From: Candidatus Binatia bacterium
GTDB lineage: Bacteria; Eisenbacteria; RBG-16-71-46; SZUA-252
DNA length: 64,000 nt
Direction of reading: 5' to 3'
Assembly (NCBI GenBank): GCA_035631035.1
Contig: DASQJL010000096.1
Coordinates: 1,234 to 65,233, forward strand
Positions within the stretch are counted from its first letter, which is position 1. Every line of letters starts with the position of its first letter. Below the pieces are notes generated by a model. The model saw only the letters and a list, made by a program, of their open reading frames with translations. It was not told where the DNA came from and ran no database searches. Position numbers and translations under genes: made by a program. This document shows positions 1 to 64,000 of this stretch, in pieces.

Positions 1-1201
1 GGCGGTCGGCCCGCTCGGCGGCCTCGCCGCCGGCGAACACGCGATTGAAATCGGAGCTCAGCTCCTGCCGCTCGAACGAGGCGAGGTTCTGCCCGCGCGC
101 GGCGGAGATGTCGAGACAGCGGAGCAGGAGCTCGAGCGCCTCGGAGCGGGTCAGGGCGTCGTCCGACCGTTCCGGGCCCTCCGCCTTCAGGACGGCCGTC
201 CCGGCGGCGCCGAACAGGGAGGCAAGCGCCCGGCAGAAGTCGCCCCGCGTGATCGCGTCGTCGGGTTCGAAGCGGCTCCCCTCGCCCGCCAGGATGCCGT
301 CGCGGCAGGCGGCCAGGGCGTAGCGCGTTTCCCACCCGCGCGGATCCAGGTCCTCGAAGCGGCGGACGTGATGCTCCAGAAACGCGACCGGGTCGACCGT
401 GGCGAGCAGCGCGAAGGTGCGGTCCTGGACGGTCGCGTTCTCCGCTTCCTCGGGGTCGAAGTCGTCGCCGGCCGAGGGGGCGGGCTCGGCGCTTCGGATC
501 TCGAGGTGGAGGTGGGGCGACGAGGCGCGTCCGGTGTTTCCGACCTGCGCGATGACCTGGCCCGCGGCGACCGCGTCGCCCCCGCGGACCCGGATCGAGC
601 CGGACTTCAGGTGGCCGTAGAGCGAATGCACGATCTGTCCGTCGGGGAGCGTGTGGCGGATCACGACGTAGTTGCCCCATCCCGTGCGCCACCGCGTCGT
701 GGTCCGGTACCGCGTCACCCACCGGGTCACCCGCTTCCTCTTCACGACCCGGGTCACCTTGACGTTCTTCGCGCTCCGCTCCCGGATCATCGCCCGCGCA
801 TCGGCCACCACGACGACCCCCGAAGCGACCGCGCGGACGGGCGATCCGCCGTGTCCGCACGAAAGATCCACCCCCTGGTGGGTGCGCTGCCCGTGCTTTC
901 CGTCGCGCACGACGAGATAGGAATCGGAGATGGTGAAGCCCGCGGACTCGCCCGGATGGGCTTGGGTGAAGTCGAGCTCGTCGCCGACGGGGTAGACGAA
1001 GGCGCCGGCGATCGGCTCGGCGCGCGATGCGGCGTTGGAGGAGGCGGCGTGGTCGGCCGCGAGCGCCGCGGGTGGAACGCAGGCAGCGAAGCCGACCGAC
1101 GCGGCGACGAGAATGAGCGCGGCCCGAAGCGTGACCCGCGAGGGCGTCCCGCGCCCCCGGTCACGAGCGGCCGGCGTTCTCGTGCGCCGCGCCGGCGGCA
1201 A
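1..1201 (-). CDS. M23 (LytM-type) metallopeptidase with SLH-like C-terminal repeats; C-terminus runs off window start
   Basis: Minus-strand frame encodes HQGVDL...GNYVVIRH...VGNTGRASSPHLHLEIR (M23 HxxxD / HxH motifs) after a signal-peptide-like TLRAALILVAASVGFAAC. C-terminal ITRGDFCRALASLFG and LTRSEALELLLRCL resemble SLH repeats. No ATG/GTG in frame; TTG at 1201 lies 2 nt after the stop of the upstream carboxypeptidase gene. No stop before coordinate 1. Confidence 0.75.
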   Translation of the reverse strand, partial: MPPARRTRTPAARDRGRGTPSRVTLRAALILVAASVGFAACVPPAALAADHAASSNAASRAEPIAGAFVYPVGDELDFTQAHPGESAGFTISDSYLVVRDGKHGQRTHQGVDLSCGHGGSPVRAVASGVVVVADARAMIRERSAKNVKVTRVVKRKRVTRWVTRYRTTTRWRTGWGNYVVIRHTLPDGQIVHSLYGHLKSGSIRVRGGDAVAAGQVIAQVGNTGRASSPHLHLEIRSAEPAPSAGDDFDPEEAENATVQDRTFALLATVDPVAFLEHHVRRFEDLDPRGWETRYALAACRDGILAGEGSRFEPDDAITRGDFCRALASLFGAAGTAVLKAEGPERSDDALTRSEALELLLRCLDISAARGQNLASFERQELSSDFNRVFAGGEAAERADR

Positions 1202-1203
1202 CC

Positions 1204-2214
1204 CTATTGGTTCTCCACGGCGGGGTCGAGATCGCGATGGAGCGCGAAGCGGATGGTCCAGTCGAGAATCCGCTTGGCTTCGGCGAACCGAAGGGCGTTG
1301 CTGGGCGCTCCCAAGACGACAGCCGTGATTTCCGTTCCGGTCGGTGCCTGGATATTGGTGGCGAGGCAGTAGCCCGCTTCCTGGATGAACCCGGTCTTGC
1401 CCGCCGTGACGCGCCACTTGCTGCGCAGGAGCCGGTTCGTGTTGATCAGGAGGTGCAGGCGGCGGTTGGACGTGAAGGTGTACTGCTCCTTCTGCATGAT
1501 CGTGCTGACGATCTCATTGCTGGCGGCGGCGCGCAGGAGCTTGGCCACGGCCTGGGCGGTGGCGACGTTCTGCTCGCTCAGTCCCGTGGGCTCGACGAAG
1601 CGCGCGCCGGAAAGGCCGAGAGAGTCGGCCTTCACGTTCATCCGCCGCACGAACTCGCTGCGGTCGAGACCGCAGGTGCGCGCGAGCGCCTTGGCGGCCA
1701 CGTTGTCGGACGACATGAGCATGGCGTGAATCAGGTCGCGCACCGTGATCTCCTCGTGCGGACGGATGTGCGAGCGGCTGGAATTGCGAACGTCTTCCGG
1801 AAGGACCTCGACGACGCGGTCCCAATCGGGCGTGGTATCGAGCAGCACCAGGGCGCTGACCAGCTTGGTCAGGCTGGCGATCGGATAGACCCGTTCGGGA
1901 TTCTTCTGGAAGAGCACCTGGCCGCTGGCGTCCTCGACGTAGGCCGCTTTGACGTGGAGCCGGGGGATGCCGTAGGGGGTGATCGCCGGGAGACGGAGCA
2001 TGGCGACCTGGCGCCGCCGGCGAACCCTCAGCCGGTGGCGGGCCGACCTGGCGGCCGTCGCGCTGATGCGCGCCCGCCGGGAAGACCGCGAGGAGCGGGC
2101 AGCCGCGGAGGCATCACCGGTCTCGGCAACAAGCCCAAAAGCAATTGCGACACAGGCGATTACAGCGATCTTTCGAAGGCGGTGCGGAGAAGTCATAGCT
2201 CGGTCTGCCCTCAT
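1204..2214 (-). CDS. D-alanyl-D-alanine carboxypeptidase (S11 / PBP5-6 family)
   Basis: Signal peptide, SxxK (ASLTKL), SxN (SSDN) and KTG motifs in order. Confidence 0.9.
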   Translation of the reverse strand: MRADRAMTSPHRLRKIAVIACVAIAFGLVAETGDASAAARSSRSSRRARISATAARSARHRLRVRRRRQVAMLRLPAITPYGIPRLHVKAAYVEDASGQVLFQKNPERVYPIASLTKLVSALVLLDTTPDWDRVVEVLPEDVRNSSRSHIRPHEEITVRDLIHAMLMSSDNVAAKALARTCGLDRSEFVRRMNVKADSLGLSGARFVEPTGLSEQNVATAQAVAKLLRAAASNEIVSTIMQKEQYTFTSNRRLHLLINTNRLLRSKWRVTAGKTGFIQEAGYCLATNIQAPTGTEITAVVLGAPSNALRFAEAKRILDWTIRFALHRDLDPAVENQ

Positions 2215-2398
2215 CCGTGAGTTACTCCCTGAATGACGGTTGGTGGAGAGACGGGGAAGGCGCCTCTCTCAGGGTTATCGGATGCGGCAGGCAGAACTGA
2301 AGGGGAAGTTCTAGCCTGACGGGCTCGGAAGCCCCTACTGGACAAGATAATAGCATGGGTCCTGCCATCCTGTCTACCGGGCGGTTGCATCGGAGCAC

Positions 2399-2440
2399 GG
2401 AATGAAGAAACGCGGCGCGCGTGGGTGGCGCGCGCCGCGT
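2399..2440 (-). terminator. Rho-independent terminator downstream of PDZ gene
   Basis: Perfect 12-bp GC inverted repeat ACGCGGCGCGCG / CGCGCGCCGCGT with 7-nt loop (2410-2440), followed on the minus strand by TTTCTTCATT. Confidence 0.55.
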
Positions 2441-2495
2441 CATTCTCATGCGGTACAGTCCCTTACGGCCCCTCGCGTCTCAGGCCGTTCCGCTC

Positions 2496-3194
2496 CTAAT
2501 CGTCGTCGTCGCTGTCATTGTCCTTCGAGCGGTCGTTGTCATGATCGTCATCGTGCCCGTTCGAACGCTGCAGTTCCTGCCGCAGGGACTGGATCTCCTG
2601 CCGGAGCTCCCGGAGCTGGTCCCGGAGGTCCCGGATCTGCTGCTGAACGTCCCGGTCCTCCATCTGGGGCGGCATCGGGTGGTCGTCGTTGCTCGGGAAC
2701 CGGAGGTTGGGCATGCCCATCCCCGGCATCCCCTGCGGCCGCTCGCCCAGCTGGACGTTGACCGTGCGGAGCGAGCCCGAGCGCCAGAGCGTGATGCGGG
2801 TCCGGCTGCCCGGCGAGAGCCCGCGCACGACCTTGATCAGGTCCTGGGAGCTTTCGATCTTCTCGCGGTCCACTTCCGTGATCACGTCGCCGCGGCGGAC
2901 CCCCGCCCGATCCGCGGGACTGTCCTCCTCGACGCGGCTGACCAGGGCGCCCTCGTCGGTCGGAAGGCTGCGCGCCCGCTGGAGCGCGCGCGTGACGTCC
3001 TGGACCTGCACGCCCAGATAGCCGCCCTGCGCGTCGTCGCCGCCATAGATCCGGACCGTGCCCTGCCGGCCGTTGTCGGTATTGTCGTCGTCGTCGTCAT
3101 CCGCCCGCGCCGCCACCGGGGCGGTCAGGAGGGTGAGCGCCAGGCCGAGAGCCGCGAGGCTCCAGACCGGCCGCATGAACCGAGGCAATCTCAT
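2496..3194 (-). CDS. secreted PDZ-domain protein with coiled-coil and acidic termini
   Basis: Signal peptide, then a PDZ-like stretch (GALVSRVEEDSPADRAGVRRGDVITEVDREKIESSQDLIKVV), a heptad-like QQIRDLRDQLRELRQEIQSLRQELQ, and Asp-rich tails. Confidence 0.7.
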   Translation of the reverse strand: MRLPRFMRPVWSLAALGLALTLLTAPVAARADDDDDDNTDNGRQGTVRIYGGDDAQGGYLGVQVQDVTRALQRARSLPTDEGALVSRVEEDSPADRAGVRRGDVITEVDREKIESSQDLIKVVRGLSPGSRTRITLWRSGSLRTVNVQLGERPQGMPGMGMPNLRFPSNDDHPMPPQMEDRDVQQQIRDLRDQLRELRQEIQSLRQELQRSNGHDDDHDNDRSKDNDSDDDD

Positions 3195-3297
3195 CGTGTT
3201 CCTCCGTAGCGAAAAATAGGGATGGGGTTGCGCCGCGCCTCACTCCGGTCTACCGCGAGGACCGGCCGAAGTTCCCGCCCTTCCTTGGACGGTGGAA

Positions 3298-4635
3298 CTA
3301 GTTGGCCGGTTGGAGCCGGAATGTCGAGCAGCCCGCCTTTCCGATGAAGGCGCCGATCGGACCACACGGCGCGCGAAGCGCGGGCGACAGGTCGCGGAGG
3401 GCGAAGTTGCCGTGCTCCGCGTCGCAGAAGAGCGGGTCCCCGACCCACGTGTTGACGGAGGGGAGCGCGCCGATGGCCCCTCCGGACGGATCCCAGATGA
3501 GGTTGCAGTCATATCGAGGAGACGTCTGCAGCCCCGTCACGGCGCGCTGACCATGATCCACCACAAAGATGTTTTTGCGCACCTCGGGAGAGACGTCGGT
3601 GAAGAAGAGGGTGGCGCCGTCTCCCTTGACCCTGTTCACGAAGAACGTGTTGCTCTGAAGCACCGGATTGACGTTGTTCATGCCGCGCCCGGCAATCCCC
3701 ATCGCCGCGGAGGCCGAGAGCGCCGAATTCTGGTTGAAGAGGCAGAGTCCCACGTTCATGCGCGAGTGATCGCACTGGATCGCGCCGGCCGTTCCGGCCT
3801 GATTCCTCTCGAACGTCGACCGCGAGACGTTGAACTCCGAGCCGCCCGCGATGCCCATCGCGCCTCCCGCCACGTCGGAGCTGTTCTCCTTGAAGGAGCA
3901 GCTCACGACGGTTCCCTGGCTCGAATCCTCGGCGGCGACGGCGCCGCCGATGGAACCGACCGCCCGGTTCCGCTCGAACACGAGGTTGCGGAGGGGGATG
4001 AGGAGCCGCGTATGGCTGAGCGAGATCGCGCCCCCTTCGTGCCCCTCGTTGTCGTAGAACTTCGATTCGAAGACACCCACCACCGAGTTGTTGGCGTCGA
4101 TGGCGCTCCCCTTGTTCTCCCGCAGGGTGCAATTGCCGATGGCGACCCCTTGCGAGTCCCAGATGGAGACGGCCGACTCCCAGTTGCCCGTGAAGACGCA
4201 GTTGGAAATCTGCACCATGCTGTCGCGAAGGCAGTAGATGCCGCCGCCGCTGTTCGAGTGGCCTCGCCGGATCGTGAAGCCCACGATGCTCATGCCGGTG
4301 ACCCCCTCGACATGCAGGACCCGAACGCTGTCCCTGCCGTCGAGCGTGGTCTTCTCGGCGCCCCCCAATGCGTAGAGCACGATCTTCTTCCTTACGGTGA
4401 ACGGCCCCCGGTAGACGCCGGGAGCGACCCAGACCGTGTCACCCGGCGCCGCCGCGTCGATCGCCGCCTGCAGCGTCTTGTGCTGGCGGGGAACGGGGCG
4501 TCGCTTGGCCGGGGCGTGGCGCGGCGCGGCGGCCGTCAGAACGAGCGCGAGCAGAAGGAGCACGGCGAGCGCGGTCGCGCTCGAGGCGCGGCTCTGGCGG
4601 CGGAGCGGATGCGTCGCACGGCGCCTAAGGGCCAA
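3298..4635 (-). CDS. secreted right-handed parallel beta-helix repeat protein (pectin-lyase fold)
   Basis: Signal peptide; repeated G-x-I/V-x-N-C / NxxxN / GGA rungs typical of the beta-helix (NosD-like) fold. Confidence 0.75.
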   Translation of the reverse strand: MALRRRATHPLRRQSRASSATALAVLLLLALVLTAAAPRHAPAKRRPVPRQHKTLQAAIDAAAPGDTVWVAPGVYRGPFTVRKKIVLYALGGAEKTTLDGRDSVRVLHVEGVTGMSIVGFTIRRGHSNSGGGIYCLRDSMVQISNCVFTGNWESAVSIWDSQGVAIGNCTLRENKGSAIDANNSVVGVFESKFYDNEGHEGGAISLSHTRLLIPLRNLVFERNRAVGSIGGAVAAEDSSQGTVVSCSFKENSSDVAGGAMGIAGGSEFNVSRSTFERNQAGTAGAIQCDHSRMNVGLCLFNQNSALSASAAMGIAGRGMNNVNPVLQSNTFFVNRVKGDGATLFFTDVSPEVRKNIFVVDHGQRAVTGLQTSPRYDCNLIWDPSGGAIGALPSVNTWVGDPLFCDAEHGNFALRDLSPALRAPCGPIGAFIGKAGCSTFRLQPAN

Positions 4636-7489
4636 CCGCGCTCCCCGGGGCCGTGACCGACCCCGCCACCACCAGGGCGTAGCCGGAGGCGGGGCGCAGG
4701 TAGGCGCGCGCCGCCGCGGCGGCCGCCTCGCGCGTCACGCCGCGCACGATCGAAGTGTAGCGCTCGATGTAGTCCAGCCCCAATCCATAGACCTCCGCCG
4801 CCACCAGCTGCGAGGCGACGCCGGCGTTGGTCTCGAGACGAACCGGGAACACCCCGGTCAGATAATCCTTCGCGTCCTCCATCTCCGCGTCGGTCGGCCC
4901 CTGCTCCGCCATGCGGCGCACCTGCTCGAGGATGCTCGCGACCGCCCGGTCGGCGTTCGCGGGATTCGTCCCGGCGCGGATCGAGAGCGGCCCCGCGCCG
5001 ATGCCGGCCGCGAACGAGGAATAGACCCCGTACACCAGCCCCTGCTCGTCGCGCAGGCTGTTCATGAGCCGGCTGGAGAGCGAGCCCCCGCCGAGGATGT
5101 AGTTCATCACCATCGCCGCGTCGTAGTCGGGCGCGGTGCGGGGAATGCCGGGCACCGCGTAGACGACGTCGGTCTGCGATTTTCCCCTCATCGGCACGCG
5201 CAGCTCGAGCGTCGTCGCCGGGGCCGCCGCCTTCGGAACCTGGAACGGCGGCACCGGATCGAGCTTGGCCCATCCGCCGAAGGCGGCCCGCACCAGCTCC
5301 AGCGCGCGCTTGGGATCGACGTCGCCGACCAGGACCAGGATCGTGTTGTTGGGGCCGTAGTGGCTTCGGTGGAACGACGCCAGATCCTCGCGCGTGATCG
5401 CGCGGAGCGTGCTGTCGGTGCCCATCGGGTTCACGTGGTAGGGGTGCCCCTCGGGATACAGGAGGCCGTTCGCCCGGCGCGCCGCCACGCTGGCCGTCGA
5501 ATTCTCGGCGACCTGGTAGTCGGTGATCCGCTCCGCGCGGATCTTCTCCATCTTGTCCGCGGGGAAGGCGGGGTGCTGGAGGGCGTCGGCGAGCACGTCG
5601 AGCACCGTCGGGAGATCAGCGGAGAGCATCGTGGCCGAGATCGAAACCGTCTCGGACCCGCCGTCGAACGAGAGGTGGGCGCCCGCGCCCTCGATCGTCT
5701 CGGCGGTCTGGAGCGCCGTGCGCTTCGCCGTGCCCTGATCCAGCATCGCGGCGGTGAATCCGGCCAGCCCGCTCCGATCCGGCGGATCGTAGATGCCGCC
5801 CGCCTTGACGAGGCCCTGGAGGGAGATGGTCGGATTCGCCGGGTTGTTCCGCACGATCAGCGTGAGCCCGTTGGGGAGAACCGTGCGGTCGGGAGCCGCC
5901 CCGTGCATCACGCCGGCCGGCATGGCGGCCGCGCCCGGAGCGGCCGCACCCGTCCCACGCTCGTCCCGAGCCGCGGAGGCGGGAAGGCCGGGGAGCGCGC
6001 CGGCCGCCTCGTCGGGTCGGTAGTGGTCGACCCACCGCGAGGGGCCCGCCGCTCCGGCCGCCTCGGCGGGAGCGCCGTTCCCGGCCTCGGCCTGGTCTTC
6101 CGGCGTCGGGTCGTACCAGCCCACCGTGCGCGAGTTCTCCGTGAGATAGGTGCGCGCCACCCGCATCAGGTCCTCGGCGGTGACCGCGCGGACCCGCTCC
6201 ACATAGGTGTCCAGATAGCGCCAGGAAGCCACGGTGTTGTAGTACCCCAGCTGCTGCGCCAGGCTCCGGATCGAATCCTTGGAGTAGATGAACGAGGCCT
6301 CGACCTGCTTCTTCGCCCGCGCGAGCTCCTGGGGCGTGACCGGCTGGGTCTTGAGCCGATCGACCTCGGCGAGGAGTCCCGCTTCCAGGCGGTCCAGCTC
6401 GACCCCGGGCGCCGCCGTCGCCTGCGCGTTGAAGAGGAGCGGGTCGTGGCCGTTGTCGTTGCTCGCGTCCACCTCGGCCGCGAGCTTCTTCTCCACCAGC
6501 GCCTGGTAGAGGCGCGAGGTCTGGCCGTGGCCCAGGATGATCCCGAGCACGTCGAGGGCGTAGGTGTCGGGATGCGTCACCGCGGGATTTCTCCAGGCCA
6601 CGAGCAGGTAGCGGGTGTCGCCCGGCTTCCGGATCTTGAAGCGGCGCTCACCCATCTGCGGCGGCTCCACCGTGGTGACCGGCGGCGGCTCGGTTCCCTT
6701 CGGGACCGCTCCGAAGTACCGCTTCACCATCGCGAGGGCGGCCGGCGCGCTCACGTCGCCGACGACCACGACCGTCGCGTTGTTCGGCATGTAGTGGCTC
6801 TTGTAGTAGTCGCGGATCTGCTCCGTGCGGATCTGCTCGACGTCGGTGCGCCAGCCGATGGTGGGCCAGTGGTAGGGGTGCGCCTTGAAGGCCTGCGCCA
6901 TCGCTTCGAGATAGAGGGCGCGATGCGGATTGTCCTCGTTCCGCTCCAGCTCGGAGCGGACGACGGTCATCTCCAGGCGGTGCTCCTCGTCGGGGATCGT
7001 CGCGTGAATCATGCGGTCCGCCTCGATCTTCATCGCCATCTCCAGGCGGTCGCTCGCAAGGACCTCGAAGTAGGTCGTGTAGTCGAGCGACGTGCCCGCG
7101 TTGAACGTGGCGCCGTTCTTCTGGAGCAGCCGGGAGATCTCCCCCTTGCCGTAGGTGGGCGTCCCCTTGAACATCATGTGCTCGAGCAGATGGGAGATGC
7201 CGGTGATGCCGGCGCTCTCGTTCCGGGAGCCGACCTTGTACCAGACCATGAAGGCCGCCACCGGCGCCGTGTGAACCTCCTGGATCAACACCGTGAGCCC
7301 GTTGTCGAGGGTCGTCTCGAGCACGGGCGACTTCGCCGCTGGGGCTGTCATGGAACGTTTCCCTTTAGAAGTGGCGCCGGCGGAAGCCGGCGGTGCCTGG
7401 ATCGCCGTGAATGCGAGCAGGGAGAGGAGAAGTCCCGCTCCGCAAAGCCGTGGTGTGGCGCTCGGTCGAACGTTCGAAACCTGCCGCAT
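4625..7489 (-). CDS. two-module M16 (pitrilysin) family zinc peptidase, catalytic
   Basis: HxxEH zinc motif (GISHLLEHMMFKGT) with downstream E residues. A second, degenerate M16 unit fills the C-terminal half. Signal peptide starts at MRQVSNV, which is residue 390 of the track ORF (4625..8656); the upstream 389 aa are Arg/Pro junk. Confidence 0.9.
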   Translation of the reverse strand: MRQVSNVRPSATPRLCGAGLLLSLLAFTAIQAPPASAGATSKGKRSMTAPAAKSPVLETTLDNGLTVLIQEVHTAPVAAFMVWYKVGSRNESAGITGISHLLEHMMFKGTPTYGKGEISRLLQKNGATFNAGTSLDYTTYFEVLASDRLEMAMKIEADRMIHATIPDEEHRLEMTVVRSELERNEDNPHRALYLEAMAQAFKAHPYHWPTIGWRTDVEQIRTEQIRDYYKSHYMPNNATVVVVGDVSAPAALAMVKRYFGAVPKGTEPPPVTTVEPPQMGERRFKIRKPGDTRYLLVAWRNPAVTHPDTYALDVLGIILGHGQTSRLYQALVEKKLAAEVDASNDNGHDPLLFNAQATAAPGVELDRLEAGLLAEVDRLKTQPVTPQELARAKKQVEASFIYSKDSIRSLAQQLGYYNTVASWRYLDTYVERVRAVTAEDLMRVARTYLTENSRTVGWYDPTPEDQAEAGNGAPAEAAGAAGPSRWVDHYRPDEAAGALPGLPASAARDERGTGAAAPGAAAMPAGVMHGAAPDRTVLPNGLTLIVRNNPANPTISLQGLVKAGGIYDPPDRSGLAGFTAAMLDQGTAKRTALQTAETIEGAGAHLSFDGGSETVSISATMLSADLPTVLDVLADALQHPAFPADKMEKIRAERITDYQVAENSTASVAARRANGLLYPEGHPYHVNPMGTDSTLRAITREDLASFHRSHYGPNNTILVLVGDVDPKRALELVRAAFGGWAKLDPVPPFQVPKAAAPATTLELRVPMRGKSQTDVVYAVPGIPRTAPDYDAAMVMNYILGGGSLSSRLMNSLRDEQGLVYGVYSSFAAGIGAGPLSIRAGTNPANADRAVASILEQVRRMAEQGPTDAEMEDAKDYLTGVFPVRLETNAGVASQLVAAEVYGLGLDYIERYTSIVRGVTREAAAAAARAYLRPASGYALVVAGSVTAPGSAVGP

Positions 7490-7548
7490 TCCATCCTCCC
7501 GGGCGCCGCAGCGCTCAAGCGTAGCATGGGACGGCGCCGCCGCGGGCA

Positions 7549-8991
7549 TCAGACCCGCGCCAGCGCCGCGACGCACTCGATGTGCGCGGTGTGCGGAAAC
7601 ATGTCGACCGGCCGGACCCACGAGAGCCGATACCGTTCTTCGCAGAAGAGCGCGAGATCGCGCCCCAGGGTCGCCGGGTTGCACGAGACGTAGACGAGGC
7701 GCGGCGCGCCCATCTCGATCAGCCGCCGCGCCACGGCGGGATGGAGTCCCGCGCGCGGGGGGTCGACGAGCACCGCGTCCGGGGAGCCGCGCTCCTCGCG
7801 CAGCGCTTCGGCGGCTTCCGCCCGCACGAACCGGACGTTTTCGATCCCGTTCCGTTCGGCGTTTCGCCGCGCGTCGCGCACCGCCGCCTCGGAGGACTCG
7901 ATGCCGACCGCTTCCCGGGCACGGCGCGCGATCGGCAGCGTGAAGGTGCCGGTCCCCGAATAGACGTCGAGCACCCGCTCGTCGCCGCGAAGCTCCAGCC
8001 CCTCCATCGCGGTTTCCAGCAGGCGCTCCCCCTGTTCGGTGTTGGTCTGGAAGAAGGAGGCGGAGGAGATCTCGAAGACGAGATCCCCCAGGCGCTCCTC
8101 GATGCGGTCCCGCCCGGCAAGCACGCGCTCCTCCTCGCCCACCGCGATCTGCGCTTTCCGCCGCGTCAGGTTCAGCACGACGCTGGCGATCGACGGGAAG
8201 CCGGCGGTGATCCGCTCGGCGAATCCCGCGAAGGAGGGGTGCGGCGCCGAGGCGACCAGATTCACCATGACCTGCCCCGTACGGATCCCCTCGCGCACGG
8301 CGAGGAATCGGAGGAGTCCCGTGTGGCGGCGCGTGTCGTAGGGCTCGAGCCCTTCGGAGCGCGCCCAGGCGCGGGTCTCCGCGACGATCTCGCTCGCGAC
8401 CGGCCGGGCGATGTGGCAGCGGCCGAGGTCGAAGCTCCGGTCGAAGAACCCGCGGCGATGCAGCCCCAGCGTGAGCGCGCCGGAGGCGTCGCTGCCGAAG
8501 GAGAACTCCATCTTGTTCCGGTAGTGGAAGCGCTCCGGCGCCGGGACCACGGGGCGCACGGCGGCCGTGAGGCCCCCCAGGTGGGCGAGGCACTCCTCCA
8601 CCTGCCGCTCCTTGTGGCGGAGCTGCTCCGCGTAGTCGAGGTCCTGGAAGCGGCACCCGCCGCAGATCGGCACGTGCTCGCAGCGCGGCGTCACGCGCGC
8701 GGGGGAAGGACGGAGGACCGCCTCGGCCCGCGCCTCGGCGTACTGGCGCTTTCGGCGGAAGACGGTGGCGGCGACGCGGTCCCCCGGCAGCGCGTTCTCG
8801 ACGAAGATCACGAAACCGTCCACCTTCGCGAGCGCCGCTCCTCCGAAGGCGAGCCCGGTCACCTCCAGCTCCAGCCGGTCGCCTCGCCGGACGGTCGCGG
8901 CGGGGCTCGGGCGGGGGCCGGAATCGGCGAATTCCTGTGCCGGGACGGGATCGACTTCGGGGGTCACCTGGGAGCCCTCGCGGTGGGTCAC
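7549..8991 (-). CDS. rlmD: 23S rRNA (uracil-5)-methyltransferase RlmD/RumA family
   Basis: TRAM domain, Cys cluster (CEHVPICGGCRFQ...C), SAM-MTase motifs (VLDVYSGTGTFTLP, DPPRAG) and C-terminal catalytic Cys (YVSCNPAT). GTG start at residue 268 of the track ORF. Confidence 0.9.
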   Translation of the reverse strand: MTHREGSQVTPEVDPVPAQEFADSGPRPSPAATVRRGDRLELEVTGLAFGGAALAKVDGFVIFVENALPGDRVAATVFRRKRQYAEARAEAVLRPSPARVTPRCEHVPICGGCRFQDLDYAEQLRHKERQVEECLAHLGGLTAAVRPVVPAPERFHYRNKMEFSFGSDASGALTLGLHRRGFFDRSFDLGRCHIARPVASEIVAETRAWARSEGLEPYDTRRHTGLLRFLAVREGIRTGQVMVNLVASAPHPSFAGFAERITAGFPSIASVVLNLTRRKAQIAVGEEERVLAGRDRIEERLGDLVFEISSASFFQTNTEQGERLLETAMEGLELRGDERVLDVYSGTGTFTLPIARRAREAVGIESSEAAVRDARRNAERNGIENVRFVRAEAAEALREERGSPDAVLVDPPRAGLHPAVARRLIEMGAPRLVYVSCNPATLGRDLALFCEERYRLSWVRPVDMFPHTAHIECVAALARV

Positions 8992-9066
8992 GCCGAGGAG
9001 TTTACACCAAGCTCGAAGCCCAAGAACGGGCTTAGGGTAGCCCGTCCGGGGGCCGATAGGAGACGC

Positions 9067-16263: not shown

Positions 16264-19050
16264 CTAGGGGAGGATCGAGATCCGCTTTCCGAGCGAGACC
16301 TCGACGGCCTCGTCGGTGTCGTGCGTCCCTTCGGGAATGAGCCGCCAGATGCGCTCCACCCGCCCCTGGATGGAAAGGGCGGCATCGCCGAGGCCGGGCA
16401 CGCGCAGGAAGGAGATCTGGAGCCGGCCGCCCGCGCGGTCCTCGCTGCGACCCTGCAGCTCGTAGTCGCGGGAGATGTACGAGAGGAAGGGTGTCACGAG
16501 GAGGCGGCTCGGCGACGCCTCCCAGCGCACTTCGAGGGTTCCCTGGATCGTCATGTCTCTCAAGTGGAGGTCGCGGTTTTCGTCGCGCTCGATGCCGCCC
16601 GAGATCGTGCTCGTCACGCGGCCCGGATGGCGCCGCATCGACACGACGGAGCCCGCGAGCACGCGGCGCTTCACGTTGACGCCCTTCTCGTCGTCGAAGG
16701 TCCCCACGTCGAAGCGCGCGGTCGTCCGTCCGCCCATCGGCTCCGATGCCGTGAATTCGGTGGCGAGCCGGGTCTGGGTGAAGTCGGTCTGCGATCCGGT
16801 CTGCCGGATGCGGATGATCGAGGGCGAGACCCAGCTGTCCTGGTTGAGCGAGAACGTGGCCCCGGCGCTCATCCGCTCGGCCGTGACCGGCGGCGCGCCC
16901 GAGGAGGCGTCTTCGGGGCGCTCGCGCCGATAGTTGGCGAAGGCCTTCCAGCGAAGGACCGGGCGGGCCAGGTCCACCGCGAACCCCTTGCGGTCGGAGA
17001 TGGCGTAGGGGTTCAGGGCGGTGGCCAGCGAGGGCTGGTAGCGGAACGCCTCGGCGCGCGCCTGGAACCGCGCGACGGTCCCCGTGATCTCGCCCCGCGC
17101 CCCGGTGCGCGTGCGTCCGGTCTCCACGCCCGCGATCGTCCGGTGGCGCACGCTGGCGATGTCGGCGAGGAGGCTCCACCGCGCCAGGATCAGCGAGGCC
17201 GAGCCGCCGTAGATCACCCGCGCGTGGGTGGCCGTCTCCGCGCCGCCCGGGGTGGCGTCCTCGTGCGTGTAGCCGCCGTAGAGCGAGGCGCGCAGACGAT
17301 CGGGCAGGAGCACGCGCGTGAGCCGCGCCGCGTAGAGATCGGACCGCGCGTCCCGAAGCGGGCCGCCCGCCGAGCGGGGGTGCGATTCGAGCGCCATGTA
17401 GCCCTCGAACGTGCCGAGGGTGGGGCTGGTGAGCATCGCCTGGGAGGCGCGGCGCGGAACCGGGCTCGCGAGAAGGGGCGCCCCCGAAGCGAGCGCGGGA
17501 GCCAGATCGCCCCATTCCACCGCGGCGTGCGTCGACTGGTACCGCGCCAGGAATTGCTCCGGCGACGCGCTCCCGTTCTGCACGTCGTCGAAGCGGACGC
17601 GGCTCGTCACGCGCGCCTCCAGGCTCTTCGTCGCGGAGAGCCCATAGTGCCCGCGGAAGGACGCCCAGCCGGTGACCGCGCTCCCTTCGTCGCGGAACTC
17701 GGACCGGCCGTCCGCGAGCCACGTGCTCTGCAGGCTGACGCGCGACGTGTCGGGGAGGGCCGCCGGGGGCGCGGGACCGCGAGGCGTGAGCCCGTTCGCG
17801 GGCGGCGCCGAGAGGAACGTGATCGGCTGGGCGGCCACCGTCTGCGGCGACTCGACCACGAACTGCAGACGATGCTCGCCGAACCGCCGGGTAGGAATCG
17901 AGCCGCGGGTCTCCACGACCACCGGCCGCCCCGACTCCATGAACCCCTCCTCGAACGCCACCGCCTCGCCGTCCAGGTAAAAGACCGAGCGGAAGTACCC
18001 CGTCCCGTCGCCGATCACCACGGCGCGCGGCTTCAGCGTGTCGCCCGCGCCGAAAACCGCGCCCGGAAGGGGCCATTCGAGGACGGCCGAGCGGATCACG
18101 GCGTTTCCGGCCAGTGCCGGCGTGAGGGCGACGGTGACCGGGCCGTTGAACGCGTCGAGCGTGGCGGGAACCTGCGTCTCGTCGACTCCGAGATAGGTGA
18201 TGCGGAGCGCGAGCCGGCCGTCGGGTGATTGCCGCGCCACGTCGCCGGGGACGGTGACCGGCACGCTGACGGTCGCGATCCCCTCGCGAGGGATCACGAA
18301 CGCCACGGGCACGGTCACGTCGAGCGCCGGAGCGCCCAACGCATCGGCCGTGGGCCAGATCTCGATATGCGCCGACGTGAGGTTGACCGCGTTGCCGGAC
18401 GTTTCCTGGAAGGTGGTGGTCACCGGGGTCGGCTCGCCGGGGACCAGCGTGAGCGACGTGGGCTGGGAGATCCGCTTCACCACCGCCGGCGGGAAGGTGC
18501 GGAAGTAGACGATCGGCTGGTCTCCCGCGGTGGCCGAATCGGGAGGCGGCCCCACGATCAGATTCACGCGCATGCCGTGCTGGTGTCCGAGCGTCATCGG
18601 CTGGGTCGGCTTGATGAACACGGTGTCGCCCAGCGCCGACCAGGTCGGCGTGTTCAGGTTGAGGAGCACGCCGTTCAGGGAATCGAGATCCGCGACGGAG
18701 AAGATGCCGCGCTTGGAGGTCGCCTGGTCGAAGACGAAGTAGAGGGTCGCGTTGGCGGCGACGTGGTTGTCGCCATCGCGCGGATAGCTGTCGATCATGC
18801 GGGGGGGAAGCGCCGCGCCGGCGCCGGGAAGGGCCGGGGTCTTCGGGAGGAGCGCCGCCGGAGTCCCGAACGGAGTCGCGAACGGCCGCTCCGCACCGAT
18901 ATCCCTGGAGTGATCGCGCGCGGGTGCGGTCACCGCAGGCGCCCTGCCACGGGGCGCCGCGTCCGCTCGCGGCGTCGCGAGCGCCGCCATCGCGAGCAGG
19001 GTCAGGAACGCCGCTCCCTGGAGAGACCGGTGCCGAACGGCGGAACGCAT
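16264..19050 (-). CDS. large secreted protein: N-terminal SbsA-type Ig-like domains plus C-terminal beta-strand-rich (possible outer-membrane barrel) region
   Basis: Signal peptide, then YPRDGDNHVAANATLYFVFDQ (SbsA-Ig-like signature). The C-terminal roughly 450 aa shows alternating hydrophobic/polar beta-strand periodicity. Confidence 0.75.
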   Translation of the reverse strand: MRSAVRHRSLQGAAFLTLLAMAALATPRADAAPRGRAPAVTAPARDHSRDIGAERPFATPFGTPAALLPKTPALPGAGAALPPRMIDSYPRDGDNHVAANATLYFVFDQATSKRGIFSVADLDSLNGVLLNLNTPTWSALGDTVFIKPTQPMTLGHQHGMRVNLIVGPPPDSATAGDQPIVYFRTFPPAVVKRISQPTSLTLVPGEPTPVTTTFQETSGNAVNLTSAHIEIWPTADALGAPALDVTVPVAFVIPREGIATVSVPVTVPGDVARQSPDGRLALRITYLGVDETQVPATLDAFNGPVTVALTPALAGNAVIRSAVLEWPLPGAVFGAGDTLKPRAVVIGDGTGYFRSVFYLDGEAVAFEEGFMESGRPVVVETRGSIPTRRFGEHRLQFVVESPQTVAAQPITFLSAPPANGLTPRGPAPPAALPDTSRVSLQSTWLADGRSEFRDEGSAVTGWASFRGHYGLSATKSLEARVTSRVRFDDVQNGSASPEQFLARYQSTHAAVEWGDLAPALASGAPLLASPVPRRASQAMLTSPTLGTFEGYMALESHPRSAGGPLRDARSDLYAARLTRVLLPDRLRASLYGGYTHEDATPGGAETATHARVIYGGSASLILARWSLLADIASVRHRTIAGVETGRTRTGARGEITGTVARFQARAEAFRYQPSLATALNPYAISDRKGFAVDLARPVLRWKAFANYRRERPEDASSGAPPVTAERMSAGATFSLNQDSWVSPSIIRIRQTGSQTDFTQTRLATEFTASEPMGGRTTARFDVGTFDDEKGVNVKRRVLAGSVVSMRRHPGRVTSTISGGIERDENRDLHLRDMTIQGTLEVRWEASPSRLLVTPFLSYISRDYELQGRSEDRAGGRLQISFLRVPGLGDAALSIQGRVERIWRLIPEGTHDTDEAVEVSLGKRISILP

Positions 19051-19132
19051 ACGGATCAGGAGCGTCGTCTCCTCAGAGGCGCCGGGAATGGGGTTGCGGG
19101 ACCAGAGCGGCCAACCGTATCATGGAGGGTCT

Positions 19133-20272
19133 ATGGTGGCAAGAAAACGAACTGCGGCAACGACTTCGAGGCGCAAGGCGGCCGTTCGCAAGAAGCCGCT
19201 CTCCAGGCCCTTGGCGCGTCGGGGCGCTCCCTCGAAGCGCATTCCGGTCGCCGTGCTCGGCGCCACCGGAACGGTAGGGCAGCGCTTCATCCAGCTTCTC
19301 GAAAACCACCCCTGGTTCGAGCTGGCCGAGGTCATGGCCTCCGACCAGAGCGCCGGAAAGCGCTACGAAGAGGCGGCCGGAAGCCGCTGGAAGCTGCCGA
19401 CCGCGATTCCCGCCGCGGCGCGCGCCCTTCGGGTGAAGGGACCGCGCGAGCGCCTGACCTCGCACCTCCTCTTTTCCGCCTTGGACGCCTCGGTCGCCGG
19501 AGAGCTGGAGGAGCAATTCGCCCGCGCCGGACACCTGGTCTCCTCCAACGCGCGGAACCACCGGATGGATCCGCTCGTCCCGCTCGTCATCCCCGAGATC
19601 AACCGGGACCATCTGGAGATCCTCGACCGCCAGCCCTACGGCGACGGCGGCATCGTCACCAATCCGAATTGCTCCACGATCGTGCTCGCTCTCGCCCTGG
19701 CGCCGCTCCACCGCCGCTTCGGTGTCGAAGCGGTGATCGTGACCACGTTCCAGGCCACCAGCGGCGCCGGCTATCCCGGCGTGCCCTCGCTCGACATCCT
19801 TGGGAACGTCGTCCCGTTCGTTTCGGGGGAAGAGCCGAAGATGGAGAGCGAGACGCAGAAGATCCTGGGCAGCCTGAACGGACGCGGCTTCGAGCCGGCC
19901 ACGTTCGCGGTGAGCGCGCAGTGCCATCGCGTGCCCGTGATCGACGGCCACCTCGAAGCGGTGAGCCTGCGCCTCTCCGGCAGTCCCAGCAGGAAGCAGG
20001 TCGCCGAGACCCTGGCCGCCTTCCGCCCGCTCGCCAAGCTGGACCTGCCGAGCGCGCCCGCGGAGCCGATCGTGATTCGTACCGAGGAGGACCGTCCCCA
20101 GCCGCGCCTGGACGCCGACCGCGCGGGCGGCATGGGGGTCACCGTCGGCCGGCTCCGTCCCTGCCCGGTGCTTCAATGGAAATTCGAAGCGCTTGCGCAC
20201 AACACGATCCGCGGCGCCGCCGGCGCGGCGATCCTGAATGCGGAAATCCTGGTCCGTGACGGCCGTCTCTGA
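19133..20272 (+). CDS. asd: aspartate-semialdehyde dehydrogenase
   Basis: GATGTVGQ NAD(P)-binding motif and the NPNCST active-site motif. A 34-aa basic N-terminal extension precedes the conserved core. GGAGGG lies only 3 nt before this ATG; an alternative TTG start further in gives MARRGAPSKRIPV... Confidence 0.85.
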   Translation: MVARKRTAATTSRRKAAVRKKPLSRPLARRGAPSKRIPVAVLGATGTVGQRFIQLLENHPWFELAEVMASDQSAGKRYEEAAGSRWKLPTAIPAAARALRVKGPRERLTSHLLFSALDASVAGELEEQFARAGHLVSSNARNHRMDPLVPLVIPEINRDHLEILDRQPYGDGGIVTNPNCSTIVLALALAPLHRRFGVEAVIVTTFQATSGAGYPGVPSLDILGNVVPFVSGEEPKMESETQKILGSLNGRGFEPATFAVSAQCHRVPVIDGHLEAVSLRLSGSPSRKQVAETLAAFRPLAKLDLPSAPAEPIVIRTEEDRPQPRLDADRAGGMGVTVGRLRPCPVLQWKFEALAHNTIRGAAGAAILNAEILVRDGRL

Positions 20273-20870
20273 GGCGCGTACGACGACCGCCGGCCGCGAC
20301 ATCGTGTTCGTGCGCCACGGCGAGACCGACTGGAATCGCGAGCGGCGGGTCCAGGGGTCCGAGGGTCCCGCGCTGAACGACGCCGGGCGGGACCAGGCCA
20401 AGGCGCTGGCGCGCTCCCTCTGGGAAGTTCCGCTGGCCGCCGTCTACACGAGCGCGCTTCCGCGCGCCCAGGAGACCGCCGCGTACGTGGCCGGGCCGCA
20501 CTCGCTCAACATCCACGTGGATCCCCGCCTGAACGAGATCCATCACGGCGCGTGGGAGGGACTCGCGGAAGAGGAGCTGCCCGACCTGGCGCTGTACCGC
20601 CGCTGGCGCGACGATCCGACCTCCTGCACCCTCCCCGGAGCCGAGCCGCTCGAGGCCGTGCACGAGCGCGCGGTCCTTGCGATGAAGGAGATCGTGGCGA
20701 AGCACCCCGGCAAAGAGGGGCTCATCGCCGTCGTAAGCCATCAGGTGGTGCTCGCGCTGCTCAAGTGCTACGTCCTGGACCAGCCCTGGAGCCGGATCCG
20801 GAAGAACGCGCTCGGCGTCGCGTCCTACGAAGTGCTGACCGTGGGCGAGGGGTTCCAGCCCCGGTCCTGA
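20256..20870 (+). CDS. histidine phosphatase family protein (phosphoglycerate-mutase-like)
   Basis: RHGETDWN catalytic motif near the N-terminus and a second His in VVSHQVV. Overlaps the asd 3-prime end. Confidence 0.8.
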   Translation: MTAVSEARTTTAGRDIVFVRHGETDWNRERRVQGSEGPALNDAGRDQAKALARSLWEVPLAAVYTSALPRAQETAAYVAGPHSLNIHVDPRLNEIHHGAWEGLAEEELPDLALYRRWRDDPTSCTLPGAEPLEAVHERAVLAMKEIVAKHPGKEGLIAVVSHQVVLALLKCYVLDQPWSRIRKNALGVASYEVLTVGEGFQPRS

Positions 20871-20884
20871 CGAGGAGGAAAGCC

Positions 20885-21967
20885 GTGCGTTACCAAGAAT
20901 GGGTTTCCAGGGTCCTGATCGGGTGCGCCCCGCTCCTGCTCGCCGCCGTGCTCGGATGTCCCGCGCGGGCCACGCCTCCCGCGGCGGCCGCAGGCGACAG
21001 CATCGCATGCGTGCCGGTGATGGCCGACACCGGAATCGTCGACACCGATCCCACGCCCTCGCCCGACGGCAAGTGGCTCGCCTATACGAGCGGCCAGGAT
21101 TCCCTTCGCCAGATCTGGGTCAAGCCGATCGACGGCGCCGACCGCGGCCGCCAGATCACGCACGATCCCGCTTCGGCGCGCGCCATGACGCCGACCTGGG
21201 CGCCCGACTCGAAATCGCTCCTCTTCATCTCGACCCGCACGAAGGACTACAACATCTACAGCGCTCCCGTGGAGGGCGGCGAGGCACGCGCCATGTCGGA
21301 TGCGCGCGCGAGCAATCGCTTCGCGGTCTACGCCCCCGACGGAAAAGAGATCGTCTTCCCCTCCAATCGCCAGAAGCCGGGGCAGATCTGGGGCTTCGAC
21401 CTCTACGTGATGGACGCGGCGGGGGAGAAGGCGAAGGAGCGCCCGGCGCGGCGGCTGACGAGCAACAACGGCAGCCCCGGGCATCCGACCTGGTCTCCCG
21501 ACGGCAAGTGGATCGCCTACGTCGCGAAGCCGATCGATACGACGAAGGTCGTGCAGGTGGGGCCGGGCATGACGATGCAGCAAGGGCCGATGTTCACCGC
21601 GTACCACCTCTGGAAGATGCCCGCGGGGGGCGGCGCCGAGCAGCAGCTCACCGGCATAGGCACCGAGTCGCAGCCGACCGAGGAGATCTGGCCGACCTGG
21701 TCGCCCGACGGGAAGTGGATCGCGGTGCAGCGCCGCGTGGGGCCTACCGACGACGTCTGGGTCTACGAAGTGGCGACCGGCACGTTCTACCCGGTCACCT
21801 CCTTCGGCAACGCGGGAAAACCGACCTGGTCGCCGGACGGCAAATCGATCTGGTTCGTCCGCGTGAACGGGAAGGATCACGACATCTGGCTGGCGAAGAA
21901 CGTCACCGCCGCGACCCTTCGCGCCAAGGCGAAACGGGACCCGCGGACGGCGACCGCCGTCCGCTAG
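20885..21967 (+). CDS. TolB-like PD40/WD40 beta-propeller lipoprotein
   Basis: GTG 5 nt after GAGGAGG; lipobox AAVLGC; repeated P(T)WSPDGK PD40 motifs. Confidence 0.8.
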   Translation: MRYQEWVSRVLIGCAPLLLAAVLGCPARATPPAAAAGDSIACVPVMADTGIVDTDPTPSPDGKWLAYTSGQDSLRQIWVKPIDGADRGRQITHDPASARAMTPTWAPDSKSLLFISTRTKDYNIYSAPVEGGEARAMSDARASNRFAVYAPDGKEIVFPSNRQKPGQIWGFDLYVMDAAGEKAKERPARRLTSNNGSPGHPTWSPDGKWIAYVAKPIDTTKVVQVGPGMTMQQGPMFTAYHLWKMPAGGGAEQQLTGIGTESQPTEEIWPTWSPDGKWIAVQRRVGPTDDVWVYEVATGTFYPVTSFGNAGKPTWSPDGKSIWFVRVNGKDHDIWLAKNVTAATLRAKAKRDPRTATAVR

Positions 21968-22401
21968 CGCACCACGATCGTTCCGGTCATCCCCTTCTTC
22001 ATGTGGCTGTCCACGCCGCAGTAGAAGTCGTATTCCCCCGGCTTCGTCGGCGTGAAGCGCACGTGCTTCGTGTGGTTGAACGAGATGATCCCGACGCTCC
22101 GGTCGATGTCGATGCCGGCGTCGCGCGCGTCGCACGTCATGTTGTGCGGGGTGAAGAGCGGCTTGAAGTGGAGCGTCAGTTCGACCGGCTTCCCCGCTTC
22201 GACCGTGATGCGGTTGGGATCGAAATAGAACGAGTGGACGTTCACGTCCACGCGCTGCACGCCGTCGGCATCCGCGCGGGCGGTCGCTTCCCGCACGCCG
22301 ATCTTGGCTCCGGACGTACCGCACCCGGCTAGCGCCGCGGTCAGGGCCAGGGCGACCGTGGCCACGCTCCCCATTCCCCTGAAACGCTTCGATGGCTTCA
22401 T
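21964..22401 (-). CDS. cupredoxin-like copper-binding lipoprotein
   Basis: Lipobox LAGC; HSFYF...YCGVDSHM(KKG)M type-1-copper-like His/Cys/His/Met ligand set. Confidence 0.75.
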   Translation of the reverse strand: MKPSKRFRGMGSVATVALALTAALAGCGTSGAKIGVREATARADADGVQRVDVNVHSFYFDPNRITVEAGKPVELTLHFKPLFTPHNMTCDARDAGIDIDRSVGIISFNHTKHVRFTPTKPGEYDFYCGVDSHMKKGMTGTIVVR

Positions 22402-22423
22402 GGTTTCCCCTGTGAGCCCGCTC

Positions 22424-23686
22424 CTACGGAGCGCGGAAAATGAGGCACGCGTTGGTGCCTCCGAACCCGAACGAATTGGAGATCACGGTTCGAATCGTCT
22501 CATTCCGCCCGCCCCCGGCAACGTAATCCAGGTCACAGTCCGGATCGGGGACCCGGAGATTCACGGTGCGGGGAAGGTACCCCTCCGCCAGCGAGAGGGA
22601 GGCGATGGCGGCCTCGAACGCGCCCGACGCGCCGAGGGCGTGGGCATGCATCCCCTTGGTGCCGCTCACCGGGATGCGGCGGGCCCGGTCGCCGAAGACT
22701 TCCTTGATCGCAATCGTCTCGACCCGGTCGTTCATCGGCGTGGAGGAGCCGTGCGCGTTCACGTGCTCGATCTCCTCGGGCGACAGCCGCGCGTCCCGGA
22801 GTGCCAGGCGCATCGCGCGGATGGCGTCCCGCCCTTCGGGGTGTGGCGCCGTCATGTGATACGCGTCGTTGGTCGTGCCGAATCCGGCCACCTCGGCATA
22901 GATGCGCGTCCCCCGCGCCAGGGCGTGGCCCATCTCCTCGAGCACGAGAACCGCGGCGCCCTCGGCCATCACGAATCCGTCCCGCCGGGCGTCGAAGGGG
23001 CGCGAGGCCTCCGGGGGCTCGTCGTTCGAGGTCGACATCGCGCGGATCACCGCGAACGCCGTGAAGGTGAGGGGCGCGAGCGGCGCCTCGACGCCTCCGG
23101 CGAGGACCACCTTGGCCAGTCCGTCGCGGATCAGCCGAAGCCCCTCGCCGATCGCGATCGAGCCGGAGGCGCACGAGTTCGAGTTGCCGATGGCGGGGCC
23201 GCGCGAGCCGATCTCGATCGCCACCTGGCAGGCGCCGGCGCCGGCGAAGACGCGGAGCGCCAGGCTGGGCGGCACCGATCGCGGTCCCGCCTGGAGGAAC
23301 TGGGCGTGGTCGGCCTCGGCGGAGGGGACACCCCCCAGAGCGGAACCGATCGCGACGGCCGCGTCTTCGGGGTGCACCGCCCCGCGCCCGGTCCCGACGG
23401 CGATCCCCGCGTCGTCGAGGGCCATGCGGGAGGCGGCCACGGAGAACTGCGCGAACCGGTCCAGGCGGTGCCGTCGCTTTCCTTCGAAATGGGCGCCGGG
23501 ATCGAAGTCGGGCACCTCGCCCGCGATGCGCGTCCGGAGCGGCGAGGCGTCGAAGCGGGTGATCGGTCCGACGCCGCGGCGGCCCTCGCGGATCCCCTGC
23601 CAGAAGGCGGGCCGCCCCGTGCCGATCGGCGTGATCAGGCCGAAGCCGGTCACGGCGCAGCGATGGGCCGGCGGAGGGGCGATCAT
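22424..23686 (-). CDS. beta-ketoacyl-[ACP] synthase (KAS I/II family)
   Basis: Active-site Cys in NSCASG; two catalytic His (HGSSTP, GHALGASG); C-terminal GFGGTN. Confidence 0.9.
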   Translation of the reverse strand: MIAPPPAHRCAVTGFGLITPIGTGRPAFWQGIREGRRGVGPITRFDASPLRTRIAGEVPDFDPGAHFEGKRRHRLDRFAQFSVAASRMALDDAGIAVGTGRGAVHPEDAAVAIGSALGGVPSAEADHAQFLQAGPRSVPPSLALRVFAGAGACQVAIEIGSRGPAIGNSNSCASGSIAIGEGLRLIRDGLAKVVLAGGVEAPLAPLTFTAFAVIRAMSTSNDEPPEASRPFDARRDGFVMAEGAAVLVLEEMGHALARGTRIYAEVAGFGTTNDAYHMTAPHPEGRDAIRAMRLALRDARLSPEEIEHVNAHGSSTPMNDRVETIAIKEVFGDRARRIPVSGTKGMHAHALGASGAFEAAIASLSLAEGYLPRTVNLRVPDPDCDLDYVAGGGRNETIRTVISNSFGFGGTNACLIFRAP

Positions 23687-24186
23687 GCGGGCGCCTGGGC
23701 GTCCGCCGGAAGCGCGCCCCGGCCCGTCTCCGGCGCCTCGGCGAGCGACTTGAAGCGGCGGAGCGTCGCGCCCGCGATCGGCTCGATGAACTGCGGGGCG
23801 AGGACGCGCTCGGCGAGAAAACGGCCCATCGGCCGGGGGCCGAAGCGGAATTCGAGATCGTGCGTGATCGTCGCGCGGGTTCCTTCCCGCGCGCCGTCGC
23901 GCTCGGGCTGGAACGTCCAGAGGACGTCCATGCCGCGGGTCACGCCGCCCACGTGCCGGAAGCGGATCGTGCGGGAAGCGGCGTCGGGAGTCTGCTCCGC
24001 CTCCCAGAAGACCGGGATCGGGCCGCGGCGCGCGCTCATGCGCGCCCGCACGACGCTGCCGCTGCGCCCCGTCACCCGGACGTAGCGGTAGTGGGGGAGG
24101 AGCATCGGCCAGCGGTCGAGAGCGGCGACCAGCGGGAACACGCGGTCGGGGGGTGCCGCGATCCAGATGGAAACCGACGAGTGCAT
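23683..24186 (-). CDS. SRPBCC (Bet v1-like; polyketide cyclase/dehydrase / RatA-like) protein
   Basis: Fold-level similarity (WIAAPPDRVF...W). Its stop overlaps the KAS start in an ATGA arrangement. Confidence 0.75.
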   Translation of the reverse strand: MHSSVSIWIAAPPDRVFPLVAALDRWPMLLPHYRYVRVTGRSGSVVRARMSARRGPIPVFWEAEQTPDAASRTIRFRHVGGVTRGMDVLWTFQPERDGAREGTRATITHDLEFRFGPRPMGRFLAERVLAPQFIEPIAGATLRRFKSLAEAPETGRGALPADAQAPA

Positions 24187-24204
24187 CGGATGACGTCCTT
24201 GCGT

Positions 24205-24639
24205 CTAGCGAACCCGGCGGGGAGGCTCGTTCCGGCGCATCCGCGAAGCCACGGCGTCGATCGAGACGCCGACCTGCTTCGCGATCGCCTTCCAGTCCTG
24301 GCCATCGCGGCGCATCTCCACGATCTGGTCGGGAAGCGTGGCCGACTGGCGTCTCGAGGCGCGCGCGAACCCGTACACCATGGCGATCTCGCCGTAGCCC
24401 AGCGCCCAGCCGTCGTGCCTCGCCCGCAGCGTGTCCTCGGGCATGGCGAGCTGGGCGGCCAGCTGTTTCACCACCCTGGCCTCGCCCTCGGGGGTCGATG
24501 CCTCGCGGTCGATGCGCGCCACGGAGCGCTGGATGCGCTGCAGGGCGGTCTCCTTGGTCGCGACGCCGGCGGCGGCCTGCGCGGGGAGCGCCGTGGCCAG
24601 GAGGAGCAGCGCGGCGATCACGTGCGAGCGAACGGGCAT
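24205..24639 (-). CDS. hypothetical exported protein with C-terminal HTH-like segment
   Basis: Signal peptide MPVRSHVIAALLLLATALPAQAAAG. The C-terminus DWKAIAKQVGVSIDAVASRMRR resembles a sigma70-region-4/LuxR-type helix-turn-helix. Confidence 0.5.
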   Translation of the reverse strand: MPVRSHVIAALLLLATALPAQAAAGVATKETALQRIQRSVARIDREASTPEGEARVVKQLAAQLAMPEDTLRARHDGWALGYGEIAMVYGFARASRRQSATLPDQIVEMRRDGQDWKAIAKQVGVSIDAVASRMRRNEPPRRVR

Positions 24640-24682
24640 GTCGAGATCCTCCCTGGAAGTGGAACGGCTCGGTCCCGGGACT

Positions 24683-26422
24683 CTAACGCAGGAACGCGAC
24701 TTTGCGGACCGCCGACCCTTCGGGCGTGGAGAGACGCATCCAGTAGACGCCGCTCGCGGCGGGCGAGCCGCCCTGGCCGCGTCCGTCCCAGGTGAGCGCG
24801 TGGGTGCCCGGCTCGGAGATCCGCTGCTCGATGGTGCGCACCAGCGCTCCGCGCGCGTCGAAGACCTGGACCCGGACCGGGCCGCTCGTTCGGGTCGTGA
24901 AGGCGATGCTCGCCGCGCCGCGCGCCGGATTTCCGGAAGCGATGCGGGCCGCGAGGGGGCCGCCGTCGATCGCGGCCGCGAGGCCGGTCGGTCCCACCGG
25001 GTGGCGCACGGCCTGGTCCAGCTGGATCAACCCGTTCCCATAGAGCGGGTCGAAGGCCCGGGTCGTCTGGAACCGGTTCACCGCCGTGGCCCGGAGCGTC
25101 TGCTCGATCGCGCCCTGGTCGCGGAGCCCCAGCGAGCGGAGGAGCGCCACCGCACCCGAAACGTGCGGTGCCGCGTTCGACGTGCCGAACTGCACGAAGA
25201 CGTCGAACGAATCGGGATTCGCGAGGGACCCGGCCGAGCGGTAGGGCTTGATGCTCAGCACGAAGATGCCGTCCTGGACATGGTCGCCGTTCACGTCGCC
25301 GAAATCGCCTCCGGGGGCCATGAAGTCGACGTCGGGCCCGTACGAGGAGTAGGCCGCGCGCGTGTCGTCGGGGCCCGTGGCGCCGACGGCGATGACGCCC
25401 GGGTATCCGGCGGGCAGGCTCACTTCCGGCGCGCCGAAATTGCCGGTGGCGGCCACGAGGATCGTGCCGCGGCGCTGCGCGTAGGTCACCGCGTCCTGCA
25501 GCGGGTTGAACATGTGCGCCAGGAAGCTCTCCCGGTATCCGAGAGCCCGGAACAGGCGCACCGGCGGGAAGCCGAGGCTCAGGTTGGCGATGTCGGCGCC
25601 CTGGTCGGCCGCGAGGCGGATCCCCTTGATGATCCACTCCATGTCCGAGTCGTTCCGGTAATCGATCACCTTGATCGGCAGGATCGTCACGCCGAAGGCG
25701 ATCCCCGCGCTGCCGGCCGTGTTGTTGGCCGCGCCCGCGGCGATCGTGGTGATGAACGTGCCGTGCCCGTTGTCGTCGTTGGGGTGGGCGTCCTCATGCA
25801 CGAAGTCCCAGCCGGGGAGGAAGGGCCCCGGAAGCTCAGGCGAGCGGCGGTACATGGTCACGCCCGGCTTGACGAAGGGGCGCTCGTATTCGGGAATCTC
25901 GTGATCTTCGTACGCCACGCCGGTGTCGATGATGGCGAGAACGACGTCGGGATGTCCGGTCACGACGTCCCAGGCGTCATAGGCGTGCACCGCGCGCAGG
26001 TTCCAGGCGAGATCGAAATGCGCGATGGTCGTGTCGTTGGGCGTGAAGAAGCCGCGCGCGTAGAGGTTCGGGGCCGCGTAGTCCACGTCGGCACGCGCGT
26101 TCCAGTGGTCCAGCATGTCGTCGACGGTCTGCCCCGGGGCGAGCCGGATCTTCACGAGACCGTCCGGCGTCACGTCGCTCGCCAGCTGGGCGCCCTCGGA
26201 CGCGGCTGCCGCCTGCCGCTGTGCGGCCGTGACCGATCCCTTGAACTGCACGAGCAGCTCGCCGGGGACGTATCCGGGTTGGTGGAATCCGGGCTCGAGC
26301 CCGACCGGGATCTCCCAGAGCCACGACTGCGCGACGGCGGGGGCAGGAGCAAGGAGGGAGAGCGCCGCGACGATCAGGACGGCGGTCGAGAGGCTGTCTG
26401 CAATCCACCGGAACCGGATCAT
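24683..26422 (-). CDS. subtilisin-like S8 serine protease with T9SS-type C-terminal sorting (FlgD-Ig-like) domain
   Basis: Asp/His/Ser triad (AIIDTGV, HGTFIT, GTSNAAPHVSG). The C-terminal roughly 80 aa ending GVYWMRLSTPEGSAVRKVAFLR match the Por/T9SS sorting-domain signature. GGAGG upstream of ATG; signal peptide. Confidence 0.9.
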   Translation of the reverse strand: MIRFRWIADSLSTAVLIVAALSLLAPAPAVAQSWLWEIPVGLEPGFHQPGYVPGELLVQFKGSVTAAQRQAAAASEGAQLASDVTPDGLVKIRLAPGQTVDDMLDHWNARADVDYAAPNLYARGFFTPNDTTIAHFDLAWNLRAVHAYDAWDVVTGHPDVVLAIIDTGVAYEDHEIPEYERPFVKPGVTMYRRSPELPGPFLPGWDFVHEDAHPNDDNGHGTFITTIAAGAANNTAGSAGIAFGVTILPIKVIDYRNDSDMEWIIKGIRLAADQGADIANLSLGFPPVRLFRALGYRESFLAHMFNPLQDAVTYAQRRGTILVAATGNFGAPEVSLPAGYPGVIAVGATGPDDTRAAYSSYGPDVDFMAPGGDFGDVNGDHVQDGIFVLSIKPYRSAGSLANPDSFDVFVQFGTSNAAPHVSGAVALLRSLGLRDQGAIEQTLRATAVNRFQTTRAFDPLYGNGLIQLDQAVRHPVGPTGLAAAIDGGPLAARIASGNPARGAASIAFTTRTSGPVRVQVFDARGALVRTIEQRISEPGTHALTWDGRGQGGSPAASGVYWMRLSTPEGSAVRKVAFLR

Positions 26423-26567
26423 GCGTCCTCCGCGGAAGGTCGGGGCGCGTTGCGGGCCCGCTGCGGTGTGCGATCCGGGGGGACGGCGGCACTCGGCGCG
26501 GAACGAGATGTCCATCAATTCTAGCATACGTGCGCCGCACGCCGACGCGACGGGAAAACGCTCCGGG

Positions 26568-27635
26568 CTAGGCCAGCCGCTCCCCCGACTCGGGATCGAA
26601 GAGGACAGCACGGGAGGCATCGGGACGAAGCCGGATCGCCGCCCCCGGCGCCGGGGCGCTTTCGGAGGGCGGAATCCGGATCACCATCCTCCCCCAGTCG
26701 CCGCCCGCGTGGAGGAGGGACTCCCCGCCCAGGTGCTCCACCCGCTCCACGCGCGCCGCCATGTCCCCGCCGGACAGCGCGACCCCTTCGGGGCGGAGGC
26801 CGAGCAGAGCGCGCCCGGCCCGCGGACGCGCGGCCGCTCCCAGGTCCAGGCGCCAGCCGCTCGCCTGAAACGAGGCGCCGCCCGCGCCGCGCACCACCTC
26901 GCCCTCGATGAGGTTGATCGGCGGCTCCCCCACGAAGCGCGCGACGAAGAGGTCGCGCGGGTCGCGATAGACCGACTGCGGCGCCCCGATCTGCCGGACC
27001 TGCCCCGCGCGCATGACGGCGACCTGGTCGCCCAGCGACAGCGCCTCCTTCTGGTCATGGGTGACGTAGATCGACGTGGTGCGCGTCAGCCGGTGGAGGC
27101 GCGCCAGCTCCTCGCGGAGCTCCTGGCGGAGCTGGGCGTCCAGGCTGGAGAGCGGCTCGTCGAAGAGGTAGAGCCTGGGGCGGCGCACCAGCGCGCGGCC
27201 CACCGCGACCCGCTGGCGCTCGCCGCCGGAGAGCTCGCGGGGACGCTTCTGGAGATAGCGCGTGAGCCCCAGCGTCTCCGCCGCTTCCTTCACCCGGCGA
27301 TCGGTCTCCGCCTCCGGCGTCTTCCGCGCGCGGAGCCCCAGCCCCAGGTTCTCGGCGACCGTCATGTGCGGGTAGAGCGCGAGCCCCTGGAACACCATCG
27401 CCACGTCGCGGTCCTTGGGTTCGAGGCGGGTCACGTCGGACCCGTCCATGCGGATCGAGCCGGACGTGGGCATCTCCAGACCCGCGATGAGTCGAAGGAG
27501 GCTAGACTTGCCGCACCCGGAGGGACCGAGGATCGCGAGGAACGCGCCGTCCTCGAGCGCGAGGTCCACGCCATCCACGGCGCGGGTGCCGTTGGGATAG
27601 GTCAGCGTGAGCGCGGCGAGCGTGAGGGAAGCCAT
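26568..27635 (-). CDS. ABC transporter ATP-binding protein, MalK/UgpC/MsiK type with C-terminal TOBE domain (orphan ATPase)
   Basis: Walker A GPSGCGKSS, signature LSGGERQR, Walker B LYLFDEPLS, H-loop; C-terminal regulatory beta-barrel. Confidence 0.9.
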   Translation of the reverse strand: MASLTLAALTLTYPNGTRAVDGVDLALEDGAFLAILGPSGCGKSSLLRLIAGLEMPTSGSIRMDGSDVTRLEPKDRDVAMVFQGLALYPHMTVAENLGLGLRARKTPEAETDRRVKEAAETLGLTRYLQKRPRELSGGERQRVAVGRALVRRPRLYLFDEPLSSLDAQLRQELREELARLHRLTRTTSIYVTHDQKEALSLGDQVAVMRAGQVRQIGAPQSVYRDPRDLFVARFVGEPPINLIEGEVVRGAGGASFQASGWRLDLGAAARPRAGRALLGLRPEGVALSGGDMAARVERVEHLGGESLLHAGGDWGRMVIRIPPSESAPAPGAAIRLRPDASRAVLFDPESGERLA

Positions 27636-27718
27636 GCGCGGCTACGGTAGCAGGCGATCGGGGGCCGTGCCAGCGTCCGCACGGCCCTTCTGCGAGGAAG
27701 GCACCCGGGGTGCGGCCG

Positions 27719-28228
27719 CTAGATCCTCCGCGAGTCGTACGCCCAGTGGAGCAGCGCCTGCCGCTGCCGGGGGCGGCAGGAGAGGTCCCTGCGGCGGCAG
27801 TTCTTCTCGATCTGCGCGGCGTGCCGGCGCACCGCGCGCCAGCGCCGGATCTGCCGCTCGTCGTCGGGGCAGCGACGCCCCGAGTAGTAGCGGCAGTACC
27901 ACTGGAACCAGCCGCGCGGATCCTCGCGGTAGATCCACCCCTTCTTCCTCCAGACCGAGAGCGGCTGCGACGCGTTCACGCCGAAGTAGTTGAGCGCCGG
28001 ATCGTGCCGCTCGGGACAGAGCTTGGCGAACCGGAACCAGTCGGCGGGGAATTCCGCGAGACAGTCGGTCATGTAGCGTCCGCCGAAGACGCCCAGCCGA
28101 AGGAGCTGCTTGGGGGTCAGCTCCGGGCGGAACTCGGGATGGAAGTTCCGCCCCATCGGCTCGGTGCGATGGTAGGCGTATCCTCGCTGCATCCGGTCGT
28201 TCACGACGATCCGCGCGCCGCGGGTCAT
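27719..28228 (-). CDS. conserved hypothetical Cys/Trp-rich protein
   Basis: 169 aa beginning MTRGARIVV at residue 137 of the track ORF. Four Cys, and FGGRYMTDCLAEFPADWF...WFQWYCRYYSGRRCPDDERQIRRWRA. Confidence 0.6.
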   Translation of the reverse strand: MTRGARIVVNDRMQRGYAYHRTEPMGRNFHPEFRPELTPKQLLRLGVFGGRYMTDCLAEFPADWFRFAKLCPERHDPALNYFGVNASQPLSVWRKKGWIYREDPRGWFQWYCRYYSGRRCPDDERQIRRWRAVRRHAAQIEKNCRRRDLSCRPRQRQALLHWAYDSRRI

Positions 28229-28241
28229 GATGACGCGCCAG

Positions 28242-29810
28242 TCAAGCGCGCGGCGACGGGGCCGGCTCGGCGCGACGGCCCAGCCGGGAAGCGAGGTCGC
28301 GCTCCCGGGACGCTGCCGAGGCATAGCCCTCGTGCTCCAGCACCAGGGCCTCGGCGCGATGGCTCCCCTCGTAGGCGGCGTCCACGCGCAGCATCGCCTC
28401 GGCGGCGTCGGAGGCGACCTCCCACGCTCCGGCCTCGCGCGCGAGGCGGCCCGCCCACTCCAGCTCGAAGAGCGTGAGCGCGCGCGCCGGATCGCCGCGT
28501 GAGGGCGCGCCGGCGGCCGCGTCCCGAACGGCCTGCTCCAGGGCGTCGGCGCGCGGCACGGTCGCGCCCGTCGCCGCGGGGATCGCCAGCGCTTCGCGAC
28601 GCGCGGCCTCGATCTCGCCCCGCATCTCCTCGTCACGCCGCAGGGCGCGCAGCGCCCAGGCGGCGCGGACGTGTCCCGCGACCCGGGTTGCCGAGGAGGG
28701 ATCGCGGGTCATCGCGCGGGCCAGCCGGAGCGCTTCGGCCCAGCGCCCGGCGGCGATCAGGTCGCCCGGCAGCTCGAGCGATTCGCGCGCGAGGAGCGTG
28801 GAGACCACCCCGTCCGGCGCATCCGGCCGCGCTCGTGGTGGCACCGTCCGACGTCCCTCGTCCTGGGCCACCGCGGCCATGAGATTCAGATTGTGGCTGT
28901 GGTGCCAGTCGTAGCGGGGCTCGATGCCTTCGTTCCGGTAGTAGGCGCGCTCCATGGCGTCGGCCCTCCGGAACTGCGCGACGGCTTCGGCGATCCGTCC
29001 CGCGCGCCGAAGCGCGTGCCCCCACATGTGCGCGGCATGCGGGATCGACGGCGCGAGGCGCGCGTATTCCGCGCCGTGAGCCAGCGCGCTGTCGGCGATC
29101 CCCAGCCCCTCGTAGGTGTGCGTCAGGAAATGGTGGGCCGAGGCGTGGTCGGGGATCAGCCGGAGCACGTGCCGGTAATAGGAGATCGAGGCCTCGGTCC
29201 CCAGCTGGCCGCGACCGGCCGGGCTCGGCTCCTCGGCGTTCCCGCGCAAGAGGAGGAGTCCGATGTCGTCGGGATCCGATGCGAGCGCCTCATCCAGGGC
29301 CTTCTTGTACGCGCGGAACTTCCGTTCGTTCTTGGGATCGTCCATGGCCTCGAGCTGCTTCGCGCGGATCGCGATGCGCCGCCGTTCGCGCGGGCTCGCC
29401 TCCGACTGCAGCGTCCGGGCGGCCGCCAGCTCCTGCTTCGCGGCCGAGGCGTCCTCCAGCCCCGTGAACGAGCGGCTCAGGCCGATGTGCGCCATGGCGA
29501 GGCGAGGATCGAGCCGGAGCGCCTGGTGGAACGATCGCGCGGCCTCCACCCAGACGTACGACTCCAGGTAGTCCAGCCCCTGATCGTAGAGGGCCTGGGC
29601 CTCCGAGGACGTCGTGGTGACCGGCTCATGCGAGTTGCCGATGCCGGAACGCAGCCCGACGGGGCGCTCGAGGATGGAATCGGGGACGCCCCCGTGCGCC
29701 CGGGCATCGGCGGGCGACGCCGGGGCCGCGCCGGCCGGAATCGCCGCGATCCAGAGGACGCAAACGGCGCCGATGCGGCGAAGGCAGCGATCGAGGGCAT
29801 TCGGGAACAT
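28242..29810 (-). CDS. secreted TPR-repeat protein
   Basis: Signal peptide, then TPR-like helical repeats (ALYDQGLDYL..., AMAHIGLSRSF...). Confidence 0.7.
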   Translation of the reverse strand: MFPNALDRCLRRIGAVCVLWIAAIPAGAAPASPADARAHGGVPDSILERPVGLRSGIGNSHEPVTTTSSEAQALYDQGLDYLESYVWVEAARSFHQALRLDPRLAMAHIGLSRSFTGLEDASAAKQELAAARTLQSEASPRERRRIAIRAKQLEAMDDPKNERKFRAYKKALDEALASDPDDIGLLLLRGNAEEPSPAGRGQLGTEASISYYRHVLRLIPDHASAHHFLTHTYEGLGIADSALAHGAEYARLAPSIPHAAHMWGHALRRAGRIAEAVAQFRRADAMERAYYRNEGIEPRYDWHHSHNLNLMAAVAQDEGRRTVPPRARPDAPDGVVSTLLARESLELPGDLIAAGRWAEALRLARAMTRDPSSATRVAGHVRAAWALRALRRDEEMRGEIEAARREALAIPAATGATVPRADALEQAVRDAAAGAPSRGDPARALTLFELEWAGRLAREAGAWEVASDAAEAMLRVDAAYEGSHRAEALVLEHEGYASAASRERDLASRLGRRAEPAPSPRA

Positions 29811-29926
29811 GCGAGAGACCACCGATGGACAGGTTCGGAACCGGGCGGGCGCGTGGCCCAACCTGTTTGGATGGAATCGCGACCGGGCGCGATTCAGCGA
29901 TTCCGAGGCCCTAAATGAGTGCGGGG

Positions 29927-31048
29927 CTATTTCTTCCGCGGCTCCTCCAGCCCCTCGTCCGGCCGCCGGTAGGTTCCGCTCCGGATCTGCCGCACCATCG
30001 CGACCAGCTCCTTCGCGGCGTGCCGCGTCTCCTCCTGGAATGCCGCGTCGCGGTCCAGGTCGTCGTGGCTGGTGGCGTAGGGCTCGTAGTAGCCGACGTA
30101 GCGATCGATTCCCGCGACGGGCCCGGCCGGGATCATCTCGAGATCGGTCATCCAGTCCACGAGAATCCGGCGCAGGTTCTCCGCGCCGGCCGCGTCCGCG
30201 TGCACGACCACCGAGAACGCGCGCCCGGCCAGATGCTTCGGGTAGGGCCACCCGGCCAGCTCGATCGCTTTCGCCCTGGCGGCATCCTTCCCGCGGGTCG
30301 TCGTCGGATCGGGATTCCCTCCGTCGGCGCAGACCAGGCGATCGATCATCAGCTTGAGCACGCTGGGCGACTGGTACCAGTTCACCGGCGTCACGATCAT
30401 CACGCCGTGCGCGGCGATCCACATCGGGTAGATGTCCGCCATCCAGTCGTTCACCTGGCCCAGCGCGTGGTTCGGGTAGCAGGAGCACGGCCAGTGGCAG
30501 AGCGGCTGCGCCGTCGAGACGCATGCCTTGCAGGGATAGATCACCAGATGCGCCTCGGCGGTGAGGCGGCTCAGATCCAGGAAGTCCACCTCCACGCCCG
30601 GCTCGCCGGCGATCGCCTCGCGCGCGATCTTCGTCAGGCGATAGGTCTTCGAGATCTCGCCGGGGCAGGTCTGGTCGGTGCGCGCCGAGGCGTTGATGAC
30701 GAGGATGCGCGAAGCGCCGGCGGGGTCGTCGTGCCGTTTCTGAGCCTCGAGGACGCGGCGCCGCGCATCGAGCCACTCCACGGGAAGGGGAAAGCTCGGG
30801 TCGGCGAACTCCGGGCCGGCCGGCTTCGTGCGCGGGCTCTTGCGATACTCGTGGTAGGCCTGCCACGCCACGTCGATGACGCGCTCCAGCTCGCCCGGGA
30901 TCTTCTCGAACGCGGGGTCGTAGGCGCGCGCCAGGATGCGCGCCCGGAAGGTCTCGCGATCCAGGTCGAACTTCTGGTCGCCCTTCACGACCCTTGGCTC
31001 CGGAGCGTCTCCGGCGCCGGCCGCCCTGCCGCTTTCGTCGCCCGTCAT
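29927..31048 (-). CDS. iron-sulfur flavoprotein (Isf)-like / NADPH-dependent FMN reductase-fold protein with N-terminal extension
   Basis: Flavodoxin-like ILVINASAR...; compact Cys motif CKACVSTAQPLCHWPCSC (CxxCx7Cx3CxC). Confidence 0.75.
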   Translation of the reverse strand: MTGDESGRAAGAGDAPEPRVVKGDQKFDLDRETFRARILARAYDPAFEKIPGELERVIDVAWQAYHEYRKSPRTKPAGPEFADPSFPLPVEWLDARRRVLEAQKRHDDPAGASRILVINASARTDQTCPGEISKTYRLTKIAREAIAGEPGVEVDFLDLSRLTAEAHLVIYPCKACVSTAQPLCHWPCSCYPNHALGQVNDWMADIYPMWIAAHGVMIVTPVNWYQSPSVLKLMIDRLVCADGGNPDPTTTRGKDAARAKAIELAGWPYPKHLAGRAFSVVVHADAAGAENLRRILVDWMTDLEMIPAGPVAGIDRYVGYYEPYATSHDDLDRDAAFQEETRHAAKELVAMVRQIRSGTYRRPDEGLEEPRKK

Positions 31049-31052
31049 GGGG

Positions 31053-32573
31053 TCAGCTCTCCAGGGGTCTCGGGAAGGTCGTTGCGGCCGGAATGAGCTC
31101 CGCGTCGGGTCCCGGGTCGCGGCGGAGCAGCGTCGCGATCGCGATGCCGAACGAGAGCGCCTGGCCGACCAGCCCCACCATGAGGTCGGCTCGATCCGGC
31201 AGCGGGGGCGCCCCCACGATCAACGCCCACGCCAGCGCGAAGGCGATCACCAGCGGAACGCGGCCGCGAATGCCTCCCGCCAGGTACGTCAGCAGCCAGA
31301 GCGCCGTGACGGTGACGTAGGAGGAGGGGGCGAACGGCGCCCGCAACGAGGCGATCGTCAGGAGCGCGAGCCAGGTGCGCGCCTCGCCCACACGGCTCCG
31401 GAATCCGCGAGCGGCCCTCTGATTGAGCGCGAGGATCGCCAGGGTGAAGAGCCAGACCAACGCGAGGCCCACCCCCCGGCTCATCCCCGGCAGGCCGAGA
31501 AGGGCCAGCTTCGGGACCACGCTCGCGATCGAGAAGTTCCGCGACAGGAAGAAGACAGGCACGCCGGGCCGGTTCACGAAGGAGAACGCCTCGCCGGTGA
31601 CGATGCGCGGCACCTGGAACGTGAAGAAGTCCAGGAGCGGCTTCCACCCCACGACCGGGATCGAGAGGAGCGTGAACCCGGCGAGGAAGGCGACGCTCCA
31701 CCCGGCCGCCGGCCACTGGCGGCGCAGCGCCAGGTAGAGAAGGAACATCGCCGGAAAGACTTTCCCGAGGATCGCGAACGCGAGCAGGGCTCCGCCCAGT
31801 GCCGCGCGCCGCTCCTCGAACGCGATCATCGCCACCACGGTGAGGCCGACCGCCATCATGTGGAACTGCCCGAACTGGAGATCGAACATCGTCGGGATCG
31901 AGGCGAAGAGCAGGGGCAAAAGCAGCCCCGCCGTCAGCCCGTAGCGTCCGCCGACCCACGCGGCGAGGAGGAGAACGGCCGCCATCAGCGACACGGTCTG
32001 GAGCGCGAACCACGCGGCGCGAATCGCGTCGAAGGAGTTCGTGGCCGCGAGCGCCGCGCGCGGCAGCAGCAGGAAGGGCGACGGGTACTCGTACGGGTCC
32101 TCGATCCAGCGGCTCAGCCCCGCGACCGGAGAGGGAAATCCCGGCGCGCTGTCGACCGGCGCCGTGAAGGCGGGATACCAGCGCGGGTCGTAGATGTTCT
32201 CCTCGCCCCGGCGCGCGAGATCGGCGGCGTGCACGTAGGCGGACAGGCACTGGTGGTTCGAGACGAGCGGGTCGGGAATCGTGGAGCCCCAGAGCCTCGA
32301 GGAGTCGGCCATGAAGGCGGAGAGGCGGCCCATCTGCGCGATCGCCACGAGCGCGAGGAGAAGCCAGGCCGCGGCCACGAGCGGGCGCCGCCGGATGGCT
32401 CCGCGCAGCGATCCCGGAAGACGGCGGGCGCCCCACGGGAGGGCGGCGAAGCAGGCGATCAGGGCCGCGACGGCCAGCGGGACCGATGCCCGTGCCGCGA
32501 TCGGGACGATCACGGCGGCCGCGAGCGCGGAACCGAAGAAGGCGACGGTCCACTGCTCGAGGCTGGGGCGCAT
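31053..32573 (-). CDS. polytopic integral membrane protein, putative GT-C-type glycosyltransferase (DUF2029-like)
   Basis: More than 10 predicted TM spans. ATG at residue 41 of the track ORF overlaps the Nudix stop by 1 nt (TGATG). Confidence 0.65.
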   Translation of the reverse strand: MRPSLEQWTVAFFGSALAAAVIVPIAARASVPLAVAALIACFAALPWGARRLPGSLRGAIRRRPLVAAAWLLLALVAIAQMGRLSAFMADSSRLWGSTIPDPLVSNHQCLSAYVHAADLARRGEENIYDPRWYPAFTAPVDSAPGFPSPVAGLSRWIEDPYEYPSPFLLLPRAALAATNSFDAIRAAWFALQTVSLMAAVLLLAAWVGGRYGLTAGLLLPLLFASIPTMFDLQFGQFHMMAVGLTVVAMIAFEERRAALGGALLAFAILGKVFPAMFLLYLALRRQWPAAGWSVAFLAGFTLLSIPVVGWKPLLDFFTFQVPRIVTGEAFSFVNRPGVPVFFLSRNFSIASVVPKLALLGLPGMSRGVGLALVWLFTLAILALNQRAARGFRSRVGEARTWLALLTIASLRAPFAPSSYVTVTALWLLTYLAGGIRGRVPLVIAFALAWALIVGAPPLPDRADLMVGLVGQALSFGIAIATLLRRDPGPDAELIPAATTFPRPLES

Positions 32574-33061
32574 CAGAATCCGGTCTCGATCGGCTCCGAC
32601 GGCAACCCTCCTTCGATCAGGTCCGCGACCAGCGATCCCAGCCGCATCGGGGCGAATTCCTTCGATTCGGCCGGGAGCTCCGCGAGGGGCCACCAGCGGA
32701 GCTCGGCCATCGCCTCCCGCTCGGACGGCACCGGATTGCGCGAGGTGTCGGGCTCGAACCGATCGGCGCGGACCAGGTAGAAGTGCTCGCGCTCATTCAC
32801 CCACTGGCCGGCCCAGCGGTAGCGGCCGTGACGGACCCAGACCTGGGCGCCGATGTCGAGATCGCCTCGTCCCAGCTCTTCCTCCAGCTCCCGGCGCAGC
32901 GCTTCGCGGTGCGTCTCGCCGGGGGCGATGCCCCCTCCCGGCGTGATCCAGAGCCTCCGGTCCGGAACGACGAGGTGGATCAGGAGCAGCGCGGGATCGG
33001 GCGTCAGGATCAGCGCGCGCACGCACTCACGCAAGCGAAACGTCGGAGCGAACGCGGTCAT
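32573..33061 (-). CDS. NUDIX hydrolase
   Basis: Nudix box GGGIAPGETHREALRRELEEELG. Confidence 0.8.
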   Translation of the reverse strand: MTAFAPTFRLRECVRALILTPDPALLLIHLVVPDRRLWITPGGGIAPGETHREALRRELEEELGRGDLDIGAQVWVRHGRYRWAGQWVNEREHFYLVRADRFEPDTSRNPVPSEREAMAELRWWPLAELPAESKEFAPMRLGSLVADLIEGGLPSEPIETGF

Positions 33062-33071
33062 GCGATGGCGT

Positions 33072-33860
33072 TCAGGGCCGCTTGCGGGCTTTCCAGACTT
33101 CCTCCGACGGCCACTGTCGCGCCCATTCCGCCGTGACGAAGGGATGGCGCGTGGTCGCGCCTTCCGGCGGGCGCACCTCGACGAGGTCCTCCACTTCGAA
33201 TCCGGCACCGCGCAGGATCCGGAACCATTCGCCGTGGCTCTTGTGGAACTCGACGCCCGAATCGCCGGGCCAGGCGATCCGCCCCATCCCGAACGCGGGG
33301 CGAAGAAGTCGCTCGCCGGCCGCCTCGGTTTCATCCTCCGGCATGCAGAGCATCAGGAGGAACGCGTTGGTCAGGAAGTGGAGCCGCCCGCCGGGTCGGA
33401 GGAGTCGCGCGGCCTCCGGCACCCATTGCTCCGGATCGGCCCAGAGACACGCCCCGTATTCGGAGATCGCGAAGTCGAACGATGCGTCCGGATAGGGGAC
33501 CGACTCCGCGTTGCCATGGACCAGCGGAAATTCGAGGCCGTGCTCGCGCTGAAGCCGGCGCGCGGTTTCGAGCTGCGTCTCGGAATTGTCGATGCCGACG
33601 ACGCGGGCGCCGCGGCGCGCGAGCCAGGAGGAAACGTACGCCGTGCCGCATCCCAGCTCGATCGCGTCGCGGCCCGAGAGGTCGTCCGGAAGCATTCCGA
33701 TCTCTCGCTCGGGAATGTTCCAGATGCCCCAGGTCGGCTCGCGCGCCGCCCAGTGGCGCTCGCCCGAGGCGACGTAATCGCTCGCTTTCTGGTCCCAGTA
33801 CGTCCGGTTGTGGAGGACGTGCTCCGGAAGCTCCGTCACACGCTTCCCGGTTACATCCAC
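33072..33860 (-). CDS. class I SAM-dependent methyltransferase
   Basis: Motif I ELGCGTAY and motif post-I VVGIDNS. Confidence 0.85.
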   Translation of the reverse strand: MDVTGKRVTELPEHVLHNRTYWDQKASDYVASGERHWAAREPTWGIWNIPEREIGMLPDDLSGRDAIELGCGTAYVSSWLARRGARVVGIDNSETQLETARRLQREHGLEFPLVHGNAESVPYPDASFDFAISEYGACLWADPEQWVPEAARLLRPGGRLHFLTNAFLLMLCMPEDETEAAGERLLRPAFGMGRIAWPGDSGVEFHKSHGEWFRILRGAGFEVEDLVEVRPPEGATTRHPFVTAEWARQWPSEEVWKARKRP

Positions 33861-34363
33861 GGCTCGTCCGCGGTCGGTCCATAGATCGAGGGCACCTTGC
33901 CTCCCGCCATGCGGAGGTAGATGGAGAACTGCCCTCGATGGTGGATCTGATCGTGGAGCAGGAACCAGCAGACGTTCATGCGCGGGATGTCGCCCATCTG
34001 TTTCGGGCCGACGAAGAAGCGGACCGTCTCTTGAAGTTTCTCCTCCGGCATCGACCGGATCAGGTTGCCGAACTCGCGATGGGCGTCCTCGACGGCCTCG
34101 ATCAGCTCGAACCAGGAGCTGGGCGCGGGCGGAGGGTTGCCCGAGGGGGCGCTGCTCGCAAACGCGTCGTTCATGAGCATCACGCCCAGGCCGCGTTCCA
34201 GCTTGAAGACCCAGGCCAGCTCGCGCGCGGTCTTCGACATGGCGTGGGGCCGGAGATCCAGCTTGTCCTCGGGGTAGGCGTGGAGGATACGCATGGTGCG
34301 CTGGTGCTCGTCTTCGTAGACGGCCAGGAACTGCTCTTTATGGGAATGGGTGATGGTCGCCAT
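33851..34363 (-). CDS. DinB/YfiT-like (DinB_2) four-helix-bundle metalloprotein
   Basis: DinB-superfamily His triad pattern (H...HxxxH: LLHDQIHHRGQ). Confidence 0.75.
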   Translation of the reverse strand: MATITHSHKEQFLAVYEDEHQRTMRILHAYPEDKLDLRPHAMSKTARELAWVFKLERGLGVMLMNDAFASSAPSGNPPPAPSSWFELIEAVEDAHREFGNLIRSMPEEKLQETVRFFVGPKQMGDIPRMNVCWFLLHDQIHHRGQFSIYLRMAGGKVPSIYGPTADEPWM

Positions 34364-34476
34364 GGGGCAGGCTCCTAACGCCGCGCCCGGGGCGCGGACG
34401 GGAAGAGACTAGTTCGCGATCGATCGGAGCCGGGGGCTGCTCCCGGGTCGGAATCGGATCGTAACTCGATTGTCGC

Positions 34477-35061
34477 CTATGGGCGGGGCGGCTTGGAAGC
34501 GGGATAGAGGGTGCCCACCTGGCGCTCCCGATGGGCCGCGAACAGCGTTCGTTCGACCGCTCGCGCCGTGACGTCGAGCTCCGCCGCCACGCCCCGAAGC
34601 ACGTGGAGGAACTGGAACCACTGATCGAGGGTGAGCCCGGCGCCCCGGGCATTGCCCCGCACGGCGCCCATCGCGTGCAGCAGCTGCCACACGCGAATGT
34701 CGATCACGCCGTAGCGCCCGGGCTCGAGCATAGTGAGCACCGCGGAGGCCGAGGGGGCGGAGACGCCCCTCAGCGAGAGCAGGCGCTCGAAGCGCTCCCG
34801 CTCCTCCACGCTCCGGATCGCCGCTTCCGTGGCGGTGCGGACGCGGCGCGCGCCGTTTTCGCGGACGAGTCCCGTGGATCGCGGGGATTTCCAGCGGCAG
34901 ATCCGGATCAGCTCCCCCCTCGTGAGGTAGCCGCGGACGTTCGCGGGACGCACCGCTTCGATCAGGGAGGAAGTCGCCGGGTCCTCGACGGCGATCATCC
35001 GCTCCCGCACGAGCGCGATCAGGGAAGGTTCGGGGCGCGAGCCTGCGATCACGCCCCGCAT
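34477..35061 (-). CDS. hypothetical protein (third gene of HipA-like operon)
   Basis: 194-aa ORF with protein-like composition, starting 6 nt after the DUF3037-like gene stop. Confidence 0.45.
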   Translation of the reverse strand: MRGVIAGSRPEPSLIALVRERMIAVEDPATSSLIEAVRPANVRGYLTRGELIRICRWKSPRSTGLVRENGARRVRTATEAAIRSVEERERFERLLSLRGVSAPSASAVLTMLEPGRYGVIDIRVWQLLHAMGAVRGNARGAGLTLDQWFQFLHVLRGVAAELDVTARAVERTLFAAHRERQVGTLYPASKPPRP

Positions 35062-35067
35062 CCGCGG

Positions 35068-35466
35068 TCAGCTTCGCCGCGGCGTCCGGACCATCGTCTC
35101 GAGCAGGTGCTCGAGGAGTGCGGCCGGGTCCGTGCAGGCGCCGGTGTGGACGGCCGAGGTCTGGATGACCGTGCTGCGCGGCGCGGTGAGCCAGCGGAAG
35201 CGCTCCCGCTTCGAGAGGGCCCCGATCGGTCCCGCGGAGGGGCCGCCCGCGCAGATCGCGGGGAGGGTCGCCAAGTGGGCGCGGATCGTCGCAAGGTCGG
35301 CGCCGGGGTCCAGCGCGAGCAGCCGGCCCTCGTCCAGCTCGATGCGGGCCTCCAGGAAGTCGCTCGCCGGGCAGGAGACGATCGCTCCGGCATTGATGAA
35401 CTCCTCCCGCTCCACCTTCGGGACCACGCGGACGATGGCGTAATCGTACGGGCTAGGCTCGGGCAC
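35068..35466 (-). CDS. DUF3037-like small protein (partner of HipA-like kinase)
   Basis: N-terminal YDYAIVRVVPKVEREEFINAGAIV resembles the DUF3037 family. Overlaps the kinase gene by 14 nt. Confidence 0.6.
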   Translation of the reverse strand: MPEPSPYDYAIVRVVPKVEREEFINAGAIVSCPASDFLEARIELDEGRLLALDPGADLATIRAHLATLPAICAGGPSAGPIGALSKRERFRWLTAPRSTVIQTSAVHTGACTDPAALLEHLLETMVRTPRRS

Positions 35467-36217
35467 GGATCGCCTCTTCCAGGAAGGGCCGCGGCGTCTC
35501 CAGGCGGCGCGCCAGATACTTCACGTAGGCATCGCGATGCTCGGCGGCCGTCGCGAAGGGTGCGTCGACCAGCCAGGTGTCGGGGACCAGCGAGACGATG
35601 CGCCGCAGCTCGTCCGGAGTGACCCGCTTGTCCAGCGCGGCATCGGCTTCCTCCATCCGGGAGGCCGCGGGAAGGAGCACGTGGTCGCGAATCATCGGGA
35701 AGGGATCGCGGCTCCGCTCCAGCCAGTGCTCCCACGTGTGGTGGAAGTAGAGCGCCGATCCGTGGTCGATGAGCCACGTGCGCCGGTGCCACACGAGCAG
35801 GTTGGTATTGCGTGGCGTCCGGTCGATGTTCGTGACGAAGGCGTCGAACCAGACCACCAGGGATGCGAACCCCGGATCCGGCTTCTCCGCCACGGGATCG
35901 AACATGATCGAGCCCGGCAGGTAGTCGAGCGCCAGGTTCAGCCCGCCGCTCGCGCGGATCAGGTCCTGGATCTCCGGGTCGGGTTCCGTGCGCGCGAGGT
36001 CGGGGTCCAGCTCCACGAACACGATCTCCGGAACGGGAAGCCCGGCGGCGCGCGCGATCTCGCCGCACACGAGCTCCGCGATCAGCGCCTTGGCGCCATG
36101 TCCCGCGCCGCGGAACTTGAGCACGTACATGCCGTCGTCGTCGGCTTCGACGATCGCGGGCAGCGAGCCTCCCTCGCGGAGCGGGGTCACGTAGCGCGTG
36201 GCCGCGACCGTGCGCAT
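35453..36217 (-). CDS. HipA-like kinase family protein
   Basis: N-terminal TRYVTPLREGGSLPAIVEADDDGMYVLKFRGAGHG and the catalytic-loop-like VTNIDRTPRNTNLLVW...IDHGSALY. Confidence 0.7.
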   Translation of the reverse strand: MRTVAATRYVTPLREGGSLPAIVEADDDGMYVLKFRGAGHGAKALIAELVCGEIARAAGLPVPEIVFVELDPDLARTEPDPEIQDLIRASGGLNLALDYLPGSIMFDPVAEKPDPGFASLVVWFDAFVTNIDRTPRNTNLLVWHRRTWLIDHGSALYFHHTWEHWLERSRDPFPMIRDHVLLPAASRMEEADAALDKRVTPDELRRIVSLVPDTWLVDAPFATAAEHRDAYVKYLARRLETPRPFLEEAIRARA

Positions 36218-36234
36218 CTAGAGGGCGCGCCGCG

Positions 36235-36705
36235 TCATCGGCCCAGGAACCTGTCGATCTGCCGGCGGTGCCGCAGCACGTGCACGATCGCGTGCTCGAA
36301 GAGCTGCTCGAAGTCATAGATCGGTCCCCAGCGAACGGTCATCTTCATCTCGGTGCATTCCTGGTCCGTCATCTCCCAGTGGCCCTCGAGGGTCTCGGCC
36401 ATGTAGGCGAGCGTCTTCCGCATCTCGGCCGGCGTATCGGCGCGGCGGACCGGTTCGTCCCACCGGACCACGGGCTCCTTCTTCCAGTGCGTCCGCATGT
36501 AGTTCGCGTAGCCGTACCCGGCTCGGACCACGTGCCTCATGATGGTCTGGATCGAGCGGCAATCCTCGTCCTGGGTCGTGGTGTCGCGGACCCGATCGAA
36601 CTCCTCATCCGAGATCCCCTCCAGAATCCGGATCAGCTCCGCCGAGGCGCGCTCGTACTCGTCCATCAACGCGCCGACGGGTCCCTTCCTGTAGGTCTTG
36701 GCCAC
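36235..36705 (-). CDS. DinB/YfiT-like (DinB_2) protein
   Basis: GTG 4 nt after GGAGG, at residue 117 of the track ORF. Conserved His in IMRHVV and EHAIVHVLRHR. Confidence 0.7.
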   Translation of the reverse strand: MAKTYRKGPVGALMDEYERASAELIRILEGISDEEFDRVRDTTTQDEDCRSIQTIMRHVVRAGYGYANYMRTHWKKEPVVRWDEPVRRADTPAEMRKTLAYMAETLEGHWEMTDQECTEMKMTVRWGPIYDFEQLFEHAIVHVLRHRRQIDRFLGR

Positions 36706-36901
36706 GGCTCCTCCGCAAGGTGGTGTGTGGGCGGCGATTCTGGCCCAGGAACCGGCCGGAAGCCAAGGGCTGCTTCCAGCCATGGCCCTTCCCGGCGGTG
36801 AAGAATTCTCTGAGCGCGCCGATACCTTGGTAGCGCGCCGGGGGCCGGGGCTCCGCGTGGCGCGCCCTCGCCGCGACCCACCCTGCAACCGGAGCGAAAC
36901 C

Positions 36902-38173
36902 GTGGGCAAGAAGCACCGCTCGTTCAGGATATCGCTGCCCCCCGCCGTGGGCCGGATCGCGAAGGGGGCCCTCAAGAGCAAGCTCCTCATGGTGCTCGTG
37001 GGACTCTTCGTGCTCGGGTTCATCGCGGGAAAGCAGTCCGAGCCCGATCCCACCGGCGCGCCGTTCGAGGAGTTGTTCGAGAACCTGAGCGTCGTATCCT
37101 ACCGCGACTCTCCCTCGGACTCGGCCTCGCACTTCATGGTCGAGCTGTCCGCGCGCGGCAAGGTCTTCCGCGAGTACGACGTGGACGAGCAGCGTTTCGT
37201 GGAGCCCGCCCGCGGCCGCGACTACCGGCGCATGATCGGCGCCACTCGCTATGAGCCGCTCGTCGTGCGCGGCCACGTGGACCGCGGCTTCTGGCTGGAG
37301 CTGTCCAACCAGAAGAGCCCCGAGATCCTGCCCGACCAGTTCCAGGAGATGTACCAGACCACGCTGGACTACGTGAAACCGGTGTCGGTCATCGCCTCGA
37401 TCGCGGGGACGCTCTCCGGCTATTCCGTCGGATACCGCGCCGGCACGTGGGGCACCTCGCTCGCCAATCCCGCCGTGCAGAAGCGGGTGCTGTCGACCGC
37501 GGGCGTCGGGCGGATGATCACGCGCGAGGCCTGGCGCCGCGTGCTCCTGGAGCCCGTGGTGATGGGGCACGAGAGCGACCCCGAGCGGTTCGCCGCGGCG
37601 CGCGAGACCCAGCGGATCTACACGAACTTCTTCCGGCTCGCGCTGGCCGACAGCAACGACTTCATCCATGACGAGGCCCGGCGGCTCGACGCCGCGGGCT
37701 ACACGCGCGAGGCGATCGCCATGCTGGAGTTCACCTACTCGGCGCTGCGAGCGGCCGACGACACCGTGCACCTCGAGAGCGCCGATTTCCGGGCCGTCGA
37801 GGAATGGGCCAGCCTGATCGCGCACCGCGGCCACTGGGCGCCCACGTCGATCCCCGCATCGGGCGAGGCGCGCGTGCGCTACCTGGGGACCCTGGCCTAC
37901 TACGGCCTGACGCCGGTCGCCGACGACGCGCATCGGGTCTGGGTCGGGCCGCGCGTGCTGGTGAAGGATGGCGAGGAGGAGGGGTTCGTGGCGGACGAGA
38001 TCCCCTCGATCCGCGCCGCGTGTCCCTTGACGTGGCAGGACTGGCTGCGCCACGACACCACCGGGATGAGCAGCAACGAGTGGACGGCGCAGTGGATGAG
38101 GGAATCGAAGCAGCTCGCGCAGATGGTGAGTTTCGGAAAGCAGGTCGTGCGGCAGATGCAGCCCGCGCGGTAG
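36902..38173 (+). CDS. membrane-anchored hypothetical protein
   Basis: GTG start; basic N-terminus, then one TM (LLMVLVGLFVLGFIAG), then a roughly 380-aa soluble domain with no recognised motif. Confidence 0.55.
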   Translation: MGKKHRSFRISLPPAVGRIAKGALKSKLLMVLVGLFVLGFIAGKQSEPDPTGAPFEELFENLSVVSYRDSPSDSASHFMVELSARGKVFREYDVDEQRFVEPARGRDYRRMIGATRYEPLVVRGHVDRGFWLELSNQKSPEILPDQFQEMYQTTLDYVKPVSVIASIAGTLSGYSVGYRAGTWGTSLANPAVQKRVLSTAGVGRMITREAWRRVLLEPVVMGHESDPERFAAARETQRIYTNFFRLALADSNDFIHDEARRLDAAGYTREAIAMLEFTYSALRAADDTVHLESADFRAVEEWASLIAHRGHWAPTSIPASGEARVRYLGTLAYYGLTPVADDAHRVWVGPRVLVKDGEEEGFVADEIPSIRAACPLTWQDWLRHDTTGMSSNEWTAQWMRESKQLAQMVSFGKQVVRQMQPAR

Positions 38174-38184
38174 GGCCCCGTCCG

Positions 38185-38568
38185 CTACGCGTCGCCCGTG
38201 GGAATGATCCCACGTCGCTCCACCATCAAGATCACGGTGCGCTCCGGGGCGCGCGTCCGGTGCACCACGCCCCTGGGCACCACGAATCCCTGCTGCGGCG
38301 ACAGCTCCACCGTGCGGCTCTCCAGGTCGATCAGCAGCCGGCCCTCCACCACGAAGAAGAACTCGTCCTCCTCGTCATGCTTGTGCCAGTGGTATTCCCC
38401 TCGGATCACGCCGAGTCGCACGACCGAATCGTTCACCTGGCAGAGGGTCTGGTTGTACCAGGGATGGGTGCAGGCGGCGGCGAGCGCGGAAACGTCGATC
38501 AGCTCCAAGGGCTCATAGCGCACGTCCATGTGCGTGTCGTAAGGGTAGTTCTTGGGGTCGTCGGCCAT
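38185..38568 (-). CDS. cupin-domain protein
   Basis: Cupin motifs GEYHWHKHDEEDEFFFVVEG and VVPRGVVHR. ATG 6 nt after GAGGAG. Divergent from lexA with a shared 101-bp intergenic region. Confidence 0.75.
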   Translation of the reverse strand: MADDPKNYPYDTHMDVRYEPLELIDVSALAAACTHPWYNQTLCQVNDSVVRLGVIRGEYHWHKHDEEDEFFFVVEGRLLIDLESRTVELSPQQGFVVPRGVVHRTRAPERTVILMVERRGIIPTGDA

Positions 38569-38629
38569 GCTCCACTCCTCGGGAAAAGGACAAGAACGGC
38601 TGAGGATACTCCTCGGCTGAGCCGCCCCC

Positions 38630-38658
38630 TTGACAACTGCACAAACGTTCACTATCTT
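38630..38658 (+). promoter_or_regulatory. lexA promoter (TTGACA-N17-TATCTT) with embedded LexA box TGCACAAACGTTCA (38638-38651)
   Basis: Consensus -35, 17-nt spacer, -10. The spacer contains a TGCAC-N4-GTKCA imperfect palindrome. The -10 ends 11 nt before the lexA ATG, so the transcript is near-leaderless. Confidence 0.55.
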
Positions 38659-38669
38659 CCTTTTCAGCC

Positions 38670-39428
38670 ATGAAGAAGAAGCCCAACCCCAGCGGGGCCC
38701 GGGGAAAGCGGCCCCCCACGCGCACGCCCTCTCCCGAGGCGATCCTCTCCTACATCGAGGAGTCGCTTCGCGATACGGGCCGCCCGCCCACGATTCGGGA
38801 AATCGGAGCCGTCTTCGGGATCGCCTCCACCAATGGAGTCCGCTACCACCTCGATAAGCTGGAGCGGGAAGGCAGGATCCGGCGGGATCGATTCACCAGT
38901 CGAGGCATCGAAGTACAGTTGGCCGGCGGGCGCGGCGCGACGCATATGGACACCTTGCCCTCCATGTCGCCCGCGTTTCGCCGAGCCAACGTTCCTCGAG
39001 GGACTGTGGCTGGCGTCCCCGGTGGCCTTGAACGGGATCTCCTTGAAGTCCCCCTCCTGGGCCACGTCGCCGCCGGCGCGCCCCTCCTCGCCGAAGAGCA
39101 CATCGAGGACACCCTGACCCTCGACCCGGCGATGGTGCGGCCCGGCGGCAAGCACTTCGCCCTGCGGGTGCGCGGCGACAGCATGAAGAACGCCGGGATC
39201 CTGGACGGCGACGTGGTCATCGTCCGGCACGACACTCCCGTGAAGAGCGGCGAGATCGCCGTCGTGCTGATCGGCGACGAAGCCACCGTGAAGCGCTTCT
39301 TTCCGCGGCGCGACAAGCTCCTGCTATTTCCTGAAAACGAAGACTACGAACCGATCGAAGTGCGTCCGGCCGATCCCGACGTGCGGGTGGCGGGCAAGGT
39401 GGTGGGTGTATTTCGGAGGCTCGGCTGA
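38670..39428 (+). CDS. lexA: LexA repressor (S24 peptidase)
   Basis: HTH (PPTIREIGAVFGIASTNGVRYHL), cleavage-site region VAAG, catalytic Ser in GDSM and Lys in VKRF. Lineage-specific basic N-terminal tail. Confidence 0.95.
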   Translation: MKKKPNPSGARGKRPPTRTPSPEAILSYIEESLRDTGRPPTIREIGAVFGIASTNGVRYHLDKLEREGRIRRDRFTSRGIEVQLAGGRGATHMDTLPSMSPAFRRANVPRGTVAGVPGGLERDLLEVPLLGHVAAGAPLLAEEHIEDTLTLDPAMVRPGGKHFALRVRGDSMKNAGILDGDVVIVRHDTPVKSGEIAVVLIGDEATVKRFFPRRDKLLLFPENEDYEPIEVRPADPDVRVAGKVVGVFRRLG

Positions 39429-39472
39429 TGCTCCATGCGCGATCGTTTCCATCCGAGAGAGACGGCTACTTC

Positions 39473-39724
39473 ATGATCGAGTCCATCCACGACCCCATCG
39501 AGGTCATCACCATGTTCTCCGGCGGAACGATGAAGCCGATCCGCTTCCGCTGGAAGAACAAGACCGTGCGCATCGCCAAGGTGACGGGGGACTGGGTCCG
39601 GCACGAGGGGGAGAACAAGGTCCACTACTTCGCGCTTCTCGCCGACAACGCGGACTACTACGAGATCCGCTACGACGCGCGCGAGATGACCTGGCAGCTC
39701 ACGCGGGTGTGGATGGAGGGGTAG
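39473..39724 (+). CDS. small Lys-rich protein co-transcribed with lexA (83 aa; hypothetical)
   Basis: Begins 45 nt after the lexA stop in a frame contiguous with a TGATG overlap ORF. Sequence MIESIHDPIEVITMFSGGTMKPIRFRWKNKTVRIAKV...; a high Lys/Ile content in a 70% GC genome argues for real coding. Confidence 0.6.
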   Translation: MIESIHDPIEVITMFSGGTMKPIRFRWKNKTVRIAKVTGDWVRHEGENKVHYFALLADNADYYEIRYDAREMTWQLTRVWMEG

Positions 39725-40193
39725 CCCCGCTCCACGTCCACGAGCCGAGCAGGCGCTCACGCCGGCGCCCGGGCCAGCGGCGGAACTCCTCGGACGGAAC
39801 GAACCCGAGCAGGCTGTCGCAGTCCTGGCGCCGGATGAAGCGGACCCACCCCGACAGCGGTTCCCGAACGAGAACGACACGGCCGGCGAAGATCTCCTCC
39901 AGCGCTCCGATGACGGCGCCGAGGATGGCTCCATCGGACGCCGCGCCCCAGACCAGGATCTTCTCGGCGGGACCGGGAGGGACGCCGTCGTCGTAGGCGA
40001 TCGTCGCCCCCTCCTCGTAGAGGTCGGCGCGAAGCTCATGTCCGGGGCGGCCCGGCACCGGCAGACGGACCGACATGTGGACCGTCATGGAATCCACGCT
40101 CGGGTCCAGCTCCGGATGAAGGGCCCGTAGACGCGCGGCCAGGAGCGTCGCGACCCGGCGGGTCTGCTCGGTCAGGGTGAGCGCGTGCTTCAA
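39699..40193 (-). CDS. hypothetical protein, candidate only (TTG start overlapping HAD stop)
   Basis: High-GC3 minus-strand ORF downstream of the HAD gene in a TTGA arrangement; not Arg/Pro-dominated. Alternative ATG at 40088. Convergently overlaps the 3-prime end of the lexA-operon small gene by 26 nt. Confidence 0.35.
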   Translation of the reverse strand: MKHALTLTEQTRRVATLLAARLRALHPELDPSVDSMTVHMSVRLPVPGRPGHELRADLYEEGATIAYDDGVPPGPAEKILVWGAASDGAILGAVIGALEEIFAGRVVLVREPLSGWVRFIRRQDCDSLLGFVPSEEFRRWPGRRRERLLGSWTWSGATPPSTPA

Positions 40194-40939
40194 GGGATCG
40201 CGCCCTCGTCGACATGCCCCGGGGCATGTCGCAGCTCGGACAGGCTGCGCACGATGCGATCGGGGCGTACGTCGCTGCCCGATGGGATCCCCGCGCCTCC
40301 TCGGTCGATCCAGATGGCGTAGATCCCGAGGCGCTGCGGGGCGGCGACGTCCCATTCGAGATTGTCCCCGGCCATCCAGGTCTCGTGCGGCGCGGCCTGC
40401 AGCTCGTCCAGCGCGATCCGGTACACGCGCGGATCGGGCTTGCCGTAACCCAGCTCCCCCTCGATCAGAACCAAATCGAAGAGCTCGGCCAGCTGAAAGC
40501 GCACCACCTTGCTCCTCTGGGCAGCCGCGGCGCCGTTCGTGAGGAGGGCCAGCCTGCGGCCGCTCTGCTTGAACCAGCGCACGGTCTCGATCGCATCCTC
40601 CAGCGGCTGGAGGCCCAGGTGCCGCTGGGCGCGATAGTGCTCCGCGATCTTCTCGGCCAGCTCCGGCGACTCGAGCCCGATCTCCACGAGCGAAGCGCGT
40701 ACGACCTCCCGCCGCGCGGCATCCAGGTCCAGGCGCCCCTCCCGATGGCGCTCGGGATCGGACCAGAACCACGCGCGCGTTTTCTCGATGACGGCGTGGA
40801 GCGCGGAGGGATCGACCGCGCCCAGCTCGTCGCGGTGGGCGCGGCAGGCCTCCAACCAGCAGTGGGAGACGTTGCCGCTGTCGTCGAGGATCGTGTCGTC
40901 GAGATCGAGGAGGACGGCCTTGGGAAGGGCTCCGGTCAC
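40190..40939 (-). CDS. HAD-superfamily hydrolase
   Basis: Motif I LLDLDDTI, motif II LTNG, motif IV GDNLEWD. Confidence 0.85.
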   Translation of the reverse strand: MTGALPKAVLLDLDDTILDDSGNVSHCWLEACRAHRDELGAVDPSALHAVIEKTRAWFWSDPERHREGRLDLDAARREVVRASLVEIGLESPELAEKIAEHYRAQRHLGLQPLEDAIETVRWFKQSGRRLALLTNGAAAAQRSKVVRFQLAELFDLVLIEGELGYGKPDPRVYRIALDELQAAPHETWMAGDNLEWDVAAPQRLGIYAIWIDRGGAGIPSGSDVRPDRIVRSLSELRHAPGHVDEGAIP

Positions 40940-40949
40940 GGGCGCCGTC

Positions 40950-41750
40950 TCAAGCCCTGCTCCCGCGCACGGCCCACGCGCGCGCGATCAGGTGGATCGA
41001 GCCGTCCGCCTCGACCGGCAGCCGCGAGCGGATTCGGTCCCGCAGCGCGCCCCGGCGCGCCTCTTCCAGCGACATGGCGTAGCCCGGCGCGGGGCCCTGG
41101 CCGCCGAGGAAGGGGGACCAGTAGTCGTCGAAATCGCGAAACACGGTCGGGACGTCGATCGCACGCGTCCGGACGTCGCTCAGGTGCCCTCCGGAAAATA
41201 CATCGGCGAGCGCCTCGGGGTGGCAGAGCGGGAATCGGGTCCCTTCGTCCAGCTCGCGGGCCGCGGGATCGAGGGCGATGGCGGCGTCCCAGAAATGCCG
41301 GAGCAGCTCCATGCGCCCCGAGTAGTCCCAGACATAGGCCGCGGCGACGCCTCCGGGGCGGAGCGCGCGAGACATCTCGCCCACGGCGAGTGCCGGCTCC
41401 GGAACGAAGTTGAGGAGCAGGGCGGAAACCGCTGCGTCCACCGAGGCGTCCTCGACCGGAAGCGATCGGGCGTCGCCCACCTCGAACGTCGCGACCGTGC
41501 GCTCCCCGATGCGCGCACGGGCGTAGTCGACGTACGCGGGGGAGGCGTCGATGCTCCGCACCGACCGGGGGCTGGAGCGATCGAGAAGGGTCTGGGTCAA
41601 GGCACCGGTGCCGCACCCGACGTCGAGCCAGGCCCTGCCCGGCGGCACGTCGAGCCACGCGAGGAATTCGGGGGCCACGCGACGGCTCCATCGGCCGACG
41701 AAGGGCTCGTAGAGGTCGCCCGCGGCCCAGACGTCTTCGGGGGTCATCAC
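40950..41750 (-). CDS. class I SAM-dependent methyltransferase (Methyltransf_11-like)
   Basis: Motif I LDVGCGTGALT. Divergent from dinB, with 132 bp between them. Confidence 0.85.
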   Translation of the reverse strand: MMTPEDVWAAGDLYEPFVGRWSRRVAPEFLAWLDVPPGRAWLDVGCGTGALTQTLLDRSSPRSVRSIDASPAYVDYARARIGERTVATFEVGDARSLPVEDASVDAAVSALLLNFVPEPALAVGEMSRALRPGGVAAAYVWDYSGRMELLRHFWDAAIALDPAARELDEGTRFPLCHPEALADVFSGGHLSDVRTRAIDVPTVFRDFDDYWSPFLGGQGPAPGYAMSLEEARRGALRDRIRSRLPVEADGSIHLIARAWAVRGSRA

Positions 41751-41781
41751 GACAGTTTACTTGCCCCTTGCGGGCGCCATC

Positions 41782-41810
41782 TTGACAACTGCACAAATGT
41801 GCAATATCGT
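41782..41810 (+). promoter_or_regulatory. dinB promoter (TTGACA-N17-TATCGT) with embedded perfect LexA box TGCACAAATGTGCA (41790-41803)
   Basis: The 16 nt CTTGACAACTGCACAAA are identical to the lexA promoter. The spacer holds a perfect palindrome TGCACA-AA-TGTGCA. Confidence 0.55.
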
Positions 41811-41882
41811 AGTCGTGTGACCTGCTTGAGGCGCCTCGCCAGTCCTCGATCGTGGAACGCAGAGCCCTGGGAGTGACCTTCC

Positions 41883-43154
41883 GTGCGGATCGTGGCGCAC
41901 ATCGACATGGATGCCTTTTTCGCCTCGGTCGAGGAGAAGCTGAACCCGCGGCTCGCGGGAAAGCCGCTGGTCGTGGGAGGGTCCAGGGACAGCCGCGGGG
42001 TCGTCTCGGCGGCCAACTACGCGGCGCGTCCGTACGGGATCCACGCCGGCATGCCGATTGCCGAGGCGGTGCGCCTCTGTCCTGAAGCGGCCTTCATCGA
42101 AGGCGACCCCAGGAAGTACGTTCACATCTCTCTCCAGATCCTCGACACGCTGAAAGACTTCACCCCCATCGTCGAGCCGTTCAGCATCGACGAGGCGTTC
42201 CTCGACCTGACCGCGGTGGAGCGTCTTCGTCCTCGAACGGAAGACGGCGACCACGAGACCTGCCTGAACGCGGCGATCCCGCTCGCCCAGGCGATCCAGC
42301 GCGCGGTGCATCGGCGCGTGGGGCTGACGGCCTCGATCGGGATCGCCCCCAACAAGTACGTCGCCAAGATGGGGAGCGGCCTCCGGAAGCCGAACGGGCT
42401 CACGGTGCTCTCGATCCGCCGCTTTCGCGAGATCTTCGAATCGAAGCCGGTCAACGAGCTGTGGGGGATCGGAGAGAAGACGGCGGCTTCGCTCGCCACA
42501 CTCGGCATCCGCACGGCGGGGCAGCTCGCCCGCTTTCCCCGGGAGTTCCTGACCTATCATTTCGGGCTGAGCGGCGATCACATGCAGGATGCCGCGCGGG
42601 GCGACGACGAATCCGAGGTGGTGCCCTACTTCGAAGGGGTGCCGGTCAAGTCGATGGGGCACGAGTACACGCTGCCGGAGGACGTGTCGGATCGCGAGCG
42701 CATCCGCGCGCACCTCCTCCGCCTGAGCGATCAGGTGGGCCGACGCCTTCGCGTCGACGGATACCTGGGCCGTGTGATCGCGGTGAAGTTCCGCAATGCG
42801 CGCTTCAAGACCACCATCCGCCAGCGCGCGCTGGCCGAGGTGACCGACGACGAGAACGTCATCTATGGCACCGCGTGCATCCTCCTCGACGAGAACTGGG
42901 ACGGAAAGCCGCTGCGCCTGGTCGGCGTCTCGGTGTCGGACCTCGTCTCGGCGCAGGGATTCCATCAGCACGATCTCTTCTCCACCGACGAGCGCCGGCG
43001 AAGAATGACCGAGGCTGCGGATTCGCTGCGGAACAAGTTCGGGGACGCGGTCCTGGTGCGGGCGGGAGCGCTGGATCATGGCGACACGCAGCGCCTCTCT
43101 CGTGAGGGAGCCAGTCGGAGTCTCGTCCGGGTCCTCGCCGACGAGCGACGATGA
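41883..43154 (+). CDS. dinB: DNA polymerase IV (Y-family translesion polymerase)
   Basis: N-terminal MRIVAHIDMDAFFASVEE with catalytic Asp, SIDEAFLD, and palm/fingers/little-finger layout. GTG start. Confidence 0.95.
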   Translation: MRIVAHIDMDAFFASVEEKLNPRLAGKPLVVGGSRDSRGVVSAANYAARPYGIHAGMPIAEAVRLCPEAAFIEGDPRKYVHISLQILDTLKDFTPIVEPFSIDEAFLDLTAVERLRPRTEDGDHETCLNAAIPLAQAIQRAVHRRVGLTASIGIAPNKYVAKMGSGLRKPNGLTVLSIRRFREIFESKPVNELWGIGEKTAASLATLGIRTAGQLARFPREFLTYHFGLSGDHMQDAARGDDESEVVPYFEGVPVKSMGHEYTLPEDVSDRERIRAHLLRLSDQVGRRLRVDGYLGRVIAVKFRNARFKTTIRQRALAEVTDDENVIYGTACILLDENWDGKPLRLVGVSVSDLVSAQGFHQHDLFSTDERRRRMTEAADSLRNKFGDAVLVRAGALDHGDTQRLSREGASRSLVRVLADERR

Positions 43155-44143
43155 GCGACCGACCCAAGATCGTGCTCGGCACCTCGGGATGGTCCTTCAA
43201 GGACTGGGTGGGGCCCTTCTATCCGCCCGGCACGAATCGGGCGCACATGCTGGACTACTACGCGGGCGAGTTCCAGGCGGTCGAGGTGAACTCCACCTAT
43301 TACCGGATTCCGCACTGGCGCACGTTCGAGGCGATCGCGAAGAAGACGCCTCCCGGGTTCGAGATCGTCGTGAAGACGCACCACGACATGACGCACCTGC
43401 GCTCCCGCGAGCCCGATCTCTACCGGGACTTCGAGCGCTCCATCCAGCCGCTGCTCGAGGCGGGGAAGCTCACGGGGATCCTCGCGCAATTCCCCTACGC
43501 GTTCCGGCGCACGCGTGAAAACGAGGAGTTTCTTCACGCCCTGCCCGACCTCCTCGGCCGATGGGTACCGCTCTTCGTGGAGTTCCGCCACCGGTCCTGG
43601 GTGGACGACGCCGTCTTTCAGGATCTCCAGAAGGAGGGCCTTGGCTACGTCAGCGTGGACGAGCCGGACCTTCCGGGCCTGGTCCCGCCGATCGCGCGCC
43701 GCACGGGGCCGATCGGGTACGTCCGCTTTCATGGCCGGAACAAGGAGAAGTGGTGGGGGGCCGAGTCGCGCGATCGAGGGGCGCCCGACGGGCCGGGAGT
43801 GAAGCGGGATGCCGCGAAGAGCGCAACGCCCGATGACAGGGGCAAGGCCCGCACGCGAGTCCGCGCCGGTGCGGACTTGGGCCCGCTCTTCAGCGGCACT
43901 CCCGACCATCCCGCCGAGGCGCCACCCTTGCCGGCTCCGCCCGCCTCCGAGCCGCGCACGTCCAGCACGCGCTACGACTGGTCCTACACCGAAGAGGAGC
44001 TGCGCGAGTGGATGGACAAGATCCGTGAGATGACGCAGCAGGCCAAGAAGACGTTCGTCTTCTTCAACAACTGCCACGTGGGGCAGGCGGCGACCAGCGC
44101 CAAGCTGATGCGGAAGCTGCTCGAGGGGGAGGGGATGCTGTGA
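43151..44143 (+). CDS. DUF72 (YecE-like) family protein with low-complexity insertion
   Basis: ATGA overlap with the dinB stop. Conserved DUF72 N-terminal motif (LGTSGWSFKDWVGPFYPPG...YY...EVNSTYY) and a C-terminal FVFFNNCHVGQA. A Pro/Ala/Arg-rich insertion of about 70 aa is present. Confidence 0.85.
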   Translation: MSDRPKIVLGTSGWSFKDWVGPFYPPGTNRAHMLDYYAGEFQAVEVNSTYYRIPHWRTFEAIAKKTPPGFEIVVKTHHDMTHLRSREPDLYRDFERSIQPLLEAGKLTGILAQFPYAFRRTRENEEFLHALPDLLGRWVPLFVEFRHRSWVDDAVFQDLQKEGLGYVSVDEPDLPGLVPPIARRTGPIGYVRFHGRNKEKWWGAESRDRGAPDGPGVKRDAAKSATPDDRGKARTRVRAGADLGPLFSGTPDHPAEAPPLPAPPASEPRTSSTRYDWSYTEEELREWMDKIREMTQQAKKTFVFFNNCHVGQAATSAKLMRKLLEGEGML

Positions 44144-44168
44144 GCCGGGGCGCGAGCGGAGCGGGGAC

Positions 44169-46676
44169 ATGACGGGCGGGGGTGTCGCGGGGGGAAGCGA
44201 TTTCGTCCACGGGCCGGGACTCTTCGACGCCGAGCGCGGCGAGCGCGGGCCGCGTTCCGGCGCTCCCGAGACCCTGGACGAGTACGAGGCGCTCCTGCAG
44301 GCGCTCACCTCGCGGGACCGTCGATTTGTCCACGGTCCCTACGGGCTCCGCCGCCGTCCGAACGAGCTGGTGCACCTGGAGCGCCTCCCGGCCCGGCCCG
44401 CCGTGTACGGCGACCTCGCCGAGCCTCTGCCGCAAGCGCTCCAGGGCGTGCTACGCGAGGCGGGCATCGAACGCCTCTACACCCACCAGGCCCAGGCGGT
44501 GGATCTCGCGCGCTCCGGCGCGAACGTCGCCGTCGCAACGGGCACCGCGTCGGGGAAGTCGCTCGCCTATCACCTGCCGATCCTCGAGCGGCTCCTCCTC
44601 CAGCCGGGCGCCACCGCGCTCTACCTGTTTCCGACCAAGGCCCTCGCCCAGGACCAGCTGCGCGGCCTCCTGCGCTTCGCCGCGGCGTCTCCAGCGCTCG
44701 GGCGCGCGCTCGCGACCGGCACCTACGACGGAGACACTCCCGGCGAGTCGCGCCGCAAGCTCCGCGAGCGCGCCAACGCGATCCTCACGAACCCCGACAT
44801 GCTCCACCAGGGGATCCTCCCGTACCACTCCCGATGGAGCCGGATCTTCTCCAACCTGCGCTACGTCGTGGTGGACGAGATGCATACCTATCGCGGCGTG
44901 TTCGGGTCCCACGTCGCCAACGTGCTCCGACGGCTGAAGCGGATCGCGCGCCACTACGGCGCCGATCCCCGCTTTCTTCTGAGCTCCGCCACCATTCGAA
45001 ATCCGCGCGAGCTGGCGGAGTCGCTGGTCGGGGAGCCGGTCCGTGTCGTGGACGAGGATGGCGCGCCCCGCGGACCCAAGCTCTTCGCGTTCTGGAATCC
45101 CAGACATGCCGGTCCCGAGCAGGCGGGCGCGCGAACCTCCACGTCGATCGAAGCCGAGCGCATCCTGGTCTCGCTCATCCGGCGGCAGGTCGCCTCGATC
45201 GCGTTCACGCGGTCGCGCGTCTCCGCCGAGCTGATCTACCGCTACGCGCGCGAGCAGCTGGAGGAGCGGGGGCGCCGCCGCGCCGAGAAGGCCGAGGGCG
45301 GGGCGGTCCCGCTCGCCGACCGGCTGAGTCCCTACCGCGGCGGCTACCTTCCCGAGGAACGGCGCGCCATCGAGCGCCGCCTCTTCGACGGGGACCTCCT
45401 CGGCGTCATCTCGACGAACGCGCTCGAGCTGGGGATCGATGTCGGGTCGCTGGACGCGGCCGTGCTCGTCGGCTTCCCCAACACCATCGCGAGCACCTGG
45501 CAGCAGGCGGGGCGCGCGGGCCGCTCGCAGGCGCCGTCGCTCGCGATCGTCGTCGCCTACGACGATCCGATCGATCAGTACCTGATGCGCCACCCCGAGT
45601 ACTTCTTCGCGCAATCGCCGGAGAGCGCCGTCGTGGATCCTTCCAACCCCTACGTGCTCGCGTCGCACCTCGCCTGCGCCGCGCACGAGCTGCCGCTCTC
45701 GCGCGCCGACGAGGTCTGGTTCGGGCCGAGGGCCGAGGCGCTCGGGCGCCTGCTGGAAGAGGAAGGCACCGTCAAGTCGCTCGACGGCCTCCGTTACTGG
45801 TCTTCGTCCGAATATCCGGCGGGGCGGGTCAACCTGCGCACCATCTCCGACGACACCTACACCATCCTCGAGCGGAAGCCCGGCGCTCCGGAAGCGGAGG
45901 CGAGGACCCTGGCCACGGTGGACGCGATCAGCGCGCCGGAGCTGATCTACCCCGAGGCGATCTATCTGCACGAGGGAGACACCTGGTTCGTGCGCGAGCT
46001 GGACCTGCAGCAGAAGGTCGCCTACGTCGAGCGGCAGGAGGTGGACTACTACACGCAGCCGGTGCTGGACACGCGGCTGCGGCTGACCGAGACCCGCGAA
46101 ACGAAGCGCTGCGGCGAGTGCGAGGTGGGCCTGGGGACAGCGAACGTCTCCTGGGCCACCGTCGCCTTCAAGAAGATCCGCTTTCGGAGTCTCGATGCCA
46201 TCGGCTATCACCCGCTCGATCTCCCCCGCCTGAACCTGGACACGGTGGCGCTCTGGATCCGCCCCGACGAGTCGGCGCGCGCGGCGGTGCGCGTGAAGGG
46301 GATGAATCCCGCCGAGGGGATGTCGGGACTCCGCAATCTGCTCGTCACGCTGCTTCCGCTTCACGCCATGTGCGACCGGCCGGACCTGGGAGGCGTCCTC
46401 GACAGCGCGAACCTCGGCGAGCAGGCGATCTTCCTCTACGACCGCTACCCGGGCGGGCTGGGCTACGCGGAGCGCGGCTACGCCATCGTGGACGACCTCC
46501 TGCGCGCGACGCTCCGCATGATCGAGGACTGCCCCTGCGAGATCGGGTGTCCCTCGTGCGTCGGCCTCCCGGTCCTCCGCCCCGCGCAGCAGCAGGACTA
46601 CGACCTGCACGGCGGCTGGCCCATCCCGAACAAGGCCGCCACGGAGGCGCTGCTCCGGCGCCTTCTCGGGGCCTGA
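44169..46676 (+). CDS. DEAD/DEAH-box helicase with C-terminal DUF1998 zinc-binding domain (MrfA/YprA-like)
   Basis: Walker A TGTASGKS, DEAH-like VVVDEMH, motif VI QQAGRAGR, and the C-terminal CxxC...CEIGCPSC cluster of DUF1998. Confidence 0.9.
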   Translation: MTGGGVAGGSDFVHGPGLFDAERGERGPRSGAPETLDEYEALLQALTSRDRRFVHGPYGLRRRPNELVHLERLPARPAVYGDLAEPLPQALQGVLREAGIERLYTHQAQAVDLARSGANVAVATGTASGKSLAYHLPILERLLLQPGATALYLFPTKALAQDQLRGLLRFAAASPALGRALATGTYDGDTPGESRRKLRERANAILTNPDMLHQGILPYHSRWSRIFSNLRYVVVDEMHTYRGVFGSHVANVLRRLKRIARHYGADPRFLLSSATIRNPRELAESLVGEPVRVVDEDGAPRGPKLFAFWNPRHAGPEQAGARTSTSIEAERILVSLIRRQVASIAFTRSRVSAELIYRYAREQLEERGRRRAEKAEGGAVPLADRLSPYRGGYLPEERRAIERRLFDGDLLGVISTNALELGIDVGSLDAAVLVGFPNTIASTWQQAGRAGRSQAPSLAIVVAYDDPIDQYLMRHPEYFFAQSPESAVVDPSNPYVLASHLACAAHELPLSRADEVWFGPRAEALGRLLEEEGTVKSLDGLRYWSSSEYPAGRVNLRTISDDTYTILERKPGAPEAEARTLATVDAISAPELIYPEAIYLHEGDTWFVRELDLQQKVAYVERQEVDYYTQPVLDTRLRLTETRETKRCGECEVGLGTANVSWATVAFKKIRFRSLDAIGYHPLDLPRLNLDTVALWIRPDESARAAVRVKGMNPAEGMSGLRNLLVTLLPLHAMCDRPDLGGVLDSANLGEQAIFLYDRYPGGLGYAERGYAIVDDLLRATLRMIEDCPCEIGCPSCVGLPVLRPAQQQDYDLHGGWPIPNKAATEALLRRLLGA

Positions 46677-46709
46677 CGCGCGCCGCGCCGCGCGCCGGAG
46701 ACAGGCCCG

Positions 46710-47714
46710 ATGCTCTCCAAGACACTCCGGGACAGGATCGGGGGGCTGCTCCGGCAAGGCGCTCTGGACATTCCGGTCCCGCACGGGAACGGAGATTCGA
46801 ATGGCCATGCGGCCGCGCCCCCGCTGTTCACCCCCGAGCCGCGTCGCCACTTCGTCGCGACGGGGATCGAGGAGATCCTTCCCGGCGGCGTGATCGAGAC
46901 CGCGCAGGGGACCGTCTTCGCGCATGAGCGGCTCTACACCGATCTGGGAGAGCGTCCCGTACCCCTCCTCCGCCGGCTGGCCGAGCTCTGCGCCTACCCC
47001 GGGTGCGCGCCGGAGCGCCATGGAACGGGTCCACACTGGGTCGAGATCCCCGGCGTCGACTGCCCCTATCCCGCGCTCCCGGAACGCGCGCGCGCGCGCC
47101 GGCGCCGGCCGCGGGATCTGGCGGAGGCGACGGGCCTTCACGACCCTCCGGAGCAGGGGATGTTTCGCCGGTTCGGATACCGGCGCGTGCTCTACTTGGA
47201 CATCGAAACGTGCGGGCTCTCGGCGGCGCCGGTGTTCCTGGTCGGGCTCTGCATGGTGGGGGAGCGGAATCTCATCCTGCGCCAGCTCTTCGCGCGGGAC
47301 TACGCCGAGGAGCGGGCGCTCCTGGTGGAGCTCAAGCGCCTGGCCGGGGAGCACGACTTCCTCGTGACCTTCAACGGCAAGGCGTTCGACGTGCCCTTTC
47401 TTCGCGACCGCGCCGTGCATCACCGCCTCGATCCGCCGATCGCGATGCCCCACCTGGACCTGCTCTGGATGGCGCGCCGGCGCTGGAAGGATCTCCTTCC
47501 GGACTGCAAGCTGAAGACGATCGAATGGCGGGTGCTCCGGCGGAGGCGCGCGGGCGACGTGGGAGGATCGGAGATCCCCGGGCTCTACCACGACTACGTG
47601 AAGCGGGGCGAGGCCCACCGGCTGCTTCCGGTGTTCCATCACAACCTGCTCGACGTGGTCGCGATGGTGGAGCTGACGCCGGTCATCTTCGACCCGGATG
47701 TCGGGATCTACTAG
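46710..47714 (+). CDS. RNase-H-like / DnaQ-type 3-5 exonuclease (MrfB/YprB-like)
   Basis: DEDDh-like motifs: YLDIETCGLS (Exo I), TFNGKAFDVPFL (Exo II), HHNLLDVVAM (Exo III). Immediately downstream of the MrfA-like helicase. Confidence 0.8.
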   Translation: MLSKTLRDRIGGLLRQGALDIPVPHGNGDSNGHAAAPPLFTPEPRRHFVATGIEEILPGGVIETAQGTVFAHERLYTDLGERPVPLLRRLAELCAYPGCAPERHGTGPHWVEIPGVDCPYPALPERARARRRRPRDLAEATGLHDPPEQGMFRRFGYRRVLYLDIETCGLSAAPVFLVGLCMVGERNLILRQLFARDYAEERALLVELKRLAGEHDFLVTFNGKAFDVPFLRDRAVHHRLDPPIAMPHLDLLWMARRRWKDLLPDCKLKTIEWRVLRRRRAGDVGGSEIPGLYHDYVKRGEAHRLLPVFHHNLLDVVAMVELTPVIFDPDVGIY

Positions 47715-47769
47715 AGAGCGGCGACGCGAGCGAGTGATCGAGGAGCGGGAGAGGAGCGGGACGGGGTCC

Positions 47770-48342
47770 CTAGGAGGAGCTTCGCGCGCCCCACATCTCG
47801 CGCGTGAGCTCGAAGCGGAGCGAGCCGGGATCGGACGGGGCCTCGTTCGCCCGCACGAAGCCGTTCTTCTCGAGGACCCGCTGGGAAGGGCGCCCCTCCG
47901 GCAGCGTCTCGGCGACGACGCGGCGTACGCGCGGGTCGCTAAAGGCCCACGCCAGCGTGGCCCCCACCGCCTCCGTGGCCAGCCCTCTCCCGTAGTACTC
48001 CTCCACGATGGAGTACCCGATCTCGATCGTCCCGCGGGGGTCGGGCGGTCCCTTGAAGCCGCCCCCTCCGATCAGGAGCGGCCGCCGCTCCGGCGCGCCC
48101 GCCTGGGGCCGCACCAGCCAGGACCAGCCCAGGAACCCGACCGCCTCGGGGTGCTCCTCCAGCCGGCGGCAGAGGAAGTCGCGCCCCTCCTGGTCGTTCT
48201 CCCCGGGGGGCCAGGCCCCGTGGATCTCGGCCCCCAGCAGACGGGCCAGCTCGGCGCGGTCGGCCGCCTCCGCCCGGGCGATGGCCGGGGTGGAGGCGAT
48301 CAGGAAGAGGCGCTCGGTTTGGAGTTGGATCGACTCGGTCAC
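47770..48342 (-). CDS. GNAT family N-acetyltransferase (RimJ/RimL-like)
   Basis: Acetyl-CoA binding motif region RVVAETLPEGRPSQRVLEKNGF. Confidence 0.8.
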   Translation of the reverse strand: MTESIQLQTERLFLIASTPAIARAEAADRAELARLLGAEIHGAWPPGENDQEGRDFLCRRLEEHPEAVGFLGWSWLVRPQAGAPERRPLLIGGGGFKGPPDPRGTIEIGYSIVEEYYGRGLATEAVGATLAWAFSDPRVRRVVAETLPEGRPSQRVLEKNGFVRANEAPSDPGSLRFELTREMWGARSSS

Positions 48343-48453
48343 GACATTATCCTTTCATGCGTACCGAATCTCGGCAACCCAGGAACCACGGCAGGTCCTC
48401 GTTCCATCGAAGTACGATCGCGTCACCCCACAACCCGGAAGGAGTCTTCCCCC

Positions 48454-48990
48454 ATGAAACGCCATCTGCTTGCATTGGGAGTCCTCGCTCTCGCCATGTC
48501 GGCGGCCCCCGCGCTGGCCGACGACGCCGCCACCCCGGCCCAGCCGGACAACGCAGCCCAGATGGCCCAGCCGGCCGCGGCCCAGCACGTGGTCTACGCC
48601 GCCAAGGACCTCAAGTGGATGGATGGCCCCCCGGGTCTCCCCGCGGGCGCCAAGTTCACGGTTCTCGCCGGAAACCCGATGGCGCCGGGGATCTACACGA
48701 TTCGCGCGATGTTCCCCGCCGGCTACAAGATCCCGGCGCACTTCCACGCCGCCGATGAGAACGTCACCGTGATCGCCGGCGAGTTTGGGATCGGCATGGG
48801 CGACGCCCTGGACATGGCGAAGGGCGATGTCATGAGCTCGGGCGGCTTCACGTCGCTTCCGGCCGGCATGCACCACTTCGCCTGGACCAAGAAGGGCGCC
48901 ACGGTCCAGATCCACGGCATGGGGCCGTTCTCGATCACCTACCTGAATCCTTCCGAGGATCCGCGGAACGCCAAGGAAGCCGCCAAGTAA
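48454..48990 (+). CDS. secreted cupin-domain protein
   Basis: GGAAGGAG about 8 nt upstream of the ATG; signal peptide MKRHLLALGVLALAMSAAPALA; cupin His motifs (PAHFHAADE, MHHFAW). Confidence 0.75.
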   Translation: MKRHLLALGVLALAMSAAPALADDAATPAQPDNAAQMAQPAAAQHVVYAAKDLKWMDGPPGLPAGAKFTVLAGNPMAPGIYTIRAMFPAGYKIPAHFHAADENVTVIAGEFGIGMGDALDMAKGDVMSSGGFTSLPAGMHHFAWTKKGATVQIHGMGPFSITYLNPSEDPRNAKEAAK

Positions 48991-49011
48991 CCGTATCCGT
49001 CCGTTGACGCC

Positions 49012-49077
49012 GAAGCGGCGGGGCCGACGTCGTCGAAGGTTCGACTCGACGTCGGGACCCCGCCGTCTTCGTTTCTC
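49012..49077 (+). terminator. Rho-independent terminator after secreted cupin gene
   Basis: Long GC stem GAAGCGGCGGGG...CCCCGCCGTCTTC with a nested palindrome, followed by GTTTCTC. Confidence 0.5.
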
Positions 49078-49455
49078 CCGCTAAACCCTGCCGCTACCTT
49101 GTACCGCCACTGGCCCGTCGATTGCTTTCCGTCCCGCTCGCTCCGTCGCCACGACGCGCCCCTGCTTGCGCGTACGGCACGGCGCGACCCGCCGGAACGG
49201 CGGCATCGCGGCTTGGATTGGGGAAGCGGCTCGCGTCGCAAGGGATCGCGCGCCGCAACCGGGAGGCTCTGCCGAGGGACGGAGGCTCGCGGGATGGGTT
49301 TGCCCTGCCGCCTTGCGCCGAGGGAGTCCGCGCGGGGGCAGCGCGCGGCGAGGGTCCGGTCCCACCTTCCACCAGCCATCACGCCTGGGCCCCGCCGCGA
49401 TCAAATCCGGGATCAGCGGCTCACGCCCGCTTCCGCGGCCTTTGGCCGCGGTGGA

Positions 49456-51525
49456 TCAGTACACGCGCACCGGCAGGATCACCATCGCCAGTCCGTGGAA
49501 CGCGAGACGCCGCTGGAGGGCGACGCAGGTCTGGTTGTGGAGCCAGCGAACGATGCTCCCCTCCTTCTGGAACACGAGCTGGCCGGCGAAGGTGACGCTG
49601 CGCGGGAACTGCTCCTGGACCTGGATGCAGAGCTGCTCCAGCTCGTCCACGATGTCGGTGCCGAGCGCCAGGCGCTGCTCGGCGGGGATGCCCAGCTTCC
49701 GCGCGAACTCGACGTACTTCCGGAGCTCCGCCTCCGTGCTGGCGCGAAGCGCCTCGATCTCCTCGGCGCCCTTGAACTGGCCGGAATCGATGGCGCCGAC
49801 CGAGATGAAGATCACCTGCTTGAACTGCCCTGGGAAGACCCGGAACAGGTTCAGGAGCGTGTGAATCCCCAGCCCGCCGAACGAGGTCACGGTGAGCACC
49901 GCGGTGTTCGCGTTCTTCTTCAGCGGCGCCTGCGTGGGCTCGCTCGCGGGCAGCGGCACGGTCGTGAGCGCCTGGTCCAGCCGGTGCAGGCTCTGGTTCG
50001 TACGGACGTAGTGGCGGCGGATCAGGACGCACCCCATGGCCAGAATCGCCGTGGTGAGCAGCGTGGCCCAGCCGCCCTCGGTGAACTTGAAGTAAACGGT
50101 GCCGCACAGGAGGAGCCCGGTCACCGCGAAGCCCAGCGAGCTGATGAAGAGGGCGCGCTTCCACGACTGCCCCTCGCGCCGGAGATTCAGGGCGTCCCGG
50201 CACATGCCGAGCTGCGCGAGCGAGAAGGTCAGGAAGACGTTGATCGAGTAGAGCACGACCAGCAGGTGGACCGCCCCCTGGGTCGCGGCCAGCACGATCG
50301 CGGCGGAGATGGCCATGAAGAGCACGCCGTTCGAGGTGACCAGCCGCTCGGAGAGGCTGGAGAACCGCGAGGGTACCCACCGGTCGAACGCCATGTAGAC
50401 CAGGACGCGCGGCCCGCCCAGGAAGCCGGTCTGCGCCGCGACGAAGAGGAGCGCGCCCGAGGAGATCAGCGTGATCGCGACCAGCGCATGGCCCAGGCTG
50501 CTCCCCGGCGGGAAGACCTGGCCCGAGATCGCGGCGAAGAGAACCGCATTGAGGGTTCGGCCCGGCACCGGCCGCACCTGGTAGAGCAGGTAGCCGAACA
50601 GGATCCCGCCCGCGATGAGCGCGAGCGAGACCGCCATGTAGCGCATCGTGATCTTCGCGGTCTCGACCTTGGGATCGCGCAGCATCGGCACGCCGTTCGA
50701 GACCGCCTCGATCCCCGTGTACGTGCCGCCGCCCAGGGTGAAGGCGCGGAAGAGGATCATGAGAAGACCCACCCAGCCGATCTGCTGGACCGCCACCGAG
50801 GACTGCTCGTGGAGGTGGTTCCACTCGATCGGCACCTGGTGCGCGCTCGAGACGATCCCCGTCACCAGACCCGCGGCGTGGGTCACGATGAAGAGGAGGA
50901 AGATCGGCGAGATCAGCGACACCGACTCCCGGACGCCGCGCAGGTTCAGGAGCGTGAGCGCGCCGAGGAGCAGGAACGTGAAGGGAAGCTTCACGAACTG
51001 GTACTGGGTGGGGAGCACGCTGAAGAGCTGGTCGCTGCAGCTGGCCAGCGAGATCGCCACGGTGAGCACGTAATCCACGAGGAGCGCGCTTCCGGAGGCG
51101 AGCCCGGCCCCCGGTCCGAGCAGCTTGGTCGCGACCACGTAGCCGCCGCCGCCGGCGGGGAAGCGCTCGATGATCCGCTGGTAGCTGGCCGCGATCACGA
51201 AGACGGTGAACGCGGTGAGCAGCGCCAGGGGGATCGCCAGGAAGACATTCCCCTCCAGCGCGAGCCACGCCGCCTCGGGGCCATACGCCGACGACGAGAG
51301 GCCGTCCGCGCCCAGTCCGACCCAGGCGAGGAAGGCGGCAAGGGAGATCTTGTGGAACAGCGCCGGGTCGGTGAACGCGCGCGCGGGTCCGATGATGGCC
51401 GCGAAGAAGCGCTTGGCGAAACGGATGGGCGCCGGCTCGACGATCGTGCCGACCGGAGGCTCAGGCGGCAGCGCGGGGATCTGGTGTCCCGGGTCCGGTT
51501 CTTCCTGGTGGGGTTGCTCGGGCAT
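49456..51525 (-). CDS. APC-superfamily amino-acid/cation permease with C-terminal cytoplasmic domain
   Basis: 12 TM-like spans in the N-terminal 450 aa with the APC-family glycine-rich TM1/TM6 pattern, then a roughly 200-aa soluble C-terminal domain. Confidence 0.8.
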   Translation of the reverse strand: MPEQPHQEEPDPGHQIPALPPEPPVGTIVEPAPIRFAKRFFAAIIGPARAFTDPALFHKISLAAFLAWVGLGADGLSSSAYGPEAAWLALEGNVFLAIPLALLTAFTVFVIAASYQRIIERFPAGGGGYVVATKLLGPGAGLASGSALLVDYVLTVAISLASCSDQLFSVLPTQYQFVKLPFTFLLLGALTLLNLRGVRESVSLISPIFLLFIVTHAAGLVTGIVSSAHQVPIEWNHLHEQSSVAVQQIGWVGLLMILFRAFTLGGGTYTGIEAVSNGVPMLRDPKVETAKITMRYMAVSLALIAGGILFGYLLYQVRPVPGRTLNAVLFAAISGQVFPPGSSLGHALVAITLISSGALLFVAAQTGFLGGPRVLVYMAFDRWVPSRFSSLSERLVTSNGVLFMAISAAIVLAATQGAVHLLVVLYSINVFLTFSLAQLGMCRDALNLRREGQSWKRALFISSLGFAVTGLLLCGTVYFKFTEGGWATLLTTAILAMGCVLIRRHYVRTNQSLHRLDQALTTVPLPASEPTQAPLKKNANTAVLTVTSFGGLGIHTLLNLFRVFPGQFKQVIFISVGAIDSGQFKGAEEIEALRASTEAELRKYVEFARKLGIPAEQRLALGTDIVDELEQLCIQVQEQFPRSVTFAGQLVFQKEGSIVRWLHNQTCVALQRRLAFHGLAMVILPVRVY

Positions 51526-51555
51526 ATATAAGCGGCGAATCCTACACCCGCCGGG

Positions 51556-51594
51556 CTCATAAAAACACGCCCCGGCGCTACCCGCGTCGGGGCG
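51556..51594 (-). terminator. Rho-independent terminator after cold-shock gene
   Basis: Stem CGCCCCG...CGGGGCG followed (minus strand) by TGTTTTTAT, 24 nt after the csp stop. Confidence 0.6.
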
Positions 51595-51617
51595 TCAGGT
51601 TACAGGGGGCGTTCGGC

Positions 51618-51821
51618 TCAGACCGGAGTCACGTTGGCGGCCTGCTTTCCCTTGGGCCCCTCCACGATCTCGAACTCCACCACCTGCCCCTCGGACAGGG
51701 TCTTGAAGCCCTCACCCTGGATCGCCGAGTAGTGGACGAAGACGTCCTCGCCGCCGGCCTGCTGGATGAATCCGAATCCCTTGGCCTCGTTGAACCACTT
51801 CACCGTTCCCCGCTTGCGCAT
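51618..51821 (-). CDS. cold-shock protein (CspA family)
   Basis: RNP1 KGFGFI and RNP2 VFVHY motifs; 67 aa. Confidence 0.95.
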
Positions 51822-52198
51822 CGAGCGTTCACCTCCCTCCGAGGGACGCGGAAGCGCCCCTTGCGCCGCGCCGAATACGCCAGGAGCCGTCGCGGGGCAC
51901 AGCCGTATCCCCCCGCGACGGCTCCGGACCGTCGGCCAGCCTAGTCGTCTTCGGTGCGTCCTTCGGATTTCGCTTCAGCGTTCGTGCACCGGGTCGTGCT
52001 TTGAATCGTGCCGCGTGCCAGCGCTGAAGCCGGATGACGAGTGCGAGGCAACACTGATGCAGGATTTCAAAGCGTTGTCCTGCCGGGCCGCGCCAAGGGC
52101 CCGGACGCGACGGACCGTAGACCCGCCCTCCGGGGCTGTCAAACCGAAAGTTTCGACTTCGAGCGGACCCACCGGCGCGCGCGTATCGCGATGCGTCT

Positions 52199-53893
52199 TC
52201 AACGCGTCTGGAGGGAGCGCAGACCGCGGGCGGCGCCCTCCCACGCGATGCGCCCGTCGGTGCGGAACTGGTAGCGCGGATGGCGGCGCAGGAAGGAAAC
52301 CGCGGCCTCGTTCTGGAAGACCCCCGTGGGTTCTGCGGGACCCGCCTTCCGGAAGAGGGTATAGCCGGCGCCCCCTTCGTAGAGGAAGTCGATCGTGGCG
52401 ACCCGGTAGATGCGGTCGTCGTCGAGCGGATGGCCGTTCACGCGGATGTCCGACGCGTAGTCGCCGCTGATCGAGAACCGCACGCCGCTCACCTGGGCGA
52501 AGTCGCTCTTGCCCAGGCGCCGCGCCGCGAAATCCAGGAGCCGCCGGAGGTCGTCGCCGCGCATCGGCACGACGACGATCGTGTTGTCGAAGGGGAACGT
52601 GGAGTAGACGTCCGCCACGGTGACCGGCCCCCGCGGAATCGGAGCGCGGATCCCGCCCGTGTTCATGATGCCGACCTCGGCGCCCGCCGTCTCGCGAAGG
52701 ACCTCGGCCGCGAAGTTCCCGATCGCGGTCTCCACGTCGTCGCGCTGCGGGGTCGGCACCCGCACGCTCGATTCGTACACCGTGGCCCCCATCGCCACGG
52801 TCACCGAGTCGGCCACCGGCCGGAGGAGCGCCGCGATTGTGGAATCCTCGCCATCCTGGGGCCGCACCCGCAGGAGCTCGTAGGAGAACCCGGCGGGCCG
52901 CCCCTGGGCGAGGTAGAGGACGCTTCGTCCGACACGATCGCCCCAGGCCCCGGTCTGCACGATCGGCACGCCCGCGAGTCCGGGAGCCGTTCCGTTCCCG
53001 GCGAAGAGCGGCTCGTCGAGGCGCGTGTGGCTGTGCCCCCCCACGATGAGGTCGATGCCGGGGACGCGCCGCGCGAGCTCCTGGTCGGCGTCCACGCCGA
53101 GGTGCGTCAGGGCGATCACGTAGTCCGCCTGCCCGCGAAGGAGGGGCACGAACCATCGCGCGGCCTCGATCGGATCGGAGACGGCGACGCCCCGGTTGGC
53201 GCTGATGCGCACGATGTTGACGAGGCTCCCCGTGGTGAGGCCGAGGATCGCGATCCGCTTCCCGCGCCACGAGCGGATGAGGTAGGGCTTGGCCAGGAAC
53301 CGGAGCGACGCCGTGCTCGACACGGGCGCGCCCCCGATCCAGCGCGCGCCCCGGCGGACCTCGGGGGGCGGAGCGTCTCCCAGGCTCGACGCCCAGCTGC
53401 TGTCCGCCGCGGCGAACACGTTCGCGCTCAGGACCGGATACTCGGCGAGCGGGCGCAGGGCGAGCCACGCCGCGGGGCCGTCGTCGAGGTCGTGATTGCC
53501 GAGGGCGACCGCGTCGTAGCGCATTGCGGACATCGCGCGGGTGTCGGGGACGCCGCGGAACAGGTTATAGGCGGGCGTCCCCTGGACGATGTCGCCCGCG
53601 TCCAGCAGGAGCAGGTCCGGGTCGCGCATCCGCTCGCGCTCGATCAGCGCCGCGCGCGCGGCCGCTCCGCCGACCAGCGTCGCCTCGCTGCGATGGAAGG
53701 GGAGCAGATGGGAGTGCACGTCGTTCGAATGGAGCACGACGAGCGAGTCCGCGATGGGGCGCGGGGGGGATTCCGGCAAGGCCGCGCCCGGCGCTGCCGC
53801 GGCAATCAGGGCCGCGGCGGTCAGCGCAAACCCGAAAATTAAGCAGCGATACGGAGTTCCGGCTGCGGGCAAACGCCTCAAATGGCTTGACAC
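52199..53893 (-). CDS. bifunctional metallophosphatase / 5-prime-nucleotidase (UshA family), secreted
   Basis: Signal peptide; metallophosphatase motifs (HSNDVHSH, DAGD, GNHD, GGHSH) and a C-terminal 5-prime-nucleotidase domain. Confidence 0.9.
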   Translation of the reverse strand: MSSHLRRLPAAGTPYRCLIFGFALTAAALIAAAAPGAALPESPPRPIADSLVVLHSNDVHSHLLPFHRSEATLVGGAAARAALIERERMRDPDLLLLDAGDIVQGTPAYNLFRGVPDTRAMSAMRYDAVALGNHDLDDGPAAWLALRPLAEYPVLSANVFAAADSSWASSLGDAPPPEVRRGARWIGGAPVSSTASLRFLAKPYLIRSWRGKRIAILGLTTGSLVNIVRISANRGVAVSDPIEAARWFVPLLRGQADYVIALTHLGVDADQELARRVPGIDLIVGGHSHTRLDEPLFAGNGTAPGLAGVPIVQTGAWGDRVGRSVLYLAQGRPAGFSYELLRVRPQDGEDSTIAALLRPVADSVTVAMGATVYESSVRVPTPQRDDVETAIGNFAAEVLRETAGAEVGIMNTGGIRAPIPRGPVTVADVYSTFPFDNTIVVVPMRGDDLRRLLDFAARRLGKSDFAQVSGVRFSISGDYASDIRVNGHPLDDDRIYRVATIDFLYEGGAGYTLFRKAGPAEPTGVFQNEAAVSFLRRHPRYQFRTDGRIAWEGAARGLRSLQTR

Positions 53894-53915
53894 AAGTCGC
53901 GCCTCTCCCTATAGT
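53887..53915 (+). promoter_or_regulatory. near-consensus sigma-70 promoter TTGACA-N17-TATAGT
   Basis: TTGACA at 53887-53892, 17-nt spacer, TATAGT at 53910-53915. Overlaps the divergent ushA-like start codon region. Confidence 0.5.
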
Positions 53916-53919
53916 TACA

Positions 53920-54078
53920 GTTGGCAAGGCTCAGTCGGTCCGTGCTCGGCGGAGTATCGGCAGCTACGAGTGACAATGCAGTCATCTCCCCAACTCCCGT
54001 CATGCTTCCGTACGCCAAAAGCCCACGGTTCCCGCAGGAGGCCCCCACGGTACTCACCCGGTGGGGGCGTTTTTGTTT
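53920..54078 (+). ncRNA. candidate small RNA or attenuator leader (about 160 nt) bracketed by promoter and intrinsic terminator
   Basis: Predicted TSS about 53920 and terminator at 54042-54078; no ORF in between. GC is lower than the flanks. Ends 32 nt before the zinc-ribbon gene ATG. Confidence 0.3.
54042..54078 (+). terminator. intrinsic terminator (CCCCCAC...GTGGGGG + TTTTTGTTT)
   Basis: 7-bp G/C stem (54042-54048 / 54061-54067), then CG, then a T-tract at 54070-54078. Confidence 0.6.
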
Positions 54079-54109
54079 CATCCAGCAGTGAGTGCGTCTC
54101 GGAGGCTTC

Positions 54110-54436
54110 ATGGCTGACGTGGACAAGGTAATCAAATGTCGCGACTGTGGTGAAGAGTTCGTCTTCACGGTTGGGGAGCAGAACTTCTACAAGGATCGTG
54201 GCTTTCAGCACGAACCCACGCGGTGCCGCCGCTGCCGGGACGAGAAGAAGCGCGCCTCCGGCGGTCCGGTATCGGCTGCCCCGGTGTCGAACGCGGCCCC
54301 TCGGGAGTTCCACGAGGCCGTCTGCTCGTCCTGCGGCCAGATGACGCAGGTTCCATTCCGTCCCACCCCGGGAAAGCCGGTATACTGCAGGGACTGCTTT
54401 CAGAACGTCCGGTCCACGCGAGGCATGAACGTCTAG
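54110..54436 (+). CDS. zinc-ribbon protein (two CxxC...CxxC pairs)
   Basis: GGAGG 4 nt before the [11 protein letters not shown]...RCRRCRD and CSSCGQ...YCRDCFQ Cys pairs. Immediately upstream of a csp gene. Confidence 0.7.
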
Positions 54437-54506
54437 GCGAACGACCTTTCACCCACGTCATACCCTCATCCCGATCGTTTTCACGCCGAAAGGAGGGGCC
54501 CCGAAC

Positions 54507-54719
54507 TTGAGACACCGCGGCTCAGTCAAGTGGTTCAGCGAGTCCAAGGGTTACGGGTTCATTCAGGAGGATTCGGGAGAAGAGTTCTTCGTCCATCATT
54601 CCGCGATCGTCGCCGACGGCTTCCGCACGCTGAACGAGGGAGAGGTCGTCGAGTTCGACCCGACGGAGGATCAGAACCGAGGCAAGCAGGCCACCAACGT
54701 GGTCCGCGTGCAGCACTAG
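54507..54719 (+). CDS. cold-shock protein (CspA family)
   Basis: AAGGAGG upstream of a TTG start. KGYGFI and FFVHH motifs. Confidence 0.9.
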
Positions 54720-54765
54720 AAGGCCGGCGGGGGAAGCCCCGCCGCACGACGACGATGGTCCAGGA

Positions 54766-54797
54766 CCCCGGCGCGCTCCCGCCGGGGTTCGTTTTTT
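54766..54797 (+). terminator. Rho-independent terminator after csp
   Basis: CCCCGGCG-CGCTC-CCGCCGGGG stem-loop followed by TTCGTTTTTTGG. Confidence 0.65.
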
Positions 54798-54859
54798 GGC
54801 GCGGATAGAGTAGAGTTTTCGGGTACCCCCAACCATCTCGCCGGAGGATTCGAAACCGA

Positions 54860-57625
54860 ATGCGCTTTGCTCCCATCGCCCTGACCACGGCTGCCGTCCT
54901 GATCGCGACCGCCGCCCTGGGACCCGCCGGTCCCGCCGTCGCCGCGCCGAACCTGATCCGCACCCTTCCCAACAAGATGACGGTCATCGTCCGGGAGAAC
55001 CGTTCGCGCCCGCTCGCCACGGTCCAGGTCTGGATCGACGCGGGAAGCCGCGACGAGACCCGCAGCGAGCGGGGGGCCGCCTCGGTGCTCTCGTATCTTC
55101 CGTACGAGGAGACCTCCGCCCGGAAGCGCGGCGAAGTCCACAAGGAAGCGGAGTCCTTCGGCGGCACCCTGGGAAGCGAGTCGGGCTACTCCAGCATCAT
55201 CTACAACATGACGGTGCCCGCGCGGTACCTGAGCCGGGCGGTCGATATCCTGAGCGACGCCGTCCTCCATCCCTCCTTCAACCAGTACACGCTGGAGCAG
55301 TCGGTGGCCAAGGCGCGCCGGGAGTCCCGCGGCGTCCTGAGCGCGGCCGGCGGCGTCAGCCTGAACACGCTCCGGGAGTCGCTCTACGGCGACACGCCTC
55401 CCGGGACGCCGCTCCATGCGCCCGAGCTGGAGGTGGCGGCGCTCACGCTCCCGATCGTCCAGCGCTACTACAAGGAGAACTTCGTCGCCGACAGGATCAC
55501 GGTGGTCGTGGTCGGCGACATCGAGGCCGAACCCGTGGCCGATCAGATCGCGGCGGCCTTCAAGGACGTGCCCACCGGCAAGTCGCGCCCGCACCCGCGC
55601 GTCGCCCCGCCCAAGGAGCTCAAGGATCCCATCGTGCGCTCGGTGCCCAACCCGCCCGACGCCGACGGCTCGGTCGTGGCCGCGGGATTCCGCGCACCGC
55701 TCTGGGGCACCGCCGACGCAACCGCGCTCGACGTCCTGCTCGCCGTGCTCGTCGACGCTCCCGGCTCGCGGCTCGAGCGCCGGCTGCGCGAGGGGGGCAA
55801 CGACTTCGGAGCGGCCGCGGCCCAGCGCTCGTTCGGACCCGATCCGGGGTCGGTGGCCCTGGTCCTCTCGGCAGACCCCGCGCGGATGCCCGATGCGGAG
55901 GGGATCCTGGTTCAGGAGATCGAGAAGATTCGCGCGCAGCCGGTCACGGCCGAGGAGTGCCAGGCCGCCATCCGCTCCATTCTCACGCGCGAGCTGATGT
56001 CGCGCTCGGAGCTCTGGGGACTGGGGCGCGCCACCGCGCTCGCCTATTACCAGGGGCGTCCCGGCGCCGACGAGGTGTACGCGCAGCGCGTGAGCGCGGT
56101 GCGGCCCGAGGACCTGTCCGGAGTCGCGCGCAAGTATCTCGACTGGAAGAACGGCGCCGTCGTCGAGATGATGTCTCGGCGCACGGCCGACAGCCTCGGC
56201 ATCGCCAAGGAGTTCCCGAAACGGTTCCAGGAGAAGCTCTCGCTGTACCAGGGCACCTACCGCAGCGGCCCGCTCGCCACGGCGAGCACCGATGAGGAGC
56301 GCCGCGCGCGCATCGACCAGCCGCTCGCTTCGATCTCCCGGGATCCCTTCGATGCGGGGCGCGGCCGCGTGGAGCGCGCCAGGCTCGCGGGCGGCATCCG
56401 GCTCCTGACCGGCCAGGACCGAAGCGCCCCCGGCGTGACGGTGGCGGTCTATCTGAACGGCGGCGTGCGCTGGGAGAACGACAAGAACAACGGCATCACC
56501 TCGCTCGTCCGCGAGACGCTCTTCAATACGAACGACCCCAAGCGGAACGGCCTCGCCTACCGGCAGTCGCTCTCCCTCCTGGGATCGTTCACGCCCTACC
56601 AGGATCGGGACATGTGGGGGGTCTCGCTCGCGGTGCCCTCGTCCGACTGGAAGGAAGCGCTCAACCGGATCGGCGCGATGATGTCCCACCCGGACCTGGA
56701 CTCGGTGACGGTGGATGCCACGCGGATCCTGCTCCTCACCGCCCTCGACAAGTGGATGGAAGACGACGCGGCCCAGCGGCAGCGGCTCATCTTCGCGACG
56801 AAGTACCAGGTGAGCGGCTACCGGCTTCCCGGCGTGGGGAACAAGGTGAACCTCATCTCGCTTCCGACGTCGGCGATCGCGGCCTATTACCGGAAGTTCG
56901 TGGTGAAGCCGAACCTGTTCGTCGCGGTCTTCGGCGACGTGAACCCCTCCGAGGTCGGTCCCGCGGTGGAGGAGGCGTTCCGCGACGTGAGCGCGGGACC
57001 CTTCAACCCGGGCGAGCCGCCCATGGATCTGCCGTTCCCCGGCTTCCGCGAGAAGTGGGAGCTGGGCGCGGGCTCGCTCACCACCATTCAGCTCGCCTTC
57101 AACGGCCCCCCGGCAAACAGCCCGGACATGCCCATTTTCTACGTCGTGAACTCGCTGCTCTCGGGACCGTACGGCTGGTTCCAGAAGTACGTCATGGCCG
57201 AGCCGACGGCGCAGAGCGCGAACTCGATCGTGGCGCAGGCGATCGACGAGTCTCCGATCATCGCCTCGCTCACCATCGGCGGCTCGGTGGAGGAGGAGGC
57301 GATGGTCAAGCTGCTCTTCCGGCAGTTCAAGAAGGTCGCCGGGATGGAGCTGATCGGCCCCGATCTGGATCAGGACCTCCGGAACGCGAAGACGCACGCC
57401 ATCGGCAGCTTCTACGGAACGTTCACGACGAATACGTCCCGCGCCTTCCAGTGGGCTCGCGCCGACCTGTTCGGGCTTCCGCCCGACGACCTGCTGGCGC
57501 TCCCCTCCAAGATGGACGCGGTGACTCCGGGCGATCTCCTGCGGGTCGGGACGCGCTACTTCCAGCGCGGAGACTGGGAGAAGGCGCCGTACGCCATCGC
57601 GGAGACGCGGCCCGGCGGCTGGTAG
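54860..57625 (+). CDS. two-module M16 family protein lacking the HxxEH zinc motif (predicted non-catalytic), secreted
   Basis: Signal peptide and M16 N/C-domain architecture duplicated. The position of HxxEH is occupied by SVLSY. Confidence 0.85.
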   Translation: MRFAPIALTTAAVLIATAALGPAGPAVAAPNLIRTLPNKMTVIVRENRSRPLATVQVWIDAGSRDETRSERGAASVLSYLPYEETSARKRGEVHKEAESFGGTLGSESGYSSIIYNMTVPARYLSRAVDILSDAVLHPSFNQYTLEQSVAKARRESRGVLSAAGGVSLNTLRESLYGDTPPGTPLHAPELEVAALTLPIVQRYYKENFVADRITVVVVGDIEAEPVADQIAAAFKDVPTGKSRPHPRVAPPKELKDPIVRSVPNPPDADGSVVAAGFRAPLWGTADATALDVLLAVLVDAPGSRLERRLREGGNDFGAAAAQRSFGPDPGSVALVLSADPARMPDAEGILVQEIEKIRAQPVTAEECQAAIRSILTRELMSRSELWGLGRATALAYYQGRPGADEVYAQRVSAVRPEDLSGVARKYLDWKNGAVVEMMSRRTADSLGIAKEFPKRFQEKLSLYQGTYRSGPLATASTDEERRARIDQPLASISRDPFDAGRGRVERARLAGGIRLLTGQDRSAPGVTVAVYLNGGVRWENDKNNGITSLVRETLFNTNDPKRNGLAYRQSLSLLGSFTPYQDRDMWGVSLAVPSSDWKEALNRIGAMMSHPDLDSVTVDATRILLLTALDKWMEDDAAQRQRLIFATKYQVSGYRLPGVGNKVNLISLPTSAIAAYYRKFVVKPNLFVAVFGDVNPSEVGPAVEEAFRDVSAGPFNPGEPPMDLPFPGFREKWELGAGSLTTIQLAFNGPPANSPDMPIFYVVNSLLSGPYGWFQKYVMAEPTAQSANSIVAQAIDESPIIASLTIGGSVEEEAMVKLLFRQFKKVAGMELIGPDLDQDLRNAKTHAIGSFYGTFTTNTSRAFQWARADLFGLPPDDLLALPSKMDAVTPGDLLRVGTRYFQRGDWEKAPYAIAETRPGGW

Positions 57626-57627
57626 GC

Positions 57628-58578
57628 TTGATCCCACAGCCTGTCGCCCTGATCGTCACGGTGCGAAACGAGGAGGCGTCGATCGACGCGCTCCTCGATT
57701 CGCTTCTGGGCGGATCGCGCCCTCCCGACGAGATCGTCGTCGCCGACGGCGGCTCGACCGACCGGACCGTGGAGCGGCTCCGCGCTCGCGCGGCCTCGGA
57801 TCCCCGCGTGCGCTTCCTCGTGGCGCCGGGAAACCGCTCGGTGGGACGGAACGCCGCGGTCCGCGCCGCCCAGGCGTCGATCATCGCGTGCACCGACGCG
57901 GGCGTGCGGGTGGAGCCCGACTGGCTGGAGCGGATCACGGCGCCCTTCGCCGATCCCGGCGTCGACGTGGTCGCCGGCTTCTACCGCTCCGCCGGAGAGA
58001 CCTGGTTCGAGCGCGCCGCCGGCGTGGTCTCCGCGCCGCGCCTCGAGGAGGTGGACCGGGAGCGCTTCCTCCCCTCCACCCGCTCCGTCGCCTTCCGCCG
58101 CGCCGCGTGGGAGCGCGTTCACGGCTTCGACGAGCGCTGGGATCACAACGAGGACACCCCGTTCGCCCTCGCCCTGAAGCGGGACGGCTGCCGCTTCGCG
58201 TTCGCTCCCGATGCCGTCGTGCACTGGCGGCCGCGGGGCGACCTTCGGAGCTTCTGGCGCCAGCACCGGCGCTTCGGCTACGGCGACGGGGAGTCGGGCG
58301 TGCAGGGGTCGTTCTACGGTAGGATCGCCGCGAAGTACGTCCTGGCCCTGGCGTTGCTCGTGGCCGGGGCCTGGTTCCGCCCGGCGTGGTGGGCCCTGGG
58401 AGCGGGCGCGCTCCTGTTCGTGCTGGGGCAGGGCCATCGCGGGCGGGGTCGCCTGCCGGCGCCCGCCGCGCTCGTCCTCGTGCCCGCGCTCAAGACGGTG
58501 TACGACGCCGCCTATCTCTGGGGATACGCGCGCGGGATCGCGAGTCGTCGCGGCCCGGGCGCGATGAAGCCGGCGTAG
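57628..58578 (+). CDS. family 2 glycosyltransferase (GT2)
   Basis: N-terminal ALIVTVRNEE...DEIVVADGGSTD (GT-A DxD region). TTG start 2 nt after the M16-like stop; C-terminal TM segments. Confidence 0.75.
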   Translation: MIPQPVALIVTVRNEEASIDALLDSLLGGSRPPDEIVVADGGSTDRTVERLRARAASDPRVRFLVAPGNRSVGRNAAVRAAQASIIACTDAGVRVEPDWLERITAPFADPGVDVVAGFYRSAGETWFERAAGVVSAPRLEEVDRERFLPSTRSVAFRRAAWERVHGFDERWDHNEDTPFALALKRDGCRFAFAPDAVVHWRPRGDLRSFWRQHRRFGYGDGESGVQGSFYGRIAAKYVLALALLVAGAWFRPAWWALGAGALLFVLGQGHRGRGRLPAPAALVLVPALKTVYDAAYLWGYARGIASRRGPGAMKPA

Positions 58579-58608
58579 CGCGCCGCGGATCGAGGGGGAG
58601 GAACGCCC

Positions 58609-58962
58609 GTGTATGAACCTCGCCACAAGAAACCGATCTCCCGCCGGCAGTTCGCCTTGCGCGTTCTGCACAGCGCGGGGCTCGCGCTTCCCCTCGTGCT
58701 TCTCTCGCTGGCCGGCGGGATGGCGGGCTACATGCTGCTGGAGAAGCTCTCCTGGGCCGACGCCTTCCTGAACGCGGCGATGCTCCTCGGAGGGATGGGG
58801 CCGGTGGCACCGTTGCGCACCGAAGCGGGGAAGATCTTCGCGGGCGTCTACGCGCTCTACGCGGGACTCATCTTCCTCATCGCCGCAGGCCTCGTGCTCG
58901 CCCCCTTCTTCCATCGCGTGCTCCACCGCTTCCACTGGGAACAGGACCGGGGGCGGTCGTGA
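58609..58962 (+). CDS. small membrane protein (hypothetical)
   Basis: GGGGGAGG 7 nt before a GTG start; 2-3 TM spans. Confidence 0.5.
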   Translation: MYEPRHKKPISRRQFALRVLHSAGLALPLVLLSLAGGMAGYMLLEKLSWADAFLNAAMLLGGMGPVAPLRTEAGKIFAGVYALYAGLIFLIAAGLVLAPFFHRVLHRFHWEQDRGRS

Positions 58963-59513
58963 TGAGCGGCGGCACCGCGACCGGGGCGCCGGATCGCCTG
59001 GAGATCCCCATGGCGAAAGGCACGCTGGTGCGATTTTTCCTGACCTCCCTCCTGGCGGTCGCCGGATGCATCGCCATGCTGCTCCTGACCCAAAACCGTC
59101 CCTCGCTGACCCACTCCATCTTCCGGGTCGTCGCGTTCGTCGGGATCGTCTTCTTTGGGGTGACGGCTCTCTACGCGGGGAAGCGCCTCTTCGATCCGAC
59201 CCCGGGTCTGATCCTCGACCCGGAGGGGCTCGTGGATCATTCGAACGCCGTCGGCGCCGGGCGCGTCCGCTGGGCCGAGATCCGGGAGATCCGGGTCACC
59301 CAGTCCGTGCGGCAGCGTTTCCTGACCGTGATCGTGGACGATCCCGAACGTTTCCTCCGGCGCGGCAACGCCATGACGCGAAAAGTGGCGGCGGCGAATC
59401 ACCGGCTGGCGGGAAGCCCGATCAACATCACGGCGCGCACGCTCGCGATCCCTTTCGACGAGCTCGTCACCCGCACCTCCGAGTTCTATCGGCACTACGG
59501 AAAGCGGGCGTGA
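58962..59513 (+). CDS. membrane-anchored protein with bacterial-PH-like C-terminal domain (hypothetical)
   Basis: Two N-terminal TM helices, then a roughly 100-aa domain (GRVRWAEIREIRVTQSVRQRFLTVIVDD) resembling bPH_2. Confidence 0.55.
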   Translation: MSGGTATGAPDRLEIPMAKGTLVRFFLTSLLAVAGCIAMLLLTQNRPSLTHSIFRVVAFVGIVFFGVTALYAGKRLFDPTPGLILDPEGLVDHSNAVGAGRVRWAEIREIRVTQSVRQRFLTVIVDDPERFLRRGNAMTRKVAAANHRLAGSPINITARTLAIPFDELVTRTSEFYRHYGKRA

Positions 59514-59538
59514 CGGAGCCCGACCGGAGGCGGCGGCG

Positions 59539-59946
59539 ATGAGCGGGCCCGCCCCGCACGTCGACCGGATTCTGGAGACGGCGCTCTACGTCGAGGATCC
59601 GGACCGATCGGCGCGCTTCTATCAGGAGCTGTTTGGGTTCGAGGCGGTCTACGCGGGTCCCCGGCTCACGGCGCTCGCCGTGCCGGGACATCAGATCCTC
59701 CTCCTCTTCAAGAAGGGCGCGTCGTCCGGCCTCTCCAAGATCCCGCACGACGGATCGGGGGAGCTGCACGTCGCGTTCGCGATCGCGGCGCCATCGCTCG
59801 AGGCGTGGGAGGCGCGCCTGCACGAGAAGAAGATCCCGATCGTGGAGAAGACGGAGTGGGAGCGTGGAGGCACCAGCCTCTACTTCCGCGATCCCGACGG
59901 CCACCTGATCGAGCTGGCGACCCCGGGGCTCTGGACGAACTACTGA
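59539..59946 (+). CDS. VOC / glyoxalase-bleomycin resistance family protein
   Basis: Paired beta-alpha-beta-beta-beta modules with metal-binding H/E positions (HVAF...E...HLIEL). Confidence 0.8.
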   Translation: MSGPAPHVDRILETALYVEDPDRSARFYQELFGFEAVYAGPRLTALAVPGHQILLLFKKGASSGLSKIPHDGSGELHVAFAIAAPSLEAWEARLHEKKIPIVEKTEWERGGTSLYFRDPDGHLIELATPGLWTNY

Positions 59947-59971
59947 TCCTGTCCTGAGGCTTCGGGACCCG

Positions 59972-60769
59972 TCACGCCTCCTGCGTCGTGACTTCCTCGG
60001 GCTCGGGGGTCTCGTCGGGGCGGGGGTTGAAGATCGCGGCCAGCTCGCCCCGGAGCTGCCCCTCGTCCAGGTTCCACTTGAGCTCGCCCTTGTGCGCGAT
60101 CGAGATCGCGCCGGTCTCCTCGCTCACCACGATCACCGCGGCATCGGTCTCCTCGGCCAGGCCGAGGGCGGCCCGGTGGCGCGTGCCCAGGAGGGGCGAG
60201 AGCCCGCGCGTCTGGCTCAGCGGGAGGATGCAGCTCGCCGCGACGATGGCGTCGCCCCGGATCACGACGGCCCCGTCGTGCAGCGGCGAGTGGGGCGTGA
60301 AGATCGTCTCCAAGAGCTCGGCGCTCACCGAGGCGTCGATCTTGGTGCCGGTCTCCACGTAGTCGCGCAATCCCATGTCCCGCTCGAAAACGATGATCGC
60401 GCCCCGCCGCTCCTTCCCCATCTCCTCCACCGCCTTGATCGTCTCGGCGACCACGCCGTACTCCTCGACGCGGATGAGCGCCCGGACCAGGCGGTTCTGG
60501 CCGATGTGGGTGAGGAGCGCCCGCAGCTCGGGCTGGAAGAGGATCACGAAGAGGATCACCCAGACCGTCTTCAGGCTGCCGATGATCCAGTTGAGCGCGT
60601 TCAGGCGGAACCACTGCGCCACGATGGAGGCGAACACGATGATGATGAGCCCCACGAACATCTGCGACGCGCGCGTCCCCTTGATCATGATGAAGAGGCG
60701 ATAGAAGAGGAACGCGACGATCAGGACGTCGAGCGCGTCGACGAGGAACTGGGGCTTGAGATCGATCAT
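59972..60769 (-). CDS. cdaA: diadenylate cyclase CdaA (c-di-AMP synthase)
   Basis: N-terminal TM helices and a DAC domain with DGAVVIRGD...RHRAALG...VVSEETG motifs. Confidence 0.9.
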   Translation of the reverse strand: MIDLKPQFLVDALDVLIVAFLFYRLFIMIKGTRASQMFVGLIIIVFASIVAQWFRLNALNWIIGSLKTVWVILFVILFQPELRALLTHIGQNRLVRALIRVEEYGVVAETIKAVEEMGKERRGAIIVFERDMGLRDYVETGTKIDASVSAELLETIFTPHSPLHDGAVVIRGDAIVAASCILPLSQTRGLSPLLGTRHRAALGLAEETDAAVIVVSEETGAISIAHKGELKWNLDEGQLRGELAAIFNPRPDETPEPEEVTTQEA

Positions 60770-61707
60770 GATCGGGCTTCGGCCTGGATCGGCGCGTCTC
60801 CGGCGGGAGCCTCCTCCCGGAGGCGCGCCCTGGGATCGAGAATCGCTTCGGCGCTACGGATCGCGTCCACCGTCTCCCGGACGTCATGGGTGCGGACGAT
60901 CCGCGCCCCGAGCGCGAGCGCGGCCACCGTGGCGCCCAGCCCCGCGCCCAGCCGCTCCTCGATCGGGATGGAGCGGCCGGTGACGCGGCCGAGGAACGAT
61001 TTCCGCGATACACCGATGTACAGGGGCCGCCCGAGCGAGGTCAAGCTCGGAAGTCCCTGGAGCACGCGCAGGCTCTGCGGCGCGCGCTTCGAGAAGCCGA
61101 TCCCGGGGTCCAGCGCGATCCGCTCCTCCGTAATTCCCGCAGAAACGGCGGCCTTCATCTGGCGCTCCAGGAAGCGTCGCACGTCCAGGACCTCGTCCTC
61201 GTACGCGACCGGCTCGTGCATGCGGTCGGGGGCGCCCAGGGCGTGCATCAGCACGAGGCCGGCGCCCGCGGACGCCACGATACCGGCCAGCTCCGGCTGG
61301 GCGGTGAGCCCCGTCACGTCGTTCACGATGGCGGCCCCCTCGTCCAGCGCGCGGCGCGCCACCTCGGCGCTCCAGGTGTCCACCGACACCGGAAGACCCA
61401 GGCGGACCACCGCCGGAAGCACGGGGCGAAGCCGCGCCCATTCCTCCTCGGCGCCGATCGGCGGGTCGCCGCCGGGGCGGGTCGACTGCGCTCCGATGTC
61501 GATCGCGTCGGCGCCCTCGCCGGCCATCGCCTGGGCGCGCGCGAGGGCCCGCGCCGGATCGAGCCAGCGGCCGCCGTCGTAGAAGCTGTCGGGGGTGAGG
61601 TTGAGGATTCCGGCCACTCGGGCCCGCTCGCTGAGATTCCACGAGCCGGCCCGGTGGCGGAAGATCAGGGGTGCGTCGGAGGCGGGTCCGGTCTGGTTCC
61701 GCAGCAC
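60766..61707 (-). CDS. folP: dihydropteroate synthase
   Basis: GILNLTPDSFYDGG, DIGAQSTRPG and VNDV motifs. GTG start; ATGA-type overlap with cdaA. Confidence 0.9.
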   Translation of the reverse strand: MLRNQTGPASDAPLIFRHRAGSWNLSERARVAGILNLTPDSFYDGGRWLDPARALARAQAMAGEGADAIDIGAQSTRPGGDPPIGAEEEWARLRPVLPAVVRLGLPVSVDTWSAEVARRALDEGAAIVNDVTGLTAQPELAGIVASAGAGLVLMHALGAPDRMHEPVAYEDEVLDVRRFLERQMKAAVSAGITEERIALDPGIGFSKRAPQSLRVLQGLPSLTSLGRPLYIGVSRKSFLGRVTGRSIPIEERLGAGLGATVAALALGARIVRTHDVRETVDAIRSAEAILDPRARLREEAPAGDAPIQAEARS

Positions 61708-61711
61708 GTCA

Positions 61712-63817
<2,106 letters not shown>

Positions 63818-63863
63818 TCGGCTGGACTTCCTTTCCTGGAATCGGCAGGGTTGCCGGATGTCT

Positions 63864-64000: not shown

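Follow-up and report, generated by a model that had tools for sequence, protein, structure and literature searches.

A predicted Fibrobacter-type LexA operator before a lexA-dinB-mrfAB repair cluster in the uncultured Candidatus Eisenbacteria

Background

The LexA proteins of Bacillus and Actinobacteria recognize the Gram-positive Cheo box, CGAAC-RNRY-GTTCG, and their operators overlap the promoter. A different box, TGCNC-N4-GTGCA, has to our knowledge been defined experimentally only in Fibrobacter succinogenes, an organism with which the Balneolaeota and Bacteroidetes are usually placed in the same group. Mazon et al. are said to have identified it there in 2004, by EMSA and footprinting, in lexA's own promoter. 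The LexA motif of the Balneolaeota is a direct repeat, TTACACATATTTTWTACATA (PMC7739468), and the LexA motifs of the Bacteroidetes are non-canonical (GGA-N5-TCC or CTAA-N5-TTAG; PMC8565304). A small ImuB-C-type protein is encoded together with Pol IV and LexA in damage-response operons, e.g., those encoding Geobacter GSU0042-like proteins (Aravind, Anand and Iyer 2013, PMC3765255), and MrfAB (YprAB) of Bacillus subtilis is a mitomycin C repair pair (bioRxiv 10.1101/426304; PMC7797055; PMC11194089). The literature that we searched makes no mention of Eisenbacteria together with LexA.

Here, we analysed a 64-kb stretch of DNA (the window) that contains lexA and dinB, each preceded by a box of the Fibrobacter type. 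We assign a probability of roughly 0.85 to the reading that both 14-bp boxes are operators of the LexA encoded at 38670-39428, through which LexA would regulate its own gene and exert SOS control by occluding the promoters.

Sequences and searches

The window comes from a soil bacterium whose relatives are mostly labelled Candidatus Eisenbacteria, and all of these organisms are uncultured. An earlier note on this DNA had called the box Fibrobacter/FCB-type; the NCBI lineage does not show the source phylum as part of the FCB group. The comparison set consisted of 80 related genome loci (L001-L080; 1.016 Mb in total). They were retrieved by peptide patterns that included the recognition helix STNGVRY, and therefore the invariance of STNGVRY in L001-L080 is partly built in.

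Results

Two look-alike promoters with embedded boxes

The claim that lexA and dinB are preceded by two look-alike promoters with 17-nt spacers was confirmed by coordinates read directly from the sequence. Direct reading and a promoter scan placed the lexA promoter at 38630-38658 on the plus strand (TTGACA at 38630-38635; spacer ACTGCACAAACGTTCAC, 17 nt; TATCTT at 38653-38658; lexA ATG at 38670) and the dinB promoter at 41782-41810 on the same strand (TTGACA at 41782-41787; spacer ACTGCACAAATGTGCAA, 17 nt; TATCGT at 41805-41810; dinB GTG at 41883). Both are predicted to be of the sigma-70 type, with a spacing inside 16-18 nt and the operator between the -35 and -10 hexamers. A consensus promoter scan of positions 38000-48600 (10.6 kb) returned just these two sites, each scoring 10/12, against 0.3 expected. 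The -10 lies just 11 nt from the lexA ATG, and a Shine-Dalgarno sequence is absent before lexA; GGGAG lies upstream of the dinB GTG start. The promoters do share an identical stretch, CTTGACAACTGCACAAA (38629-38645 and 41781-41797), although it is 17 nt long and not 16 nt as first reported. With up to three mismatches allowed, the window holds 2 matches to this stretch, where chance would give 0.03, and the repeat between the two promoters reaches 34 nt at 85% identity. The lexA promoter template was also present upstream of lexA in related loci.

Within the spacers lie the boxes TGCACAAACGTTCA (lexA promoter) and TGCACAAATGTGCA (dinB promoter). The first predicted operator (38638-38651) is a hybrid, TGCAC-AAAC-GTTCA, with one mismatch to the palindrome, and may therefore bind LexA more weakly. 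The second (41790-41803) is the perfect palindrome TGCAC-AAAT-GTGCA and the sole perfect TGCAC-N4-GTGCA match in the window. At one mismatch or fewer, only the two promoter boxes were found within the 64 kb, and two-mismatch matches were at chance level (18 versus 19.3 expected). A PSSM whose training sites were chosen by the TGCAC-N4-GTGCA motif itself gave 22.8 bits for the lexA box and 24.5 bits for the dinB box, the next best match in the window scoring 2.5. The mismatch and PSSM scans agree with the original observation that the 64 kb hold no further copies, and the two promoter-like sites coincide with the two motif matches.

Assignment of the boxes to the Fibrobacter type held against the consensus reported for Fibrobacter. 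The 14-bp dyad and the half-site letters are the same (TGCAC fits TGCNC), as is the location in lexA's own promoter. However, the Fibrobacter box stems from experiments in a single cultured species, whereas ours stems from comparative genomics in an uncultured phylum; in addition, position 4 is fixed as A here, the spacer ends follow an R..Y (purine/pyrimidine) rule at the PSSM sites, and a TGCAC-N4-GTTCA hybrid recurs among the related loci. The proposed distinction from the Gram-positive Cheo box applied to the half-site, for which TGCAC is preferred here over CGAAC (positions 1 and 3), but not to the 5-4-5 geometry and the purine/pyrimidine-flanked spacer, which are alike, as is the overlap with the promoter. 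No full Cheo box occurs within the window; however, the GTTCA half of its lexA operator contains the Cheo GTTC core. By its sequence, this operator is a Cheo-like hybrid of a recurrent kind and more than a degraded copy.

Genes of the cluster

Searches against Pfam, NCBIfam and PDB bore out the cupin, LexA, HAD, methyltransferase, Pol IV, DUF72, MrfA-like and MrfB-like gene calls. The lexA gene (38670-39428, plus strand; HYJ33582.1) encodes 252 aa with a winged-helix DNA-binding domain and an S24 autopeptidase (PF01726, E=2.9e-14; PF00717, E=6.2e-33), and its product scored 182.7 bits against TIGR00498 (cutoff 110.95). Its VAAG (A135-G136), GDSM (S171) and VKRF (K208) align to A84-G85, S119 and K156 of E. 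coli LexA, and an alignment of 35 homologues shows no variation in the Ala-Gly cleavage site or the Ser/Lys dyad. By its TIGR00498 score and these residues, the window LexA is intact. In the recognition helix, Gly56, Arg58 and Tyr59 replace the base-contacting Ala42, Glu44 and Glu45 of E. coli LexA, which fits a box unlike that of E. coli.

The small protein noted after lexA is present and can now be named DUF6504 (98 aa; 39428-39724, plus strand). Its start shares 1 nt with the lexA stop, and it follows lexA in most related loci, with 79-98% identity. This protein is probably the standalone ImuB-C domain known from lexA-dinB operons (PMC3765255); its context and its C-terminal Trp (...TRVWMEG) fit, and its Pfam score is just over the cutoff (PF20114, 26.7 versus 24.2). 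As in those operons, a small protein, here of about 100 aa and with a conserved terminal Trp, is encoded with lexA and dinB; however, the window's cluster adds DUF72 and mrfAB, which are unmentioned in PMC3765255.

The dinB gene (41883-43154, plus strand) encodes a 423-aa DNA polymerase IV (Pfam IMS, IMS_C and IMS_HHH; NF002677, 307.9 versus a cutoff of 256). It is overlapped by 4 nt by a DUF72 gene (43151-44143, plus strand), which follows dinB in most loci covering the region downstream of dinB and encodes a TM1631-like TIM-barrel protein, a predicted DNA-repair endonuclease (PF01904, E=2.7e-58; PDB 1VPQ (TM1631), E=6.9e-54). An 835-aa SF2 helicase of the MrfA/YprA family (44169-46676, plus strand; Pfam DEAD, Helicase_C, WHD_HRQ1 and the Zn-binding MZB, the latter at E=2.4e-21) matched PDB 6ZNP (B. 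subtilis YprA) over residues 67-802 (E=4.3e-187). The last gene, 33 nt farther on, encodes a 334-aa MrfB-like exonuclease of the DnaQ superfamily (46710-47714, plus strand; Pfam RNase_H_2, E=3.4e-33; PDB 8UN9 (MrfB), E=6.1e-18). Position 47714 marks the end of the cluster, since an acetyltransferase gene on the minus strand comes next.

The likeness to B. subtilis MrfAB comprises a full-length match of the helicase, a core match of the exonuclease, and adjacent, co-directional genes; however, the window pair lies inside a predicted LexA-controlled dinB operon. LexA control of mrfAB is not reported in the titles and abstracts of the 15 papers listed for MrfA/MrfB with LexA, and SOS and DinB are unmentioned in a YprA-family survey. 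Our analysis suggests that mrfAB can be SOS-controlled.

The gene order lexA-DUF6504-dinB-DUF72-mrfA-mrfB is kept across the phylum, and in many genomes it forms one operon with one operator. In the window, it is split by a divergent block on the minus strand (39699-41747; Pfam and contig gene calls) that consists of a 164-aa ORF, a HAD hydrolase gene (40190-40939) and a SAM methyltransferase gene (40950-41747), and dinB has its own promoter and operator. L005, L016-L028 and others lack the block, and in these the DUF6504 stop and the dinB start are about 10 nt apart. Both window units appear to descend from a single lexA-led operon into which the block was inserted. Neither the divergent cupin gene nor the methyltransferase/HAD genes are kept as neighbours in the relatives, and they are therefore unlikely to be regulon members; the divergent block is probably outside the LexA regulon. 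The cluster had been described as a compact SOS island; it is not foreign DNA, with GC flat at about 0.70.

Conservation of the box in related genomes

Conservation of the palindrome upstream of orthologues had been named in advance as a point on which the reading could fail. The reading passed: lexA orthologues, among which LexA identity falls to about 40%, have retained the palindrome upstream, and so has dinB wherever it is apart from lexA. Within 362 nt upstream of lexA, a perfect TGCAC-N4-GTGCA box was found in 71 of the 80 loci and a one-mismatch box in 7; the remaining 2 are cut at a contig end, and the box tracks lexA in 78/78 assessable loci. All 87 perfect boxes in the 1.016 Mb, where about one would be expected by chance, lie upstream of lexA (76), dinB (8) or DUF6504 (3). 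The N4 spacer varies between loci. The placement of the box is fixed, with a TTGAC -35 located 2-3 nt before it and a TAnnnT -10 beginning 1 nt after it. The lexA box of L001-L003 is identical to that of the window, and L004-L006 have the perfect TGCACAAACGTGCA at the same place. Boxes before dinB occur in L002-L004, L006, L007, L013, L014 and L029, all perfect except that of L002 (TGCACAAATGTTCA), and a detached DUF6504 gene has its own box in L008, L011 and L013. Wherever the operon is broken, in the window and in the related loci, the separated part always has its own box. Box conservation and synteny support the regulon predicted in the earlier note, i.e., lexA plus the dinB-DUF72-mrfA-mrfB unit.

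A metagenome scan with the promoter-plus-box template yielded at least 120 contigs. Among the matches listed, the genes downstream of the template were lexA (34), DUF6504 (15) and dinB (8), and further ones were yebG, umuD-like and topoisomerase III-like genes and helicases, a set typical of an SOS repertoire. STNGVRY was present in 6/7 of the LexA proteins found via the DNA motif alone.

Discussion

We infer that a LexA dimer binds each box via its winged-helix domain, with STNGVRY as the recognition helix. Since each box fills the spacer between the -35 and -10, bound LexA would exclude RNA polymerase from both promoters and repress two units, lexA-DUF6504, in which lexA would be autoregulated, and dinB-DUF72-mrfA-mrfB. 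A recA gene was not found among the window ORFs examined, and the inducing arm of SOS is therefore assumed: upon DNA damage, RecA-ssDNA filaments would promote self-cleavage of LexA at Ala135-Gly136 via the Ser171/Lys208 dyad, and both promoters would open. The products would be Pol IV, a putative damage-recognition adaptor (the ImuB-C-like DUF6504), a TM1631-like putative endonuclease and the MrfAB helicase-exonuclease. After insertion of the divergent block, dinB would stay under LexA control via its own copy of the promoter-operator template.

The palindrome might instead be bound by another regulator, either the DUF6504/ImuB-C protein encoded alongside or one encoded elsewhere, in which case lexA would be no more than one of the genes that it regulates. 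DNA binding is predicted for DUF6504 (PMC3765255), which is linked to lexA in most clade 1 and clade 3 loci, so their co-occurrence alone does not identify LexA as the binder. However, clade 2 (L048-L080) has a perfect box before lexA, and the DUF6504 gene was undetected in most of these loci. LexA dimers on Cheo-type boxes have this same 5-4-5 dyad geometry, every assessable locus has the box with lexA, and dinB, umuD-like genes and yebG, which lie downstream of the box, are classical targets of LexA, all of which makes a different binder very unlikely. We consider it very improbable that LexA binds the boxes as a non-cleavable or otherwise-signalled regulator that runs no damage-inducible SOS. 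Such a role has been proposed for some cyanobacterial LexA proteins, whose altered function has been discussed (PMC3091678); however, the invariant cleavage site and dyad argue against such a case here, as do the controlled genes, all of which have functions in DNA-damage tolerance or repair.

We give hardly any credence to the idea that the common sequence reflects nothing beyond a strong promoter template that was duplicated or is under constraint as a promoter, and that the palindrome in the spacer has no operator function. Conservation extends to the -35, the spacer length and the -10 as well, and the nearly invariant N4 (AAAT) and flanks of clade 1 could reflect promoter copying; however, the sequence of promoter spacers is not normally conserved, and across the clades the ten dyad bases are invariant whereas the -35-to-box distance (2-3 nt), the N4 and the -10 vary. 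Furthermore, clade 3 has a second box downstream of the -10, outside any spacer, and the hybrid boxes of clade 2 adjoin the ribosome-binding site, with no visible -35.

LexA control of the two boxes remains our preferred reading. In about 80 related genomes, the same site stands before the same set of repair genes, and the SOS switch therefore appears real but fairly ordinary; it is newly documented for an uncultured phylum. The LexA proteins of the Balneolaeota and Bacteroidetes are likewise SOS repressors controlling lexA and translesion polymerases; however, their motifs and architecture are wholly unlike the Eisenbacteria box, which therefore does not characterize the group as a whole. A bolder proposal, which we offer tentatively and regard as doubtful, is that Eisenbacteria SOS is essentially one self-contained, autoregulated lexA-ImuB-C-dinB-DUF72-mrfAB module serving a single lesion-processing pathway, and that the hybrid TGCAC-N4-GTTCA operators are living intermediates between the Cheo and Fibrobacter boxes. 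In such a pathway, recruitment would fall to ImuB-C and bypass to Pol IV, and the TM1631-like DUF72 nuclease and MrfAB would clear bulky or cross-link adducts.

Conclusions

For a candidate phylum without cultured members, this analysis infers both the LexA operator and the core SOS operon phylum-wide. With about 80 genomes and over 100 metagenome contigs, it widens the range of the Fibrobacter-type box, and it adds a spacer rule and a recurrent Cheo-like hybrid half-site. Regulon membership appears to survive operon breakage, with a promoter-operator copy in front of each detached piece. The predicted repressor of Pol IV would also govern DUF72 (TM1631-like), DUF6504/ImuB-C and MrfAB, which offers a functional lead for DUF72 and DUF6504, families without an assigned function. 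If the single-pathway proposal is true, these two orphan families would gain a concrete role in DNA-damage repair.

Promoters and predicted operators upstream of lexA and dinB

The lexA promoter comprises a TTGACA hexamer (38630-38635), a 17-nt spacer (ACTGCACAAACGTTCAC), and a TATCTT hexamer (38653-38658) upstream of the ATG at 38670, and the dinB promoter has the same layout (TTGACA at 41782-41787, 17-nt spacer ACTGCACAAATGTGCAA, TATCGT at 41805-41810; GTG at 41883). Direct reading of the sequence placed both promoters at the positions claimed in the earlier note; the exact stretch that they share (CTTGACAACTGCACAAA) is also present, although it is 17 nt long and not 16 nt. At up to three mismatches this stretch occurs twice in the window, compared with an expectation of 0.03. 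The likeness of the two promoters extends to 34 nt (85% identity) and is confined to the functional core, the flanks being different. A generic sigma-70 consensus scan of positions 38000-48600 returned exactly these two sites, each scoring 10/12, where 0.3 were expected.

The predicted LexA operator, TGCAC-N4-GTGCA, occurs in the window once in perfect form (41790) and once with a single mismatch (38638); two-mismatch matches were at the chance level (18 versus 19.3). The two boxes scored 24.5 and 22.8 bits with a position matrix and the next best site in the 64 kb scored 2.5 bits, values that measure contrast and not independent discovery because the matrix was built from related, motif-selected sites. 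The -10 hexamer of lexA lies only 6-11 nt from the conserved ATG, and no Shine-Dalgarno sequence precedes this ATG, in the window (38653-38672) and at the same place in the related genome loci L004-L028; given these two features, the lexA mRNA is predicted to have little or no leader. The start codon is supported by the conservation of a K/R/P-rich N-terminal extension (MKKKPNP...). An Rfam search revealed no RNA element in the dinB leader.

Genes of the region

Gene identities were assigned by comparison with Pfam, NCBIfam, and the PDB, and the window genes agree with those called on an independent assembly of this contig. The lexA gene (38670-39428, plus strand), whose product exceeds the TIGR00498 cutoff, is followed by a gene for a 98-aa DUF6504 protein (39428-39724), the start of which overlaps the lexA stop codon by 1 nt. 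A match to a Y1 transposase inside the DUF6504 gene was rejected as weak (E=0.044) and in another reading frame. The next block lies on the minus strand and consists of a familyless 164-aa ORF (39699-40193) that overlaps the 3' end of the DUF6504 gene by 26 nt and is also annotated in the independent assembly, a HAD hydrolase gene (40190-40939), and a methyltransferase gene (40950-41747). On the plus strand follow dinB (41883-43154), encoding a Pol IV that exceeds the NF002677 cutoff, a DUF72 gene (43151-44143; 4-nt overlap with dinB) whose product matches TM1631 (1VPQ; E=7e-54), a MrfA/YprA helicase gene (44169-46676) matching 6ZNP (E=4e-187), and a gene for a MrfB-like exonuclease (46710-47714) matching 8UN9 (E=6e-18). 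The unit ends at 47714, since mrfB is followed by an acetyltransferase gene on the minus strand; this gene is called in place of an ORF (47698-48990) considered as a fifth operon member, which was therefore discarded, and beyond it the gene calls for the same contig contain only a 178-aa DUF4437 gene.

A minus-strand Cupin_2 gene is located at 38185-38568. Membership of this gene and the methyltransferase/HAD genes in the regulon is not supported: most related loci lack them, and the sigma-70 scan of 38000-48600 found no minus-strand promoter-like site. Just upstream, at approximately 33850-38200, are two DinB/DinB_2-family genes (YfiT-like, not Pol IV), a HipA_2 gene paired with a DUF3037 gene, a further methyltransferase gene, and a NUDIX gene (gene calls L201 on the same contig); none of the genes in this interval has a LexA box. 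The window also encodes Lon protease, two large M16 (insulinase-type) peptidases, and an S8 subtilase that ends in a FlgD_ig domain, the four ORFs lying at 12214-14925 (+), 4625-8656 (-), 54860-57625 (+), and 24683-26620 (-). Pfam matches are lacking for many long ORFs of the window (70% GC), and several of these ORFs are probably overlapping artefacts.

Conservation of the box among related genomes

An alignment of LexA, with a peptide pattern that contained the STNGVRY helix, identified 80 related genome loci, whose LexA proteins are as little as approximately 40% identical to that of the window. The motif is conserved upstream of the orthologues, a test that the earlier note had set for its own reading: a perfect box lies within 362 nt upstream of lexA in 71/80 loci (median distance, 18 nt), seven have a one-mismatch box as in the window, and the remaining two end at a contig end. 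Each of the 87 perfect boxes found in 1.016 Mb was located upstream of lexA (76), dinB (8), or DUF6504 (3); at this base composition, chance would yield approximately one. The ten dyad bases are unchanged between clades and N4 differs; the first N4 position is A or G in 123/124 symmetrised sites, following an R..Y rule for the spacer ends. The position of the box is likewise fixed, with TTGAC 2-3 nt before it and a TAnnnT hexamer from 1 nt after it.

The third clade contains loci in which lexA is preceded by two predicted operators with a distance of 23 bp between them (L032, L036, L037, L040, and L079), and the same arrangement with one mismatch was seen in L033, L041-L045, L049, and L055. 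In the third clade, the first operator lies in the promoter spacer and the second just past the -10 hexamer, over the expected transcription start. In approximately 25 genomes of clade 2 (L048-L080), lexA is directly followed by a single-copy homologue of IS200-like Y1 (HUH) transposases (152-158 aa; for example, L075:8680-9171, outside the window). This homologue keeps its HxH motif, diverges in step with its host (52-88% identity), and always has a TGCAC-N4-GTTCA hybrid box and a ribosome-binding site in front of it; it resembles a transposase-family gene that has been domesticated under predicted LexA control.

The closest LexA homologues and the 80 loci, which include closed chromosomes, are mostly labelled Candidatus Eisenbacteria (Eiseniibacteriota). 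The exact window LexA and DUF6504 proteins (HYJ33582.1 and HYJ33583.1 at NCBI) are labelled Candidatus Binatia, but L003, a syntenic and near-identical locus (dinB 96%, mrfA 95%), bears an Eisenbacteria label. Omnitrophota, Bacteroidota, and Limnocylindrales labels are found on further near relatives in the same soil-MAG catalogue, a scatter that points to errors of binning or labelling in such MAG sets. On the basis of L003 and these scattered labels, we treat the window as eisenbacterial while acknowledging the conflict. NCBI files this phylum, which we take to lie near Fibrobacterota, under candidate phyla and not in the FCB group.

LexA protein and metagenome contigs

The cleavage site Ala135-Gly136 and the catalytic Ser171/Lys208 are present in the window LexA and invariant in 35 aligned homologues. 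Residues Ala42, Glu44, and Glu45 of E. coli LexA, which have a role in base contacts (3JSO complex), correspond to Gly56, Arg58, and Tyr59, a difference in the recognition helix that fits a box other than CTGT-N8-ACAG. The STNGVRY helix was invariant in 35 homologues gathered by overall similarity. It was also found in 6/7 full-length LexA proteins recovered through a DNA template among the metagenome matches listed; this DNA-based retrieval matters because the genome loci were retrieved with the STNGVRY pattern, so that their helix invariance is partly built in.

The template, CTTGAC-N3-TGCACAWWYGTKCA, matched at least 120 metagenome contigs with GC contents of 0.34-0.69. Among the matches listed, the first gene downstream was lexA 34 times, DUF6504 15 times, and dinB 8 times; the remainder of the list included yebG, genes for umuD-like S24 proteins, topoisomerase III-like and gyrB/parE-like genes, DUF2461, and a Ski2/Hel308-like helicase accompanied by a small Zn-ribbon protein. 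Such a set of genes is recognisable as an SOS repertoire. The low-GC contigs carried solely 'Eisenbacteria' or 'bacterium' labels (protein search and cluster lookup). A recurrent promoter, CTTGACACATGCACAAATGTTCATCTAGACT, always preceded the topoisomerase-like gene among the matches listed (L081-L200).

History of the operon

The gene order lexA-DUF6504-dinB-DUF72-mrfA-mrfB is conserved phylum-wide. It forms one tight co-directional cluster in L005, L016-L019, L021-L024, L026-L028, and others, where approximately 10 nt lie between the DUF6504 stop and the start of dinB, and lexA has a single box in front of it. DUF6504 and dinB are separated in the window, L002-L004, and L006 by a divergent block that contains HAD (joined by the methyltransferase in the window and L003), and a separate copy of the promoter and predicted operator precedes dinB. 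dinB likewise stands apart with its own box in L007, L014, and L029; DUF6504 is detached with its own box in L008, L011, and L013, the last with a third box at dinB. From these breaks, the two near-identical promoters of the window reflect a split ancestral operon in which predicted LexA control was retained, and are not the mark of an acquired island. A foreign or mobile island was rejected: GC is flat at approximately 0.70 across the region, the gene order is shared phylum-wide, and searches for tRNA and Rfam features found none.

Proposed regulation and relation to known systems

We infer, with a probability of roughly 0.85, that LexA acting in the promoter spacers represses both units and is relieved by RecA-stimulated self-cleavage. 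LexA dimers would occupy the spacers and exclude RNA polymerase, so that lexA-DUF6504 would be autoregulated and dinB-DUF72-mrfA-mrfB repressed; cleavage at Ala135-Gly136 by Ser171/Lys208 would then permit induction. No recA was found among the part of the window's ORFs examined. Binding of the box by another protein, such as DUF6504, was considered; against it, clade-2 loci have a perfect lexA box with no DUF6504 gene detected nearby. The conserved spacing to the -35 and -10 elements might instead reflect a pure promoter template without an operator; however, the surrounding promoter elements vary while the dyad is invariant, and clades 2 and 3 also have boxes outside promoter spacers. A LexA with a role other than the SOS response was also considered, but the catalytic residues are intact and the target genes all have repair functions.

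The LexA of Fibrobacter succinogenes is said to have been assigned the consensus TGCNC-N4-GTGCA by Mazon and co-workers in 2004. The box equals this reported consensus, a likeness of the box alone; the motif string was not found in the full-text literature searched, and a Verrucomicrobia LexA paper contained no motif table mentioning Fibrobacter. The Fibrobacter part of the earlier label 'Fibrobacter/FCB-type' agrees with the reported consensus, but 'FCB-type' is too broad, since the LexA motif of Balneolaeota is a direct repeat (PMC7739468) and Bacteroidetes have non-canonical repressors with other motifs (PMC8565304). The box shares its 5-4-5 geometry and R..Y spacer with the Gram-positive Cheo box (CGAAC-RNRY-GTTCG), although the half-sites CGAAC and TGCAC differ at two positions, and the GTTCA half of the window lexA operator has the Cheo GTTC core. 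This predicted hybrid operator is not a product of random decay, since it is identical in L001-L003 and is kept before the lexA-adjacent gene in approximately 25 clade-2 genomes.

Operons of lexA-ImuB-C-dinB were described in 2013 (PMC3765255), and DUF6504, a candidate ImuB-C protein, fits the description in size, C-terminal Trp, and context. In the literature searched, we found no paper on DUF6504 or on LexA in Eisenbacteria, and no report of DUF72 and mrfAB within a LexA-controlled dinB operon. Overall, the initial observation was confirmed and its interpretation was supported with corrections. The mechanism itself is not surprising; for an uncultured phylum, the finding is nevertheless solid and useful as comparative genomics, and it provides functional leads for DUF72 and DUF6504.
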